NCBI GenBank assembly: GCA_903822525.1
Contig: CAIJPI010000042.1
Coordinates: forward strand, 10,621-74,620
Origin: an uncultured Bacteroidales bacterium
GTDB taxonomy: Bacteria > Bacteroidota > Bacteroidia > Bacteroidales > UBA4417
Length of the DNA stretch: 64,000 bases
Direction of reading: 5' to 3'
The translations under genes and the position numbers were made by a program. A model generated the notes under the pieces. It searched no databases. It was not told where the DNA came from and saw only the letters and a list, made by a program, of their open reading frames with translations. Below are positions 1 to 64,000 of the stretch, piece by piece (positions within the stretch are counted from its first letter, which is position 1; each line of letters opens with the position of its first letter).

Positions 1-325
1 GACGGGTTGCTGCCAGAACAACAAGAAAAAATAGTCCTCCGGTCACAACTGCCGAAATTCTTGTTAACTGCGATTTCTGAGGTATAATAGCTTTATTCAG
101 GTTCAACAGCATGATCACAAACAGGAAAAGAACCATGATAGCCCCGGTGTACACAATAATATGCACTACTGCCAGAAACTGGGCATTTAAAAGTATGTAA
201 TGACCAGCCATTGCTATAAAACAGATGATCAGGTAAATAACACTGTTAATAGGATTCGTCGAGAATACTACCAACAGGGCACTTATGATCATGATGGCCG
301 AAAGCATGTAGAATAGGAAGGTCAT
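1..325 (-). CDS. nuoJ: NADH-quinone oxidoreductase subunit J (N-terminal part; gene runs off the left edge)
   Basis: My own minus-strand translation from the ATG at 323-325 gives MTFLFYMLSAIMIISALLVVFSTNPINSVIYLIICFIAMAGHYILLNAQFLAVVHIIVYTGAIMVLFLF..., a hydrophobic NuoJ/ND6-like sequence. It lies directly downstream of nuoI in nuoA-J order. It is absent from the ORF track because it is truncated. Confidence 0.85.
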   Translation of the reverse strand, partial: MTFLFYMLSAIMIISALLVVFSTNPINSVIYLIICFIAMAGHYILLNAQFLAVVHIIVYTGAIMVLFLFVIMLLNLNKAIIPQKSQLTRISAVVTGGLFFLVVLAATR

Positions 326-358
326 TATATTCTGATTTAACTGTTTAGTGAGGTAGAT

Positions 359-934
359 TTATTTGTTATGGGCAAAACGTTTTTCCAGTTTGAACTTATT
401 CACATTCTCCGTTTGACGGGCTGATATATCAATCCGTTTTGAAGGATCAAGGGGTTCAACCAGCATATCCTTTCCATAAATAAAGGGTTTGCGCTTATAT
501 TGCGAAGCAACAATACGGTCAGTCAGGAATATCGCTTCCTTTGGGCAGGCATCCTCACAATCTCCACAGAAAATGCATCGCAGCATATTTATTTCGTAAA
601 CTGCAGCATATTTCTCCTCACGATAAAGGTTTTCTTCTCCCGGTTTCCGCTCTGCCGCAATCATAGTAATTGCTTCGGCCGGGCAGGCAACAGCGCACAG
701 CCCGCATGCAGTACAGCGTTCGCGACCTATGTCGTCACGTTTTAACACATGCTGCCCACGGTAAACCTTGCTGAATTCACGTTTCTGTTCAGGATAACTT
801 ATGGTGGTTTTCTTGCCGAAAAAATGTTTAAGCGTAATGAACATGCCTTTTACAATGGCAGGGATATAAATCCTTTCCATAAAGGTCATCTTCTTATCCG
901 AAACTACTTTCGATCGGTCAGTTAACATTTGCAT
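359..934 (-). CDS. nuoI: NADH-quinone oxidoreductase subunit I (2x[4Fe-4S])
   Basis: Two CxxCxxCxxxCP motifs are present (CTACGLCAVACP, CIFCGDCEDACP). Its position between nuoH and nuoJ fits. Confidence 0.93.
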   Translation of the reverse strand: MQMLTDRSKVVSDKKMTFMERIYIPAIVKGMFITLKHFFGKKTTISYPEQKREFSKVYRGQHVLKRDDIGRERCTACGLCAVACPAEAITMIAAERKPGEENLYREEKYAAVYEINMLRCIFCGDCEDACPKEAIFLTDRIVASQYKRKPFIYGKDMLVEPLDPSKRIDISARQTENVNKFKLEKRFAHNK

Positions 935-945
935 GGAGGTCCGGA

Positions 946-1977
946 TTAGGTTAGTTCAGTGAAATAGTAATAAACACCGGTTGCCAGGATGTTGAAAATA
1001 GCTAGCGGTATAAGCCCTTTCCATCCCAGGTTCATCAGCTGGTCGTAACGGAAGCGGGGTAAGGTCCACCGAATCCACATGAAAAGGAAGATCATGCTTA
1101 ATATCTTAACGAAAAAGAATGCTGTACCCAGCAGAGTAACCGTGTTTGGCGAAAGTCCAAGCTGGTCGATGAAAGGCATGTTGTATCCGCCAAAATATAA
1201 AGTTGTTATAACTGCTGACGAAATAAACATATTAATGTATTCGGCAAAGAGGTAAAAGCCGAGTTTCATCGAACTGTATTCGGTATGATAGCCGCCTATC
1301 AGCTCAGTTTCGCATTCAGGAAGATCGAAGGGAGCACGGTTGGTTTCAGCGAAAGCACAAGTAATAAATATCAGGAATCCCAGTGGCTGGTAAAAGATAT
1401 TCCAGTGCATACCATGCTGTTGGGTGACTATATCGTGAAGGCTCAGCGAACCGGTTGTAATAACCAGGGCGACAATCGACATACCCATAGCCAACTCATA
1501 GCTTATCATTTGTGAAGCAGCGCGAATGGCTCCAAGCAAAGCATACTTGTTGTTTGAAGCCCAGCCACCAATCATTATACCATATACACCAATTGAAACC
1601 ATGGCGAATACATATAGGATTCCAATATTCAGATCAGCAATCTGCATGGAGAATTCACGACCACCAATTATCAAAGTTCCTCCCCAGGGTATCACTACAC
1701 CCGTGAGCAAAGCCGTTGTCATAGCAATAGAAGGGCCTAAAATAAATAACGTCCTGTTTGCTGTTAGCGGTATTATCTCTTCCTTCATAAACATTTTAAC
1801 CCCGTCGGCCAGCGGCTGTAACAACCCGAAAGGGCCGGCGCGGTTAGGGCCCCGACGGTCCTGCATAAATGCTGCTACTTTTCGCTCCCCATAGGTCGAA
1901 TACATGGCTACCAGCAGGGTGACAAGTAATATTATAAACAGAAAAATGGTTTTGTATAAAAGTATAGTCCAATCCAT
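946..1977 (-). CDS. nuoH: NADH-quinone oxidoreductase subunit H
   Basis: A 343-aa polytopic protein with ND1/NuoH-like stretches (RRGPNRAGPFGLLQPLADGVK, APFDLPECETEL). Operon position fits. Confidence 0.93.
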   Translation of the reverse strand: MDWTILLYKTIFLFIILLVTLLVAMYSTYGERKVAAFMQDRRGPNRAGPFGLLQPLADGVKMFMKEEIIPLTANRTLFILGPSIAMTTALLTGVVIPWGGTLIIGGREFSMQIADLNIGILYVFAMVSIGVYGIMIGGWASNNKYALLGAIRAASQMISYELAMGMSIVALVITTGSLSLHDIVTQQHGMHWNIFYQPLGFLIFITCAFAETNRAPFDLPECETELIGGYHTEYSSMKLGFYLFAEYINMFISSAVITTLYFGGYNMPFIDQLGLSPNTVTLLGTAFFFVKILSMIFLFMWIRWTLPRFRYDQLMNLGWKGLIPLAIFNILATGVYYYFTELT

Positions 1978-2050
1978 GTCAAAGTCTTAAGCTGCAGTTA
2001 TACATGTAGAAATATTTTCATGATGATTTAACATCTGTTTATTGATTGTA

Positions 2051-3004
2051 TTAAAATTCAGGCTCTGTGGTTCCTGGTGTTTTGAGTTTTTCGTAATGAT
2101 TCTGCGAGATAACTGAATGCCTTTCAATAGCCCTGGGTCCTTCAATAATCCAGTCGCTGGCATCCTTGTGATGAAAACGGCAATCGTTACAGATATACTC
2201 TTCCAGTTCTCCGTATTTATCCTTTCTTCCGGTAACGCGCAAAATTTCTGATCCTTTCATCCAGATGGCTGTTTTGCCGCTGCAAGTCGGGCATTCGCGG
2301 TGTGCATCGAGAGGTTTTGTAAACCACACACGGCTTTTAAACCTGAAAGTCTTGTCAGTTAAAGCCCCTACAGGGCAAACATCAATCATATTGCCTGAAA
2401 AATCGTTGTCGATCGCTTTTGAAATATGTGTACCGATTTCCGAGTGATCGCCACGACCCAGTACGCCATGAACCCTTTTGTCAGTCAACTGATCGGCAAC
2501 CATAACACAACGGTAACAAAGTATGCATCGGTTCATGTGCAGTTTTATATAATCGCCAATGTCAACCGGTTCAAAAGTTCTGCGTTCTTCTACAGTGTTA
2601 GTATCTTCAAGCCCATGCTCATACGAAAGGTCCTGCAGGTGACACTCACCAGCCTGGTCACAGACCGGACAATCGAGCGGATGGTTGAGCAGTAAGAATT
2701 CGGTGATTGCCTGTCTGCTTTCCATTACTTCGGGTGAGGTAGTATTCTGTACCACCATACCATCCTGCACTGCAGTCCGGCATGCGGCTACAAGTTTAGG
2801 CAAAGGACGTATATCTTTCGATGAGGAGCGGGAAACTTTTACCAGGCATGTCCTGCATTTCCCGCCACTGCCTTCCAGTTTTGAGTAATAGCACATTGCC
2901 GGAGGCACTACACTGCCGCCAATCTGGCGGGCAGCATTCATGATGGTTGTACCAGCCTCGACTTCAACCTCTATTGTATCGATTGTTACCTTTAAAAGGG
3001 GCAT
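2051..3004 (-). CDS. nuoG: NADH-quinone oxidoreductase subunit G, short form (Fe-S N-terminal module only)
   Basis: It has a 2Fe-2S ferredoxin-like N-terminus (CYYSK...GKCRTCLV), the His/Cys cluster motif HPLDCPVCDQAGEC, and CILCYRCV...CPVGAL. At 317 aa it lacks the molybdopterin-like C-terminal domain. It overlaps the nuoF stop by 13 nt. Confidence 0.85.
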   Translation of the reverse strand: MPLLKVTIDTIEVEVEAGTTIMNAARQIGGSVVPPAMCYYSKLEGSGGKCRTCLVKVSRSSSKDIRPLPKLVAACRTAVQDGMVVQNTTSPEVMESRQAITEFLLLNHPLDCPVCDQAGECHLQDLSYEHGLEDTNTVEERRTFEPVDIGDYIKLHMNRCILCYRCVMVADQLTDKRVHGVLGRGDHSEIGTHISKAIDNDFSGNMIDVCPVGALTDKTFRFKSRVWFTKPLDAHRECPTCSGKTAIWMKGSEILRVTGRKDKYGELEEYICNDCRFHHKDASDWIIEGPRAIERHSVISQNHYEKLKTPGTTEPEF

Positions 3005-4293
3005 TTCTGTAGTTTTACATGTTCTTCAAATTCTTCGCGGAAATGACGGATCGCACTGGCAACAGGCCATGCTGCAGCGTCGCCAAGCGGGCATATAGTA
3101 TTTCCTTCAATATGTTTCGAAACAGACACAAGCAGGTCAATATCTTTCATGGTGCCTTGCCCGTTTTCGATGCGGTGCAGTATTTTTTCCATCCAACTGG
3201 TGCCTTCCCTGCAGGGACTGCATTGCCCGCACGATTCATGGTGGTAAAACCGTGCAAAAGTCAGCAGGTTTTTAACAATGCAGGTTGTTTCGTCCATTAC
3301 AATAAAACCGCCGGAGCCTAACATGGTACCCGACTGGAATCCTCCTTCCGACAGCGACTCATAACTCATCAGACGAGGTTCACCAGCGGCAGTTTTAAGA
3401 ATGAGGCTGGCTGGAAGAATTGGAACCGACGATCCTCCGGCAACAACAGCCTTCAGTTTGTGCCCGTTTCTTATGCCGCCACAATATTCATCACTGTATA
3501 TAAACTCTTCAACCGGAAGACCGAGTTCTATTTCGTATACTCCCGGTTTTTTGATGTGTCCGCATGCCGAGATGAGTTTTGTTCCTTTACTGTTTTCCAC
3601 ACCGATGGCTGCATAGGCTTCGCCTCCGTTATTGAGTATCCAGGGCAGAGCTGCAATAGTTTCTACATTGTTAACAACCGTGGGGCAGCCGTATAATCCA
3701 ACCAAGGCAGGAAATGGTGGTTTGATACGCGGATTGCCCCTCTTGCCTTCGAGCGATTCGAGTAGGGCAGTTTCTTCACCGCATATGTATGCACCTGCAC
3801 CTGGCTGACAGTACAAATCGAGCGAATATCCACTGCCAAGTATGTTTTGGCCAAGGAAGCCTTGTTTATACGCTTCTTCAATGGCTTTTTCAATAATACG
3901 TAACACATAAAATAATTCACCCCTTACATAGATATATGCAGATCCTGCACCAAGGGCATAGGCACCCAGTATCATCCCTTCAATAAGCTGATGAGGGTTT
4001 CGCTGACCAATATACCTGTCTTTAAAGGTTCCAGGCTCGCTTTCATCGAAGTTACAGACAAAATACCTTGGTTTCTCACTTTTTTTATCAATAAAACCCC
4101 ATTTCATGCCTGCAGGAAATCCTGCTCCACCACGCCCACGCAGACCCGATTTCGTAACTTCACCGGTTACCTGGTCAGGGGTCAGGTTCTTTAAGGTTTT
4201 CACCACCGAAGAATATCCGCCCAGCTGCCTGTAAACCTCGAAGTTGGCCAGACCAGGTACGTCAATATTGTTTAATAGGATTTGGGTAGCCAT
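2992..4293 (-). CDS. nuoF: NADH-quinone oxidoreductase subunit F (FMN/NADH-binding)
   Basis: Contains GRGGAGFPAGMKWGF and the ESCGQCSPCREG 4Fe-4S motif. Length is 433 aa. Confidence 0.95.
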   Translation of the reverse strand: MATQILLNNIDVPGLANFEVYRQLGGYSSVVKTLKNLTPDQVTGEVTKSGLRGRGGAGFPAGMKWGFIDKKSEKPRYFVCNFDESEPGTFKDRYIGQRNPHQLIEGMILGAYALGAGSAYIYVRGELFYVLRIIEKAIEEAYKQGFLGQNILGSGYSLDLYCQPGAGAYICGEETALLESLEGKRGNPRIKPPFPALVGLYGCPTVVNNVETIAALPWILNNGGEAYAAIGVENSKGTKLISACGHIKKPGVYEIELGLPVEEFIYSDEYCGGIRNGHKLKAVVAGGSSVPILPASLILKTAAGEPRLMSYESLSEGGFQSGTMLGSGGFIVMDETTCIVKNLLTFARFYHHESCGQCSPCREGTSWMEKILHRIENGQGTMKDIDLLVSVSKHIEGNTICPLGDAAAWPVASAIRHFREEFEEHVKLQKCPF

Positions 4294-4829
4294 TATAACA
4301 GGTAAGGATTTGTATGCGAAATTTTATTTTCTTCCTGCCATTTGTCAAGCAGCACATCTGCTTTTTGAGGAGTAAGATTTTCGTGGTATTCGGTTCCAAC
4401 CTGTATTACGGGTGCGTTACCGCATGCTGCAAGACATTCAACGGTTTTAAGCGTGAACCTGCCATCAGGAGTTGTTTCACCGGGCTTAATTCCCAGGCGC
4501 TTTTCGAAATGAGCCAGAAGTTCTTCGGCACCGTTCAGCCAGCATGGCCCGGTCTGACAAACTTCAATAACACAGTTGCCGACAGCTTGTAAATTAAACA
4601 TGCTGTAAAACGATGCTACTTCATATACTTCGATGGGTTGTAAATCGAGCAAAGAAGCAACATAATCCATTGTTTCGGCACTAAGCCATCCGTTATTCTC
4701 GGCTTGAGCGATATGTAATACAGGAAGTAAGGCTGATTTTTGCCTGCCTTCAGGGTAGCGTTTAATGATCTGTCGTACAAGCGCTAACGTATCGCTGTTA
4801 AATTCAGTCAGGTTGAGCTTTTTTTGCAT
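4293..4829 (-). CDS. nuoE: NADH-quinone oxidoreductase subunit E (2Fe-2S)
   Basis: Thioredoxin-like 2Fe-2S pattern CQTGPC...CLAACGNAP. It overlaps nuoF by 1 nt. Confidence 0.92.
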   Translation of the reverse strand: MQKKLNLTEFNSDTLALVRQIIKRYPEGRQKSALLPVLHIAQAENNGWLSAETMDYVASLLDLQPIEVYEVASFYSMFNLQAVGNCVIEVCQTGPCWLNGAEELLAHFEKRLGIKPGETTPDGRFTLKTVECLAACGNAPVIQVGTEYHENLTPQKADVLLDKWQEENKISHTNPYLL

Positions 4830-4879
4830 TTATGCTTCTTCAAGGTTTCTTGTAAGCGTGATTTTATATATTTTAGTAA

Positions 4880-6115
4880 TTAAGCATCCAGTTCTCCGGC
4901 AATAACATTCATCGAACTCATGGTAAGAATTGCATCCGACAACATATTGCCTTTCACCATCTCAGGATACGCCTGATAATAGATAAAGCAAGGCCGGCGG
5001 AAATGCAGCCTCGAAGGGGTGCGTCCACCATCACTCACCAGGTAAAATCCCAGTTCGCCATTAGCTGCTTCAATGCAATGGTATACTTCACCGGCAGGAA
5101 TATCGGTTTCGCCCATCACAATTTTGAAATGCCATATCAGAGCTTCCATGTTGTTGTATACTTTCTCTTTGGGAGGCAGCACAAATCGTGGATCACTGGC
5201 AAAATAGGTCTCTTTATCCTCCATTTTATCAAGTTTCACCAGCGCCTGCTCAATAATATGAAGGCTTTGATACATTTCCTCCTGGCGCACCATAAATCGG
5301 TCGTAAGTATCCCCACTCTGCCCGATCGGAACTATAAAGTCGAATTCTTCGTACGAACTGTAAGGGTTCATTACCCTTACATCATAATCCACTCCACAGG
5401 CACGTAGGTTAGGTCCTGTAAATCCGTATGCTAGCGCCCTTTCAGCCGAAAAAGCGCCTACGTTTATAGTACGATCCATAAATATGCGGTTCCGTACCAG
5501 GAGATTTTCAAATTCTTTAAGTTTTGCAGGCACTGTTTTCAGAAAATGCCTGATCTTTTCCCAAGCTTTTGGACTGAAATTACGCTCGAACCCGCCAATC
5601 CGGCCCATATTGGTTGTTAGCCTGGCACCACAGATTTCTTCGTAAATTTCGTAAATAAATTCCCTGTCCTGGAATACATAAGTGAATCCTGTCAAAGCAC
5701 CACTGTCGACAGCAATAACGCTGTTGCATATCAGGTGATCGGCAATACGGGCAAGTTCCATGATCACAACGCGGAGGTAGTCAACACGCTTTGGAATTTC
5801 AATGCCGAGCAACTTCTCTACAGTCATATGCCAGCCCATGTTATTGAGCGGCGATGAACAATAATTTAACCTGTCGGTAAGCGGGGTGATCTGGTAGAAA
5901 GGACGTCGTTCCGCAATTTTTTCAAAAGCCCGGTGTATATATCCGATAGTTTGTTCGGTACTTACAATAAATTCACCATCCATCAACATGATATTCTGGA
6001 ATACACCATGTGTAGCAGGATGAGTTGGCCCTACATTGAGTGTGTTATACTCCTTAGGCTCTTCTGCTTTTATAACATCTCTTTCCCAAAAATCAGTTTC
6101 AGGTTCTATTGCCAT
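4880..6115 (-). CDS. nuoD: NADH-quinone oxidoreductase subunit D
   Basis: A 411-aa 49-kDa-subunit-like protein ([13 protein letters not shown]..., RIGG, C-terminal VIAGELDA). Operon position fits. Confidence 0.93.
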
Positions 6116-6282
6116 GTATGGATTGCTGTAATTAGTATAAGCGTTTTAACTCTGTTTGCCCCGAAAGGTAATGTTTGTAATATTTCAGGTAGTATTATTT
6201 TTTTTGTTTCGGTCCCGTATTTTTGCTGTTTTGCAATTTAGCAACCGGCATTGCGGAAGATAACTTTATTAATTGCATGATC

Positions 6283-6792
6283 TCACCTGCCGAACATGCT
6301 GTCGTTTTTATCATCCCGCGTCTGGTCTTCGAGTGGGAAATCCTTTCTTAATGGGAAGCCTTCCATTTCCTCAACATTTAAAATTCGTTTCAGGTTGGGA
6401 TGACCTTCAAATAGTATTCCGTAAAAATCATAAGCTTCACGTTCCATCCAGTTGGCGGAAGTCCATATGGAAGTAATTGTTGGTAATATAGGATTGTTAA
6501 CCTCGATGGAGGTTTTAATCCGTATCCTGTGGTTGTTCAGAAAACTATGTAAATGATAAACAACTCCAAGTTGTTCATTTTCAGGATAGTGCATTCCGCA
6601 AAGTGTGGTCAGAAAATTAAATTGCAGTTCATCATCATCACGGAGAAAAAGCAATGCATCATAGATTGCTTCTTTCTGAATGTCGATGCAAAGCATGTCG
6701 GCTTGCATAACATGGCTGACAATCGAATTGCCAAACCGGCTGCTGAGTTTACTGATAACGAACTGGTCTCTTTCGGGATTGATCTTGAACAC
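6283..6792 (-). CDS. nuoC: NADH-quinone oxidoreductase subunit C
   Basis: 30-kDa-subunit signature ANWMEREAYDFYGILFEGHPNLKRIL. It is separate from nuoD (not fused). Confidence 0.92.
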   Translation of the reverse strand: MFKINPERDQFVISKLSSRFGNSIVSHVMQADMLCIDIQKEAIYDALLFLRDDDELQFNFLTTLCGMHYPENEQLGVVYHLHSFLNNHRIRIKTSIEVNNPILPTITSIWTSANWMEREAYDFYGILFEGHPNLKRILNVEEMEGFPLRKDFPLEDQTRDDKNDSMFGR

Positions 6793-6854
6793 AAGTGGTT
6801 TTATTAATTGGAAATTTTATCAAAAGGATGAATGCTCAAATAGCTTTTGCGAAA

Positions 6855-7444
6855 TTATTCCATGTTGTATTGTTTCATTAATGCTTCGTATTCTTTGGAA
6901 TGTCGTCTGCGGAGTGATTCGTTTTCAACAAGTTCCTGTATTTTTATTATTCCATCGATGATCTGTTCTGGTCGTGGAGGACAGCCTGGTACGTATACAT
7001 CTACCGGTATGATTCGGTCAATGCCCTGTAAAACGCTGTAAGTGTCAAAAATTCCACCGCTCGATGCACAGGCTCCAACGGCAATAACCCATTTAGGTTC
7101 AGCCATCTGTATGTATATCTCACGAAGCACAGGCCCCATTTTTTTTTTGCTACTGTTCCCATCACCATTAGCAGGTCGCTTTGCCGGGGCGAAAAGCTAA
7201 GTCTCTCTGACCCAAATCGGGCAAGGTCGTAATGGGCTCCCATGGTAGCCATAAATTCAATGCCGCAGCAGGAAGTTGCAAATGGCAATGGCCATAGCGA
7301 ATTCTTTCGTGCGAGACCAACTGCTTTTTCAATAGAAGTGGCAAAAAATCCCTGTCCGGATATTCCTTCGGGAGTTTCGGCAACAGCAGGTGTGAGTATC
7401 TGGTTAGGTTTTCCTGACATTTTCGAGTTTTTTACAGACTGCAT
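6855..7444 (-). pseudogene. nuoB: NADH-quinone oxidoreductase subunit B, reading frame broken at an A10 homopolymer
   Basis: ORF 7001-7444 is NuoB-like up to ...[14 protein letters not shown] and then turns to nonsense. ORF 6855-7139 continues [31 protein letters not shown]...[14 protein letters not shown] in another frame. The junction is T10 on the + strand at 7139-7148. One extra A (or a -1 slip) gives ...[14 protein letters not shown].... Confidence 0.9.
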
Positions 7445-7812
7445 TAACGCTTATCCCATTTTAAAGCGCCCTTCAGTATGATATATATAAAGCCTGCCAG
7501 AACAAGCATCATAAATAAAAACATTTCAAGAAATCCGGCTTTGCCTAATTCTTTGAAGTTTACTGCCCAGGGATACATAAATATAACTTCAACATCAAAT
7601 AGCACAAACAAAATTGCAATCAGAAAATATTTAACCGAAAACGGACTCCTTGCATTTCCCATTCCCTCAATACCACACTCGAAATTTTCGAGTTTGGCCT
7701 TTGATGACCTTTTTGGCCCCAGTAAATGAGTCAGAATCATCGTGCTTATTACAAACCCGAGGACTACTAAGGACTGGATAAGTACAGGGATATAATCTTT
7801 TGGCATCTTCAA
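7444..7812 (-). CDS. nuoA: NADH-quinone oxidoreductase subunit A
   Basis: A 122-aa, 3-TM protein with ND3/NuoA-like FECGIEGMG...FSVKYFLIAILFVLFDVEVIFMYPWA. It is the first gene of the operon. Confidence 0.92.
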   Translation of the reverse strand: MKMPKDYIPVLIQSLVVLGFVISTMILTHLLGPKRSSKAKLENFECGIEGMGNARSPFSVKYFLIAILFVLFDVEVIFMYPWAVNFKELGKAGFLEMFLFMMLVLAGFIYIILKGALKWDKR

Positions 7813-8343
7813 TATTTTTGTTGTGAAAGAATTAACGGTTGGTAATTCAATTTGTTCGTAAATCTAAATAAAAAAATCGGGGTATCAGCCAAAAATCACT
7901 GGGCTATCTGCATTAAAGTCGTAAAATTTTTAAGTGAAATTGCCTTATTGTGCAAAATTAATATAAACTCTTAAATTAAAGCTCCCTTAGTTATAAACAT
8001 ACTGTGAATTAGCTTTTGAATAATAGCTGCCGGGAAACATAGAAGACCGCTGTTACCTTTTAATGTCGGTAAACTCTGACATTCAATTTCTTTGGTTGTT
8101 TCCCGGTATCCATATTTCAATAAATAGCTTTTCAATACCTGCGATATAGTGTTATATGTTTAATTTTGAATATTTAATATTAGTATAAGTAACATATATA
8201 CAATGTGTTGCAATTTTATTTATAGCACTTCTAAAGTGCATTTTCTTTCATATTTTATTATATTTGTTTGTTTTAAAAATCTAATTTTGCACCTGTTTAG
8301 CGAAAGTAAATTCGTTTTTGTACTTATTAATTCTCATGCACCT

Positions 8344-8694
8344 ATGGTTTCGATATTGCTGAAAACTTTAATAATGTTTATACTATCATTTATCATAGCA
8401 ATGGTAGTTGCATTAATGATTTACTGGATTCGTGGCTTATTGACTTCGGTTAGGGTTAACAGCCTTTTTGATGAAAAATCGAAAACTATGGTAAAACGTG
8501 CCAGACGGATTCATAAAATTCACGATAACACGTTGAATATGCTTGCTGGTCAAACAGAACATGATGTACACCCTGAATTATTTGATTTTTATAAGGGTGT
8601 TAACAAGGAATTTGTGCAGCCCGAAGACTATCACGGTGAATTGAAACCTGTATCCGGGCGGAGGCGCAGCGCTGTAAACCGTAAAAAATTATAG
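8344..8694 (+). CDS. Small single-pass membrane protein, possibly OadG-like gamma subunit
   Basis: The internal ATG at 8344 gives MVSILLKTLIMFILSFIIAMVVALMIYWI... (N-terminal TM helix and basic tail). It lies 14 nt upstream of the decarboxylase beta subunit. The 5' part of track ORF 8203-8694 looks non-coding. Confidence 0.5.
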   Translation: MVSILLKTLIMFILSFIIAMVVALMIYWIRGLLTSVRVNSLFDEKSKTMVKRARRIHKIHDNTLNMLAGQTEHDVHPELFDFYKGVNKEFVQPEDYHGELKPVSGRRRSAVNRKKL

Positions 8695-8708
8695 AAATAG
8701 TATATTAT

Positions 8709-9920
8709 ATGGAAGGTATCGACTTTTTTAAATTATTTCAGGGATTCGGAACAATTGCCCATTCGAGTCCTACCATTATTATAGCAAGGTTCAGCTTAAT
8801 GATTCTGGGAGCTTTACTGGTATACCTGGGCAAACGGGGTGTGCTTGAACCTTTGTTGATGATTCCTATGGGAATTGGGATGGCTGCTATTAACGCCGGA
8901 GTAATGTTTATGCCCGACGGAAGTATGGGGAATTTATTCCTGAATCCGATGATCAGCGAGCCTGATCAGTTGATGAATATTATGCAGATCAATTTTTTAC
9001 AGCCAATTTATGTGCTTATGTTCAGCAATGGACTGATTGCCTGTTTCGTGTTTATGGGAATAGGAGCTATGCTTGATGTAAGTTACCTGCTCGACCGACC
9101 TTTTTCGAGTATGTTCCTTGCCATGTTCGGCGAATTAGGTACATTTTTAACCATTCCTATTGCAGTATACTTCGGACTGAATATTAAAGAAGCTGCCTCC
9201 ATTGCCATGGTCGGTGGTGCCGATGGGCCGATGGTTCTGTTCACATCGCTTAGCCTGGCTAAACATTTATTCGTTCCCATCACCGTGGTGGCGTATTTAT
9301 ACCTGGGACTTACCTATGGCGGATATCCTTATCTGATCCGTCTTATGATACCAAAACATATTCGGGGCATAAAGCCTGAGCCACCAAAACGCAAGCGCAA
9401 ACCTGTTAACTCTGGTATGAAACTTACTTTCGCAGTTTTAATTTGTACTCTGCTCTCATTTCTCTTCCCGGTGGCTTCACCTTTATTTTTATCTCTTTTC
9501 GTTGGAGTAGCTATTAAAGAATCAGGTTTGACGAATTTGCTGAACTTTATTTCAGGTCCTTTACTCTATGGTTCAACCTTCCTTTTAGGGCTGCTTTTAG
9601 GTGTATTGTGCGATGCCAACCTGTTACTCGACCCTAAGATTTTAATATTGCTGATTTTGGGTATCACCGCATTACTGATCTCGGGTATTGGCGGAATACT
9701 GGGAGGATACGTATTGTATTTCCTTTCGGGGAAGAAATATAATCCCACTATCGGCATTGCTGCTGTAAGTTGCGTGCCAACTACTGCAAAAGTGGCTCAG
9801 AAAGAAGTATCAAAAGTAAATCCACAGGCATTCATCCTGCCGCAGGCAATAGGTGCCAATATAAGCGGGGTTATCACAACTGCAATTATAACCGGTATAT
9901 ATATTACATTATTAAGCTAA
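8709..9920 (+). CDS. Sodium ion-translocating decarboxylase, beta subunit (OadB/MmdB/GcdB family)
   Basis: A 403-aa polytopic protein with family-typical stretches (MIPMGIGMAAINAG, SIAMVGGADGPM, VSCVPTTAKVAQ, ANISGVITTAI). Confidence 0.85.
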   Translation: MEGIDFFKLFQGFGTIAHSSPTIIIARFSLMILGALLVYLGKRGVLEPLLMIPMGIGMAAINAGVMFMPDGSMGNLFLNPMISEPDQLMNIMQINFLQPIYVLMFSNGLIACFVFMGIGAMLDVSYLLDRPFSSMFLAMFGELGTFLTIPIAVYFGLNIKEAASIAMVGGADGPMVLFTSLSLAKHLFVPITVVAYLYLGLTYGGYPYLIRLMIPKHIRGIKPEPPKRKRKPVNSGMKLTFAVLICTLLSFLFPVASPLFLSLFVGVAIKESGLTNLLNFISGPLLYGSTFLLGLLLGVLCDANLLLDPKILILLILGITALLISGIGGILGGYVLYFLSGKKYNPTIGIAAVSCVPTTAKVAQKEVSKVNPQAFILPQAIGANISGVITTAIITGIYITLLS

Positions 9921-10445
9921 ATCTTGAGGTCAGCATACTCATGCTTTTGTTATACTATAATATAAAAATAATTTCAGATCGCACAATTTAATACTTTGTG
10001 TGTTATTATGTTTACTTCCGGCTTCTGGTTCTCTTGGATCATCTTGTGCATGTAGTATTGTCGGATTTCCCCTTAATTTCTTCTCTTCCTACTTATTTCT
10101 TTTTAACACTGAACTATTCTTATTAAATAATCCAGGGAGAAATCAATTTTATCAGTTCCTTTTCATTTGCTATTCTTTCAGGAAACGGCTTTCTGAATGA
10201 CTTGTTCAGGAAGTAGTTTTAGGTTCCGGGAATGTGATGAATAAGCATGTTAAAAATTAAAATTTTCTGCCATTTTTCGACACCCTTTACTGGGTTTTAA
10301 ACGGAAAAATGATTGAAAACTTTGGTTTTCACTTTTTAGTTAAGTCTTTCCGCTGAAAAGCGTCACCTGATCATTACTCCTAGGCTTGTCAGCTCTATTG
10401 TTTCAATTAAAATTCAAAATTAATTAATCTTAAAACAGTATTGTT

Positions 10446-11186
10446 ATGGCAGAAATCTTATCATTAACTGAAACCATCGAGCGTGGGAGTAAGCAAAAAA
10501 ATCTCGTTACCCTTGTCCAGGAATGGTTATGCGTTAACGGACAGCGTATAAAAGTGGATGGCGACTTTGGGCCCGCAACCCAAATCGCGATTACAGGGTT
10601 TCAGAAAATAGCCGGTGCAGTTCAAACCGGGAAAGCCGATCCCTCCACCTTCGACAAACTTGTTCTGCCTCTCAAAAGCATGACACAGGTTTCCCTGACA
10701 AATAAAACTGATCTGCTGTCAGCCGTTGTTGAATTGGCATTGAAATACCTGGCCGTTCACCCTGTGGAGGTTGGTGGCCAGAATATGGGCCCCTGGATCC
10801 GCTTTTTTATGGATGGTAATCAGGGCGAATCGTGGCCATGGTGTGCCGGTTTCGACACCTATGTGGTGAAGCAGGCCAGTGCCTTAACAGGGATTAAAAC
10901 AGCCCTGCCCCGCACATACAGTTGCGATGTGCTTGGTGCATGGGCCAGGAATAACGGAAAGCTTGTGCAAGGTACCTCCGGTAATCTTTCGGGAGTAAAA
11001 CCCGGACATCTTTTTTTGGTTCGCAAATCACAGGGCGACTGGCAGCATACAGGAATTGTAATTGAAATGGGACCAGAACATTGTGTGACGGTCGAAGGCA
11101 ATACAAATGATGAAGGCAGCCGTGAAGGCTATGAAGTTTGTCGACGCATACGATCTTTCAACTCCCTCGATTTTGTAACATATTAA
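10446..11186 (+). CDS. Peptidoglycan-binding domain + CHAP/NlpC-P60-like cysteine peptidase/amidase, no signal peptide
   Basis: The N-terminus has a PG_binding_1-like motif (VDGDFGPATQIAITGFQK). The C-terminus has nucleophile context WPWCAGF and H...TVEGNTNDEG, typical of CHAP-type hydrolases. Confidence 0.7.
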   Translation: MAEILSLTETIERGSKQKNLVTLVQEWLCVNGQRIKVDGDFGPATQIAITGFQKIAGAVQTGKADPSTFDKLVLPLKSMTQVSLTNKTDLLSAVVELALKYLAVHPVEVGGQNMGPWIRFFMDGNQGESWPWCAGFDTYVVKQASALTGIKTALPRTYSCDVLGAWARNNGKLVQGTSGNLSGVKPGHLFLVRKSQGDWQHTGIVIEMGPEHCVTVEGNTNDEGSREGYEVCRRIRSFNSLDFVTY

Positions 11187-11381
11187 TTTCTGATTCAAAT
11201 TAAAAAAGCTGAAATTCAGATAAATATGTCTGGATATTCATCATTGTGGAAAGAAAGTTCAATAAAATATATTTCGAAGTAACAAATGTGCCGTACCTAA
11301 ATATTTCCGGGCATGCATCTCTTGTTTCCTTGCCCGGACCATTGTTCATGATAATTAATTGAACCCCAAAAAATTAAAACT

Positions 11382-12629
11382 ATGAAAATAAACAATTTTA
11401 CTGAAAACGGAATGGTCCTCAGCATCATCGAAGAGCTGAAACAATCCTCAGTTAAGAATAAAGTTATTTCTGATATAATTGACGATCAGGGTAATCAATA
11501 TGTCGACCTGGTGCAGGAAGGTGGAGGTGTACTCGGCGTTGCCCTGGTGGGTTATGTGTACGTGCTTGAAAAAATGAATATCAGGTTCCTGAGTCTGGCA
11601 GGAACATCGGCAGGCTCTATAAATACGTTGTTAATGGCCGCTGCAGGCAGAATAGATGAGACGAAAAGCGACTGGATTCTCGAATGCCTTTGTAATAAAA
11701 AATTGTACGATTTTGTGGACGGTGATGCTGATGCCCGCGAATTTATCGATGCCTTATTAGGCGATGTAAGCAATATTAAACTTGCTATGAAAGGTACCCA
11801 GGTAATTGATAACTTCAGGGATGATTTTGGCCTTAATCCAGGGAAAAATTTTCACGACTGGATGAAAAATCTTCTCAACCAGAAGCGCATTAAAAATATG
11901 GGTGATTTGCGCCGATTACGCGAAGCGGGAGTTAGTACCGGAAATAATCTCCGTAACAGGCTGACCAATGAAATTTACACTTCACCTAAGGATCTCCTTG
12001 AGTTAGCCATAATCACTGCTGATATAACCACGCAAAGCAAAATCATATTCCCCGAAATGTCGGAATTGTTTTATGAAAATCCTGAAATGACTAATCCGGC
12101 CGATTTTGCTCGTGCTTCCATGTCTATCCCTTTCTTCTTCCAGCCTTTCCGGCTCAATAACCTGCCAACCGGCGTCGAAGCCTGGAAAAAATGGAATAAA
12201 ATGACAGGTCTTAATGCATCTGTTCCGGCAGAGGTGCTTTTTATGGATGGAGGAATTATCTCAAATTTCCCTATCGATATTTTCCACAACAATACCAAAG
12301 TGCCTGATGCGCCAACATTTGGAGTAAAAATAGGGCTCGACAAAGCCGAGATTAATCCGAATAAGAAGTTCTTCAGTCTGATAGGATCCGTATTTAATAC
12401 CGCCAGATTTTCATCCGACGATAACTTCCTGCGAACAAATCCTGATTTCCGCAACCTGATAGGATATATTGATACCGGAAGCCATAACTGGCTGAACTTT
12501 GGCTTGACCGATGAAGCAAAAGTCGACCTGTTTATAAGGGGAGCTCAGGCAGCCGCTGCTTTTATTCATAATTTTAACTGGGAGAAATATAAAGAAATAC
12601 GCAAGGTCAAGAAAGAACTTTATGCCTGA
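11382..12629 (+). CDS. Patatin-like phospholipase family protein
   Basis: Oxyanion hole GGGVLG, nucleophile elbow GTSAG (GxSxG), and the catalytic Asp motif [10 protein letters not shown]. Confidence 0.88.
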
Positions 12630-12969
12630 TAACAGGTATAAAGCATACACTAAACTTCCTGTTTCTATTTCCATACAATTTAAATGGGAAGAGTATATGA
12701 GTGCATTTATAAGCTGAAATTCTGATGACCAAAACATATTTGGAGAGCTTCAAACATAGTTGTGATCAGGCTTTTGAACGGATTGTAAGGATTTCAGCAA
12801 TTTTTGGCTGAATCTGCATTTCATTTTGTAATTTTGCTGGGAACGATCTCCCGTAAGCCTTTATTGCTGAGGTATTGAAATGTTATATACCCGCATTGGA
12901 AGCATAGCAGAAACTTTTTCGCAGAAAAATATCAAGCCGTCAGAATTTTAGCTTTCAATACATGGTTTT

Positions 12970-14496
12970 ATGAAATACCTCCTGCTTTCTTCCTTTTTTA
13001 CGCTTTTTCTCTTTACCAGATCCTATTCGCAGACAACACTTTTTGACGATTCACGTGTATCCAGTGTTTATGTCGAAATCTCGCCCGATTCGCTTGCTGT
13101 AATTATGACCGATGTGCTTTCGGACCATTATTTTCAAGCTATGTTTATTTACGATTATGGAACAGGTCGCGATACACTCCAGAATATCGGATTCCGTTTG
13201 AGAGGCAATACTTCCCGATTATCGCAAAAGAAATCGTTTAAGATCAGTTTCAACGAATATGTTTCTGGGCGCAAATACCAGGGGGTAAAAAAAATCAATC
13301 TGAATGGCCAGCATAACGATCCGACTATGGTTCGCGAAAAACTCTTCTACGATTCGTGGAACAAAGCAGGAATGGCCGAGCGTCGCACCAGTTTTGTGAA
13401 ATTATATATCAATCATATATATCGCGGATTATACACCAATCTCGAAGAACTGGATAAAGATTGGCTGCTAAGGGCATACGGCGATAATGGTGGCAATCTC
13501 TATAAATGTACTTATCCTGCCGACATGGTTTACCATAATACCAATCAGCAAACATATAAGGATATTCATAGTGGCGCAACCACAGGAGGTCGTGCTTATG
13601 ACCTTCAAACCAATGAAACCCTGGATGATTATACCGATCTGGTCGAACTTATCACTCTTCTTAACCGACCTGCCGATTCCTTATTTGCCGTTCAGATTGC
13701 TCAAAAACTCAATGTCGATGGATTGCTGAAAGCATTTGCCATTGATGTGGCTACAGGCGACTGGGACGGTTATATGTACAACAAGAACAACTATTTCTTT
13801 TACCATCGGACGGATAACGGCAAATTTGAGTATATAGCATACGACACGGATAATACATTCGGTGTTGATTGGGTACACCAGGATTGGACAACCCGCAGCT
13901 GTTTAAAGTGGTATAATCAGACCGAATCCAGACCGCTTGCTAAAAAAATATTATCGGTTCCTGCATTTATGTCAAGGTATGTGCAGTATCTGGATACAAT
14001 ATCTCATACCATAGTGAATCCTAATGTGATTTTTGCACACATTGATTCGTTGAAAACGTTGATTTATTCTGCTGCAATTGCCGATAACTATCGTTCTCTG
14101 GATTTTGGATATACCTTAGACAATTTCAATAATGGATTCATCCAAACTGTTGATTCGCATACTCCCTATGGCATTAAGCCTTTTCTTACAAAGAGGTATA
14201 ATTATACAATGCAACAGATTGCAACAGCTTCCGTTTTCGAAATACCCGGCAACGGATTTACTTTCTCAATTTATCCTAATCCTGCCTCCGAACTGCTCAC
14301 ATTAAAAATCGCAAAATCATTGGAGGACCGTCAGTGTTTCATTGCAGATATGATGGGCAGGATACAGAAAAGCTTTATACTCGCGAAAAATCAGGATGAG
14401 TACATGTTACAGGTCGCAACTTTGAAACCTGGTGTGTATTCTCTTGGAATAGTTGGTAGTGCGAATACCGGAAGTAAACTCTTTATTAAAAAGTAA
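12970..14496 (+). CDS. CotH family protein with T9SS C-terminal sorting domain
   Basis: Signal peptide; CotH-like IGFRLRGNTSR...KKSFKISF; C-terminal YPNPASELLTLKI...GVYSL por-secretion tail. Confidence 0.8.
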   Translation: MKYLLLSSFFTLFLFTRSYSQTTLFDDSRVSSVYVEISPDSLAVIMTDVLSDHYFQAMFIYDYGTGRDTLQNIGFRLRGNTSRLSQKKSFKISFNEYVSGRKYQGVKKINLNGQHNDPTMVREKLFYDSWNKAGMAERRTSFVKLYINHIYRGLYTNLEELDKDWLLRAYGDNGGNLYKCTYPADMVYHNTNQQTYKDIHSGATTGGRAYDLQTNETLDDYTDLVELITLLNRPADSLFAVQIAQKLNVDGLLKAFAIDVATGDWDGYMYNKNNYFFYHRTDNGKFEYIAYDTDNTFGVDWVHQDWTTRSCLKWYNQTESRPLAKKILSVPAFMSRYVQYLDTISHTIVNPNVIFAHIDSLKTLIYSAAIADNYRSLDFGYTLDNFNNGFIQTVDSHTPYGIKPFLTKRYNYTMQQIATASVFEIPGNGFTFSIYPNPASELLTLKIAKSLEDRQCFIADMMGRIQKSFILAKNQDEYMLQVATLKPGVYSLGIVGSANTGSKLFIKK

Positions 14497-14556
14497 CCTA
14501 TTAAGGTTTGCCTGACAACCCAAAGGTTTTTAGATAAATTGACAGGGTTCCCTGCC

Positions 14557-14943
14557 TTAGATATCCCTGTATACTTTGCGAAGTTCTTTTGTTACTTCAC
14601 ATGCAAATTCTTCAAGTGCTTTATTATTGAGCGATCCGGCAGCAGCGTCAGGGTTAATCAGCGTTATTTCAACTTTGCCGTTGGTATGTTCTTGTACTAT
14701 CACATTACAGGGCATCATAACACCGGCTTTATCGTCCGATTGTAAAGCCTGGTAAGCAAACGAAGGATTGCACGCTCCAAGGATACGGTAGGGTCTGAAG
14801 TCAACATCAATCTTTTTCTTCAGAGTTTCTTTTACATCAATTTCAGTAATAATTCCGAAACCATGGTCCTTTAGTATTGCTGTCACATGTGCTATGGCAT
14901 CATCAAAGGTCTTGTCTGAAAATTTGGTGAAATAAGGCTTCAT
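14557..14943 (-). CDS. DUF302 domain protein
   Basis: 128 aa; the pattern GFGIITEIDVKETLKKK...YRILGACNP...MPCNVIV is typical of DUF302. Confidence 0.75.
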   Translation of the reverse strand: MKPYFTKFSDKTFDDAIAHVTAILKDHGFGIITEIDVKETLKKKIDVDFRPYRILGACNPSFAYQALQSDDKAGVMMPCNVIVQEHTNGKVEITLINPDAAAGSLNNKALEEFACEVTKELRKVYRDI

Positions 14944-15052
14944 TTTATCTTTTTATTATAGATTTCTCAATTATGAATTTAATATTTTCATTTGTTCCAT
15001 TCTCAAGAATAACCTGCATTCTGTAAAACCATTGAATTGCAGTTTGTTTCAA

Positions 15053-16855
15053 CTATGTTTTTCCTATCAGAATTCCCATATTTTTCATCAGGTATGTCGC
15101 ATTTAGATTTTTACAAACGCCATCATGAAGTTTATAGTCTATAAGCATTTTATCTCCTTCAATCTGGATTTCAAAACAGAGATTGTTTACCTGGCCGGGG
15201 AAGCGGTTTGCCAGTTCACCTAACATAAGGTCGTGAGTAGCAAATAACCCGACCGATTTATAATGCAACAATTGTTCAATCAAAGCGATAGATCCGGATT
15301 GTTTGTCTTTTGAGTTGGTGCCTTTCAGGATTTCATCCAATAGAATAAACTTTTTTCTGCCTCCTTCCAATTCATCAATAATCTGTTTCAATCGCTTAAG
15401 CTCAGCATAAAAATAGGATTCGTTCCGCGTAAGGGAGTCGCTGGTGCGAATGCTGCTGTGTATCTGAATAGGGTAGAAGCTGAGATTTGAAGCACAAACC
15501 GGGGCACCGGTCATCGACAATATATAATTCACTCCTATGGTCCGGAGGAAAGTACTCTTTCCTGACATATTGGCCCCTGTTATGATGGCAAACTGGTTCC
15601 AGCCTTTTATCGCAATGGTATTAACCACCCTTTGTTCAGCATTTATCAGCGGATGGCCCAGGTTCAGGGCCGAAAATTCAAATTCGCCGCTCAATGGTTC
15701 AGGAAATGTATATTCCGGATGATTGTATGCGAAATTGGCCAGGCTGCACATGGCATCAAAAGTAGCAATGGCATCAAACCATTTGGGGACACTTTCCCGG
15801 TTCTGCTTTTTCCATTTTTCAGCTTTCAGCAGCAAGTGTAAGTTAAACATGAAAAGTCCGTTCAGGAATATGGCAACCAGTATATTAAGATTCGAATCCA
15901 TGTAGTTTAATATCGCTGAAAGCTGGTGAATTGCCTTCGACGGATTTTTCCCCTCCTGAGCAACCAGCTCATTCTGCAGATTGGTGAAATATTTGGAAGT
16001 GAAACGGGTTCTCTCAATCTGAAACAGGCATTTTGCATAGTGATTTAATATTTTGCTCTTCGATGTAATAATATTCTGAACCTGTATGGTTTGCCTGGCA
16101 TACAGGAATACTATCATTAACTGTAAAACTATAAGGACGGAGGGGAATGCTATGATACCCGGTATAGAAAGTAAAATGCACGTCAGAGTGACAAATGGAA
16201 GTCCATACGCAAGTGCCTGCAATAGTTTTATATTACTTACAGGACTTTCACTCTTTAACCATTGTTCTGTTTCGGTTTTATCAGTCACTTCAATTTTTTC
16301 ATCATGAAACAGAAGTTGCAGCTGCTGTCGGAGTTCAATCATTTCTGATAATTCTTTTACAGCTTCTTGCCGTGTAATCACCTCAGCGCTGTAGCCAAAT
16401 GAATTACTTAAATACTCTGCCAGCCGGAATTTACCCAGTATAGTTGAGGTGCGATTGATATATTGGAATAATGAACCAGCACCAAAAATATCCAGATCAT
16501 GGGTGTAATCGTGCGATTCATCCACAAACTCATTACCCGGATCGAAACTAGAATAGTTGCTTCCTAAGGCCGAAACTTCTTTCTGGTTGATGGAAATCAG
16601 AATATCAACCAGCCGGATACGGTTCTTAAGTTTGCTGTCAATTATACTTAAAACAATCAATGCAACCAAAGCTGACATAGCCGTAATTCCTGATATTGCC
16701 GATTGTATGGTCAGATATCTGTAAACAAGTATTGCAAACATAAGAAATAGTCCCAGCCTCAGCAGGGGCAGATGTTTTTGTTTCTTGACTAGTTTTTGTT
16801 TTTCGCTGCTATAGGTCGAAATACGCAATGTATATCCGGATAATCTGTCAGGCAT
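15053..16855 (-). CDS. MutS-related ATPase (domain V only) with N-terminal transmembrane region
   Basis: Walker A ITGANMSGKSTFLRTIG, Walker B/MutS motif ILLDEILKGTNSKDK, and THD. Several hydrophobic helices lie in the N-terminal half. No mismatch-binding domain is recognisable. Confidence 0.8.
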   Translation of the reverse strand: MPDRLSGYTLRISTYSSEKQKLVKKQKHLPLLRLGLFLMFAILVYRYLTIQSAISGITAMSALVALIVLSIIDSKLKNRIRLVDILISINQKEVSALGSNYSSFDPGNEFVDESHDYTHDLDIFGAGSLFQYINRTSTILGKFRLAEYLSNSFGYSAEVITRQEAVKELSEMIELRQQLQLLFHDEKIEVTDKTETEQWLKSESPVSNIKLLQALAYGLPFVTLTCILLSIPGIIAFPSVLIVLQLMIVFLYARQTIQVQNIITSKSKILNHYAKCLFQIERTRFTSKYFTNLQNELVAQEGKNPSKAIHQLSAILNYMDSNLNILVAIFLNGLFMFNLHLLLKAEKWKKQNRESVPKWFDAIATFDAMCSLANFAYNHPEYTFPEPLSGEFEFSALNLGHPLINAEQRVVNTIAIKGWNQFAIITGANMSGKSTFLRTIGVNYILSMTGAPVCASNLSFYPIQIHSSIRTSDSLTRNESYFYAELKRLKQIIDELEGGRKKFILLDEILKGTNSKDKQSGSIALIEQLLHYKSVGLFATHDLMLGELANRFPGQVNNLCFEIQIEGDKMLIDYKLHDGVCKNLNATYLMKNMGILIGKT

Positions 16856-16960
16856 ATTAAAGTATTATATCGCAAAGGTAGGATATAATAAAAAAGGGTT
16901 TGGTGTAAAATATGAGAATCTTAGGAAAAGAGAAGTTTATGCTCAGGCCTGTTAAGAAAA

Positions 16961-17002
16961 TTTGTTTGTTTTATACGTACAAATATATTATCTTTGTACG
17001 TA
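16961..17002 (+). promoter_or_regulatory. Candidate Bacteroidota promoter (-33 TTTG, -7 TAtcTTTG) overlapped by a perfect 10-bp inverted repeat (operator)
   Basis: TTTGTTTG lies at 16961-16968 and TATCTTTG at 16989-16996. TACGTACAAA (16974-16983) and TTTGTACGTA (16993-17002) are exact reverse complements. The element ends 14 nt before the antitoxin ATG. Confidence 0.5.
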
Positions 17003-17015
17003 AAATAAGTGGTGT

Positions 17016-17261
17016 ATGGATACCAAATTAACAATAAAGCTTGATGCAGCGGTGATCTCCAGGGCTAAGAACTTTGCAAGCAAGCGTAAGACAAGTCTCT
17101 CTAAAATGATCGAGAATTATCTTGATGTTATTACTGATCCGGATAGTGGTGATGCCGAAATTACCCCATTAGTAAAAAGCCTTAGTGGAGTATTTACTTT
17201 GCCGGCCAATTATGATTATAAGAAAGAATACGCAGAATTTCTATCTCAAAAGCACTCATGA
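17016..17261 (+). CDS. Small antitoxin-like protein of a type II TA pair
   Basis: An 81-aa protein whose stop overlaps the PIN gene start (ATGA, 4-nt overlap). Its position upstream of a PIN toxin fits an antitoxin role. Confidence 0.65.
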   Translation: MDTKLTIKLDAAVISRAKNFASKRKTSLSKMIENYLDVITDPDSGDAEITPLVKSLSGVFTLPANYDYKKEYAEFLSQKHS

Positions 17262-17674
17262 TAAATATTTTGCTCGATACCAACATTATCCTTGACCTTT
17301 TAGCAGCTAGGGAGCCTTTTTATGCAGAAGCTGCTGAATTGTTTTCATTGGCTGATAAGAAGTCAATTAAATTGTCAGTTTCTGCATTATCGTTTGCCAA
17401 TATCCATTATATTTTATCAAAATTTATCAATGATCAGGAAGCACGAAAAATTCTAAGAAATTTTAAAGTAATTGTTTCTGTTTTACCCTTAGATGAGAAA
17501 ATTGTTGATTTAGCTCTAAATTCGGATTTTAAGGATTTTGAAGATTCTATCCAATATTTTACTGCCATTGAGAATGCGCAGAAACTGATTGTTACCAGGA
17601 ATAAATCAGATTTTAAACATTCTAAGATTCCAATCATGACAGCAGGTGAGTTTATTAAATCGCTTTCATTATAA
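17258..17674 (+). CDS. PIN-domain (VapC-like) toxin
   Basis: N-terminal LLDTNIILDLL acidic motif; 138 aa; further conserved acidic residues (DFEDSIQ). Confidence 0.8.
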   Translation: MINILLDTNIILDLLAAREPFYAEAAELFSLADKKSIKLSVSALSFANIHYILSKFINDQEARKILRNFKVIVSVLPLDEKIVDLALNSDFKDFEDSIQYFTAIENAQKLIVTRNKSDFKHSKIPIMTAGEFIKSLSL

Positions 17675-17703
17675 TGATTAAATAGATGTCATAAAACTCC
17701 TAA

Positions 17704-17728
17704 CCCCCAACCCTTAACCCCTAACCCC
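17704..17728 (-). repeat. TTAGGG-like G-tract repeat (canonical G-quadruplex motif on the minus strand)
   Basis: The minus strand reads GGGGTTAGGGGTTAAGGGTTGGGGG: four G-runs of at least 3, with loops of 3, 4 and 2 nt. It starts 2 nt after the dnaE2 stop codon. Confidence 0.7.
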
Positions 17729-17730
17729 TT

Positions 17731-20673
17731 TTACAAATATCTCCTGTCCTTCACAAAAGGCAGTTTCGCCATTTTCTCAACCTCAATACTCGGGAAACCG
17801 AATTCTTCCACTATTTTCCCTTTCATCAGATACACACCACGACCTTTGAAAGGGTATTGTTTGGCTGATTGCGGGAAATGAACCGTATCGAAAAACTCAC
17901 CGGCTGCATCAAAGAAAGTGCCGAAATGCATGATCTCATTTCGTATTGTTCTGACGTATTTTATTGTTACAAGCGATCCCAGCATTCTCACTGTTTCACC
18001 TACATGCGAAGCGATTTCATGTGCGTGCAGCTGGCCGCGGAAGGAGGTCTGCAACAGTTCGAAATAGCCCATTGTTACAGGAAATCCTAATAACTCAATT
18101 TCGTCGAAGGCGTCATCTACAGCTGAATGGTCCAGTGCAGGCATGATAAATTGTCTTGCCGGTGTCGTAAACAGGGATCCGTCTGTTGGCGGGGGTGTCG
18201 ATTTGCGTAGCAACAGGTGTACTTCCCACAACAATTGTTGCTTGCTGATACCGGTAAACCGTAATGCATTCAGCCTGATAAGCAGTATAACCTGTTCAAG
18301 TGTAACAGCAACACGATTTACAAGGTCTGCCAGATTAACATAGGGTCCGTTAAGTAAACGTTCTTCAATAATAGCATTTGCGGTATTGCTTTCAATATTT
18401 GCTATATACACAAATCCCAGCCATATAGTGGTTCCTGTAATAGTGGTGGTGTAGTTGCTGCGGTTAATACAGGGTAGCTCAATGTCGGCACCGCAACGTC
18501 GGGCTTCGTTTATATATACCCAGGCAAGGTAAAATCCACCAAAATTATTAAGAACGGCAGTCATAAATTCGAGCGGGTAATACGATTTCAGGTAAAGGCT
18601 CTGGTAACTCTCCACTGCGAACGATGCCGAGTGTGCTTTGGAGAAAGAATATCCGGCAAACGACTCAATCTGCCGCCACACTTCCCTGGTAATTTCTTCT
18701 GAATGTCCCTGCTGCCGGCAACTGTCGAAATATTTGTCCACAATCTTTTGAAATTCAACCCTTGACCGGTATTTGCCGCTCATGGCACGGCGCAGCACAT
18801 CGGCATCCGCCAGATCGAGACCAGCAAAATGATGGCAGATCTTGAGCACATCTTCCTGGTAAACCATCACCCCGTAAGTTTCGCCAAGTTGCTCTTCCAT
18901 AATGGGATGAAGGTATTTGAACTTATCAGGATTATGAAACCGCCAGATATATTCCTTCATCATTCCCGAACGCGCAACCCCCGGTCGGATGATACTGCTG
19001 GCCGCCACCAATGTAAGATAGTTGTCGCATTTCAGTTTTTTAAGCAATCCGCGCATGGCTGGACTTTCAATATAAAAACATCCTATCGTTTCGGCCGACC
19101 TTAGTTGCTGTTTGATTTTTTCATCTTTCTTGAACTCTGATACCCTGTGTATATCAATGCTTATACCACGGTTCTGTTTGATAATATCAACGGCTTCCTG
19201 TATATGCCCGATGCCGCGCTGGCTAAGGATGTCGAGCTTTTCATAGCCAAGGTCTTCAGCTACATACATATCCCACTGGGTTGTTGGAAATGCCTTTGGC
19301 GGCATATCCAGGGCAGTGTAAGCGGTAAGCGGTTCTTCCGAAATAAGCACTCCCCCGGCATGTATGCTGCGGATATTGGGGAAATCAGTCATTCGTGTGC
19401 CAAGTTTCAGGATATGCCGGGTGATATCGTTGTTGTTGAGCGGGTTATTGGGCTCGTCCACCAGCATATCAATTTCTTCTTTGGGTAAACCGTATACCTT
19501 GCCCAGTTCGCGAAGTATCGATTTCCCTTTGAACGTGGAGGTAGCTCCAAGCAATGCCGTATGTTTGTGACCATACCGCTTGAAAATGTACTCGAAAACC
19601 TCGTCGCGGTCTTTCCACGAAAAATCGATATCAAAATCCGGCGGACTGCTTCGCTTTGGATTAAGAAACCGCTCAAAATAAAGATTAAGCTCGATGGGGT
19701 CTACATCGGTAATGCGAAGACAATACGCCACAATGCTGTTGGCCCCGCTGCCACGGCCTACATGGTAAAAACCGCGGCTCATAGTATAGCGGATAATATC
19801 CCAGGTGATCAGGAAATAGGATGAGAAACCAAGCTTGTCAATAATTTCGAGTTCGTGCTTTATGCGCTGTTTGGCCTCTTTATTATTTTTTCCATAGCGG
19901 TAAACCAGCCCGTCGAAGGCTAGCTTTTCAAGCAAAAGACGGTCATCGTAAGCACTGCGGGTAAAAATCTTTTTGTTCTTTACCGTAGTGAAATCGAACG
20001 CTATGCTGCAATTATTAAGTAATTTGCAGGTGTTGGAAATGATCTGCGGATAGTATTCAAACAGTTTCCTGAGTTCTGCATCCGGAGTGAAACATTCGTC
20101 GGGAGCAGCCACCTGCCACGGTTGCAGCATGCTTAGCAGGGTATTGTTATCAATAGCACGCAGGTTGCGATGCAGTTCGTAGCCTTGCTCGCTGTCGAAA
20201 GTTACCGGGCACAACGCTACGAGTTGATGCTGGCAGTGACGGTATTCAGATGAAATCAGTTTATTGATTTCTGTGCTCCGGATGCCGGTGTATTCATTAT
20301 CCCGCAATTGCACCGGCGACTTTGCCCCGAATGGAAAAATAACATAGCAGTGGCTGAATACAGGTGCCTCGCGGGGCAGGGGGAGTTTATTGATATTGTG
20401 ATTACTCAGGAATTCGTTCAGTTCCTTGAAACCTTCATTGTTGCGGGCAACACCTATATATAACAGTTCATTTCCATCGCGGAATTCGATGCCTGCCACC
20501 GGCTTTATCCCGCTTTTATTGCAGGCCTTCACAAAGTCGGCCACACCCATACTGTTGTTGATATCGGTGAGCGAAAGTGCATCAATACCATTAATAGCAG
20601 CCATTTCCACCAGTTTATCAATGGGGAGTGTGCCGTAACGCAAACTGTAATAGGAATGGCAGTTGAGATACAT
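17731..20673 (-). CDS. dnaE2: Error-prone DNA polymerase III alpha-like subunit (DnaE2/ImuC type)
   Basis: 980 aa with an N-terminal PHP domain (MYLNCHSYYSLRYGT) and a pol III alpha core. It is shorter than replicative DnaE and sits downstream of a Y-family polymerase and a LexA-like gene. Confidence 0.85.
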   Translation of the reverse strand: MYLNCHSYYSLRYGTLPIDKLVEMAAINGIDALSLTDINNSMGVADFVKACNKSGIKPVAGIEFRDGNELLYIGVARNNEGFKELNEFLSNHNINKLPLPREAPVFSHCYVIFPFGAKSPVQLRDNEYTGIRSTEINKLISSEYRHCQHQLVALCPVTFDSEQGYELHRNLRAIDNNTLLSMLQPWQVAAPDECFTPDAELRKLFEYYPQIISNTCKLLNNCSIAFDFTTVKNKKIFTRSAYDDRLLLEKLAFDGLVYRYGKNNKEAKQRIKHELEIIDKLGFSSYFLITWDIIRYTMSRGFYHVGRGSGANSIVAYCLRITDVDPIELNLYFERFLNPKRSSPPDFDIDFSWKDRDEVFEYIFKRYGHKHTALLGATSTFKGKSILRELGKVYGLPKEEIDMLVDEPNNPLNNNDITRHILKLGTRMTDFPNIRSIHAGGVLISEEPLTAYTALDMPPKAFPTTQWDMYVAEDLGYEKLDILSQRGIGHIQEAVDIIKQNRGISIDIHRVSEFKKDEKIKQQLRSAETIGCFYIESPAMRGLLKKLKCDNYLTLVAASSIIRPGVARSGMMKEYIWRFHNPDKFKYLHPIMEEQLGETYGVMVYQEDVLKICHHFAGLDLADADVLRRAMSGKYRSRVEFQKIVDKYFDSCRQQGHSEEITREVWRQIESFAGYSFSKAHSASFAVESYQSLYLKSYYPLEFMTAVLNNFGGFYLAWVYINEARRCGADIELPCINRSNYTTTITGTTIWLGFVYIANIESNTANAIIEERLLNGPYVNLADLVNRVAVTLEQVILLIRLNALRFTGISKQQLLWEVHLLLRKSTPPPTDGSLFTTPARQFIMPALDHSAVDDAFDEIELLGFPVTMGYFELLQTSFRGQLHAHEIASHVGETVRMLGSLVTIKYVRTIRNEIMHFGTFFDAAGEFFDTVHFPQSAKQYPFKGRGVYLMKGKIVEEFGFPSIEVEKMAKLPFVKDRRYL

Positions 20674-20680
20674 TTTAATA

Positions 20681-20834
20681 TCGGATTTTCGATGTGGGAT
20701 GTGCGATGTACAATGTGGGAGTTGCGAGTTGGGCTTTGGATTGGCAACTTGGAATTAGTCTCTGTTGTTTAGGTTCGCAATCCGATATCCAACATCCGAC
20801 ATCCAACATTCAACATCCGCCATCCAACATTTCC
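20681..20834. repeat. Imperfect inverted repeat built from degenerate GGATGT/GGATTT units around a central AACAGAGACTA core
   Basis: Arm 1 (20681-20750) is G/T-rich (CGGATTTTCGATGTGGGATGTGCGATGT...). Arm 2 (20774-20834) is the A/C-rich complement type (ATCCAACATCCGACATCCAACATTCAACATCCGCCATCCAACAT). The centre contains TAGTCTCTGTT (20756-20766). Confidence 0.75.
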
Positions 20835-20841
20835 CCCCTTT

Positions 20842-22062
20842 TCAATCCTCATCCTCCTCTTCACTCCCAATCCCAACGGCCCTGATCAGTTTATCCCGTC
20901 CATAGCGCAGGCGCATACGGTCCATGGCCTGGTAAAGGTTAATGAGTTCGGGCGTCTGGTCGAAAAGGTCGATTTGCTGCACCCCGGTTACCAGGTGGCT
21001 CAGCCGTACGCCTACAAGCCGTATCAGCATACGGCGCTGGTACAGTTTGCGGAACAGCTCTTTGGCCACCGGTATCAGTACATGGTCGAAAGAGGTGTAG
21101 CCGATGCGCTGTTGCACAGTATGGGTGTCGAAGTTGGAGTAGCGTATTTTTATTGTTACACAGGAAGTCAGTTTCTGCTTCTTGCGAAGCGTAAAGGCTA
21201 TTTTCTCAACCATACGCACCAGCAGTTCATTAATCATATGTATATCGATGGTGTCGTGCTCGAAGGTGGTTTCGGTGCTTATCGATTTCCGTTCGGAGTA
21301 GGGGATTACAGGAGTACTGTCGATTCCATTGGCTTTTTTCCATATCACCAGCCCGTTCTGTCCCAGTACCTTTTCCATCATTTCGGGTGGCATATGACCA
21401 AGGGTGTCAATGGTGGAAATTCCCATGGAACGCAGAAGACGGTAGGTTTTTTCACCTATACCGGGAATTTTGCTGATCGAAAGCGGCCCCAGAAACGGGA
21501 TTACCCTTTCGATAGGAATTTCGAGTTCACCGTTAGGCTTGGCTTCACCTGTGGCAATCTTGCATACCGTTTTGTTTACCGAAAGCCCCAGCGAAATAGG
21601 CAGCCCTGTTTCGCTTATGATACGCTGCCTGAGGTCATGCGTCCATTTCACACTTCCGAAAAAACGATCCATGCCGGTAATGTCAAGATAATGCTCGTCG
21701 ATAGAAGCTTTTTCATATACGGGGGCACGCTCGGCTATCACCGAGGTTACCATGTTGGAGTATTTGGTGTATTGCTCCATATCGCCACGTACTACTATGG
21801 CATCGGGACAAAGCATGCGTGCCATTTTCATGGGCATGGCCGAATGCACTCCGAAAGTGCGTGCCTCGTAACTGCAACTGGATACCACGCTGCGGTCCGA
21901 AAAGCCACCTACGATCACCGGCTTCCCGATAAGTTTACTGTTCATAAGCCGCTCCACAGCAACAAAAAAAGTATCCAGGTCCATATGTACAATGGTGCGG
22001 CCCGTCTTTCGGATACTGTCATGAATCCCCTGCGGAGAAATTATTTTAAGGTCATTGTACAT
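20842..22062 (-). CDS. dinB: Y-family DNA polymerase (DinB/Pol IV-like, catalytic residues present)
   Basis: HMDLDTFFVAVE and SIDEHYLD catalytic motifs; a clamp-binding-like QQIDLF near the C-terminus; an acidic tail EEEDED. Confidence 0.88.
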   Translation of the reverse strand: MYNDLKIISPQGIHDSIRKTGRTIVHMDLDTFFVAVERLMNSKLIGKPVIVGGFSDRSVVSSCSYEARTFGVHSAMPMKMARMLCPDAIVVRGDMEQYTKYSNMVTSVIAERAPVYEKASIDEHYLDITGMDRFFGSVKWTHDLRQRIISETGLPISLGLSVNKTVCKIATGEAKPNGELEIPIERVIPFLGPLSISKIPGIGEKTYRLLRSMGISTIDTLGHMPPEMMEKVLGQNGLVIWKKANGIDSTPVIPYSERKSISTETTFEHDTIDIHMINELLVRMVEKIAFTLRKKQKLTSCVTIKIRYSNFDTHTVQQRIGYTSFDHVLIPVAKELFRKLYQRRMLIRLVGVRLSHLVTGVQQIDLFDQTPELINLYQAMDRMRLRYGRDKLIRAVGIGSEEEDED

Positions 22063-22082
22063 TGGTATTAAAAATGTATTAA

Positions 22083-22105
22083 TTTTGATTAAAATTTAAT
22101 CAAAA
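22083..22105. promoter_or_regulatory. Perfect 23-bp palindrome in the divergent dinB / lexA-like intergenic region (candidate operator)
   Basis: TTTTGATTAAA-A-TTTAATCAAAA has 11-bp arms that are exactly self-complementary. It lies between starts at 22062 (-) and 22139 (+). Confidence 0.5.
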
Positions 22106-22138
22106 AACTGACTACAATATAATCATAATATTTGAGAT

Positions 22139-23020
22139 ATGAATAATCCTGTTAATAAAAATATGGGCAAAGACACAACATACCGTGTTGTTGCCATGAT
22201 AGGGCAAAATGTCAAATTACTCCGAAAACGGCGTGGCCGCACACAGGACGATATTGCTTCTGCCCTGGAAATGAAACGCTCCACGCTGAGCGGATACGAA
22301 AACGGGGTTGCCGAACCGGGTATTGAGGCATTGGTATCGCTGGCGAAATATTTCAGAATATCGGTGGATACCCTGCTCACGGTTGACCTGAACACGCTTC
22401 GCGAAAGCGAATTGTACCAGTTGGAGCACGGCAGCGATATTTTTGTGAACGGCGGAAACCTGCGTGTGCTTACAACCACTGTGGATAGTAACAACAAAGA
22501 GAATATAGAAGTTATAAACCAGAAAGCATCAGCAGGCTACCGGACCGGTTTTGCCGATCCTGAATACATTAAGGTGCTGCCAACATTTCAATTACCGTTT
22601 CTCTCGGCCGATCGTAAATACCGCACGTTTCAGATATCGGGCGATTCAATGCTGCCTATCCCCGACAAATCGTGGGTTACAGGCGAGTTTGTACAGAACT
22701 GGGATATGATCCGCGATCATCAGGCCTATATTATTCTCACCCTTAACGATGGTATAATGTTTAAAGTTGCCGAAAATAGGCTCAAAACAGAAGGCCGGCT
22801 GTTGCTGCACTCGCTTAATCCACTCTACGATTCCTATTCCGTTGATCTTAAGGATTTACGCGAAGTATGGCGCTTTGTTCATTATATCAGTTCGGAATTG
22901 CCGGAGCCTAATCTTCCGGTGAACCAGATGGCTGGCGCCCTGGCGGCATTGCAAAATGAAGTTGCTGGAATTAAAGCTAAAATAGCAACACAAGGGAAGT
23001 TGTTTGATACAGAAAAATAG
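22139..23020 (+). CDS. LexA-like repressor: XRE-type HTH + S24 peptidase domain
   Basis: N-terminal HTH (LLRKRRGRTQDDIASALEMKRSTLSGYENG), a candidate Ala-Gly cleavage site (KASAGY), and the S24 serine motif ISGDSMLP. It is divergent from dinB-dnaE2. Confidence 0.8.
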   Translation: MNNPVNKNMGKDTTYRVVAMIGQNVKLLRKRRGRTQDDIASALEMKRSTLSGYENGVAEPGIEALVSLAKYFRISVDTLLTVDLNTLRESELYQLEHGSDIFVNGGNLRVLTTTVDSNNKENIEVINQKASAGYRTGFADPEYIKVLPTFQLPFLSADRKYRTFQISGDSMLPIPDKSWVTGEFVQNWDMIRDHQAYIILTLNDGIMFKVAENRLKTEGRLLLHSLNPLYDSYSVDLKDLREVWRFVHYISSELPEPNLPVNQMAGALAALQNEVAGIKAKIATQGKLFDTEK

Positions 23021-23127
23021 GGATAAATAGGTTGATTTTCAGTATCTTTATGGTACAGATGGTGTGTGTGTTTTATTTTGAAAAAATCCTCAGAATTCAT
23101 ATAAAAAATCCACAAAAAATCATTGCC

Positions 23128-23514
23128 ATGAAGAATCTACTGGTTCCCGCATGTTTAGTGTTGCTGCTGTGGTCGTGTAACCTGTCAGAGATTGTATCGA
23201 AATCACATGGGGATAGAATTAACATAGCCGATAGTACTGAATATGAGATTACTATCAGCGACCCCGGTTTCGATACCTGGTATCTGATGCACTTTTCGCC
23301 ATCAAACGATTACAGCAATGAATATTACCACAGTAAAAACCAGCTTGCAGTCAGCAACTGGAATGATTATTTCATCAGGGGCAGACATCACCTTCTGATT
23401 GATTCTAATATCTATTATGACTGCTCTGTAGATTATGGTATAGATGTAAACAGAAAGTTGTATTGGTATTTTAAATATGCAGAAGAGAAATCCGGAATCC
23501 GTCTGTTAAAGTAG
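23128..23514 (+). CDS. Hypothetical lipoprotein
   Basis: The internal ATG at 23128 gives MKNLLVPACLVLLLWSCN, a lipobox-like signal. The upstream part of track ORF 23032 lacks coding character. Confidence 0.6.
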   Translation: MKNLLVPACLVLLLWSCNLSEIVSKSHGDRINIADSTEYEITISDPGFDTWYLMHFSPSNDYSNEYYHSKNQLAVSNWNDYFIRGRHHLLIDSNIYYDCSVDYGIDVNRKLYWYFKYAEEKSGIRLLK

Positions 23515-23628
23515 AATACCCTTTCAGGTTTTAAAGTGTGCTCATTTAGCCTTTTATGCTATGGAGTCATTAGCCCTTTTTTTTCACCTGACTTGTCACT
23601 ACCTTTGCGCCCTTAAACCAACAGGGAA

Positions 23629-24717
23629 ATGGCGCTGAAATGTGGAATTATAGGTTTGGCCAATACAGGTAAAACCACTCTTTTTAATTGTGTTGCTAAT
23701 ACAAAGATTCATAACCAGTCAGGTGTGCAAAAATCACATATGGGGCAGATTAACGTTCCTGATAGCAGGCTTCATGTACTTGACGGACTGATTCATTCAA
23801 TCAGAGTTCTGCATGCATCTGTTGACCTGGTGGATATTCCCGGCCTTACAAAAGGATCGGGTCAGGCCGAAAGTACTTCCAGTAAATTTTTATCCGAAAT
23901 ACAACAAACCGATGCACTTATTCATGTGCTTCGCTGCTTCGACAGTGATACGGTACCTCATATCGAAGGCTCCGTTAACCCGGTCCGTGACAGGGAAATT
24001 GTCGACCTGGAACTCTGTATCCGCGACCTGAGCATGGTTGAGCGAAAAATTCAGCGTACCGAAAAGCTTCTTAAATTAGGTGACAAAGATGCCAAAAAGG
24101 TAATGGATGTTCTGCATGTATATAAGACACACCTCGAAGATTTCAAGCCGGCACGTACTGCTCCGGTCACTGAAGATGAGCACAAACATATTGCTGATAT
24201 GTATCTTATCACCGACAAACCTGTTATCTATGTTTGTAATGTTGATGATGCATCAGCGGCAACAGGTAATGTCTATTCTGAGAGACTGAAAGAAGCCGTT
24301 AAAGAAGAAAATGCGGAGGTTCTGGTTATTGCTGCCGGTCTTGAAGCTGAGATTGCTGAATTGGAAAGCAGCGAGGACAGGGCGATATTTCTTGCCGATG
24401 CTGGCTTACAGGAGCCTGGTGTAAATAAAGTGGTGCAGTCGGCATATAAGTTGCTTAACCTAATGTCCTTTTTTACCGTTGGGGTAAAAGAAGTCCGTGC
24501 TTGGACAATACACAAAGGAATGACAGCTCCACAGGCTGCCGGGGTTATTCACAGTGATCTTGAACGTGGATTTATACGTGCTGAAGTAATGAAATACATC
24601 GATTTTGTCACTCTAAAGTCGGAACACGCCTGTAAAGAAGCCGGAAAATTAGCTGTCGAAGGTAAAAATTACGTGGTTTGCGATGGAGATATTCTGAATA
24701 TCAGGTTTAATGTCTAA
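23629..24717 (+). CDS. ychF: Redox-regulated ATPase YchF
   Basis: G1 motif GLANTGKTTLFN, DIPGL, and the C-terminal TGS-like FIRAEV...GKNYVVCDGDIL. Length is 362 aa. Confidence 0.93.
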   Translation: MALKCGIIGLANTGKTTLFNCVANTKIHNQSGVQKSHMGQINVPDSRLHVLDGLIHSIRVLHASVDLVDIPGLTKGSGQAESTSSKFLSEIQQTDALIHVLRCFDSDTVPHIEGSVNPVRDREIVDLELCIRDLSMVERKIQRTEKLLKLGDKDAKKVMDVLHVYKTHLEDFKPARTAPVTEDEHKHIADMYLITDKPVIYVCNVDDASAATGNVYSERLKEAVKEENAEVLVIAAGLEAEIAELESSEDRAIFLADAGLQEPGVNKVVQSAYKLLNLMSFFTVGVKEVRAWTIHKGMTAPQAAGVIHSDLERGFIRAEVMKYIDFVTLKSEHACKEAGKLAVEGKNYVVCDGDILNIRFNV

Positions 24718-24870
24718 CCGATTCTGATTCAGGTTCACTGCCTTAGATTCCCTTTTTTATACGTGCGAATTCAGGATCCATTTTATGGTATCCTTGCCTC
24801 ATGCTACCGCCTGAGCAATGCTTGTCCTCCTTATCCCGATGAAATATCTGTTATGGTATATAAAACCTGC

Positions 24871-25953
24871 TTATTTCAGAATTCCTTTCTGATCGAGTGC
24901 ATGCTGGTATTTTGAAGCATTCATCAGGTGTTCGTTTATGGTAACTGCAAAATTGTGATATCCTGAGAAATCCTCCCTTGCACAGAAATACATATACTTA
25001 TGTTGCCTGTAGTTCAATACAGCATCAATAGATGAAATGGATGGCAAACAAATGGGCCCGGGCGGAAGACCGAAGTATAGATAGGTATTGTAAGGTGAAT
25101 CTATGGTTTTGTAAATGTTGAGGACGCGTTTTATGCTAAAATCACCAAGCGCATATACCAGTGTAGGGTCAGCCTGAAGTAGCCATCCATCGCGCAGGCG
25201 GTTCATATACACACCAGCTACGTCGGGCTTTTCATCATTTTTATTCGATTCCTTTTCGACAATTGAAGCAAGTGTAATGGCTTGCAGTTCGGTAAGTCTG
25301 ATTTCAGTAAGCCTGGCTTTTCGTTTGTCGGTCCAGAAGGCAATGTATTCCTTGTGCATCCTTTCCATAAATTTTTCAGCCGTAATATCCCAGTATACTT
25401 CGTAAGTGTTCGGGATAAACATGCTTATAATATTTGCGGATGTAAACCCAAATTTTTTCAGATAATCCTCATTGTTGAGCAGTTTCAGCAACGAAACGGA
25501 ATCGATTTCGAGTTGTTCGGCAATATGCCCGGAAAGTTCCTCCTTTATCCGAATATTATTGAAAACCAGTTTTACTGGATCCTGCTGTTTTGCCCGTAAT
25601 TTTGTAATTATCTGTTTATTGCTCATGCCTTCTTTTAAAACATAATGTCCGGGTTTGATGTGTTCAGTATATTTCATGATTTTGGCCAGGCTCTCGAAGG
25701 ACGGACGGTGGATAATCGTTCCGTTTTTATATAATAATTGTTTAACATCTTCCCAATTTGAGCCTGATTTGATGTTAAAAGCGACCGAAGGCTGTCCATT
25801 CAGCCAAACATTTGGTTTGTAAACCATACGGTATGCCAGGTATCCCGAAACCGATCCGCCAATTATCAATATGGTAAAGATCGAAATGAAAAATTTTCTC
25901 CTGTTCGACAATCGTCTTTCGCGCTTAATGCGGCTTGAATAATAATTCGGCAT
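24871..25953 (-). CDS. mltG: Endolytic murein transglycosylase MltG (YceG-like)
   Basis: N-terminal TM anchor and YceG-like core (ITLASIVEKES...GVYMNRL...LQADPT). Confidence 0.88.
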   Translation of the reverse strand: MPNYYSSRIKRERRLSNRRKFFISIFTILIIGGSVSGYLAYRMVYKPNVWLNGQPSVAFNIKSGSNWEDVKQLLYKNGTIIHRPSFESLAKIMKYTEHIKPGHYVLKEGMSNKQIITKLRAKQQDPVKLVFNNIRIKEELSGHIAEQLEIDSVSLLKLLNNEDYLKKFGFTSANIISMFIPNTYEVYWDITAEKFMERMHKEYIAFWTDKRKARLTEIRLTELQAITLASIVEKESNKNDEKPDVAGVYMNRLRDGWLLQADPTLVYALGDFSIKRVLNIYKTIDSPYNTYLYFGLPPGPICLPSISSIDAVLNYRQHKYMYFCAREDFSGYHNFAVTINEHLMNASKYQHALDQKGILK

Positions 25954-26170
25954 ATTTTCAGTTCTTTTGGCGTTATAGGAACGACTGATTTATGTTTGTA
26001 AAAGCTGCTATATTAACTTTAACCTTTAGTTTAAATCTTGCTTAGGTATGCTTTATTTGAGGGAAATTTGGAGTAAAACGTTTTTAAAGCTGGCCTCTGC
26101 TGCCTGATCATCCTAGACTTAAAGTAATTTCAACAAAAATCTTCATTTTCGTTTAGCTGAAAAATCCAGC

Positions 26171-26698
26171 TCAGGTATTATTTATCTTCTGAAATATCAG
26201 TTCATCCATCCATTGCCCATCGCGGAAAAGCCATTCTTTCTTGTTGCCGCAGGCTGTAAATCCGGCCTTAGTAAAAACATGTATGCTTTCTGTATTGCTC
26301 TGCTCTATATTGCAATATAGTTGGTGAAGATTCAACGTTTTAAAACAATACTCAGTTAGCAATCCGATGGCTTCTGAAGCATATCCTTTTCTGCGTGATG
26401 ACTCGTCAATCAATAATCCTATGCCAGCCCTCCGGTGAAAAGGGTCGAAATCAAACAGGTCAATACTCCCGACTACTGCAGATTCTGAACCTGCGGTATG
26501 ACATTCAATCATAAGGCGCAACTGTTTGGATGAAAATATATCATCCTGCGCGTTCAGCACATATTGTTCGATGGCAAATTTCGAAAATGGCGTTATCGTA
26601 TTGCTCAGATGCCATATACGCGTATCATTCTCCCAGCGGTAGAGTATATCTATATCAGTAGGTTCAGGTGCTCTCAGTAATACGTTCGGACCAGTCAT
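26171..26698 (-). CDS. GNAT family N-acetyltransferase
   Basis: 175 aa; RimJ/RimL-like layout with an acetyl-CoA loop RRKGYASEA. Confidence 0.8.
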   Translation of the reverse strand: MTGPNVLLRAPEPTDIDILYRWENDTRIWHLSNTITPFSKFAIEQYVLNAQDDIFSSKQLRLMIECHTAGSESAVVGSIDLFDFDPFHRRAGIGLLIDESSRRKGYASEAIGLLTEYCFKTLNLHQLYCNIEQSNTESIHVFTKAGFTACGNKKEWLFRDGQWMDELIFQKINNT

Positions 26699-26703
26699 AA
26701 CCT

Positions 26704-27486
26704 TTAAATTTCAATTTCTCCTGCAAAGACCAGTTTTGCAGGGCCGGAAAGTTTTACCATGTTAAAGGTGTCGCCATTTCGTGTAAAACTCACGAACAAC
26801 CTGCCTCCGGCTGTATTCACATAAAATGCATTGCCGCCATATTTTAAAGAAGCTGCTATTGCCGAAGCCGTGACCCCGGTTCCACATGAAAGTGTTTCAT
26901 TTTCAACGCCTTTCTCATAAGTACGGACGTATAGCTCTTTTTTTAACAGCCTTGCAAAGTTAACATTCGTGCCATGAGGTTCATACCGCGAATCAAATCG
27001 TAACTCACGGCCTTCTTCTATTAAATCAATGTTATCAGGATTGTCGACAAATTTTACAACATGATATGTACCTGTATTCAGGTAATAGGTGTTGTTATCC
27101 TGATTGTAAATCTCCGGATTCTGCATTCCGAGTTCCACTATCATTACAGAACCGTTATTTTCGGTAATTTGTGCATGATGTATCCCGTCAGCTGCCATGA
27201 AACGACACGTGCTTCCGGTTATAGCCAACTGATGCGCAAAGGCAGTTATACAGCGTCCTCCGTTTCCGCAAAAAGTAGCCTGGCTTCCATCGCTGTTAAA
27301 ATAATTCATTCCGAAATCATAGCCTTCACTACGCTGAAGCAGAATAATGCCATCGGCTCCTATGCCAAAATGTCTGTCACATAGCCTGCTGATCAACTCT
27401 TCGTTGATAGGAAACTGTAACTTCCGGTCGTCGATTAAAATAAAATCATTGCCGGTTCCTTCGTATTTGCTGAATTGTAGGGTCAT
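26704..27486 (-). CDS. dapF: Diaminopimelate epimerase
   Basis: FSKYEGTGNDFILID; catalytic cysteines in FCGNGGRC and LSCGTGVTA. Confidence 0.93.
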   Translation of the reverse strand: MTLQFSKYEGTGNDFILIDDRKLQFPINEELISRLCDRHFGIGADGIILLQRSEGYDFGMNYFNSDGSQATFCGNGGRCITAFAHQLAITGSTCRFMAADGIHHAQITENNGSVMIVELGMQNPEIYNQDNNTYYLNTGTYHVVKFVDNPDNIDLIEEGRELRFDSRYEPHGTNVNFARLLKKELYVRTYEKGVENETLSCGTGVTASAIAASLKYGGNAFYVNTAGGRLFVSFTRNGDTFNMVKLSGPAKLVFAGEIEI

Positions 27487-27805
27487 TTCGGTAACAAATT
27501 TAATATAATCCTTGTCAATCTGTCATATTGATGCACGAATCTGACATTTTTTATCATTTAAAGATTTATACAATTGCAAAATATATTTTTAATATTGACC
27601 AGGATAAAATATTCTGTAACACTTTATGTAATTGAAAAACAATATAATAATTATCATTTGTCAATGATCTTAACCCCTTAGGTTCATAGTGTTAACATTA
27701 ATTAACAAGGGTGTGGAAACTAATGGTATTATCCTTGCGTTATAAGGCAGGACTTACTCAAAACCTTGAGTATTATTAATTAAATTCCATAAATTGTTAA
27801 CTTAA

Positions 27806-29269
27806 ATGAACGAAAAAATGAAAAAGTACGCAGGTTTTTTTCTGATGGCAGTCTTAGGGGGATTATTTGCTTTGGGCGGTTCAGCCCTCATGCAAAAAAG
27901 CACTGAAACAGTAAGAGGTGTGCCGCAACAAACCACTCCGGCACAACTTGCAAGCATGACAGGGCTTACTGCTGCATATCCCGATTTTACTGTTCCGGCA
28001 AGCAATTCAATACATGCAGTTGTGCATATCAAAACAGAATATGCCCGCAAAAATAGCATGTACGATAACTTCTTTAATTTTCACGATTTTTTTGGTGATG
28101 CTCCTTTTGGACAGCAAGGCCCATTGCAAGGTGCAGGATCGGGTGTTATAATCTCAGCCGACGGATTTATAGTTACAAATAACCATGTTGTACAGGATGC
28201 AAGTAAGATCGAAATCGTATTAAATGATAAGCGATCCTACGAAGGGACTGTTGTTGGTACCGATGTGTCGACCGACCTTGCTGTTGTGAGAATAAAGGAG
28301 AGCAACCTCCCTTTCCTCACGTATGGAAATTCTGATGAATTACAGATAGGCGAATGGGTACTTGCAGTCGGGAATCCTTTCAATCTTACCAGTACGGTAA
28401 CTGCTGGAATTGTTAGCGCCAAAGCGCGTAATATCAATATTTTAGGAACACCCGATGGAACTTCTATTGAATCCTTTATTCAAACGGATGCAGCAGTTAA
28501 CCGTGGTAACAGCGGAGGTGCACTTGTAAACACCAGGGGTGAACTTGTTGGGATCAATGCAGCAATTGCCAGCGGCAATGGTTTCTATGCAGGGTATTCT
28601 TTTGCAATTCCTGTTAATATTGTTAAGAAAGTAGTTGGCGACCTGGTTGATTACCATGAGGTTCAACGCGCATTTCTTGGCGTCATTATTCAGGAGATCG
28701 ATAGTAAGTTAGCTCAGGAGCTGGGAATTAAAGAACTTAAAGGTGTATATGTTTCGGATGTAAACGACGGTAGTGCAGCCAAAGAAGCAGGAATCACAAA
28801 AGGTAACATCATTACATCAATAAATAAGATTCCTGTTAACAGTACTTCCGAATTACTTGAGCAGATTAGTCGTTATCGTCCCGGTGAAAAGATACCTGTT
28901 GGCATTTCTGATGATGGTACCGAAAAAATAATTAACGTTACCTTACGGAACCGGGAAGGGAATACAAGCCTTGTTGAAAGCAAAACAAAAGATGTATTGC
29001 CAAGGCTGGGAGCTAAAATACACCCTGCTTCTGCTGATTTACTTCGTAAACTTGGAATTGATCATGGAGTACAGGTAACTGATATAGGCGAAGGCCTGTT
29101 GCAGAATGCAGGTATCCGCGAAGGCTATGTTATAACTGAAATTGATAAAAAACCAATTCATACTGCAGATGATGTAAATAAGATATTGTCCAATAAAAGT
29201 GGAGGGGTTCTGCTCGAAGGTGTTTATCCTAACAGAGTCAGAGCCTACTATGGATTTGGACTTAACTAG
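27806..29269 (+). CDS. htrA: Do/HtrA family serine endopeptidase with two PDZ domains
   Basis: Signal/anchor sequence; TNNHVV (His), DLAVV (Asp), GNSGGALV (Ser); two PDZ-like regions follow. Confidence 0.92.
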   Translation: MNEKMKKYAGFFLMAVLGGLFALGGSALMQKSTETVRGVPQQTTPAQLASMTGLTAAYPDFTVPASNSIHAVVHIKTEYARKNSMYDNFFNFHDFFGDAPFGQQGPLQGAGSGVIISADGFIVTNNHVVQDASKIEIVLNDKRSYEGTVVGTDVSTDLAVVRIKESNLPFLTYGNSDELQIGEWVLAVGNPFNLTSTVTAGIVSAKARNINILGTPDGTSIESFIQTDAAVNRGNSGGALVNTRGELVGINAAIASGNGFYAGYSFAIPVNIVKKVVGDLVDYHEVQRAFLGVIIQEIDSKLAQELGIKELKGVYVSDVNDGSAAKEAGITKGNIITSINKIPVNSTSELLEQISRYRPGEKIPVGISDDGTEKIINVTLRNREGNTSLVESKTKDVLPRLGAKIHPASADLLRKLGIDHGVQVTDIGEGLLQNAGIREGYVITEIDKKPIHTADDVNKILSNKSGGVLLEGVYPNRVRAYYGFGLN

Positions 29270-29288
29270 GTATTCCTTTTTAAAACCT

Positions 29289-29340
29289 ATACACGGTTCG
29301 ATTTAACAGAATTTTAAAACAAACCGTGTATTTCTTTGTT
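29289..29340 (+). terminator. Hairpin terminator candidate downstream of htrA
   Basis: ATACACGGTT (29289-29298) pairs with AACCGTGTAT (29322-29331) and is followed by a T-rich tract. The loop is long (23 nt). Confidence 0.4.
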
Positions 29341-29453
29341 TCAATACAAAGGTTAAAAGGAGTTTCTTCCGATTTTCCATAAAACAGGTATTCAGGCATT
29401 AAACCGCTCCGGGGAATGTTCAGTTTAATGACAATATTATAAAGATAAGGGTC

Positions 29454-30320
29454 ATGAGACAATTAAAAATAACCAAATCGATTACCAATCGGGAAACTGC
29501 TTCCCTGGATAAATATCTCCAGGATATTGGAAAGGAATCTCTTATTACTGCCGATGAAGAAGTTGAACTGGCTCGGAAGATCAGAACCGGAGACCAAAAA
29601 GCACTCGATAAATTGTGTAGGGCTAACCTCAGGTTTGTAGTTTCGGTTGCAAAGCAATACCAGAATCAAGGACTCAGTCTTCCTGACCTGATAAATGAAG
29701 GAAATGTTGGCCTGATCAAAGCCGGACAACGTTTTGACGAAACCCGTGGATTTAAATTTATTTCATATGCAGTATGGTGGATTCGACAATCCATACTTCA
29801 GGCACTTGCCGAGCAGTCACGTATGGTTCGTTTACCATTAAATCAGGTTGGCTCACTCAATAAAATCAAGAAAGAGACTTCACGCCTCGAACAAAAGTTT
29901 GAACGCCTACCTTCAGCCGAAGAATTAGCCGAAGCTTTAGACCTTCCAGGCTATAAGATTGATGCAGCCATGAGAATAACAACACGTTATATTTCGATGG
30001 ATGCTCCTTTGGTCGACGACGAGGATACCCGGTTTATTGACGTGTTTGTTGATGAAGATACTCCTTTTACCGATGCCGGGCTTATGCGTGAATCACTGGC
30101 CATGGAAATTCAGCGGTCGCTTTCAACCCTCTCAGAGAAGGAAAGAGATGTTATTAACCTGTATTATGGCATTGGAATACCTCATGGGCTTACACTTGAA
30201 GAAATCGCTGTAAAATTTGATCTTACTCGCGAACGTGTGCGCCAGATTAAAGAAAAAGCTATTCGCCGGCTTAAGCACAACTCCAGGAGTAAATTGTTGA
30301 AGTCGTATCTTGGGCAGTAG
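29454..30320 (+). CDS. rpoD: Primary RNA polymerase sigma factor (Bacteroidota sigma-A type)
   Basis: 288 aa. Region 2 reads [18 protein letters not shown]...YAVWWIRQ. Region 4 reads [27 protein letters not shown]. Confidence 0.93.
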
Positions 30321-30404
30321 TTTTATGCAGTAAGACAGACTGCAATTTTTATCGTGTTTCAATACACGTATCGAATTGAAAGCATGTATTGAATTGATTA
30401 CTTG

Positions 30405-30435
30405 AAAAGGCTATTCTTTGGAGTAGCCTTTTTTT
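30405..30435. terminator. Bidirectional rho-independent terminator between rpoD and acr3
   Basis: AAAAGGCTATTC-TTTG-GAGTAGCCTTTTTTT: a 9-bp stem flanked by A and T runs, between convergent genes. Confidence 0.7.
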
Positions 30436-31507
30436 ATGCGAAGTATTTCTTTTTGAAATAAAATGCCACACTAACCAATCCAATCATCACCGGGACTTCA
30501 ACTAACGGGCCAATAACGGCTGCAAAAGCTTCACCGGAATTCATTCCGAAAATTGCAATGGCAACAGCTATAGCCAGTTCGAAATTGTTACTGGCGGCTG
30601 TAAACGACAGTGTAACGGATTGCCCATAGTTTGCGCCTACTTTCATGCTCATAAAAAATGATATTACAAACATTACCACAAAATATATCAGCAATGGTAT
30701 AGCTATCATCACAACATCGAGCGGGATCTTAATAATATATTCTCCTTTCAAAGAGAACATTACAACTATGGTAAATAAGAGCGCAATCAACGTTATTGGG
30801 CTGATTCTGGGAATAAATTTGGTATGATACCATTCTTTGCTCTTAACCCGGATTAGTATGTAACGTGTCAGAAATCCGGCAATAAAAGGTATTCCCAGGT
30901 AAATGAAAACACTCTCAGCAATCTGGCCGATAGTTATAGATTCGACGGCATTGCTGGTCGGTATTCCAAACCATCCGGGGAGAACGGCAATAAAAAAATA
31001 AGCGTAGACGGAGAAAAACAGTACCTGGAAAATACTGTTGAAGGCAACCAGCCCTGCTGCATACTGAGTGTCACCTTTTGCAAGATCGTTCCATACTATG
31101 ACCATGGCAATGCAACGTGCTAGCCCTATCATAATAATTCCATACATGTAGGGGAGATTTGCGTTGTTCTCTCCGGGAAATATTTTGAACACTGTAATGG
31201 CAAGGGCAAACATAAGTACTGGGCCGATAATCCAGTTTTGTACCAACGAAAGCAATAGTACTTTCCAATTGCTGAATACGTCGCCTAACTCTTCGTATTT
31301 TACTTTAGCCAATGGGGGGTACATCATCAGTATCAAACCAATGGCAATTGGAATATTCGTAGTGCTTTCCGGTGATGTTTTAAGTGATTCCCAGAATCGG
31401 GCAATGACAGGGAACAAGTAGCCTGATAAAACGCCAATAGCCATGGCAAGGAAAATCCAAAGTGTTAGATAACGATCGAGAAATTTCAAACGGGGTTGAG
31501 ATGGCAT
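30434..31507 (-). CDS. acr3: ACR3 family arsenite efflux transporter
   Basis: 357 aa with the N-terminus [20 protein letters not shown] and a polytopic BART-superfamily pattern. It is the last gene of the ars operon. Confidence 0.88.
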
Positions 31508-31547
31508 AGTGCTTGGTTTAAAGTTTAAGAGTAGGTTTTCTGTCGTT

Positions 31548-32246
31548 TTACAAAAAATAGACTGTTATAAAGTAAGATCCGGTGAGGATAAATAGCATTG
31601 CCACTATTCGCCTGAACCACACTTCGAAATACTTGATCTTGTTATAGGTTTTGCCAATACCACCAATACTGAATGCCAGCAGGTACGCTAACAGAATTAC
31701 CGGCAAGCCAGTGGCAATGGCAAAATCAGGTAGTAACAGTAGCCCGGCAGATTGCGATAAAACCATAGGCATTAGCATTCCAAAGTATAAAACTCCGCTG
31801 TATGGGCAAAAAGCAAGGGCAAGGATCAATCCAAGAAAAAAAGCGCCCCATCCGTGCCCAAATTTTACTTTATCAGCAAAGCGTTGCAGGATATTACCCG
31901 ATAAAGCAGGTATTCTGAAGAAATCAAGCATGAATATCCCTATAACAATCAGCAAAGGTCCTATCCATTTTTCACCATTTGCCTGTATGGCCCTGCTAAT
32001 ATGAAACTTACTGGCTCCGAAGAAAATAACTGATCCCAGCAAGGTATATGTAAGTGTCCTTCCAAGTGTATAATACAGCCCGTTCAGGAAAACTGTCTTC
32101 CGGTTCTGAACATCCTTGCTGATATATGCTAATGCCGTAATATTAGTAGCCAGTGGACATGGGCTGATGGCAGTCATTAAACCCAGCAGGAAGGCCGTAA
32201 AAAAAGGAAAAGTGCTCTGGTCAATGAGGTTCTGAAGAAAATCCAT
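31548..32246 (-). CDS. CcdA/DsbD-family membrane thiol-disulfide transporter (the family sometimes labelled ArsG)
   Basis: A 6-TM protein with the two conserved membrane cysteines (AISPCPLA and LAFCPYSG). Confidence 0.75.
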
Positions 32247-32257
32247 GGTAATGTCGG

Positions 32258-32656
32258 TTATTTTAAGTTTTTCTCAATCTCAGCTTTTAATCCGCTGATA
32301 AATTTCTCTGCCTGGTTACGTGAATAGCTGAATGCAAAGTTTGTGAAGTCGATAGTGCTTTCCTTTTTGCCATTTATGCTGGTTAGAAAAAGGGATGAGC
32401 CTTCGGCTTCATACTTCTCAACCATATTTATGTTTTTAGTGTCTTCAACATTCAGAACCTGAAAAGAAATTGTGCCATCTTTCAACTGCTTGGCGAAATA
32501 AGTATTGAGTGTTTTTTTTGTGTTATCTTCTATTGAAATGCATGTCGGACACCGCCGTTCCGAATGAAAGTAAATAATTTTCAGTTTGGTCTGTTTCTGG
32601 GCGAAAACCGCAGCAGTTGCGAGAAACAGTATTATAAATAAAAAGCTCTTTTTCAT
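32258..32656 (-). CDS. Secreted thioredoxin-fold protein with CPTC motif (the family sometimes labelled ArsF)
   Basis: Signal peptide plus SERRCPTCISIE. Length is 132 aa. Confidence 0.65.
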   Translation of the reverse strand: MKKSFLFIILFLATAAVFAQKQTKLKIIYFHSERRCPTCISIEDNTKKTLNTYFAKQLKDGTISFQVLNVEDTKNINMVEKYEAEGSSLFLTSINGKKESTIDFTNFAFSYSRNQAEKFISGLKAEIEKNLK

Positions 32657-32672
32657 AATAAGGATTTTTAGA

Positions 32673-32909
32673 TCAGGGTTTTGTAAGCAGTTCTTTAATT
32701 TCTTTTACGGAAGGTACTCTGCCATATAGCAGCACTTTTTCATCTACAACAAGCGCAGGGGTTCGCATAATACCATAACCCATAATTTTGGTTATATCTT
32801 CCTCTTTAACCACTGTGGCTTCAATGTTAAGTTCTGCAACGGCTTCGCGTGTGGCTTTTTCGAGGTTACGGCAATTGGAGCAACCGGTTCCCAGTATTTT
32901 GATTTCCAT
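32673..32909 (-). CDS. Small thioredoxin-like redox-active disulfide protein
   Basis: 78 aa; MEIKILGTGCSNCRNLE contains a CxxC motif. Confidence 0.8.
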   Translation of the reverse strand: MEIKILGTGCSNCRNLEKATREAVAELNIEATVVKEEDITKIMGYGIMRTPALVVDEKVLLYGRVPSVKEIKELLTKP

Positions 32910-32947
32910 TTTGTAAAGGTTTTTAATAGTTTAGATTATGAAAAATG

Positions 32948-33991
32948 TCAGAATATAAAGTTAAACAAGAATCCGACAAGTATAATACCTGTACCCACAA
33001 CCCCAATAAAGGTAAAAATAAGGGGCAATTTAAGCACTTTACGCAGTATGATCATTTCAGGTAGCGATAATCCTATCACCGACATCATAAAAGCTAATGC
33101 GGTTCCAAGGGCTGCTCCTTTTTCAATCAAAGCTGAAACTATTGGTATTATTCCTGCAGCATTTGAATACAGCGGTATACCTATCAGAACAGAGAGAGGC
33201 ACTGAATACCAGGCCGATTTACCCATAAAGGCAGCAAGAAAATCCTCCGGAACATATCCATGAACTCCTGCACCGACGCCAATTCCAATAAGAATGTAAA
33301 TCCAGACTTTCCCGACAATTTCTTTAACAGCTTCAAATCCGCGGTTCACCCGGTCATGAAGGCTCAGCTTTTCATCTTCAGGGTGCTGACCTGTTTTCAC
33401 GGTATAAACCCAGTCTTCGACCCATTTCTCCAGGTGTAGCTTCCCGATTACCCACCCTGCTGATATGGCTATTATTAATCCTGTTACAACATATATCAGC
33501 GCCGTTTTCCAGCCGAACAAGCCGAAAAGCAGAACAATAGCAACCTCATTTATCATAGGTGCTGCTATCAGAAAGGAGAATGTTACTCCCAACGGTATTC
33601 CCGATTCAATAAATCCAAGGAAAAGCGGTATTGCCGAGCAGGAGCAAAATGGTGTTACAATTCCCAACGATGCAGCCATTACATTTCCTGTAAAAAGCGA
33701 TTTTCCTTCCAGAGCCTTGCGTGTGCGTTCAGGCGAAAAATAAGTGCGTATAATGCCAACAATAAAAATAATAAGTGTTAGTAAAAGCAAGACTTTGGGC
33801 ACTTCAAAAATAAAGAACCTCATTGCTTCGGTAAAGTGCTTTCCTGCAGGCATGCCAAGAATATTTAATACCAACTCATTGGAGAACCAGCTCAGGTTGT
33901 AATATAGGATTACCCATAAAGGAAGCAGCAGGACAGGGGCATACTTTCTGACATTGCCGATATTTATTAGTGGCTTTCTGTTATCCATCAC
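32948..33991 (-). CDS. arsP: Two-domain permease (ArsP-type organoarsenical permease family)
   Basis: Polytopic protein with the TPFCSCSAIPL cysteine-pair motif typical of this permease family. It overlaps the arsR stop. Confidence 0.75.
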   Translation of the reverse strand: MMDNRKPLINIGNVRKYAPVLLLPLWVILYYNLSWFSNELVLNILGMPAGKHFTEAMRFFIFEVPKVLLLLTLIIFIVGIIRTYFSPERTRKALEGKSLFTGNVMAASLGIVTPFCSCSAIPLFLGFIESGIPLGVTFSFLIAAPMINEVAIVLLFGLFGWKTALIYVVTGLIIAISAGWVIGKLHLEKWVEDWVYTVKTGQHPEDEKLSLHDRVNRGFEAVKEIVGKVWIYILIGIGVGAGVHGYVPEDFLAAFMGKSAWYSVPLSVLIGIPLYSNAAGIIPIVSALIEKGAALGTALAFMMSVIGLSLPEMIILRKVLKLPLIFTFIGVVGTGIILVGFLFNFIF

Positions 33992-34304
33992 AAATTATTT
34001 TTTGAACTGATTTCTCAGAAAGAAAAGTATCAATAAGTTGTTTCGCAATCAACCAGTTTTCCTTGTTGATACAATACTTAATAAATGGAGGATTAATTTC
34101 ACCCTGTATCAGTCCAGCCTGCTTAAGTTCCTTCAGATGCTGGGAGAGAGTGGATAGTGCGATAGGGAATTCGTCAGCAATATTGCTGCTGTAACAGCAA
34201 TCCTGCTTTGAAAGGATTTCGAGTATTTTTATTCGTGCAGGGTGCCCGAGTGCTTTAGCAAAACGTGCCAGTTTAACCTGATCTTCAGTATAGGGTGTTT
34301 TCAA
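33981..34304 (-). CDS. arsR: ArsR/SmtB family transcriptional regulator
   Basis: 107 aa; FAKALGHPARIKILEIL...CCYSSNIADEF...LSQHLKELKQAGL (winged HTH with a metal/metalloid-binding CC pair). Confidence 0.88.
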   Translation of the reverse strand: MKTPYTEDQVKLARFAKALGHPARIKILEILSKQDCCYSSNIADEFPIALSTLSQHLKELKQAGLIQGEINPPFIKYCINKENWLIAKQLIDTFLSEKSVQKIICDG

Positions 34305-34456
34305 TCTTCATTTAGTATTTCGCAAAAATACGAAATATAATTATATCCATTATTTTTTATCGATTTAAATATTTTTTTATTGATTAGTACGCAGCAAAGG
34401 TGATTCTGGAGCTCTTCAGGCTTAATAAATGGAAAAAATGTATATAAATGCAACAG

Positions 34457-34475
34457 GTGTATAAAAAATATACAC
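34457..34475. promoter_or_regulatory. Perfect inverted repeat GTGTATA-N5-TATACAC plus additional GTGTA half-sites (candidate activator or ArsR site)
   Basis: GTGTATAAAAAATATACAC lies about 150 nt upstream of the sigma54-like promoter and about 150 nt upstream of arsR. GTGTAT and GTGTAA recur at about 34512 and 34529. Confidence 0.35.
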
Positions 34476-34620
34476 ACTCATTTAATGGACTGAACAACAA
34501 TCGTTTGCATTGTGTATTCTGAAGAGGTGTGTAATTATTCAACATATCTATTGTTTATTTATTAAACACATAAATTTGTAATAAACAGAATATCAAACAG
34601 ATACGATTCGTTTTATGCTT

Positions 34621-34636
34621 TGGCACTGTAATTGAA
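34621..34636 (+). promoter_or_regulatory. Candidate sigma54 (-24/-12) promoter
   Basis: TGGCACTGTAATTGAA compared with consensus TGGCAC-N5-TTGCA: the -24 element is exact, spacing is exact, and -12 reads TTGA instead of TTGC. It ends 35 nt before the ATG at 34672. An NtrC-type activator is encoded 4.5 kb downstream. Confidence 0.5.
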
Positions 34637-34671
34637 TAGCTAAATGTAAAGGAATTGAAAATCCAAAGATC

Positions 34672-36357
34672 ATGAAAACAAAACAATTATTACCCGTCGT
34701 AATTATGCTGCTAGCCCTGAGCAGCAAACTAAGCAGTCAGGAAATTACTGCTAAAAATGGGGAAGAGCAACAAAGCATTCCAGCCATACAGTGCACTCCC
34801 GACCTGTATCAATTGAGTTCAAACTGGGCCAGTGTTTACAACAGTCGAAATCCTGAGTCCAAAATCAGGATCGAAAATGTGGCCGAAAATAAAACCGGTT
34901 CAGGAATGGGTGAAACGATAAGTATCATTAAAGCTGGTAATACTGATGAATTGACTAATGAAAAGAACTGGAAAATAGTAGTAGGAAGGAATGTTATTGT
35001 TCCTGTTATAAATACTGAAAATCCGTTTATGAGCGATATTCTGCTCAGAGGTGTTTCATCCAAACGGTTTTCTCAGTTTTTCAATAATCCCGATAAGGAG
35101 TTTTGGGGAACTCTGCTTCCAGGCCAGCAGAAGGCTCCTGTGCATATTTATATGGTTAACGATGAATCCGTCAAAACAGCAGTGGCTGAATTCCTGGGGA
35201 CAAAAAATCTGCCACTTACGGGAATTTCGTTTGTAACAAAAGAAGAAATTGTCAGTGCTGTTAAGCTGGATCCATATGCTGTAGGGTTCTGCAACCTTGT
35301 TGATGTATTGGATGTGGACACCCGCAGCCTTGCTGAAAATATCCGATTACTGCCCGTTGATAAAAATAGCAACGGTACTATCGATTATATGGAAGACATA
35401 TATAGTGATGCAAATACATTTCTGAGAGGTGTGTGGATTGGTAAGTATCCCAAAACACTGTATACTAATATTTATGCGGTAAGTAAAGTTCAACCTGTAA
35501 ATGAAGCTGAGCTCAGTTATTTAAAATGGATACTGAATGATGGTCAGCAATATCTGAATAAAAATGGATATTGCGATCTCGCCGGCAGCGAAAGTCAATC
35601 GCAACTTGATAAAATTAATACAACAGTTGTAAGTATTCCAACAACTACAGCAAAATCATCTGTTGTTGGAATTTTATTGCTCATCCTGGGAATAGTTATA
35701 TCAGTAGGTGTTATCACCTTTAAGATTATCCGTGCCTACCGGAATCAGGAGAGTATAATTCCCGATTTCAGTATTCAGTCAGCAGGATTCGACGAGAATA
35801 CTGTTGCTGTGCCTGCCGGACTTTATTTTGATAAAACTCACACATGGGCATTTATGGAAAAAGATGGCGATGTAACAATAGGGTTAGATGATTTTCTGCA
35901 ACATATTACAGGTCCGATAAATCGTATCGTGATGAAGAATCAGGGCGAAAGGATCAAAAAAGGTGATCTGCTCTTCACTATTATCCAGAATGGAAAGCAG
36001 CTAAATCTCTACTCTCCTGTTTCAGGAATTATAAGAAAACAAAATGATCTGCTTACCAAAGACTCGTCATATCTGAACACGGCTCCTTACTCAGAAGGAT
36101 GGGTATACCAGATAGAGCCCGGCAACTGGCATAAAGAAATACAGTTTATGGATATGGCCATGCAATACAGGAAATGGTTGAATACCGAATTCTCAAGAGT
36201 AAAAGATTTTCTTGCAGCCACCTTAAAGCCTGACAGCCTGCAATATTCGCATGTAGTTCTTCAGGATGGGGGTGTGTTAAAGGAAGGTATTCTGAATGAT
36301 TTCGGTCCCGAAGTATGGGACGACTTCCAGACGAATTTTCTGGACATATACAAATAG
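34672..36357 (+). CDS. Fusion protein: signal peptide + PstS-like periplasmic binding domain + TM helix + cytoplasmic glycine-cleavage-H-fold domain
   Basis: N-terminal signal MKTKQLLPVVIMLLALSS. PBP-like stretches (VVGRNVIVPVINTENP, DPYAVGFCN, LKWILNDGQQYL). TM helix VVGILLLILGIVISVGVITFKII followed by RAYR. C-terminal YFDKTHTWAF...VTIGLDDFLQHITG...KKGDLLFTIIQNGKQLNLYSPVSG...PYSEGWVYQIEP aligns collinearly with GcvH. Confidence 0.6.
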   Translation: MKTKQLLPVVIMLLALSSKLSSQEITAKNGEEQQSIPAIQCTPDLYQLSSNWASVYNSRNPESKIRIENVAENKTGSGMGETISIIKAGNTDELTNEKNWKIVVGRNVIVPVINTENPFMSDILLRGVSSKRFSQFFNNPDKEFWGTLLPGQQKAPVHIYMVNDESVKTAVAEFLGTKNLPLTGISFVTKEEIVSAVKLDPYAVGFCNLVDVLDVDTRSLAENIRLLPVDKNSNGTIDYMEDIYSDANTFLRGVWIGKYPKTLYTNIYAVSKVQPVNEAELSYLKWILNDGQQYLNKNGYCDLAGSESQSQLDKINTTVVSIPTTTAKSSVVGILLLILGIVISVGVITFKIIRAYRNQESIIPDFSIQSAGFDENTVAVPAGLYFDKTHTWAFMEKDGDVTIGLDDFLQHITGPINRIVMKNQGERIKKGDLLFTIIQNGKQLNLYSPVSGIIRKQNDLLTKDSSYLNTAPYSEGWVYQIEPGNWHKEIQFMDMAMQYRKWLNTEFSRVKDFLAATLKPDSLQYSHVVLQDGGVLKEGILNDFGPEVWDDFQTNFLDIYK

Positions 36358-36408
36358 TCAACAATTCAATAACACATAATATTAGGTTTATCAAAAAAAA
36401 ATAAGATC

Positions 36409-37278
36409 ATGGATTTACATCGTCGTGATTTCTTTAAAGTACTTGGCGCAACCGGAATTACTCTGGCAGTTGGAAAAGAACTGAACGCAGCTCCCAAATC
36501 GAAAAACGAAATGGAATTCCACGGAGTTCTATACGATTCAGCCCGTTGCACAGGCTGTCGAGGCTGCGAATATGATTGCGCCGAGGCTAATAATTTACCT
36601 GAGCCTATTCCAACAAAACAAATTAAGGGCTTACGAAAGACGGATGAAGCCAGAAGGACCGTTGTGAATGAATTCAACACATCGAAAGGTAAAGTATACT
36701 CTAAAATGCAGTGTATGCATTGCAATGAGCCTGCCTGTGCATCCGCATGTCTTACACAGGCAATGAGTAAAACAAAAGATGGTCCTGTGATATGGAGAGG
36801 CGACAAATGTATGGGATGCAGGTACTGCATGGTTTCATGCCCATTTGATATGCCAAAGTTCGAATACCATAGTCCGAATCCGAAGATTCAAAAATGCACC
36901 ATGTGTTTTGATACCAGGGTGCAAAAAGGTGAATTACCTGCTTGTGTCGAAAACTGCCCTAATGAAGCACTTACTTTTGGTTCACGCAGGGAGTTGATAC
37001 AGGAAGCACGACGAAGAATTTATGAGAAACCAGATCTGTATTTTGATCAGATATATGGTGAACATGAAGCCGGCGGAACCTGCTGGCTCTATATTTCGCC
37101 TGTGCCATTCAGCGAAATAGGGATGAATACAAGCATCCAAAAGGCTTCTTATCCTGAATTGACAAAAGGATTTCTATATACAGTGCCAAGTGTTTTTGTG
37201 CTGGTGCCAGCACTTTTACTTGGCGTACAACAAGCAACAAAAAAGGAAAATTCAACAACAGACATTGAAAATGAATAA
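36409..37278 (+). CDS. Tat-exported 4x[4Fe-4S] ferredoxin-type subunit (HybA/NrfC/DsrO-like) with C-terminal membrane anchor
   Basis: Twin-arginine signal HRRDFFKVLGA. Four Cys clusters (CTGCRGCEYDC, CMHCNEPACASAC, CMGCRYCMVSCP, CTMC...CVENCP). C-terminal hydrophobic helix VPSVFVLVPALLLGV. Confidence 0.85.
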   Translation: MDLHRRDFFKVLGATGITLAVGKELNAAPKSKNEMEFHGVLYDSARCTGCRGCEYDCAEANNLPEPIPTKQIKGLRKTDEARRTVVNEFNTSKGKVYSKMQCMHCNEPACASACLTQAMSKTKDGPVIWRGDKCMGCRYCMVSCPFDMPKFEYHSPNPKIQKCTMCFDTRVQKGELPACVENCPNEALTFGSRRELIQEARRRIYEKPDLYFDQIYGEHEAGGTCWLYISPVPFSEIGMNTSIQKASYPELTKGFLYTVPSVFVLVPALLLGVQQATKKENSTTDIENE

Positions 37279-38536
37279 GGGTCCTATGATTGCAACAGAT
37301 AACGACGGGCAACCCATCTGGAGGTTTTTGCTCAGGGAATTTAAACCAAAAGGCAAAATTCTTACGCCTTTTAATATTATCTCAGTTCCTATCATCATTC
37401 TGGGAGTCATTCTGATTGGTTTCCGTTTCTGGAAAGGGATAGGTGCTATAACAAATCTTTCACAGGAAATACCATGGGGCCTGTGGATAGGATTTGATGT
37501 GGTAACCGGTGTAGCCTTTGCCGGAGGGGCCTATGTAATAACCTTTATGGTCTATATTCTGAATATGCATAAATACCATTCTATAGTAAGGGTCACCGTT
37601 TTAAACGGATTCCTTGCTTACTTGTTTTATGCAGGCGCTTTATTGCTTGACCTTGGGCGTCCGTGGAATGTGATTAATCCTATAATAGGAAATAATTTTG
37701 GCGTAAGTTCGGTATTGTTTCTTGTTGCCTGGCACTTCCTGCTATATATGATAGCACAGCTTATTGAGTTTTCGCCGGCAATTGCTGAATGGCTTGGAGC
37801 CCGGCGTGCCCATAAAATTCTTTCAGGCATGACCCTCGCTGCTGTTATTTTTGGGATAACCTTATCCATGCTCCATCAATCAGGCTTGGGAGCCCTTTAT
37901 CTTATGGCTAAAGAAAAGATACATCCGCTCTGGTATTCAGAGTTTATCCCTGTGATGTTTTTTGTATCCAGTATTTTTGCCGGACTTTCGATGGTGATAT
38001 TTGAAGGGTCTATCAGCCACAAAGTGTTTTCAGATCAGATTAGCACCAAAAGCCATCAGTCGCAACGTGGAATCATTCACGGACTGGCAAAAATATGTAC
38101 AGGAACCCTGTTTGCCTACTTCTTCCTTCAAATGCTGGTTTTTATTCATGGAAAACACTGGGATCTGATCAATACACCTATGGGTTACTGGTACCTGGTT
38201 GAGATGATCGGTTTTGTACTTCTTCCGATGATGCTGTTCTTTTACAGCTATCGAACTAATAGCATCTTACTAATAAGAGTTGCTGCTATCCTGACTATGA
38301 TAGGCGTAGTTTTGAACAGGTTAAATGTTACTATTATTGGATTCAGATGGGATATGCCGGTGCGGTATGTACCATCGTGGATGGAAATAGTGGTTACCCT
38401 GACTGTATTATTCACAGAAATCTGGATTTTCAGATGGGTGATTAACCGCATGCCAGTATTAAGGGAATCCCCAAATTGGGTAAATGAAGAAAATAAAAGT
38501 CAAACCGCTCTTGCAGATGATCATCGGAGAGCATAA
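37271..38536 (+). CDS. NrfD/PsrC/DsrP-family polytopic membrane (quinone-interacting) subunit
   Basis: The ATG at 37271 overlaps the upstream stop (ATGAATAA). The 421-aa protein has at least 8 predicted TM helices and an N-terminal pattern (ITPFNIISVPIIILG...WGLWIGFDVVTGVAFAGG) like NrfD-type anchors. The track start at 37190 would overlap the upstream gene by 89 nt. Confidence 0.8.
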   Translation: MNKGPMIATDNDGQPIWRFLLREFKPKGKILTPFNIISVPIIILGVILIGFRFWKGIGAITNLSQEIPWGLWIGFDVVTGVAFAGGAYVITFMVYILNMHKYHSIVRVTVLNGFLAYLFYAGALLLDLGRPWNVINPIIGNNFGVSSVLFLVAWHFLLYMIAQLIEFSPAIAEWLGARRAHKILSGMTLAAVIFGITLSMLHQSGLGALYLMAKEKIHPLWYSEFIPVMFFVSSIFAGLSMVIFEGSISHKVFSDQISTKSHQSQRGIIHGLAKICTGTLFAYFFLQMLVFIHGKHWDLINTPMGYWYLVEMIGFVLLPMMLFFYSYRTNSILLIRVAAILTMIGVVLNRLNVTIIGFRWDMPVRYVPSWMEIVVTLTVLFTEIWIFRWVINRMPVLRESPNWVNEENKSQTALADDHRRA

Positions 38537-38547
38537 AAATTAACAAA

Positions 38548-39264
38548 ATGGATGGATTCAGTTATTACAACATTTTCGATACAAAAGGAATAGAATATCT
38601 AGCGATCATTGCATTCCTGTTGTTGCTCATTCCTTTCTGGCTTGCATTGAACAGGCAATCCGAAATTAAAGCACAGATCCGAAAAGTTATAGGCGTATTG
38701 TCAGCGGCTGTTTTAAAAATTCCGCAAGGTATTTTTTACAGTAAAAATCATACCTGGGCTTATCTTGAAAGGTCGGGAATTGCCAAAGTAGGTCTTGACG
38801 ATCTGTTGATGCATATTACAGGCGAGGTAGATGTTCGCCATCTCAAGAATCCGGGCGATAGCATCCGTAAAGGTGATTTAATTGCCCATATAGAGCAGGA
38901 TGGAAAATTGCTGAATATTTATTCACCTATTTCCGGAAAGATTCTTGGTTCAAATTCACTTTTAGAATCAAGACAAGAATTGTTGAAGCAGGATCCTTAT
39001 GGAAAAGGCTGGATTTATGATGTTAAACCATCAAAATGGGTAACTGAAATGCCTTCATGTTACCTTGCTGAAGATGCGACTGATTGGATGAAGAAAGAAC
39101 TGGAAAGGTATAAAGATTTTGTAGCAGTAAGCAGCGGGAAATATAATTCGGAAAATTCGATGCCGGTTTTACAGGATGGAGGCGAATTATCTGATAATTC
39201 TCTTTCGGCTCTTCCCGGTGAAAGCTGGAAGGATTTTCAGGACCAATTTTTGACCCCTGAATAA
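38548..39264 (+). CDS. Membrane-anchored glycine-cleavage-H-fold protein (paralog of the C-terminal half of 34672-36357)
   Basis: N-terminal TM helix (LAIIAFLLLLIPFWLAL), then YSKNHTWAYL...KVGLDDLLMHITG...RKGDLIAHIEQDGKLLNIYSPISG...PYGKGWIYDVKP. It shares the C-terminal tail KDF...VLQDGG...W.DFQ..FL with the 561-aa protein. Confidence 0.7.
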   Translation: MDGFSYYNIFDTKGIEYLAIIAFLLLLIPFWLALNRQSEIKAQIRKVIGVLSAAVLKIPQGIFYSKNHTWAYLERSGIAKVGLDDLLMHITGEVDVRHLKNPGDSIRKGDLIAHIEQDGKLLNIYSPISGKILGSNSLLESRQELLKQDPYGKGWIYDVKPSKWVTEMPSCYLAEDATDWMKKELERYKDFVAVSSGKYNSENSMPVLQDGGELSDNSLSALPGESWKDFQDQFLTPE

Positions 39265-39352
39265 ACCTGAAAAAATTTGAGCCTTTTCTAAAAACCGGGT
39301 TTCAGTATTCTGTCTGTTTGGCAGTCCAGATATAAATTTTCACGAAAAATAT

Positions 39353-39386
39353 AAAAAAAACCGGTTATAAATCGCCGGTTTTTTTT
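39353..39386. terminator. Rho-independent terminator candidate after the four-gene operon
   Basis: A8-CCGG-TTATAAATCG-CCGG-T8 hairpin lies 89 nt after the stop at 39264. Confidence 0.55.
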
Positions 39387-39469
39387 ATATTGCGGTTATA
39401 TATATACATGATCGAATATATGCGGGTTTTAAATAGGTCATAATACTGTACTTTAAAAATAAAGGCAAT

Positions 39470-41140
39470 ATGGTTTTATTAAAGACATCAGCAACTAAAA
39501 AGAGCCTCGGCAGTTTATTCAGAGGCAAATACTTGAAATTTGGCCGGTCAATTTATGGTCGTGTTGTATTGATTATCACTATATTATCGGTTTTCCTTTT
39601 TGTTTCCTTTGGTATAATTTTCAAATCGGTTTACGAACAATACCTTAATACCGTTATTCTTCAGAGCGGAAACAATGTAGGTTCACTGGTCGAAGGAGCT
39701 TTGTATCATTCGATGCTCGAAAACGACGAGAGTGCCTTGCAGAATACCCTCGATGTAATTCATACTTTGCCCGGCATTGAGGATGTAAATATGTACGATG
39801 CCTTCGACAGTCTTGTATATTCATCATTCCCTTCCGATACCGAAGGAAACATCAATCCTAATTGCAGAAATTGCCATAAAAATCTTGGTGTTATGTTTCC
39901 AAGGAAGGAAAAAGCGTATAAAATTATTTCTGCGGATAATGAATGTAAGATGAATAAAATCGATCATGGTGAAAGACACCTTTTAATCCGGTCGCCTATT
40001 CTGAATTCGAAATCATGTTACGAAAGTTCCTGCCATGCCCACACTCCGAAAGAAGATGTTCTGGGGTCGCTGGTTATAAAGGTTCCCTTGAAGGATTTTG
40101 ATGCAGCTGTTGAAAAATCTTCACTGGAGTTCTATTTTCTTGCAATTTTAACAACTCTGCTGCTGGCATCATTTTTAATTTTATTTACCCGCAGGGAAAT
40201 TAAAAACCCACTCAATCAACTTATAAAAGCGAGTATAGCTGTTGCAAATGGCGACAAGAGCACCCGGGTTGAAATTAAAAGCAATCAACTCGACGATATG
40301 CGTATGGTGTCAGTGGCATTTAATGATATGCTCGATAATCTGCAGACGGCCACTACAGAATTGGAGAACTGGTCGCAACAACTTGAATATAAAGTACAGA
40401 AAAAATCGGAAGAACTGGGAACGGCTCAGAGTGAGTTAATCCATATTGAACGCTTGGCCTCTCTTGGAAAATTGTCATCCTCGGTGGCACACGAAATTAA
40501 TAATCCTTTGTCGGGAATCCTGGTATACACAAAACTGGTTCATAAACTATTAAGTAATCAGGAACTTACGGAGGACAGGAAGGAATTGATGCTTAAGCAT
40601 CTGAAGATGATTGAATCCGAAACAAAGCGCTGCGGGGAAATAGTAAAAGGATTACTCGACTTCTCGAAAAAAGATCAGGAGGACTTTGAGCCTGTTCACT
40701 TACATGAGATTTTGCATGCAACCTATGACCTGATGTCACATCCGATTAAGATAGCAAATATCAGTTTTCTGACTGATTTTACTGCAAAGTCAGATTTGAT
40801 TTACTGCAGTCCAAACCAGATTAAACAAGCCTGTGTAGCCATTCTGGTTAATTCAACCGAGGCTGTTACCGAAAATGGCGAAATCCTTGTACGAACCTCA
40901 AATCCAGATTCCGACAGCGTCAGGTTTGATATTATTGATAATGGAATAGGTATCTCTGCTGAGGATATTCCGCATATTTTCGAACCTTTCTTTTCAACAA
41001 AACAGCAAGCCAGAGGCATTGGACTTGGTTTGCCGATAGTTCATGGTATCATTCAAAGCCATAAAGGAAAAATACAGGTGAAATCGGAATCCGGACTTGG
41101 TACTACCATTTCGATAACCTTACCATTAATAAGAAATTAA
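39470..41140 (+). CDS. Sensor histidine kinase with periplasmic domain carrying haem-c attachment motifs, HAMP, HisKA, HATPase
   Basis: Two TM helices bracket a roughly 170-aa periplasmic region containing CRNCH (39863-39877) and CYESSCH (40016-40036). HAMP-like LNQLIKASIAVANGD...FNDMLDNL. H-box SSVAHEINNPL. G-boxes DNGIGI...GIGLGL. Confidence 0.85.
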   Translation: MVLLKTSATKKSLGSLFRGKYLKFGRSIYGRVVLIITILSVFLFVSFGIIFKSVYEQYLNTVILQSGNNVGSLVEGALYHSMLENDESALQNTLDVIHTLPGIEDVNMYDAFDSLVYSSFPSDTEGNINPNCRNCHKNLGVMFPRKEKAYKIISADNECKMNKIDHGERHLLIRSPILNSKSCYESSCHAHTPKEDVLGSLVIKVPLKDFDAAVEKSSLEFYFLAILTTLLLASFLILFTRREIKNPLNQLIKASIAVANGDKSTRVEIKSNQLDDMRMVSVAFNDMLDNLQTATTELENWSQQLEYKVQKKSEELGTAQSELIHIERLASLGKLSSSVAHEINNPLSGILVYTKLVHKLLSNQELTEDRKELMLKHLKMIESETKRCGEIVKGLLDFSKKDQEDFEPVHLHEILHATYDLMSHPIKIANISFLTDFTAKSDLIYCSPNQIKQACVAILVNSTEAVTENGEILVRTSNPDSDSVRFDIIDNGIGISAEDIPHIFEPFFSTKQQARGIGLGLPIVHGIIQSHKGKIQVKSESGLGTTISITLPLIRN

Positions 41141-41152
41141 AGCTTTTAAACA

Positions 41153-42487
41153 ATGGAGAAGAAGATATCCATATTAGTTGTTGATGATGAAGAATCTGTT
41201 AGAGATTCACTCAGCCTTTGGTTTGTCGAAGATGGTTACAGGGTCGAATGTGCTGAAAATGCTAAGAAAGCCTTGTCAATTCTTGAATCTGATACATTCG
41301 ATATTATCCTTACTGATTTGAAAATGCCGGGCATGGATGGCCTGGAAATGCTCAGAAGGATAAAGGTATTAAATAAGGATTCGATAATTATTGTTATGAC
41401 AGCTTTTGCAACTGTTGATACTGCTGTTAAAGCACTGAAAGACGGAGCTTTTGACTATGTAACCAAGCCGTTTGACCCCGATGATCTTTCACATCTTATC
41501 AGGAATGCAACCAGGCAGATTACACTTGCCCAGGAGAATGAGACTTTAAAGAAAAGAGTTGATTCATTGGAAAGTGTTGAGGATCTGATCGGAAAAAGCG
41601 AAGCTATAAAAAGGGTTCTGAAGGAGGTTGAAAGTGTGGCTCCAACCAATTCGTCAGTTATTATAACCGGCGAAAGTGGTACAGGCAAAGAGCTTGTTGC
41701 CAGGGCTATACATGCCAATTCGCTGAGAAAATTTTATCCGCTGGTAAGTGTGCATTGCGGTGCTTTAACCGAAAGTTTATTGGAGAGTGAGCTGTTCGGG
41801 CACGAAAAAGGTTCATTTACTGGGGCATTGTATAACCGCAAAGGCAGGTTTGAGATGGCTGACAGTGGAACTATATTCCTGGATGAAATAGCTACAATCT
41901 CAGCAAAGATGCAGGTTGAATTACTTAGGGTTCTCGAAACGAAAAGTTTCATGAGGGTTGGAGGAAATAAGGAAATATCGTCTGATTTCAGGGTGATTTG
42001 TGCAACAAACCGCGATTTAAAAAGTATGGTCGAAAAAGGGACCTTCCGCGAGGATTTGTACTACCGGCTAAATGTGATGAATATTCATGTTCCGCCTTTA
42101 CGCGAGCGTGTGGAAGACATTCCGTTACTGGTCGAATATTTTATCCGGAAATATTGTACTACCATGAACAAGCCAGTCATTACCATTGATCCGGCTGCTT
42201 CAAAGCGTATACTTGCTTACCAGTTTCCGGGAAACATTCGGGAATTGGAGAATATGATTGAACGGGCTATTGTTGTTGGGAATGGTCGGAAAATTGGATT
42301 AGCAGACCTTCCATTTGGTAAGGATGTTATCGAAAGTTCCGTCGAAAGCCTTGAGGATTTTGAAAAGGCATTTATCCTTCAGATCCTTAATAAATATAGC
42401 TGGAATATTTCCCGCACGGCTCAGGCTTTAAAAGTGGATAGGGTGACTCTGTATAATAAGATTAAGAAATACAGCCTGAAGTCATAA
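41153..42487 (+). CDS. Sigma54-dependent response regulator (NtrC family)
   Basis: REC domain (ILVVDDE...DIILTDLKMPGMDG), AAA+ domain (GESGTGKELVARAIH, EKGSFTGAL, FLDEI) and a C-terminal Fis-type HTH (NISRTAQALKVDRVTLYNKIKKY). Confidence 0.92.
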   Translation: MEKKISILVVDDEESVRDSLSLWFVEDGYRVECAENAKKALSILESDTFDIILTDLKMPGMDGLEMLRRIKVLNKDSIIIVMTAFATVDTAVKALKDGAFDYVTKPFDPDDLSHLIRNATRQITLAQENETLKKRVDSLESVEDLIGKSEAIKRVLKEVESVAPTNSSVIITGESGTGKELVARAIHANSLRKFYPLVSVHCGALTESLLESELFGHEKGSFTGALYNRKGRFEMADSGTIFLDEIATISAKMQVELLRVLETKSFMRVGGNKEISSDFRVICATNRDLKSMVEKGTFREDLYYRLNVMNIHVPPLRERVEDIPLLVEYFIRKYCTTMNKPVITIDPAASKRILAYQFPGNIRELENMIERAIVVGNGRKIGLADLPFGKDVIESSVESLEDFEKAFILQILNKYSWNISRTAQALKVDRVTLYNKIKKYSLKS

Positions 42488-42655
42488 TGATTTTAGATTC
42501 CTGATACTAATGTCCGAAAATTAAAGGATGCAAAGAAAAATGAATCCGCCAATTACTACTCTCGGAATACAGGATGAGTTTTCTTTTTGTTCGTGAATGG
42601 TCACTCTCTAATCATTACTGGTTTAAATTAAAACTGAAAATCAGGCTGCCTCTAA

Positions 42656-43189
42656 ATGAATCCTCCAACCATAACACTGTTTACTTTTGGTCATTTCGAA
42701 AGGGGGTTCCTTGAAAGAATTTCAGGGGCTGTTACAAAGGAATATAATTGTAGTGTTGTTATTAAAGAGGCCCATACTGATATCAGTGAATTCTTTGATC
42801 CCGGAAGGAGACAATACAATGGAGATAAATTATTAAGAGAGGTGGACACGTTGCAAGTCCAGGGATCAGCTAAAGTAATAGGGTTGTTTCAGGTTGACCT
42901 TTTTATTCCAATCCTTACATACATATTCGGACAGGCGCAACTGGGCGGGCGCACTGCTATTGCTTCGTTGTACAGGTTAAGCAATGAACGATATGGAATG
43001 AAGGCGGATGATGAACTGTTACTGAATCGTTTCATTAAGGAAGTTATCCATGAACTTGGTCATACTTTTGGATTAATACATTGCCATACAGCAAGCTGTG
43101 TGATGCAGTCGAGTACGTATGTTGAAGATATTGATTTAAAAAACAGCCATCTTTGCAGCAAATGCAGAACTGAGACTGGAAAGGTTTAA
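42656..43189 (+). CDS. Archaemetzincin-like zinc metallopeptidase (M54)
   Basis: HELGHTFGLIHC...CVM...LCSKC: a zincin HExxHxxGxxH motif plus a Cys4-type second site. Confidence 0.8.
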   Translation: MNPPTITLFTFGHFERGFLERISGAVTKEYNCSVVIKEAHTDISEFFDPGRRQYNGDKLLREVDTLQVQGSAKVIGLFQVDLFIPILTYIFGQAQLGGRTAIASLYRLSNERYGMKADDELLLNRFIKEVIHELGHTFGLIHCHTASCVMQSSTYVEDIDLKNSHLCSKCRTETGKV

Positions 43190-43241
43190 TATTATATCTA
43201 TCTGCGCCTTTTTTCTCTTATTTTTACAAAAAAAAACCTGC

Positions 43242-44981
43242 ATGATTAATCGTATTTCATTACTGTGCCTCTTTCTGGCTTTACTGGCTGGCAGTACCCG
43301 TATTTTCGCATGTACTAATTTTATTATTTCGAAAGGCGCCTCCAGCGATCATTCGGTTATGATCAGCTATGCTGCCGATTCACATACACGGTATGGTGCC
43401 ATATCATTCTATCCGGCCGCTGATCACAAACCGGGTGAAATGTGTGAAGTGTATCATTATGAAAATGGCAAACTACTTGGAAGTATACCTGAAGTGCCTC
43501 ATACTTATTCGGTGGTGCAGTTTATGAACGAATACCAGGTAGCTATTGGGGAAACAACTTTTGGCGGTCTCGACTCATTGAGCAGGCAACCTGGTGCATT
43601 TCTGGATTATGGTTCTTTGATGAAAATTGGTCTGCAACGTTCGAAAACTGCCCGCGAACTGATTAAAGTGATAACTGATCTGGTTGCGCAATATGGTTAT
43701 GCATCAGGAGGTGAATCTTTTTCAGTATCCGATGCCAGCGAAGCCTGGATTCTGGAAATGATCGGGAAAGGCAGATATGAAAAAGGAGCAGTATGGGTTG
43801 CGCGTTTAGTTCCGGATGGTTATGTAAGCGGGCATGCAAACCAGGCCCGGATTACAACTTTCCCTTTTCAGGAAATCAACAACTGGAATGATCAAAAGCA
43901 AACAGTTTACCACTCGTCGGATGTTATCAGTTTTTCAAAGAAATACGGCTTCTATAAGGGTAGTGACGAATCATTCAGTTTTTCGGATGTGTATAATCCT
44001 TTAAATTTTGGAGGTGCCCGTTTCTGCGATGCAAGAGTTTGGTCTTTTTTTAGAAAAATCAATAAAGAAATACGTGAGAATCCTGCTTATACCATGTATG
44101 TAAAGGGTGAGTTTTTACACGACAAGGTTTTTATGGATGGCAGTAAAAATCCAAACAGCTTCGTTTCGAACAGACTTCCATTATGGGTAAAGGCTGATGT
44201 GCCTGTTGACCGGAAACTAGTCATGGCAGGTATGCGCGACCATTATGAGAATACGCCTCTTGATATGCGGAATGATCCTGGGGCAGGACCTTTTAAGCTG
44301 CCTTACCGCTGGCGCCCGATGGAATTTGTAGTTGATAGTGTAATGTATCTGAATGAAAGATCCGTTGCAACTCAGCAAACAGGGTACAGTTTTGTGGCAC
44401 AATCGCGCAGTTGGCTGCCAGCACCTATTGGTGGTATTTTCTGGTTTGGAGTCGATGATGCTGATGGTTGCGTATATGCCCCGATATATTGCGGAGTACG
44501 CGAAATTCCAAAAAGTTATGCTGTCGGAAACGGTTCAATGATCACCTGGTCTGAAACATCGGCTTTCTGGACTTTTAGTATGGTGAATAATTGGGCCTAT
44601 AACCGCTATAACCTTATTCATCCGGAGATTGAAGATTACCAGAAAAAATTAGAAGATCAGTTCACCAGTGAAATTGAAATTATTGATAAACAGGCTGTTG
44701 CTCTCTATACACAAAATTCAGGCTCTGAATATGATTACATTACAGGATATTCAGTATATACTGCAAATAAGTTGGTTAGCGACTGGAAGATATTTTTTCA
44801 ATATCTTTTTATGAAGTACATTGATGGAAATGTGAAGAATTCTGAAGGTCATAAACTTCTCGATAACGGAAATGGAAGAAATATCCCGAAAGCTCCTGTG
44901 CAGCCCGGGTATGGCAAGGAATGGGAGCGTATTATGATACAGGGAACAAACGATAGACTAAAAGTCCCTGATAATAAATAG
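43242..44981 (+). CDS. C69 family dipeptidase
   Basis: The signal peptide ends in FACTNFIISKGAS (N-terminal nucleophile Cys). Length is 579 aa. Confidence 0.75.
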   Translation: MINRISLLCLFLALLAGSTRIFACTNFIISKGASSDHSVMISYAADSHTRYGAISFYPAADHKPGEMCEVYHYENGKLLGSIPEVPHTYSVVQFMNEYQVAIGETTFGGLDSLSRQPGAFLDYGSLMKIGLQRSKTARELIKVITDLVAQYGYASGGESFSVSDASEAWILEMIGKGRYEKGAVWVARLVPDGYVSGHANQARITTFPFQEINNWNDQKQTVYHSSDVISFSKKYGFYKGSDESFSFSDVYNPLNFGGARFCDARVWSFFRKINKEIRENPAYTMYVKGEFLHDKVFMDGSKNPNSFVSNRLPLWVKADVPVDRKLVMAGMRDHYENTPLDMRNDPGAGPFKLPYRWRPMEFVVDSVMYLNERSVATQQTGYSFVAQSRSWLPAPIGGIFWFGVDDADGCVYAPIYCGVREIPKSYAVGNGSMITWSETSAFWTFSMVNNWAYNRYNLIHPEIEDYQKKLEDQFTSEIEIIDKQAVALYTQNSGSEYDYITGYSVYTANKLVSDWKIFFQYLFMKYIDGNVKNSEGHKLLDNGNGRNIPKAPVQPGYGKEWERIMIQGTNDRLKVPDNK

Positions 44982-45100
44982 CCTCGGTTGCTGAAGGTTA
45001 TTTATAATTTGTTTTGTTACGTTTCGATCTGCCTCGTTAAAGTAAAAACAACAAACATGGTTTCCTGTTTCAGGAATGAAAACAGAATTAATACTATGCT

Positions 45101-48100
45101 ATGACAAGAATACTACTGATATATATAATTCTGCTCTTTAACTTTCAGCTTTTAGCTCAGAGCAGTTGGACGCAGCCTGCTAAATTAATCTGGAAGGAAG
45201 ATTTTTCGTCCGGGAAAATTCCGGATGGTTGGGTTAACCAGGCTGTGAACGACAGCAGTATAATTTGGGATTGCACCAATCAGCCTTTTCCCGGATCGTA
45301 TGGCCGCGACCAGCAAGCGCCGCCTATTGCATCGAAAAGCGGTGGATTTCATATGCAGTACGCTCCCGGTGTTAAAGTCGATAAATTCTACCGCAGGTGG
45401 GAGAAAGCTGGGATATGGCCTGATGCTTTTTTTCAGACTTCACCTATCGATTGCTCAAAACGAAGTTCTGTGGTGCTCAAATTCCAGCAGAATTTCATAT
45501 GGAACGACTGGGGTAAAGTGAGAAATGACGGAGGTTTATTTGTTGGAGTGTCCGGTAATGGAGTTTTATGGAAAGAGTATGAAGTCCGAAATGGCATTGG
45601 CAGCGAAGCCGATTGTCAGAATCCGGCTAATGTTGAGTTGAATATTACCGGTACTGCTGCTTTTCAGAAAACAGTGTATGTGAGGTTTTATTGGAAAGGA
45701 ATGTATGCCTGGTATTGGATGATTGACGATATTGAACTTTCCGAAGCCCTCGATGTCGATTTGTCGGCCTCGGCATTGATATCACATCCCCGGTCGGGCA
45801 ATACGTTTACAAATTCCGATATTTTTAAATTTAATGTAGTGAACCTGAGCTCAGGTGCTATTAAAAAGCCATTCGATTCCTATCTGAAGATTGATAACAG
45901 AGCCCCTGTAAAAATTACAACGCCCTTCAGTGAAAAAAATGAGATGCAGGTTCTTGATACTGCTCTGGTAGTTTTTCCTCCGGCTGATCTTACTGATTTC
46001 GGAATTCACAAGATCAGGTTTTATACTTCCTTTCCTGATGATAACCGTAGGGTAAATGACACACTCGACATGGAACTTTTTTCGCAGGCATACGAATTGG
46101 GACCAGTTACCGGGTTTAAAAACAAAGGCAATACTTTTACATTTAACTGCAATCATGCACTTGTGCAAATTGATTTTTACAGGGACGACATTTTCCGGAT
46201 TCAAATGTCGTATAATGGTGAATATACAAATCCTGCCGGTAGTGATATTGTAATTAAACTTCCTTCTGAAAAAGTTAACCTTACATGTATTGAAAAGGAA
46301 GATTATTATCTGATGGTAACATCCGAAACTGCCTTGCGCGCATACAAGAATCCGTTGCGCTTTGCCATGTACAAGCCCGATAATGAAACCTTGGTCTGGG
46401 AGGAGATAAAAGGTCTTACTTACGGTAAAGAAACCGTGCAGTCGTTAAAAAGATCGGAGCACGAATATTTTTATGGAGGAGGCATGCAGAATGGAAGATT
46501 TTCTCATCGGGATAAAACCATTCAGTTGCGTATCGACTGGAACTGGGAGGATGGAGGCGCTCCTAATCCGGCTCCTTTTTACATGAGTACAAATGGTTAT
46601 GGGGTGTTGAGAAATACGTTTGCTCCCGGTGAATATGCTTTTAAGGATACCATAAGGTTGTTGCATTCCGAAACACGATTCGATTGCTTTTACTTTGCAG
46701 GTAAGTCGTTAAAAGATATCCTGAACAGTTACACAGATGTTACAGGAAAGCCTTTCCTCCCGCCACGGTGGGCGTTAGGCATGGGCGATGCAAACTGTTA
46801 TAACCGTGGAGCCTCGAAAGGAAAGAATACGACAGGGTATAATGGTACAACCCCTGAAGTTATCCCTCTGATAGCCGATAAGTATATAGAACATAATATG
46901 CCTCGTGGGTGGATTCTGCCTAACGATGGGTATGGCTGTGGCTATACAAAACTTGATTCCGTAGTTGTCGAACTGCAAAAAAGAGGTTTTCATACCGGAT
47001 TGTGGACCGAGAACGGTGTTGAAAAAATTGCAAAGGAAGTAGGGGAGTATGGCAGTCGATTGTGTAAGCTTGATGTGGCTTGGGTTGGCGAAGGATATAA
47101 GTTCGCAATCGACGGTTGCCGCGCTGCATACGAAGGAATTGAGAATAACAGCAATGCAAGGGGCTTTATCTGGTCAGTGTGTGGATGGGCAGGAACACAG
47201 CGTAATTCGGTGATGTGGACCGGCGATCAGAAAGGAACCTGGGATTATATCCGCTGGCATATTCCAACGGTAATTGGCTCGGGACTCTCCGCCCAGAATT
47301 GTGCAACGGGTGATATAGATGGTATATTTGGAGGAAGTGATAAGACTTTTACACGCGACCTGCAGTGGAAATGTTTTACGCCGGTATTAATGTCAATGTC
47401 GGGATGGGCGCCAAAAGATAAACAGCCTTACGTTTATGGTGAGCCGTATACTTCTATAAACAGGAACTACCTGCAGCTCAAACTGCGTCTTACCCCATAC
47501 ATGTACACTCTATGTAACGAAGCCTGCGAAACAGGTGTTCCGGCAGTCAGAGCACTGGTACTCGAATACCCTGACGACCCGCTTGCTAAAGGGACTGAAA
47601 CGCAGTATGAATTTCTGCTGGGTAAAAATTTCCTGGTGGCACCGGTATACCGGGATGAGTCCATACGCGACAGTATCTATTTGCCGGAAGGTAAATGGTT
47701 TGACTACTGGGACGGATTCGTATACCAGGGGAATACTTTTTTAAACAAGTATCCTTCCCCACTTGATAAACTTCCACTATTCGTCAAGGCGGGTTCTATT
47801 ATCCCAATGTACCAGCAAATGGGTTTTGACAATGAGCGACCGGCCGATACACTGACTCTCGATATATATCCCGGCCCTGATGCCGGATTCGAAATGTTTG
47901 AGGATGAAGGATCCAACCGGGATTACAGGCAGGGTAAATATGCAATTACAAAAATTCAAGCTTACTCAGGAAACAACGGAACTAGGATTAATGATATTAG
48001 CATCTCAGCAGCTAATGGCAGTTTTGAAGGAAAAATACTAAAAAGGACTTATTTAATCCAGATTCATAGTTCAGTTCTTCCTGAACAAATATTAGTGAAA

Positions 48101-48253
48101 GACAAAAAAATAAAACAATTCAGAAAGGTTGAAGATTACAACAAAGCCATAACCGGGTGGTATTATAATCCTGGTGACAGGCAAGGAATAATCTATATAA
48201 AGACCTCAAAATTAGAAACTGACACTGAAACTTCGATAAAACTTACCTATTGA
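45101..48253 (+). CDS. Glycoside hydrolase family 31 protein with N-terminal accessory domains
   Basis: Signal peptide; GH31 core (PPRWALGMG, CKLDVAWVGEGY, MWTGDQKGTWDYIRW); C-terminal DUF5110-like FEMFEDEGSNRDYRQGKY. Confidence 0.85.
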   Translation: MTRILLIYIILLFNFQLLAQSSWTQPAKLIWKEDFSSGKIPDGWVNQAVNDSSIIWDCTNQPFPGSYGRDQQAPPIASKSGGFHMQYAPGVKVDKFYRRWEKAGIWPDAFFQTSPIDCSKRSSVVLKFQQNFIWNDWGKVRNDGGLFVGVSGNGVLWKEYEVRNGIGSEADCQNPANVELNITGTAAFQKTVYVRFYWKGMYAWYWMIDDIELSEALDVDLSASALISHPRSGNTFTNSDIFKFNVVNLSSGAIKKPFDSYLKIDNRAPVKITTPFSEKNEMQVLDTALVVFPPADLTDFGIHKIRFYTSFPDDNRRVNDTLDMELFSQAYELGPVTGFKNKGNTFTFNCNHALVQIDFYRDDIFRIQMSYNGEYTNPAGSDIVIKLPSEKVNLTCIEKEDYYLMVTSETALRAYKNPLRFAMYKPDNETLVWEEIKGLTYGKETVQSLKRSEHEYFYGGGMQNGRFSHRDKTIQLRIDWNWEDGGAPNPAPFYMSTNGYGVLRNTFAPGEYAFKDTIRLLHSETRFDCFYFAGKSLKDILNSYTDVTGKPFLPPRWALGMGDANCYNRGASKGKNTTGYNGTTPEVIPLIADKYIEHNMPRGWILPNDGYGCGYTKLDSVVVELQKRGFHTGLWTENGVEKIAKEVGEYGSRLCKLDVAWVGEGYKFAIDGCRAAYEGIENNSNARGFIWSVCGWAGTQRNSVMWTGDQKGTWDYIRWHIPTVIGSGLSAQNCATGDIDGIFGGSDKTFTRDLQWKCFTPVLMSMSGWAPKDKQPYVYGEPYTSINRNYLQLKLRLTPYMYTLCNEACETGVPAVRALVLEYPDDPLAKGTETQYEFLLGKNFLVAPVYRDESIRDSIYLPEGKWFDYWDGFVYQGNTFLNKYPSPLDKLPLFVKAGSIIPMYQQMGFDNERPADTLTLDIYPGPDAGFEMFEDEGSNRDYRQGKYAITKIQAYSGNNGTRINDISISAANGSFEGKILKRTYLIQIHSSVLPEQILVKDKKIKQFRKVEDYNKAITGWYYNPGDRQGIIYIKTSKLETDTETSIKLTY

Positions 48254-48302
48254 AATGGATAAATATGGTTATCCAAGCTGCAGAAATTGATTTATTGTTT
48301 AT

Positions 48303-50177
48303 ATGAATGAACGAGCGATGAAAAAAAAATTAGCATTATTATTCCTGTTCTCAGCCCTGCTTTCCTTTGCTCATGCGCAGGAAAAACATTCTTTTGCCAT
48401 TAGTAATGGAAGTTTCATGTACGATGGGAAACCAGTTATGATTCATAGCGGCGAGATGCATTATTCCCGCGTCCCTGTTGAATACTGGCGACACCGCCTG
48501 AAGATGATTAAAGCATTGGGACTAAATACCGTTGCAACCTATGTTTTCTGGAATTTTCATGAAACCGCTCCTGGTGTTTGGGATTTTTCGACAAATAATC
48601 ATAATCTGAGAGAGTTTATAAAGCTTGCTCAGGAAGAAGGCTTAATGGTTATTCTTCGCCCGGGGCCTTATGCCTGCGCTGAGTGGGAATTTGGAGGCTA
48701 TCCATGGTGGCTGGTAAAAAACAAAGATTTGGTTATCCGCACAAATAATAAGCCTTTTCTCGATTCGTGCAATGTATATATCAGCAAACTGGTTGATCAG
48801 GTAAAGGATCTGCAAATTACAAATGGTGGTCCGGTAATTATGGTCCAGGCTGAAAATGAGTTCGGCTCCTATGTAGCGCAACGTAAAGATATCACATTGG
48901 AAGAACACAAAAAGTATAGCCTGGCTATACGGGATCAATTGCTGAAAGCAGGAATTAATGTGCCCTTATTCACTTCCGATGGTAGTTGGCTTTTCGAAGG
49001 CGGAACCATCGAAGGTGCCATGCCTACAGCTAACGGTGAAGATAATATCGGCAATTTGAAGAAAGTTGTCGATGCGTATAATAACGGGAAAGGGCCCTAT
49101 ATGGTCGCCGAATTTTATCCTGGCTGGCTGGATCACTGGGCAGAAGAGTTCCAACGCGTGCCTGCTGAAGATGTTGTAAAACAAATGAAATTATACCTGG
49201 CTGAAGATGTTTCATTCAATTTTTATATGGTCCACGGCGGAACAAATTTCGGATTTTCAACCGGTGCCAATTATGATAAGAATCATGACATTCAGCCTGA
49301 TATAACCAGTTATGATTATGATGCCCCCATAAGTGAAGCGGGATGGTCAACACCAAAGTACATGGCAATTCGCGCTGAATTGATGAAATATATGGATAAC
49401 GCTATGCCTGAAATTCCGCCAGCTATACCGGTTATTTCAATTCCTTCCATTAAATTGACTAAAACTGTTGATATCGCTGAATTAAAAAGTGTAACCAAAG
49501 CTGTTTTAAGTGATAATCCTTTGACTTTTGAAGACCTGAACCAAGGGCATGGCTATGTGCTTTATAGCAGGAAGTTTGTTCAGCCAGCTGCTGGAAAAAT
49601 GGAAATCAAAGGATTAAGAGATTTCGCGACTATTTATATTGATGGCAATAAAGTTGGGGAACTGAACCGGTATTTTAAAAATTATACGATGGAGATTGAA
49701 ATACCTGTCAATGCAACACTCGAAATTCTGGTCGAAAATATGGGCCGTATCAACTATGGATCCGAAATCATAAATAACCTTAAAGGTATTATCAGCCCGG
49801 TTATAATTAACGGAAATGAAATTTCCGGAAATTGGCAGATGTATAAATTTCCACTTGAAACATTGCCTGATTTGCATGACCTGGGAACAAAGAATACAGA
49901 AGGAAGGCCCACATTTTACCAGGGGAATTTTACTTTGGATAAAACAGGTGATACTTTCCTGGATATGCGCACCTGGGGGAAGGGTATTGTATATGTAAAC
50001 GGCCATCACCTTGGCAGGTACTGGAGTGTCGGTCCTCAACAAACATTGTATTTGCCAGGGGTTTGGTTGAATAGGGGCGAGAATGAAATCGTAATTTTCG
50101 AACAACAGAACTACTCCCTCCAAACAGAAATAAGTGGTATTACAACTCCTATTCTTGAAGAATTAAAAGTTAAGTAA
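48303..50177 (+). CDS. Glycoside hydrolase family 35 beta-galactosidase
   Basis: Signal peptide; GGPVIMVQAENEFGSY (acid/base Glu region); YMVAEFYPGW. An alternative start at 48318 is possible. Confidence 0.88.
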   Translation: MNERAMKKKLALLFLFSALLSFAHAQEKHSFAISNGSFMYDGKPVMIHSGEMHYSRVPVEYWRHRLKMIKALGLNTVATYVFWNFHETAPGVWDFSTNNHNLREFIKLAQEEGLMVILRPGPYACAEWEFGGYPWWLVKNKDLVIRTNNKPFLDSCNVYISKLVDQVKDLQITNGGPVIMVQAENEFGSYVAQRKDITLEEHKKYSLAIRDQLLKAGINVPLFTSDGSWLFEGGTIEGAMPTANGEDNIGNLKKVVDAYNNGKGPYMVAEFYPGWLDHWAEEFQRVPAEDVVKQMKLYLAEDVSFNFYMVHGGTNFGFSTGANYDKNHDIQPDITSYDYDAPISEAGWSTPKYMAIRAELMKYMDNAMPEIPPAIPVISIPSIKLTKTVDIAELKSVTKAVLSDNPLTFEDLNQGHGYVLYSRKFVQPAAGKMEIKGLRDFATIYIDGNKVGELNRYFKNYTMEIEIPVNATLEILVENMGRINYGSEIINNLKGIISPVIINGNEISGNWQMYKFPLETLPDLHDLGTKNTEGRPTFYQGNFTLDKTGDTFLDMRTWGKGIVYVNGHHLGRYWSVGPQQTLYLPGVWLNRGENEIVIFEQQNYSLQTEISGITTPILEELKVK

Positions 50178-50234
50178 CGGATCGATGAATTTACTATTGA
50201 TTGATAGTTGATCCAGTTTTTTTCTGAATATTTT

Positions 50235-50261
50235 AAAGGCTGCCTGGTTGGGCAGCCTTTT
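50235..50261. terminator. Bidirectional rho-independent terminator
   Basis: AAAGGCTGCC-TGGTTG-GGCAGCCTTTT between convergent genes. Confidence 0.8.
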
Positions 50262-50301
50262 AAGTTTGTTTACTCTAGCCGGAATCTCTGGCAGACAAGG
50301 T

Positions 50302-50880
50302 TTAATTATTTGATGGTAATTCGTCCAGAGTTTTAATGTCGGCAGAATTGCCTGAGAATTTGTTAGCTTTGAATTTCAGGTAGCTGAATTCATCGGAAGG
50401 TAGATCAGTTATTTTGTTAAGATCGTTGTCATCTCCATTCGTAAAGCTGTTAATGTTAAATTTTAAGTATCCAAAGTCATTTAATGACATTTCTGGTAAT
50501 TCAAAAGTGATTTCGTCAGTATTTATTTTGTAATTCAGAATATCAAATTTTAAGTAATCCAGATTTTTATTATCCGCTGTATTGGACGGTGCGATTTCAA
50601 ATTCATCGTTAGTCTCAGGCGTTACATAATCAGAAACATTAAATTTAAGATAACTTAAATCATTCGTTTCAACAACTGTTCTTTTATCAACTGCCGTGTT
50701 TTCAATGCAGGCGATAATCTTGTCTGTATTCGACATATTTTTTGAGTATACTGTAATATAGGAAATCTCATTGGAGGTTACTGCATTATTGTTATGTATG
50801 GTTCTCCTCGAAGGTGATTCGGCAAAAGTTATCATCAGGCAAAGTGCTGCGAAACTTGACATTAGGATTGATGTTTTCAT
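50302..50880 (-). CDS. Secreted hypothetical protein with four [LF]xYLKF repeats
   Basis: The internal ATG at 50878-50880 gives the signal MKTSILMSSFAALCLMITFA. Repeats are LSYLKFNVSDY, LDYLKFDILNY, FGYLKFNINSF and FSYLKFKANKF. Confidence 0.6.
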   Translation of the reverse strand: MKTSILMSSFAALCLMITFAESPSRRTIHNNNAVTSNEISYITVYSKNMSNTDKIIACIENTAVDKRTVVETNDLSYLKFNVSDYVTPETNDEFEIAPSNTADNKNLDYLKFDILNYKINTDEITFELPEMSLNDFGYLKFNINSFTNGDDNDLNKITDLPSDEFSYLKFKANKFSGNSADIKTLDELPSNN

Positions 50881-51357
50881 GGCTTCTGAAATTATACTAT
50901 TGTGATGGATTTGGTTTTTGGTGATTTTTGGAATTCGAATATATGACGATAGCAGTTTTGAATTGTTACACTTAAAAATCTTAATCACTGTTTAAATCGG
51001 TTAACCATTAAAAATCATCGGCGAAATTAGAAAAGGAGCTGCTGTTTTTCTAGTTCCTATTATAGGAGAGCTCCTGAAATTGACAAGTATGGGCAGCATG
51101 AATAGCTTCCAATAGCGGAAATAGAAGGCATGACACCATAATCTGACCGTATCAATAAGATCACATTACATTTTAAACTAAATTTGAAACTCATTCAGAT
51201 GATCTTGCTTAATTTGATTGAGCGTATACCCGAAAGTCATAAATTGGTTTATATTGCTAATGGTAATCAGGATTTTCGTTTACTTGTCGGTAATTCAATC
51301 CGGAACAAGTTTATCAAGAATGATAACTGAAGCAGAAATAGAAATAAGGAATTAAAT

Positions 51358-51588
51358 ATGCAGCCTGATCCACAGCTACTTGTTCAATTAGTAAAGATGC
51401 AGATGCCTTTCGGTAAATATAAAGGAACCGTTTTGTGTAATCTTCCGGTCTCCTACCTGGAGTGGTTTAATGTGAAGGGATTTCCTGATGGTAAGCTGGG
51501 TATGTTGCTCCGTACGATATATGAAATAAAACTCAACGGACTCGAATACCTTCTCGATCCTATAAAAAAGATGAATCAATTTTCATGA
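51358..51588 (+). CDS. DUF3820-like small protein
   Basis: MPFGKYKGTVLCNLPVSYLEWF...GFP.GKLG pattern; 76 aa. Confidence 0.7.
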   Translation: MQPDPQLLVQLVKMQMPFGKYKGTVLCNLPVSYLEWFNVKGFPDGKLGMLLRTIYEIKLNGLEYLLDPIKKMNQFS

Positions 51589-52067
51589 AAACAGTATCAA
51601 TCAGTACCCTGAAAAAAGAACTAGGTTCACTGCCTTCCAGCGATGTACTTGATATATGCATGAAGTTGGTTCGCTATAAGAAAGAGAATAAGGAATTATT
51701 GAGTTACCTGTTATTTGATGCAAATAATGAACTGGAATACATCCGAAATATCAAAGAGGAAATAGACCTTCAGTTTTCAGAAATTAACCTTAGTCATCCG
51801 TATTTTGCAAAAAAAAGCATCAGAAAAATATTGAAAATCACTTCAAAATACATCCGGTATTCGGGTAATAAACAAACTGAAGTTGAGTTGCTTATTCATT
51901 TTTGTGTAAGGCTGAAAGAACTGGCTTTTTCAATCAGGCAGGGTAATTCGCTCAGCAATTTATATATAAGCCAGTTAAAGAAAATCCATATAGCATTAAG
52001 CTCGTTGCATGAAGATTTACAGCATGATTATAAGGAGGAAATAGCTTCGTTAAATATCATGGTATAG
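51585..52067 (+). CDS. Hypothetical protein
   Basis: A 160-aa ORF with a 4-nt ATGA overlap with the upstream gene. No motif recognised. Confidence 0.55.
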   Translation: MKTVSISTLKKELGSLPSSDVLDICMKLVRYKKENKELLSYLLFDANNELEYIRNIKEEIDLQFSEINLSHPYFAKKSIRKILKITSKYIRYSGNKQTEVELLIHFCVRLKELAFSIRQGNSLSNLYISQLKKIHIALSSLHEDLQHDYKEEIASLNIMV

Positions 52068-52084
52068 ATTCTTTGGATGAAAAT

Positions 52085-52120
52085 AAAAAAAAAGGCTGCC
52101 GGAACGACAGCCTTTTTTTT
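52085..52120. terminator. Bidirectional rho-independent terminator
   Basis: A-run, then GGCTGCCGGAACGACAGCC, then T8, between convergent genes. Confidence 0.75.
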
Positions 52121-52133
52121 GCACAAAATTTTA

Positions 52134-55100
52134 TTACTTGTTGATGATAAATCGTTTACTGATTCCGGATTGTTTGTTATTCAAATGAATAACAAAGATT
52201 CCATTGGATAACGATGAAAGGTGAAGTGAATGTATAAACTCATTCTCAATGGTAAGTCCCGGTTCGCTGTATACCAGTTTCCCTAATGCATCGAAAACAG
52301 TCAGATCATATTTCCCTGCCGGGATAGTCTGGCTCCTCATTGTAAATTCACCTGAACTTGGATTAGGGAATAACTCAATAAGTTTGCTGTCAGGTAATTC
52401 CTCTAGTCCTGTACAATCGTAAAAACTGATTACAGCTGAGTCAGTTGAAACGCATCCGTTTACGTCAGTAACCGTTACGGAGTATATATGTGCACCCAAA
52501 CCCTGTCCTACAGTGTCAATCTGCAAGATAGCCGTGGTAGCACCTCCAGGAATCCACAAATACGATTGCGGATTACTTATTGTTGCATCGTAAATTAATT
52601 TTCTGTTTCCACAAACTGTAGAATCGTTAATTGTAACATCAGGTAATGCATTTATGGTAACCTGTTTAACATCCGTTCCCGGACAACCGGTAACCAGATC
52701 CTGGTAGGTATATGAAATATTTATCTGACCTGCTCCGGCAATAGCAGGGTAAAGTGTATCACCCGAAACGCCCTGGCCTTCGAAGGTTCCACCAACAGGA
52801 ATTGCTGTTAACAAAACAGGCCCTGCACTTATGCATACTGGATTGACTGCATTTATACTTACTACCGGCAAAGGATTAACGGTAATCGTTTGCGCAAATG
52901 AAGCGGAACAGGTATTTCCATCAGTGTATGAATAGGTTACTGTATGGGTTCCTACCCCAGCGACTGTTGGATCAAACGAAAGCCCGTTGCTGATACCAGC
53001 GCCCGAGTATGTTCCTCCTGCTGGAATGCCACCTGTTAAATCGAATGCCTGAACAGATATGCAAACAGTATCCAATAGGTTCAGATAAACTGATGGCAAT
53101 TCGTTGATTATCAGTGATACTGAAGTTGGTAAACTTTCACAGCCATTTTCAGTCTGTGTAACAGAATAATTGTATACACCTGTCGATGTCTGACCTGTGG
53201 TAAGCGAATTACCGCTTCCGATAAATGAGCCTCCTGAATACCACTGTACTTCGGTACCTGCTGATGTGAGGTCGGGTACTGGCTGTCCATAACAAACTGA
53301 CTGATTCGCAGCCACTGGTGGAGCAGGTGTTGGTTTAACAGTAATAAAATTATTTAAAGTTAAATTATTTGTGCCCATCTGGTTTGTCACGGTCAGGCTA
53401 ACATTATAATTTCCTGCTTCACTGTATGTAATCCCGATTGGATTTTGCACATTTGAAGTAGCAGGAGTAGCACCTGGGAACGACCAGGCCCACGAACTTG
53501 GAGGTCCTGATGAAAGGTCATTAAAATTTATAGGCTGACCTGAACATGGGTTGGCATTGCTGGTGGTGAAATTTGCAATTGGTGCAACCGAGGCAACCAC
53601 TCTTACAGTAGTTGTGCGTTTATGAATAGGTGTTCCGTTACTACCTGTGGCAGTTATAGTCACAGTGTAATCACCAACAGGCGCTGAATTGCTGCTTATC
53701 TGTATCGGAATCTGACCGGGATACGACCATAGCTTGTTTCCCTGCGGATAGGTAACCGTAAACAGGCCGAGTCCTGCATTGACTGTAGCTGTAACAAATA
53801 CTGAATCAGTATAAAGTTTAACACTTGGTACTTTGGCATAAAATGTTGCAACTGGGGCAATTGTGTCGAGGGAAGGTTCTGCACGAAGTCCATAATCGGG
53901 GAAGAAACCAACGTAGCTCCCAAAACTATTCTCACGGAAATCGGTCCAGGCTAAAACTGCGGTTACACCGTTAGAGGTCACGCCGTTATAATCACCTAAG
54001 TAAGCAGGAGAACCACCTCCTCCACAGGTGGTACAGTTGATTTTCATCTTTTTATTGGAAACCTGCTGATTTGGAGCAAATGTTTCGCCGTTATCAGTAT
54101 AGGAAGCATAGATCATTGCGCTGTCACTGGTTGGACAATCACGAGTATCCATCCAGGAAATATAAAGTCTGCCGGTTTTAATATCATTCCAGATGGCAGG
54201 AAACCAATTGTGGTTATTTAGAGTATTGGCATCATCATTTACTGTTTTTGGCGATGACCAGGTTGTTCCGCCATTGTCGGAATAGCGGCAGAATATATTT
54301 GGTTTATTCCCATCGCCTGAAGGGAAATTTGAAGCATAAACAAGGTAAAGTCTTCCCCGATGAGGTCCATGGCTGTTATCAGCAGCAATAAACGGGTATG
54401 GACGTGTTCTCATATTTTGTATGGAATTCCGCCCGCCAACGCTTGTACCAACATAGTTGGCAAAATTTTGAGATGATTTAAAAGTGTATGAAAGTCCCCC
54501 GTCAGTTGATTCGTAGAATGTATATGTAGATGCGAATGAACTTCCCGAATTAGTAACAACATAAGTTGACCCTCCCTGAAGTGCATTTTTCGGACCCACA
54601 GCAACCATCATTCCCGGAATTGCCTGAGTATTCATATTCTGGGTATTTGTATACGATACCCCGTTATTTGTTGATCTGGCATGGTTACCGCCACTTGAGG
54701 CAGTCATGGTTGTATATATGTAATTTGAATACGATCCGCCTGTCTGATCAGCAGCTAACCAGTTTTTGTCCACACCGGTTATTGCTACAACTACCGGATC
54801 CCAGTTTAGACCAAAATCGTTTGATGTAACTATTTTACAGCCTTGAATGCTGGTCCCATACATGTTTTCATAAATGAGCCTGCCGGTACTGTCGCTGGTA
54901 ACAACAACATCACCACTCATGCCTGTCCAGCTTGGATTTGCCGAAGTCCAGTCGAAGCCATTAGTTGTACGGTAACCTTTTCCACCAGATGTACCGGTAG
55001 TATTCCAAACTGCGTACATTTCCAACGGATTCAGCGGATTTGATGTAATGCTGCATTCAGCAAAATCAACACCAAGTTTAAAGTTGTCGTAATCTCCGAT

Positions 55101-55286
55101 AGTTATAACAGAGGCTTGGGATGCATCGCCCTGAGGGGCTTTATACCCCGGAACCATCACCATTGGATCGCGGTGAATATTGTTATCTTTTGTAGCGGGC
55201 TGTGCATACGTTTTAATACTACTTATCAGGAATACTGATAAAAAGAATGCCACTACCTGTTTAACAGTAGAAATGTCCATGAGCAA
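52134..55286 (-). CDS. Large secreted BNR/Asp-box propeller + PKD + Ig-like repeat protein with T9SS C-terminal sorting domain
   Basis: Signal peptide; Asp-box motifs (YSDNGGTTWS, STDGGLSYT, STNNGVSYT); PKD-like SWAWSFPGATP...NYNVSLTVTN; C-terminal FPNPSSGEFTM...GIFVIHL tail. Confidence 0.8.
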   Translation of the reverse strand: MLMDISTVKQVVAFFLSVFLISSIKTYAQPATKDNNIHRDPMVMVPGYKAPQGDASQASVITIGDYDNFKLGVDFAECSITSNPLNPLEMYAVWNTTGTSGGKGYRTTNGFDWTSANPSWTGMSGDVVVTSDSTGRLIYENMYGTSIQGCKIVTSNDFGLNWDPVVVAITGVDKNWLAADQTGGSYSNYIYTTMTASSGGNHARSTNNGVSYTNTQNMNTQAIPGMMVAVGPKNALQGGSTYVVTNSGSSFASTYTFYESTDGGLSYTFKSSQNFANYVGTSVGGRNSIQNMRTRPYPFIAADNSHGPHRGRLYLVYASNFPSGDGNKPNIFCRYSDNGGTTWSSPKTVNDDANTLNNHNWFPAIWNDIKTGRLYISWMDTRDCPTSDSAMIYASYTDNGETFAPNQQVSNKKMKINCTTCGGGGSPAYLGDYNGVTSNGVTAVLAWTDFRENSFGSYVGFFPDYGLRAEPSLDTIAPVATFYAKVPSVKLYTDSVFVTATVNAGLGLFTVTYPQGNKLWSYPGQIPIQISSNSAPVGDYTVTITATGSNGTPIHKRTTTVRVVASVAPIANFTTSNANPCSGQPINFNDLSSGPPSSWAWSFPGATPATSNVQNPIGITYSEAGNYNVSLTVTNQMGTNNLTLNNFITVKPTPAPPVAANQSVCYGQPVPDLTSAGTEVQWYSGGSFIGSGNSLTTGQTSTGVYNYSVTQTENGCESLPTSVSLIINELPSVYLNLLDTVCISVQAFDLTGGIPAGGTYSGAGISNGLSFDPTVAGVGTHTVTYSYTDGNTCSASFAQTITVNPLPVVSINAVNPVCISAGPVLLTAIPVGGTFEGQGVSGDTLYPAIAGAGQINISYTYQDLVTGCPGTDVKQVTINALPDVTINDSTVCGNRKLIYDATISNPQSYLWIPGGATTAILQIDTVGQGLGAHIYSVTVTDVNGCVSTDSAVISFYDCTGLEELPDSKLIELFPNPSSGEFTMRSQTIPAGKYDLTVFDALGKLVYSEPGLTIENEFIHSLHLSSLSNGIFVIHLNNKQSGISKRFIINK

Positions 55287-55415
55287 TAAAGGTTAGGTAT
55301 TTATTAATTTGAAGGTCTGATTATGTTGGGTAGTAATTTATTGACCCAAAATTAAACTATTTTCAATTACTTTTGTTCAACTAGCAAGGCATAATAAATT
55401 TTTTAAAAAATAATT

Positions 55416-55931
55416 ATGAAAACCAACCGAATTCAAAAAATTCTGACAACATTAGGCCTTCTGGTTATTGTTGTTTTATTTGCTGGATGTCCCTATTCGA
55501 GCATTGTACCTATTGATGAAGGAACGATAAAAGTTCCACTAAAACTGGCAGGGGAGTGGATTGGTTCGGCAGATGTGCAATCTGAGAATCCTACTTACAT
55601 TGCTATCACCATTGAGGATGAATTCCATGCCCAAGCCCAAAAAATGGAATATTCATCATCCGACAGCGCATACAGCGCGACGACGTATAACCTGACGTTT
55701 TCGGATGTTAAGGGCGAGACATTTATGAACGTCATCGAAGATGGTGGTGATTCCTATAGCTTGTATAAATTCGACTTCGATGAAAATACCGGAGAGGTTA
55801 ATACTTCCGAAGTTACTGATTATATCAAGGAAACCTTCAGCACTTCAGAAGAACTGAAAGACTTTATTTTGAAAAATAAGTCAAACAGTTATTTCTTTAC
55901 TAATACGAACGAAAATTACGTACGGAAATAG
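55416..55931 (+). CDS. Hypothetical lipoprotein
   Basis: Lipobox VVLFAGCPYS; 171 aa. Confidence 0.6.
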   Translation: MKTNRIQKILTTLGLLVIVVLFAGCPYSSIVPIDEGTIKVPLKLAGEWIGSADVQSENPTYIAITIEDEFHAQAQKMEYSSSDSAYSATTYNLTFSDVKGETFMNVIEDGGDSYSLYKFDFDENTGEVNTSEVTDYIKETFSTSEELKDFILKNKSNSYFFTNTNENYVRK

Positions 55932-55944
55932 GTTGTATTTTCTA

Positions 55945-56757
55945 TTACAGCTTGCTGATAACTTCATTGAATAGCCGGATAAGACCTATCTCGGCTTTGC
56001 CTGCTGTTTCCAATATATCTTCAAGTTTTGCAGGTACCAGGTTATCCGGATCGCACAAGTCAGTTACTACCGAAACGGCAGCGCAAGGTAATCCCATATG
56101 ATTGGCTATAATTACCTCAGGCACAGTCGACATTCCTACTACATCAGCGCCTATCAATCCCAGATACCGGTATTCAGCCCGGGTTTCGAGATTTGGACCG
56201 GAAACTACGGCATACACGCCTTTATGGAGTGTTATATTCAGTAGTTGGGCCGCTGTTTCCATTTTGTGATTGATTACCGGCGAATACGGGCAGCTCATAT
56301 CCGGGAAACGGGGGCCGAGTTCGTCGATATTTTTCCCGGTAAGCGGGTTTTCGGGTAAAAGATTAATATGATCATCAAGTAGCATTAAATCACCTTTCTG
56401 ATATGATTTATTGATTGCTCCGGCAGCATTTGAAAGCAAAAGCCATTTTACTCCAAGCATTTTCATTACTCTGATAGGCAAAGTTACCTGCTGTAAGGAA
56501 TATCCTTCGTAAATGTGAAACCTGCCTTGCATTGCCAAAACTTTATGCCCCTTAAGGTTACCGTAGATGAGCCTGCCTTTGTGGGATTCAACGGTCGAAA
56601 CCGGGAAATGAGGGATATCGGCATAGTCAATAGCAACTTCTATTTCGATTTCAGAAACCAGTTTGCCTAATCCTGTTCCTAAAACGATACCCGTGTCAGG
56701 AGATGTAATACCTTTGTGCTTCAGAAAAGCAGTTACTTCTTTTATTGTATCGAACAT
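55945..56757 (-). CDS. Purine nucleoside phosphorylase (trimeric PunA type)
   Basis: GIVLGTGLG...HKGRLIYG...MQGRFHIYEGY...VGMSTVPEV. Confidence 0.9.
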   Translation of the reverse strand: MFDTIKEVTAFLKHKGITSPDTGIVLGTGLGKLVSEIEIEVAIDYADIPHFPVSTVESHKGRLIYGNLKGHKVLAMQGRFHIYEGYSLQQVTLPIRVMKMLGVKWLLLSNAAGAINKSYQKGDLMLLDDHINLLPENPLTGKNIDELGPRFPDMSCPYSPVINHKMETAAQLLNITLHKGVYAVVSGPNLETRAEYRYLGLIGADVVGMSTVPEVIIANHMGLPCAAVSVVTDLCDPDNLVPAKLEDILETAGKAEIGLIRLFNEVISKL

Positions 56758-56779
56758 ATTGTAATCACTAAATGTTAGT

Positions 56780-57094
56780 TTGCAAAAGCGAAGTTACAGA
56801 AACAGTTTTAAAAATACCGGCTTGGAAAAACATAATTTTGAATCTCTTCGTGAGCAACTGTCTTTAAATATATCCTGGCCATCGGTTTACATGTTTAAAT
56901 TCATTGCTCCTGCCGAAAATCGCATATTTGCCTTGTTACATGAGTTGTTTCCTACCCAGGCTGACTTTACCAACAGGCAATCAAAAGGGGGCAAATATGT
57001 GAGCATAACAGTGAAAGAAGTCATGTTAAGTGTTGATGAAGTTATTGACCGTTACGAAAAAGCTTCAGCTATTGAGGGTGTTATTGTGTTGTAA
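56780..57094 (+). CDS. DUF493 (YbeD-like) protein
   Basis: WPSVYMFKFI...SKGGKYVSITV...IEGVIVL resembles YbeD. The start is uncertain: the track start is a TTG and no upstream in-frame ATG exists. Confidence 0.6.
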   Translation: MQKRSYRNSFKNTGLEKHNFESLREQLSLNISWPSVYMFKFIAPAENRIFALLHELFPTQADFTNRQSKGGKYVSITVKEVMLSVDEVIDRYEKASAIEGVIVL

Positions 57095-57142
57095 ATATTC
57101 GGAATTAGAATAGGCCTTTCATTTTAATTTCAATTAGTCTTT

Positions 57143-58222
57143 TCAGGTCCGAGCTAAGGCTTTCAGCAAAACAGAAATTTCATGTTCCAGGTTTGGCGTA
57201 AAAATACCTGTCCCGAGATTTTTGTCGATTTCAGAAAATGTCCAGAATCGGCCTTCATCAATTTCTGATTTATTAAATACCGGTGTAGCATTATACAATG
57301 CTCTGAAGCTAAATACCAGCTCTGATTCAATTTCAGTTTCCCACTTATACTGAACCAACGGGATAGGATGAATTCCTGTAATGTTAAGTTCTTCAGCAGT
57401 TTCACGGATCAGTGCCTGCTCAATTGTCTCACCTATATCAACATGCCCTCCGACTGAAGTATCCCATTTGCCAGGTTGGGTATCTTTATGCATTGCACGT
57501 TTCTGCAGATATATTTCACCTTTGCTGTTAATGATATGCAGATGTATAACAGGATGTAGCATGCCGGGCCCGTTATGCACTTCTTTGCGGGTTGCCCGGC
57601 CGGTAATCCGGCCATTTTCGTCGACCAGAGGAACCCACTCTGTATTTTTATCCGGGTTTTTATGTTTGTGCTTTGCAGAAAAATATTGCCAGGCAAAAAA
57701 CAATCCAAAAAGAATATACAGAAAAGCTCCGCTGATAAAGGCCCAGACTTCTTTGCTCAGATAGAAAGCTGAATATACGATGAGCAGTGTATAAGCCAGC
57801 ATCATCCAGAAAAGTATCTTCATGGTTTTTTGCATGGCTTTTTCAGCGCCTTCAGGCATCTTTAAATCACCCATATACCGCTGAGAATAAATCATGAGCA
57901 GGTTTTTGCTGCTGAAAGCTGAGAATCCGAGTACAGCACAGAAAATCAGATTGATCAACGCAGGTTTGAGTTTAAAGAATATTTCATCATTAAGCGCTAT
58001 GGATATACCGCCAAGCGCCACCAACAGAGCCGTATCGTAAAAGATAAACCTGTCAAAACGCTTTTCCCGCAAAAATACGTATGCAAGCTGTCCTACTCCA
58101 AAAACTACGGCAACAATAAGTCCTGCTTCAGTCGACCAGAATTCATCAACCAGTATAAATACGAATATAGGTAATAAGCCGGGAAGGAGTTTTTTGAAGA
58201 GATTCAGCTGATTGGAGTCCAT
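57143..58222 (-). CDS. Fusion protein: polytopic membrane domain (YciB/IspZ-like, tentative) + C-terminal NUDIX hydrolase
   Basis: The N-terminal roughly 190 aa contain about 5 TM helices. The C-terminal Nudix box is GGHVDIGETIEQALIRETAEELNI. Confidence 0.75.
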   Translation of the reverse strand: MDSNQLNLFKKLLPGLLPIFVFILVDEFWSTEAGLIVAVVFGVGQLAYVFLREKRFDRFIFYDTALLVALGGISIALNDEIFFKLKPALINLIFCAVLGFSAFSSKNLLMIYSQRYMGDLKMPEGAEKAMQKTMKILFWMMLAYTLLIVYSAFYLSKEVWAFISGAFLYILFGLFFAWQYFSAKHKHKNPDKNTEWVPLVDENGRITGRATRKEVHNGPGMLHPVIHLHIINSKGEIYLQKRAMHKDTQPGKWDTSVGGHVDIGETIEQALIRETAEELNITGIHPIPLVQYKWETEIESELVFSFRALYNATPVFNKSEIDEGRFWTFSEIDKNLGTGIFTPNLEHEISVLLKALART

Positions 58223-58226
58223 TGTT

Positions 58227-58339
58227 AGATTTCGGATTTCGGATTTCGGATTTCGGGTGTGGGATTTCGGATGTTAGATTTTGGATGTGTGATTTCAGAT
58301 GTTAGATTCGCATTTAGAGTAAAACAAGAACAGAGACTA
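58227..58339 (+). repeat. Degenerate GGATTTCG/GGATGT tandem array ending in AACAGAGACTA (same family as 20681-20834)
   Basis: AGATTTCGGATTTCGGATTTCGGATTTCGGGTGTGGGATTTCGGATGTTAGATTTTGGATGTGTGATTTCAGATGTTAGATTCGCA...AACAGAGACTA. It starts 5 nt upstream of the ATG of the minus-strand NUDIX gene. Confidence 0.75.
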
Positions 58340-58380
58340 CCAAATTTTAGTAATCGGCATTAGCATCCATTTAAAAACAG

Positions 58381-58411
58381 AAAAGGAGTTCTTGCCAGAA
58401 GAACTCCTTTT
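58381..58411. terminator. Rho-independent terminator downstream of rny
   Basis: AAAAGGAGTTCTT-GCCAG-AAGAACTCCTTTT: a 13-bp perfect stem with flanking A/T runs. Confidence 0.8.
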
Positions 58412-58427
58412 CTGAATTGTAAACTAT

Positions 58428-59993
58428 TTATTTTGCAAAACTAATAGCTCTTGTTTCGCGGATAACTGTAATTTTAATCTGACCCGGATATGTCATTTCT
58501 TCCTGTATTTTACGAGAAAGGTCGAAAGCTATCTGGTTTGATTCTTCATCCGTTACCTTATCAGCACCAACGATTACCCTTAATTCGCGTCCGGCTTGAA
58601 TGGCATAGGTTTTAACAACACCCGGGTATGATAATGCAAGTTCCTCAAGTTTGTTGAGTCGTTGTATATAGGCTTCAACAACTTCACGCCTCGCACCCGG
58701 ACGGGCACCTGAAATAGCATCACAAACCTGAACAATTGGAGCGATAAGCGTTTCCATCTCAATTTCATCGTGATGTGCTCCGATTGCATTGCAGATATCT
58801 GGTTGTTCTTTGTACTCCTTGGCTATTTTCATGCCGAGGATTGCGTGTGGTAATTCGGCATCGTTCTCGGCGACTTTTCCAATATCGTGGAGAAGTCCGG
58901 CACGTTTTGCTTTTTTTACGTTAAGACCGAGTTCGGCAGCCATGGTAGCACAAAGGTTTGCTACTTCGCGTGAATGCTGAAGAAGATTTTGTCCATAGGA
59001 TGAACGGTATTTCATACGGCCAATCAGCCTTACTAATTCAGGGTGAAGACCATGGATCCCCAGATCGATAGTAGTGCGTTTACCAGCTTCGATAATTTCC
59101 TGTTCGACTTGTTTTTTTGTTTTGGCTACAACTTCTTCGATACGTGCAGGGTGAATACGGCCGTCGGTTACCAGTTTATGAAGCGAAAGGCGTGCTATTT
59201 CCCTGCGAACCGGGTCGAAACCGGAAAGGATTATAGCATCAGGCGAATCGTCGATAATAATTTCGATTCCGGTCAGGGCTTCTAATGCACGGATGTTACG
59301 ACCTTCGCGGCCAATGATACGGCCTTTTATTTCTTCGCTTTCAATATTGAAAACGGAAACGGTGTTTTCGATTGTTTGCTCAGCAGCAGTACGTTGAATG
59401 GTTTCAACAATAATCTTTTTAGCTTCGTTATTGGCTCTCAGTTTAGCTTCATCAATAATGTCGTTGATGGATGCCATTGCCTGTGTGCGGGCTTCATCCT
59501 TCAGGTTTTCAACCAGTTGATTCTTTGCTTCGTCGGCGCTAAGGCCCGAAATGATTTCGAGTTGCTCAATATATTGTTTGTGAGCTTTGTCAATTTCCTG
59601 CTGTTTGCGGGTTATGACTTCTTTTTGCTGATCGAGGTTTGCTTTTGATTCAGTAACTTCTTTGAGCTGTTTCTGAACTTCTTCGTTTTTCTTTTGAACT
59701 TCGCTGTGTTGTTGGTTTAGTTGCTGTTCGCGTTGTTTCTGACGGTTTTCGTTTTTTGCAATCAGGTTGTTTTTTTCCTGAGTCATGTTTTCGTGATCCG
59801 TCTTAAGCTGGAGAAATTTCTCCTTTGCCTGGAGCATTTTCTCTTTTCTGATCATTTCTGCTTTTTCTTCAGCGTCCTGAATCAGATGAATGCTCTTTTT
59901 TTCGATCGACTTACGCAGCATGGATGTCGCCAAAGCGATTCCTGCACCTAACCCGACAATAGCTGCTATAACAGCTACTATAATATTGCTCAT
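58428..59993 (-). CDS. rny: Ribonuclease Y
   Basis: The ATG at 59991-59993 gives [18 protein letters not shown] (TM anchor), then a coiled coil, KH ([12 protein letters not shown]) and HD (LLHDIGK) domains. The track extension to 60095 lies inside a structured non-coding element. Confidence 0.92.
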
Positions 59994-60054
59994 TTCGTGT
60001 TGGTTATAAGGGTTTAACATATAACCGGATAAGGAAATAGCTTGAAGATAAAAG

Positions 60055-60256
60055 AAAAAACCCGCAGTTAATTCATGCATTTCGGGAAACCCCAAAACGA
60101 CAAGAATAGGCTGCCTGAAATCGTCGGACTTCCAATGTTCCCCGGAGGGAATCCTTTTACCCGAAGGAAAAGGTAAGGCCTGTCCTGTTATTTCAATAGC
60201 TTCGCCCGATTGTAAAAATGTTGAGTTTCCAAACGGATTGAATTAACGCGGGTTTT
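60055..60256 (-). ncRNA. Candidate structured RNA of about 200 nt (possibly 6S/SsrS-like, or an rny leader)
   Basis: An 18-bp closing helix with one bulge pairs 60239-60256 with 60057-60075 and is followed by a U-run. Two adjacent UNCG-tetraloop hairpins lie inside (minus strand CCUUUUCC-UUCG-GGUAAAAGG and UUCCC-UCCG-GGGAA). It lies 33 nt downstream of zapA. Confidence 0.4.
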
Positions 60257-60288
60257 AATCCTTGTATTTTTTCAAAGAACGTTGCGCA

Positions 60289-60582
60289 TCAGTCTTTTAG
60301 AGTTTCAGTCAATATGTTGTCAATGTCAGTTAGAGTAGTGGATAAACTGTTGGTTACAAATGATGCTTCATTTTGAGCATGAATAGCAAGTGTAGCAAAA
60401 TGTAATGCTACCATTGCCAGTAAATCCTGTTTGTCACTATAACGATAGTTTCCTGCATAATGGCTGATTTGTCCTTCAATATGTTTTGCCGCTTTGCGAA
60501 CAATTTCCTCTTCATTACGACCAATCGTGAGCCTGTAAGGCCTTCCTGCAATGGTAATGGTGATGGGTAATTCGTCTGCCAC
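60289..60582 (-). CDS. zapA: Cell division protein ZapA
   Basis: 97 aa; ITIAGRPYRLTI...EEEIVRKAAKHI...LLAMVAL pattern. Confidence 0.8.
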   Translation of the reverse strand: MADELPITITIAGRPYRLTIGRNEEEIVRKAAKHIEGQISHYAGNYRYSDKQDLLAMVALHFATLAIHAQNEASFVTNSLSTTLTDIDNILTETLKD

Positions 60583-60588
60583 AGGCTG

Positions 60589-60885
60589 TTATATTGTTTT
60601 ATTATTCAAAAGATCAATGCATGTATCAAGTTCCCGCAATAATTCGTTTATCTTCTTTTTGGCTTTGGATGATTCCTTGCCGGTTGGGATTGATTTTGCT
60701 ATTGTTAGTATTTGTATTTGTTTTTCTAGTTCAACAATGGTTTGCTTATGTAATGTTATACTGCTCTCAGTTTCAGTTTGCTTTTTCTGTAGTTGGTTAA
60801 AATTCTCATTTAGTTTTTTGTATCTGAGCGCAAGTTGCCTGCTTTTAATATCAAGCCCTTTTACCAGGTTGCTCAAATCTTCCAT
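60589..60885 (-). CDS. Hypothetical coiled-coil protein upstream of zapA
   Basis: 98 aa with heptad-rich sequence, 6 nt upstream of zapA. Confidence 0.55.
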   Translation of the reverse strand: MEDLSNLVKGLDIKSRQLALRYKKLNENFNQLQKKQTETESSITLHKQTIVELEKQIQILTIAKSIPTGKESSKAKKKINELLRELDTCIDLLNNKTI

Positions 60886-61434
60886 ACGCTATCAAGCTGC
60901 TTAATGTACGATGTATTAAGTGCAAAGATAGCTACTTAATGATATAATAACAATATTAAAACTTTAATTCTACGAAAAATTGTGTAAGAATTTATTAAAC
61001 AGTCTGTTAGTGTAAATTGCCAAGACTTTTCTCTTTATAAAGGTTTGCTTTTGATACTATAAAATTCAACAGAAAAATTCTTTTTATTGGAGTAAAACAG
61101 GTTGATTTTTAAACTGTCAGACTCGTTGTCCGGGAATAATTCAAGGTGCATTTAGTTGTTCGGATTTAATTTTGTGTTTTGCAGTTTTTCAAATTCGTAT
61201 ATTAAATTTGTTTCTGTTTTAGATGAGCACAAGAATGAAAATCATATTTATTCTGAACGGAATGTTTGTACCAGAGATTTCATATACCGGTTTACGAATC
61301 ATAGTTTGCTGGCATGAAAATAGAATATAAAACATGGTTATATCTGGTCAATGTTAATTAAGCTTTGACAGCCGGATCCTTTGTGCAAATAAAAAATAAG
61401 TGTTTGCCAATATATTTTCTATTATATTTGTATT

Positions 61435-62700
61435 ATGACTGAGGAATTCCTGCATTATATCTGGCAATACAGGCTTTATAAACCTGATCTGGTTTTGCAA
61501 ACCGGCGAGCAGGCAGATGTTCTGCATCCCGGTATACACAACCTGGATTCAGGTCCTGATTTCTTTAATGCAAAGGTTAGGATTGGCGAGACAATATGGG
61601 CAGGGAATGTTGAGATTCATATACATTCCTCCGACTGGAAACGTCATAACCACCAGCAGGATATCAGTTACGATAATGTAATTATGCATGTTGTGTGGCG
61701 TGATGATACTCCGGTTCTCCGTATGAATGGCTCAGAGATTCCAACACTAGCGCTTGATGGGTTGTATAACGAAAATTCCTGGAAGAACTATCTTCGCTTT
61801 ATGGCTTCGCAACAATGGATTCCTTGCGATACTATGATTTCAGGTGTAGATCCCTTCATCCGGAATGCCTGGTTCGACAGGGTGCTTGTTGAACGCCTCG
61901 AACGCAAAGCGCTGCAGGTTGAGCATATATTATCGCTTACCAACAATGACTGGGCGCATACATTTTACCGCCTGCTTGCCCGTAATATGGGATTTAAGCT
62001 GAATAACCAGGCTTTCGAAATGCTTGCACAATCGCTGCCCTACCCGTTTTTAGCAAAACATGCTGATGATTTATTCCAGATAGAAGCCATGGTTTTCGGG
62101 CAGGCCGGTTTACTCGAAAGTTCTTTTACAGACGAATATCCGCGTAAACTTAAAAAGGAATATGAATTCCTGAAAGGTAAATTTGATCTGAAACCGATTG
62201 ATGCTCATTTGTGGCGGTTTATGCGCTTACACCCCGGCAATTTTCCAACTCTGCGCCTGGCTCAGTTTGCCTCCATTATTCACCATTCAGGTTCCATGAT
62301 AAGTGAGTTGTTTAATTCGGTTGACGTAAATACTTATTATAAGCTTTTTAGTGTTGAAGCATCTGAATACTGGAATACACATTATACCTTTGAAAAAGCA
62401 TCGGCTTCCCGCAAAAAAACACTTGGCCGGTCATCTGTTGATTTGCTTGTTATTAACCTGGTTGCACCTATATTGTTAGCCTATGGCAGGCGCAAAGGCG
62501 ATACGCTTATGACAGGAAAACCAATTGATATTTTGATGCAGCTTAAAGGAGAAGAAAATTCCATGATACGTAAGTGGGCTGAATTGGACATGGATGTTTC
62601 CAATGCGGCATGCACACAGTCATTGCTTGAACTAAAAACAAATTATTGCGATTTGAAAAAGTGTTTAAACTGCAGCATAGGTAATTACTTGCTCAGGTAA
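61435..62700 (+). CDS. DUF2851 family protein
   Basis: N-terminal EEFLHYIWQYRLY...LDSGPDFFNAKVRIG...WAGNVEIHI...SDWKRHNH pattern; C-terminal CxxC. Confidence 0.75.
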   Translation: MTEEFLHYIWQYRLYKPDLVLQTGEQADVLHPGIHNLDSGPDFFNAKVRIGETIWAGNVEIHIHSSDWKRHNHQQDISYDNVIMHVVWRDDTPVLRMNGSEIPTLALDGLYNENSWKNYLRFMASQQWIPCDTMISGVDPFIRNAWFDRVLVERLERKALQVEHILSLTNNDWAHTFYRLLARNMGFKLNNQAFEMLAQSLPYPFLAKHADDLFQIEAMVFGQAGLLESSFTDEYPRKLKKEYEFLKGKFDLKPIDAHLWRFMRLHPGNFPTLRLAQFASIIHHSGSMISELFNSVDVNTYYKLFSVEASEYWNTHYTFEKASASRKKTLGRSSVDLLVINLVAPILLAYGRRKGDTLMTGKPIDILMQLKGEENSMIRKWAELDMDVSNAACTQSLLELKTNYCDLKKCLNCSIGNYLLR

Positions 62701-62787
62701 ACTGAAATCGCATCGTCAAAAAGGCTGCTCCTTTGAGCCAATGAATACAAAGGGTTTTCATAATTTGAATGTAAAATAAACTAATAC

Positions 62788-64000
62788 ATGGTAACTGAAA
62801 AGTCAGAATTTAAAAAAAGCCTTGGATTTTTAGATTCCACTGCCCTTGTAGCCGGTTCAATGATCGGTTCAGGTATTTTTATAGTAAGTGCCGACATTGC
62901 GCGTAATGTCGGTTCTCCAGGATGGATGCTCATAGTATGGGTAATCACTGGAATTATGACCATTTTTGCGGCTCTCAGTTATGGGGAACTGGCATCCATG
63001 ATGCCACGAGCCGGAGGCCAGTATGTATACCTGCGCGAAGCTTTCAATCCGTTGGCTGGATTTCTGTATGGCTGGACTTTTTTCACAGTAATACAGACCG
63101 GGACAATTGCAGCTGTTGGAATGGCTTTCGCAAAATTTGCAGGAGTGCTGGTCCCCTGGTTTTCTGAAAGTAATATTCTATTTCAGCTAGGGTTTTTCAA
63201 AATCAACACGGTACACCTTTTAGCTATTACAATGATAGTTGCCCTTACATTTAATAACCTGCAGGGTATAAAAAACGGGAAATGGGTTCAGAATATCTTC
63301 ACCATCCTGAAAGTAGGTTTACTAATCGGATTTATTGTGCTTGGACTTTTCTTTGCACGGAATCCGGAAGCAATGGCTGTAAACAGGAGCTATTTTTGGG
63401 AGCCGATCTCTATGGATGGTAAAATGTTAAGCGGATGGGCACTGATTGCTGCAATTGGTGTTGCCATGGTTGGTTCATTGTTTTCGTCCGATGCCTGGAA
63501 CAATATCACATTTGCAGCCGGAGAAGTGAAAAATCCAAAACGCAATATTCCACTCAGTCTGGTTACAGGGGTAACGCTTGTAACCATTCTTTATATCCTG
63601 GCAAATTTCGTATATCTGAATGCCCTTCCGCTACGCGGCATTCCTGGCGGAGTAGGAGTTTTTGAACGAGGGATGCAGTTTGCAGTTAACGACAGGCTTG
63701 GATCAGCTTCTATGTATGGTTTGTTCGGCTCCATGGCTGCTTTGTTTATGGCAGGATTTGTTGTGGTATCCACTTTTGGTTGCAATAACGGGCTGATTTT
63801 GTCAGGTGCCCGGGTTTATTATGCCATGGCGAAGGATAATCTCTTTTTTAAAAGTGCCGGTAAACTGAACAAGAATGCTGTTCCTGCTGCCGGATTAAAG
63901 GTTCAGGCGGTTTGGGCTTCGCTCCTTTGCTTATCGGGTACATACTCCAATCTTCTTGATTATGTCGTTTTTGCAGTATTAATATTTTACGTGCTAACCA
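62788..64000 (+). CDS. APC-superfamily amino acid permease (C-terminus beyond the window)
   Basis: My own translation from the ATG at 62788 gives MVTEKSELKKSLGFLDSTALVAGSMIGSGIFIVSADIA...FAALSYGELASMMPRAGGQYVYLREAF.... The frame stays open to the window end. It is absent from the ORF track because it is truncated. Confidence 0.85.
   Translation, partial: MVTEKSEFKKSLGFLDSTALVAGSMIGSGIFIVSADIARNVGSPGWMLIVWVITGIMTIFAALSYGELASMMPRAGGQYVYLREAFNPLAGFLYGWTFFTVIQTGTIAAVGMAFAKFAGVLVPWFSESNILFQLGFFKINTVHLLAITMIVALTFNNLQGIKNGKWVQNIFTILKVGLLIGFIVLGLFFARNPEAMAVNRSYFWEPISMDGKMLSGWALIAAIGVAMVGSLFSSDAWNNITFAAGEVKNPKRNIPLSLVTGVTLVTILYILANFVYLNALPLRGIPGGVGVFERGMQFAVNDRLGSASMYGLFGSMAALFMAGFVVVSTFGCNNGLILSGARVYYAMAKDNLFFKSAGKLNKNAVPAAGLKVQAVWASLLCLSGTYSNLLDYVVFAVLIFYVLT

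Follow-up and report, generated by a model that had tools for sequence, protein, structure and literature searches.

The gene cluster described here, found in a 64,000-nucleotide stretch of DNA (the window) from an uncultured Bacteroidales bacterium, is a real, conserved and undescribed variant of the Hmc/Nhc-type NrfD complexes, for which we infer a function below. It joins a familiar Fe-S/quinone membrane module to two tethered GcvH look-alikes and a putative haem sensor. The combination of an Fe-S/NrfD pair with tethered H-fold proteins was absent from full-text literature searches, and the cluster has no counterpart among the NrfD-containing complexes catalogued in PMC8076601, in agreement with an earlier note on this DNA, which had not recognised the composition as a described complex.

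Conservation and distribution of the cluster

All six ORFs reported in the earlier note, genes A to D followed by those for a sensor kinase and an NtrC-type response regulator (34672 to 42487), were recovered almost to the base (Table 1). Their order, with an M54 peptidase gene at the end, is kept in about 110 loci, 82 from genomes and about 32 from metagenomes, and at least 518 species genomes carry the cluster. Nearly all carriers among the genomes listed are Bacteroidota MAGs, every carrier met so far is a MAG, and the cluster is widespread in uncultured Bacteroidales, occurring in hundreds of species. Flanking genes are unrelated or shuffled between loci while the seven cluster genes remain together; such a recurrence of one order in about 110 independent loci lies far above chance, and the six genes grouped in the earlier note are indeed tightly co-conserved. 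In a distant locus of 56% GC (L083) the order is kept even though D is merely 37% identical. In one further locus (L160) the two units are permuted, yet adjacent; the kinase/regulator unit and A-D are never found apart, this locus included, and B and C are in every case bracketed by the A/D paralogues. Identity across loci is mostly 76-89% for C, 71-92% for the activator and 37-61% for A. C and the activator are the best-conserved products of the cluster, which for C fits the expectation for a constrained core subunit. Gene spacing is tight and the reading frames of B and C overlap; the overlap of the C start with the B stop was correctly noticed before, and its position is here corrected, the ATG of C being at 37271 and the stop codon of B at 37276-37278 (ATGAATAA).

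A recurrent catalytic or cytochrome neighbour gene was found nowhere across the approximately 110 loci. The earlier note had remarked on the lack of a molybdopterin, hydrogenase, multihaem or HdrD-like partner here, and the same holds within 8-10 kb on either side of the cluster in all of these loci. The most frequent extra gene family nearby occurs in 7 of 82 loci, and the sole upstream cytochrome c gene, in locus L068, has a terminator of its own. There is, then, no sign of a neighbouring enzyme that was lost from the window, and the reading of the locus as more than a fragment of a named complex stands.

Table 1. Features of the cluster and of the region upstream of it (window coordinates)
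Feature	Coordinates	Strand	Description or basis
Enhancer (UAS) region	34439..34568	+	four 17-bp TGT-N11-ACA palindromes, at 34439, 34458, 34528 and 34552
Sigma54-type -24/-12 promoter, TGGCACTGTAATTGA	34621..34635	+	37 nt 5' of the ATG of A
Gene A, 561 aa	34672..36357	+	Pfam, AF2 model, Foldseek, orthologues
Gene B, 289 aa	36409..37278	+	HmcB/HybA type, NCBIfam
Gene C, 421 aa	37271..38536	+	Pfam NrfD; HmcC/NhcC/HybB type
Gene D, 238 aa	38548..39264	+	Pfam GCV_H, paralogy to A
Terminator-like hairpin with A- and T-runs	39343..39394	+	between the A-D unit and the kinase-regulator-M54 unit
Sensor histidine kinase, 556 aa	39470..41140	+	Pfam HAMP/HisKA/HATPase_c
NtrC-type response regulator, 444 aa	41153..42487	+	receiver, sigma54-interaction AAA+ (GSFTGA loop), Fis-type HTH
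Archaemetzincin-like M54 zinc peptidase, 177 aa, HELGHTFGLIHC	42656..43189	+	Pfam Peptidase_M54, E 6.4e-23

The Fe-S/NrfD core and the tethered H-fold proteins

The B protein (Pfam Fer4_11) has a Tat motif, RRDFFK, and a TM anchor at its C-terminus; its 16 Cys form four cluster motifs and are all 99-100% conserved in 76 orthologues. It is predicted, as before, to be exported by Tat, anchored by its tail and to serve in the periplasm as a relay of four [4Fe-4S] clusters. Its NCBIfam scores are 331 bits with HmcB (cutoff 420) and 223 bits with HybA (cutoff 263), and its nearest solved relatives are FdnH and PsrB. C, with ten hydrophobic segments, scores 395 bits with HmcC (cutoff 550) and 248 bits with HybB (cutoff 450); its sequence marks it as a predicted haem-less 10-TM NrfD-type subunit, of the kind that binds menaquinone or menaquinol.

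On either side of this core stand two proteins in which the presence of an H-fold domain, asserted in the earlier note, survives profile searches. A consists of a signal peptide, a PstS-fold ectodomain, a TM helix (331-349), a GcvH fold (384-504; Pfam GCV_H, E 7.6e-20) and a conserved tail of about 80 aa, and its AF2 model led in Foldseek to PstS proteins and GcvH. D begins with a conserved 17-aa N-terminal (periplasmic) peptide, followed by a TM helix, a GcvH fold (64-180; GCV_H, E 2.4e-20) and the tail that it shares with A and for which no known relative was found. By the positive-inside rule, and for A also from its signal peptide and ectodomain, the H-fold domains and tails of both proteins are predicted to be cytoplasmic. 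An aspect overlooked by the earlier note is that the C-terminal half of A and D are paralogous, D corresponding to residues ~340-560 of A-type proteins with 34-44% identity.

The PstS-like domain previously proposed for A holds for the family, by PF12849 matches on many A orthologues and by Foldseek matches of the ectodomain model to phosphate-binding proteins (best E about 2e-9), while Pfam gives no match to it in the window's own A protein. Its best-kept features are an EF-hand-like DxNxNGxxDxxE loop (D230-E241), 95-100% conserved in 106 diverse representatives, and an RGVWIGKYP motif, rather than the PstS anion motifs. On inspection, what we take to be the Ser/Thr/Gly-rich anion loops of PstS are replaced by CTPDL and VNDExVK, and the ectodomain is probably not an anion binder. 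In five loci A is without the PBP domain, and a promoter identical in kind lies directly 5' of these short variants; the ectodomain is an accessory that is missing in some lineages.

Promoter, sensor kinase and activator

The promoter upstream of A, TGGCACTGTAATTGA, has a single mismatch relative to TGGCAC-N5-TTGC. Of 63 loci, 58 have one and only one TGGCAY-N5-TTGN site roughly 50 nt before A, the -12 element being mostly TTGA or TTGG, not TTGC. Each of 59 orthologous upstream regions contains one to four copies of TGT-N11-ACA (background 0.09 per 250 nt), which cluster at -180/-160 and -95/-70 relative to the -24 element and are retained in the 56% GC locus. From adjacency and co-conservation, these palindromes are the presumed sites of the neighbouring NtrC-type activator. 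The hairpin after D that the earlier note had taken for a terminator folds with an MFE of -21.3 kcal/mol (z = -6.0), a stability that none of 200 shuffled sequences reached, and its loop, longer than 8 nt, puts it beyond the reach of a simple scan; the gap between D and the kinase gene has a median of 191 nt across loci.

The cluster's own haem-motif kinase and sigma54 activator were likewise recognised by Pfam. The kinase is laid out as TM1, a Cache-like domain of about 165 aa, TM2, HAMP, HisKA and HATPase_c. A CXXCH (132-136) and a CX4CH (183-189) lie within the Cache-like domain, and residues C132, C135, H136, C159, C183, C188, H189 and H191 are 100% conserved in 74 orthologues, so that the kinase is predicted to carry a periplasmic Cache-like domain with two invariant putative haem-c attachment motifs. 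Pfam gives this sensor a weak sCache_4 match and no DUF3365 match. Its model, of low confidence near the haem motifs, has the topology of an extracellular Cache/PAS domain, and its best fold matches are such domains in WalK and LuxQ, all of them weak (E 0.0025 or worse). Haem-c Cache sensor fusions with NO-sensor-like properties have been reported (preprint PMC12889525). The activator matches Sigma54_activat (E 5.7e-70), Response_reg and HTH_8.

The M54 peptidase, a seventh conserved cluster gene that had escaped the earlier note, is without a signal peptide. Its gene lies 3' of that of the response regulator in nearly every locus with enough sequence, and overlaps the regulator stop codon in L083.

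Proposed function and relation to known systems

We tentatively favor the view that the cluster encodes an inducible membrane module, complete in itself and of the Hmc/Nhc (NrfCD) type, whose usual partners have been replaced and in which degenerate H domains cap or regulate C. The di-haem kinase would sense a periplasmic redox or diatomic-gas (NO-type) signal and phosphorylate the activator, which would bind the TGT-N11-ACA sites and switch on A-D. The four products would assemble as one complex, in which B and C may link the menaquinone pool by electron transfer to a periplasmic partner not encoded in cis; a small oxidant, a soluble carrier and the haems of the kinase itself are candidates. 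The H-fold domains of A and D would be 'pseudo-H' protein-interaction modules, not lipoyl redox arms, acting on the cytoplasmic (N-side) face of C; this role is assigned by exclusion, since a haem-less NrfD subunit offers them no obvious electron path. The Ca-loop ectodomain of A and the N-terminal peptide of D could dock periplasmically, at the position of the cytochrome in Hmc/Nhc complexes, and the M54 peptidase, itself cytoplasmic, may act in the processing or turnover of the cytoplasmic domains of A and D.

It could also be, although we consider it unlikely, that ABCD is the input device of the kinase, C reading the redox state of menaquinone, B wiring it to the kinase haems and the A ectodomain docking on the Cache domain in the manner of LuxP with LuxQ or TorT with TorS, with induction of A-D as signal feedback. 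The kinase is the sole putative haem-bearing periplasmic protein of the cluster and its motifs are invariant, its unit is inseparable from A-D even where the order is permuted, the LuxQ-LuxP complex is among the fold matches of its sensor model, and the locus is without a catalytic site for a substrate. However, those fold matches are weak, the PBP ectodomain is absent in some lineages, and a four-cluster relay with a 10-TM subunit would be costly for a sensor. A separate sigma54-dependent A-D unit downstream of the regulator is moreover the usual mark of a regulated target, and the 64-kb window, to which the search was confined, holds no second TGT-N11-ACA cluster that would mark other regulon members.

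Another doubtful possibility is that B and C form the quinone-coupling half, similar to HybA/HybB or NhcB/NhcC, of a periplasmic hydrogenase, formate dehydrogenase or multihaem cytochrome encoded at another locus, A and D being small accessory or assembly subunits like NhcD/HmcD. The ranking of the B and C scores, HmcB/HmcC first and HybA/HybB next, agrees with this, the nearest solved relatives of B are beta-subunits, which are always found docked to a catalytic alpha-subunit, and the gene order mirrors nhcABCD of PMC8076601, where NhcC-like genes are also reported in two Bacteroidetes. Against it, no catalytic or cytochrome neighbour recurs in about 110 loci, the cytochrome c gene of L068 being separately terminated; the Hmc scores stay under the equivalog cutoffs; and A and D are large and paralogous with conserved cytoplasmic domains, unlike small anchor peptides. 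The dedicated regulator pair and promoter, too, suggest an autonomous unit.

The earlier note had put forward a swinging arm or dithiol carrier, and a modified hairpin Lys would make A and D tethered cytoplasmic lipoyl or acyl carriers, dithiol or acyl, coupled to the quinone pool via C. The domains are clearly GcvH-derived, with most core motifs retained, and lipoate-binding GcvH-like proteins are reportedly carriers in the sHdr sulfur-oxidation system. The canonical lipoyl-Lys column is, however, Gly in 100% of A-type and 67% of D-type proteins, and the Lys (K442 in A, K120 in D) stands one position on, where in the model it opens the strand that returns from an N-G turn; a shift of the lipoyl-lysine by a single position reportedly abolishes lipoylation. 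In A-type proteins the hairpin pair is highly conserved (Gly 100%, Lys 98%), which could still mean covalent modification, whereas Arg, Gln or His replaces the Lys in several D-type lineages. Because of the Gly at the lipoyl-Lys column and the shifted Lys, variable in D, a lipoyl swinging arm is improbable. The H-fold domains also have no conserved Cys, the cluster encodes no lipoate ligase or synthase, C has no haem for transmembrane electrons, and A and D score 60-76 bits with the GcvH equivalog profiles, against cutoffs of 115-117. Finally, that the locus is no functional unit at all, mere synteny among related genomes with H-fold proteins unconnected to B and C, is hardly credible: inherited synteny does contribute to the signal, the loci seen being confined to one phylum-level group, but the seven genes stay intact amid fully shuffled flanks even at 37% D identity and 56% GC, are tightly spaced with B and C overlapping, have a single conserved promoter upstream of A, and always place two paralogues around B/C.

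Several known systems share parts with the module that we favor. As in NtrC/ZraSR/AtoSC, a REC-AAA+-HTH_8 activator with GSFTGA and a HAMP-HisKA kinase accompany a -24/-12 promoter and palindromic enhancers; in contrast to them, every equivalog cutoff is missed, the periplasmic sensor is a putative di-haem one, and the -12 element is mostly of another form. The kinase resembles sCache_heme proteins (DUF3365/Tll0287; PMC12889525) in fusing an extracytoplasmic Cache-type sensor with a haem-c motif to a signalling output, but has two predicted motifs (CXXCH, CX4CH) instead of one and lacks the DUF3365 match. With the PstS family (PBP_like_2), A shares the Class II binding-protein fold (Foldseek 4pqj, 4jwo, 4gd5 and 1twy, E 1e-9 to 1e-7), whereas its ectodomain, with an EF-hand-like loop and dispensable in some lineages, is joined via a TM helix to a cytoplasmic domain, and pstCAB genes are absent. 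A and D are similar to GcvH in profile (E about 1e-20), fold (Foldseek TM about 0.70) and sequence (22-30% identity to solved H proteins), but are membrane-tethered with an extra tail of about 80 aa, have Gly at the lipoyl-Lys hairpin tip and Lys/Arg at +1, fall far under the equivalog cutoffs, and are unlinked to gcvT, gcvP or lipoylation genes. The second-best match to B and C is to HybA/HybB of E. coli hydrogenase 2, which are alike in topology, yet the scores stay under the cutoffs and no hydrogenase large or small subunit or maturation genes lie nearby. The closest relatives are NhcABCD/HmcABCDEF of Desulfovibrio, which have the same Tat-exported, tail-anchored 4x[4Fe-4S] subunit and 10-TM haem-less NrfD-type subunit, with Hmc as the best-scoring named family for both; the order of nhcABCD, periplasmic protein, Fe-S protein, NrfD protein and small single-pass protein (PMC8076601), is also that of the cluster. 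Unlike these, the cluster loci are without the HmcA/NhcA multihaem cytochrome c, cytochrome b and HdrD-like HmcE/F, B and C do not reach the equivalog cutoffs, and the flanking subunits are H-fold paralogues with a PstS-like ectodomain, found in no Hmc/Nhc complex. The hosts differ as well, Hmc/Nhc complexes belonging to sulfate reducers and the cluster to fermentative-type Bacteroidales MAGs.

Conservation and surroundings of the module

The module consists of seven co-directional genes in the ORF list of the window (see table), encoding protein A (signal peptide, PstS-fold ectodomain, TM helix and GcvH fold), the Tat-type 4x[4Fe-4S] protein B, the NrfD-type polytopic subunit C, protein D (TM helix and GcvH fold), a sensor kinase, an NtrC-type response regulator and an M54 peptidase. 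Profile searches agreed with the domain assignments that the earlier note had made by reading the translations, with B recognized as a 4Fe-4S dicluster protein, C as NrfD, A and D as GCV_H proteins (both E about 1e-20), and the kinase and the sigma54 activator by their Pfam domains. A small antisense ORF overlapping gene B is most likely spurious, since the sense frame is strongly conserved.

Features of the module and of its surroundings in the window
Feature	Position	Strand	Basis or remark
ars-like cluster	30434-34304	-	Divergent from A
TGT-N11-ACA palindromes (four)	34439, 34458, 34528, 34552		5' of A
Sigma54-type -24/-12 promoter TGGCACTGTAATTGA	34621-34635	+	37 nt 5' of A
Gene A	34672-36357	+	ORF list
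EF-hand-like loop of A	35359-35394		Residues 230-241
Antisense ORF	36366-36830	-	154 aa, overlaps gene B
Gene B	36409-37278	+	ORF list
Gene C	37271-38536	+	ATG at 37271 within ATGAATAA, which includes the TAA stop of B
Gene D	38548-39264	+	ORF list
Sensor kinase	39470-41140	+	HAMP/HisKA/HATPase_c by profile search
Response regulator	41153-42487	+	REC/Sigma54_activat/HTH_8 by profile search
M54 peptidase	42656-43189	+	Peptidase_M54 (archaemetzincin-like) by profile search
Peptidase_C69, GH31 and GH35 genes	43242-50177		3' of module

In a scan of one genome per GTDB species, a relative of D was encoded in at least 518 genomes. The best 80 of these carriers are almost all Bacteroidales/Bacteroidota MAGs, and include Lentimicrobiaceae, Prolixibacteraceae and Salinivirgaceae as well as Draconibacterium-, Mariniphaga- and Tangfeifania-like members. 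Many of the loci come from stratified lakes and digesters. In the loci of these 80 genomes and two others (82 loci), the order A-B-C-D-kinase-regulator-M54 was found wherever the contig was long enough, and a metagenome scan gave about 32 more long loci with the same order. The set running from A to the regulator, which had been described from the window only, is thus co-conserved in about 110 loci. There are variations: one of the metagenome loci (L160) is permuted, with kinase, regulator and M54 preceding A to D and the two units still adjacent, and six metagenome loci (L094, L099, L101, L106, L108 and L147) carry an insertion of ~1.8 kb between kinase and regulator, which in L094, the one inspected, contains an unrelated 205-aa outer-membrane beta-barrel-like ORF. 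Even a Bacteroidales MAG with 56% GC, whose D is 37% identical (L083), keeps the seven genes, all motifs and the promoter. A search for divergent clades, which reached loci no closer than 40% to the divergent query, gave the same architecture and no other context. Across loci, identity is highest for C (mostly 76-89%) and the regulator (71-92%), and lowest for A (35-61%). Database entries are named 'hypothetical' or 'glycine cleavage system H protein' and are all MAG proteins; no cultured carrier was present among the cluster members looked up, each being again a MAG protein.

Clustering of the ORFs flanking the 82 loci yielded no family present in more than 7 of them. The possibility that a missing catalytic or cytochrome subunit is encoded nearby was rejected on this basis, and the absence of such a partner, noticed earlier in the window, holds for these flanks in general. 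A single locus (L068, in a MAG labelled Chlorobiota) has a 166-aa secreted cytochrome c with four CXXCH motifs (1201-1701) just 5' of a short A gene; it has its own terminator and precedes the sigma54 promoter, and so forms a separate transcription unit. On the 5' side of the module, the window carries an ars-like cluster with genes for an ArsR-type regulator, an ArsP_1 permease, a small secreted protein of 132 aa, a DsbD_2 membrane protein and an SBF/ACR3-like carrier. Because no such ArsR/ArsP/ACR3-like cluster is found beside the module in any other locus, it is probably unrelated, and a link to arsenic or other oxyanions was discarded. On the 3' side lie genes for a Peptidase_C69, a GH31-family glycosidase and a GH35 beta-galactosidase, which are an ordinary Bacteroidales glycan-degradation set; the Peptidase_C69 gene is also found 3' of the module in some close relatives.

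Transcription, sensing and the M54 peptidase

Exactly one TGGCAY-N5-TTGN site is present about 50 nt 5' of A in 58 of 63 loci. The -12 element mostly reads TTGA or TTGG and rarely the textbook TTGC, and this may be peculiar to the sigma54 promoters of the Bacteroidales lineage. When 59 upstream regions were anchored on the -24/-12 site, a 17-bp palindrome, TGT-N11-ACA (consensus about TGTTGAAWWWWWTTCAACA), was found in 1-4 copies in each, at positions -180/-160 and -95/-70; the background frequency is 0.09 per 250 nt. The adjacent activator presumably binds these palindromes; it combines a REC domain, a sigma54-interaction AAA+ domain with a GSFTGA (GAFTGA-type) loop in its translation and an HTH, and its partner is a HisKA kinase. 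Both this domain set and the layout of promoter and upstream enhancers match NtrC-type sigma54 two-component systems. No second enhancer cluster marking other members of a regulon was found in the 64-kb window. Downstream of D there is a hairpin with A- and T-runs at its flanks (-21.3 kcal/mol, z = -6), and the median gap between D and the kinase gene is 191 nt, versus 12 nt between kinase and regulator. From the hairpin and the long gap, two transcription units are predicted, namely a sigma54-dependent A-D operon and a kinase-regulator-M54 operon.

The sensor part of the kinase lies between two TM helices (TM1 32-50, TM2 221-239) and harbors two haem motifs, C132-x-x-C135-H136 and C183-x4-C188-H189; the residues of both, and C159 and H191 as well, are 100% conserved among 74 orthologues. 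In the structural model of the sensor, a long helix at the N-terminus leads into a sheet of five strands, and WalK and LuxQ provide the best fold matches with their extracellular Cache/PAS domains, although every match is weak. Pfam likewise gave a weak match to sCache_4 only (E 0.019), and no match to DUF3365/Tll0287 was obtained even at E<=10. A 2026 preprint (PMC12889525) identifies DUF3365 domains as Cache domains to which haem c is bound covalently, and which act like NO sensors in fusions with signalling modules. CXXCH in an extracytoplasmic Cache-like fold is common to these haem-c Cache sensors (DUF3365/sCache_heme) and to the kinase, the sensor of which is an analogue of them with two haem motifs and stands outside the DUF3365 family.

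The last gene of the module encodes an M54 peptidase (Pfam 82.2 bits against a cutoff of 24.4) in which the HExxHxxGxxHC zinc motif is matched by HELGHTFGLIHC and no signal peptide was found. It comes next after the regulator gene in nearly every locus, and overlaps the regulator stop codon in L083. We know of no function for bacterial archaemetzincins, for which the module provides a conserved genomic partner.

Tethered H-protein folds and the periplasmic part of A

GCV_H spans residues 384-504 in A and 64-180 in D, the Pfam scores of the two proteins (71.5 and 73.1 bits) are far above the cutoff of 22.2, and the C-terminal part of the A model matches solved H proteins in Foldseek with a TM of about 0.70. 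Each domain is tethered by a single TM helix (331-349 in A, about 15-33 in D), after which Lys and Arg are commoner than before it. Based on these positive-inside charges and on the signal peptide at the A N-terminus, the H folds are predicted to be cytoplasmic. An exhaustive search with D over 1.84 billion representatives gave 295 proteins at E<=1e-30, the best 150 of which fall into two kinds, D-like ones of about 237 aa and A-like ones of about 560 aa. As the A-like proteins match D at 34-44% identity across its full length (roughly residues 20-235), the TM helix, H fold and tail of A, i.e. its C-terminal half, are a duplicate of D.

In an alignment of 32 D-type modules (orthologues of D), 107 A-type modules (orthologues of A) and E. 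coli GcvH, the core motifs of GcvH are mostly kept. A conserved C-terminal extension missing in GcvH (W..E..R.KDF ... VLQDGGE ... PE.W.DFQ..F) and the final strand and helix of the H fold make up a tail of ~80 aa, for which profile comparison with the PDB and member-by-member Pfam scans gave noise only. Conserved in D is also the N-terminal peptide M.GF.Y.NIF.TKGIEY, for which a periplasmic location is predicted. Although A and D share the H-protein fold with GcvH, they miss the equivalog level (TIGR00527/NF002270), at 60-76 bits versus 115-117. The earlier note was right about the fold, which is upheld by Pfam and Foldseek, but the column of the lipoyl-lysine, which in GcvH sits at the hairpin tip (ExVK motif), is occupied by Gly, namely in 100% of A-type and 67% of D-type modules. 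In ungapped register the hairpin is as long as that of GcvH, and a Lys (K442 in A and K120 in D of the window) follows at +1 from the lipoyl column in 98% of A-type and 82% of D-type modules. All but 2 of 95 A-type representatives read x-G-K, with Arg in those two, whereas several D-type lineages have Arg, Gln or His at +1. The AlphaFold model of A has strands at 433-439 and 442-447 joined by an N440-G441 turn, which would make K442 the start of the returning strand and not the tip. No conserved Cys was found in the H-fold domains of the alignment. The Gly in the lipoyl column, the shifted and replaceable Lys and the lack of a conserved Cys speak against a lipoyl arm as an obligatory feature, and do so most clearly for D, while modification of A would still be compatible with them.

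As for the periplasmic part of A, the PstS-like domain reported previously is supported by Foldseek, which relates the N-terminal part of the model to the phosphate-binding proteins 4pqj, 4jwo and 4gd5 (E about 2e-9), and by PF12849 matches on many A orthologues, but Pfam is silent on the ectodomain of the window protein itself. The mean pLDDT of the model is moderate (64.6), with values of 70-90 over residues 100-290. The class II binding-protein fold (PBP_like_2 type) is thus common to PstS and the A ectodomain. The presumed counterparts of the phosphate-coordinating Ser/Thr/Gly/Arg loops of PstS, matched by inspection only, read CTPDL and VNDExVK in A and are poorly conserved, with acidic residues. 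The best-conserved features of the ectodomain are an EF-hand-like loop, D-x-N-x-N-G-x-I-D-x-x-E, found also in L083, and the RGVWIGKYP motif directly after it. Among 106 diverse A-type representatives, loop residues D230 (100%), N232, N234, G235, D238 and E241 (99%) are conserved, suggesting a putative Ca2+ site and not an anion site. In contrast, C41 is conserved in 41% only, and a conserved periplasmic disulfide was rejected. Five loci (L046, L062, L068, L074 and L092) have a short A of 225-243 aa that lacks a periplasmic domain and consists of the TM helix, the H fold and the tail, and their sigma54 promoter and enhancers lie directly 5' of the short gene; conversely, representative P0255 is of D type but has a PBP ectodomain. 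The ectodomain is therefore accessory, and we take it to serve for docking or as a structural part, and not as a phosphate receptor.

Possible function and relation to known complexes

B contains the Tat motif RRDFFK, a C-terminal anchor and 16 cluster Cys, all 16 conserved in the orthologue alignment; its nearest solved relatives are FdnH and PsrB. Its top NCBIfam match is HmcB (331.5 bits versus a cutoff of 420), followed by HybA (223 versus 263). C matches Pfam NrfD (PF03916) with 47.5 bits against a gathering cutoff of 25.8, and its top NCBIfam matches are HmcC (395 versus 550) and HybB (248 versus 450). No solved relative of C was found by sequence at E<=0.01. Its ten hydrophobic segments match the polytopic architecture of 8-10 TM helices of the NrfD family, of which it would be a quinone-interacting subunit.

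Beyond the components, their topology by sequence rules, their co-conservation and the promoter architecture, all established here, we infer that a complex forms, how electrons flow, what the signal is and what the H folds do. The mechanism that we propose is, taken as a whole, tentative and somewhat short of probable. A periplasmic redox or NO-type signal would be sensed by the di-haem Cache kinase, and the NtrC-type activator would use the sigma54 promoter to turn on A-D. B and C would exchange electrons between menaquinone and a periplasmic partner not encoded in cis, and the two pseudo-H domains would be non-catalytic cytoplasmic caps or regulators of C. The Ca-loop ectodomain of A and the N-terminal peptide of D would occupy a periplasmic docking surface, while the cytoplasmic domains are possible targets of the M54 peptidase.

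It could also be that the module is a sensory accessory complex by which the quinone pool is wired to the kinase haems, which we consider unlikely, or, with the same low probability, that it is a membrane anchor for an enzyme encoded elsewhere. More doubtful still is that the H folds are genuinely modified swinging arms, and equally doubtful that their Gly-Lys hairpin bears, despite the shift, a lipoyl or other redox-active or acyl modification coupling cytoplasmic chemistry to the menaquinone pool and to a periplasmic Fe-S wire. If so, dithiol or acyl chemistry would be joined to menaquinone via a haem-less NrfD subunit in a way not known before, and the module, turned on by a periplasmic sensor with two haems, would represent a transmembrane complex of a new class for redox or energy coupling. 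Mere synteny is hardly credible. The module itself is real and well conserved, with its seven-gene order in about 110 loci.

To our knowledge, the H-protein fold has not been linked before to quinone-coupled complexes, and its recruitment into an NrfD-type module is unexpected. Literature searches for NrfD with GcvH, HmcBC with H-protein and membrane-anchored lipoate-binding complexes returned nothing relevant, and the impression that this is not a described complex stands for the literature and databases searched. Once worked out, the function of the module could reveal a new electron route or redox-sensing device in abundant uncultured Bacteroidales of freshwater, sediment and digesters, show that the H-protein fold can serve without a lipoyl group, add a Cache sensor with haem of a second type and place bacterial archaemetzincins in a physiological context for the first time. 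For studies of expression, a handle is at hand in the conserved promoter and enhancers.

Anaerobic respiration makes repeated use of NrfD-type modules as a building block, and their catalogue is regarded as largely known (PMC8076601). It comprises Nrf, Psr, ACIII, Dms, Hyd-2, Arr, Ttr, Qrc, Sre, Nhc, Dsr, Mcc, Fqo and Soe, each with a molybdopterin, hydrogenase, multihaem or HdrD-type partner and none with H-protein-fold subunits (PMC8076601). The module adds a widespread version, in at least 518 species-level genomes of anoxic-habitat Bacteroidales, that is without a recognizable catalytic partner and has accessory subunits recruited from the glycine-cleavage H protein. NhcC-like genes have been recorded in two Bacteroidetes (PMC8076601) and may belong to the module's own family. 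The small and large subunits of the [NiFe] Hydrogenase 2 (HybOABC) adjoin the module in no locus. The periplasmic multihaem cytochrome c of Hmc and Nhc (HmcA/NhcA) is not encoded in the module operon, and no cytochrome gene recurs within +/-8-10 kb in ~110 loci, L068 being the single case; the cytochrome b (HmcE) and the HdrD-like cytoplasmic subunit (HmcF) of Hmc are missing from every module locus. Despite the lack of the defining cytochrome, Nhc/Hmc is the closest known kind of complex, since it has the Fe-S/NrfD pair and the gene order in common with the module.
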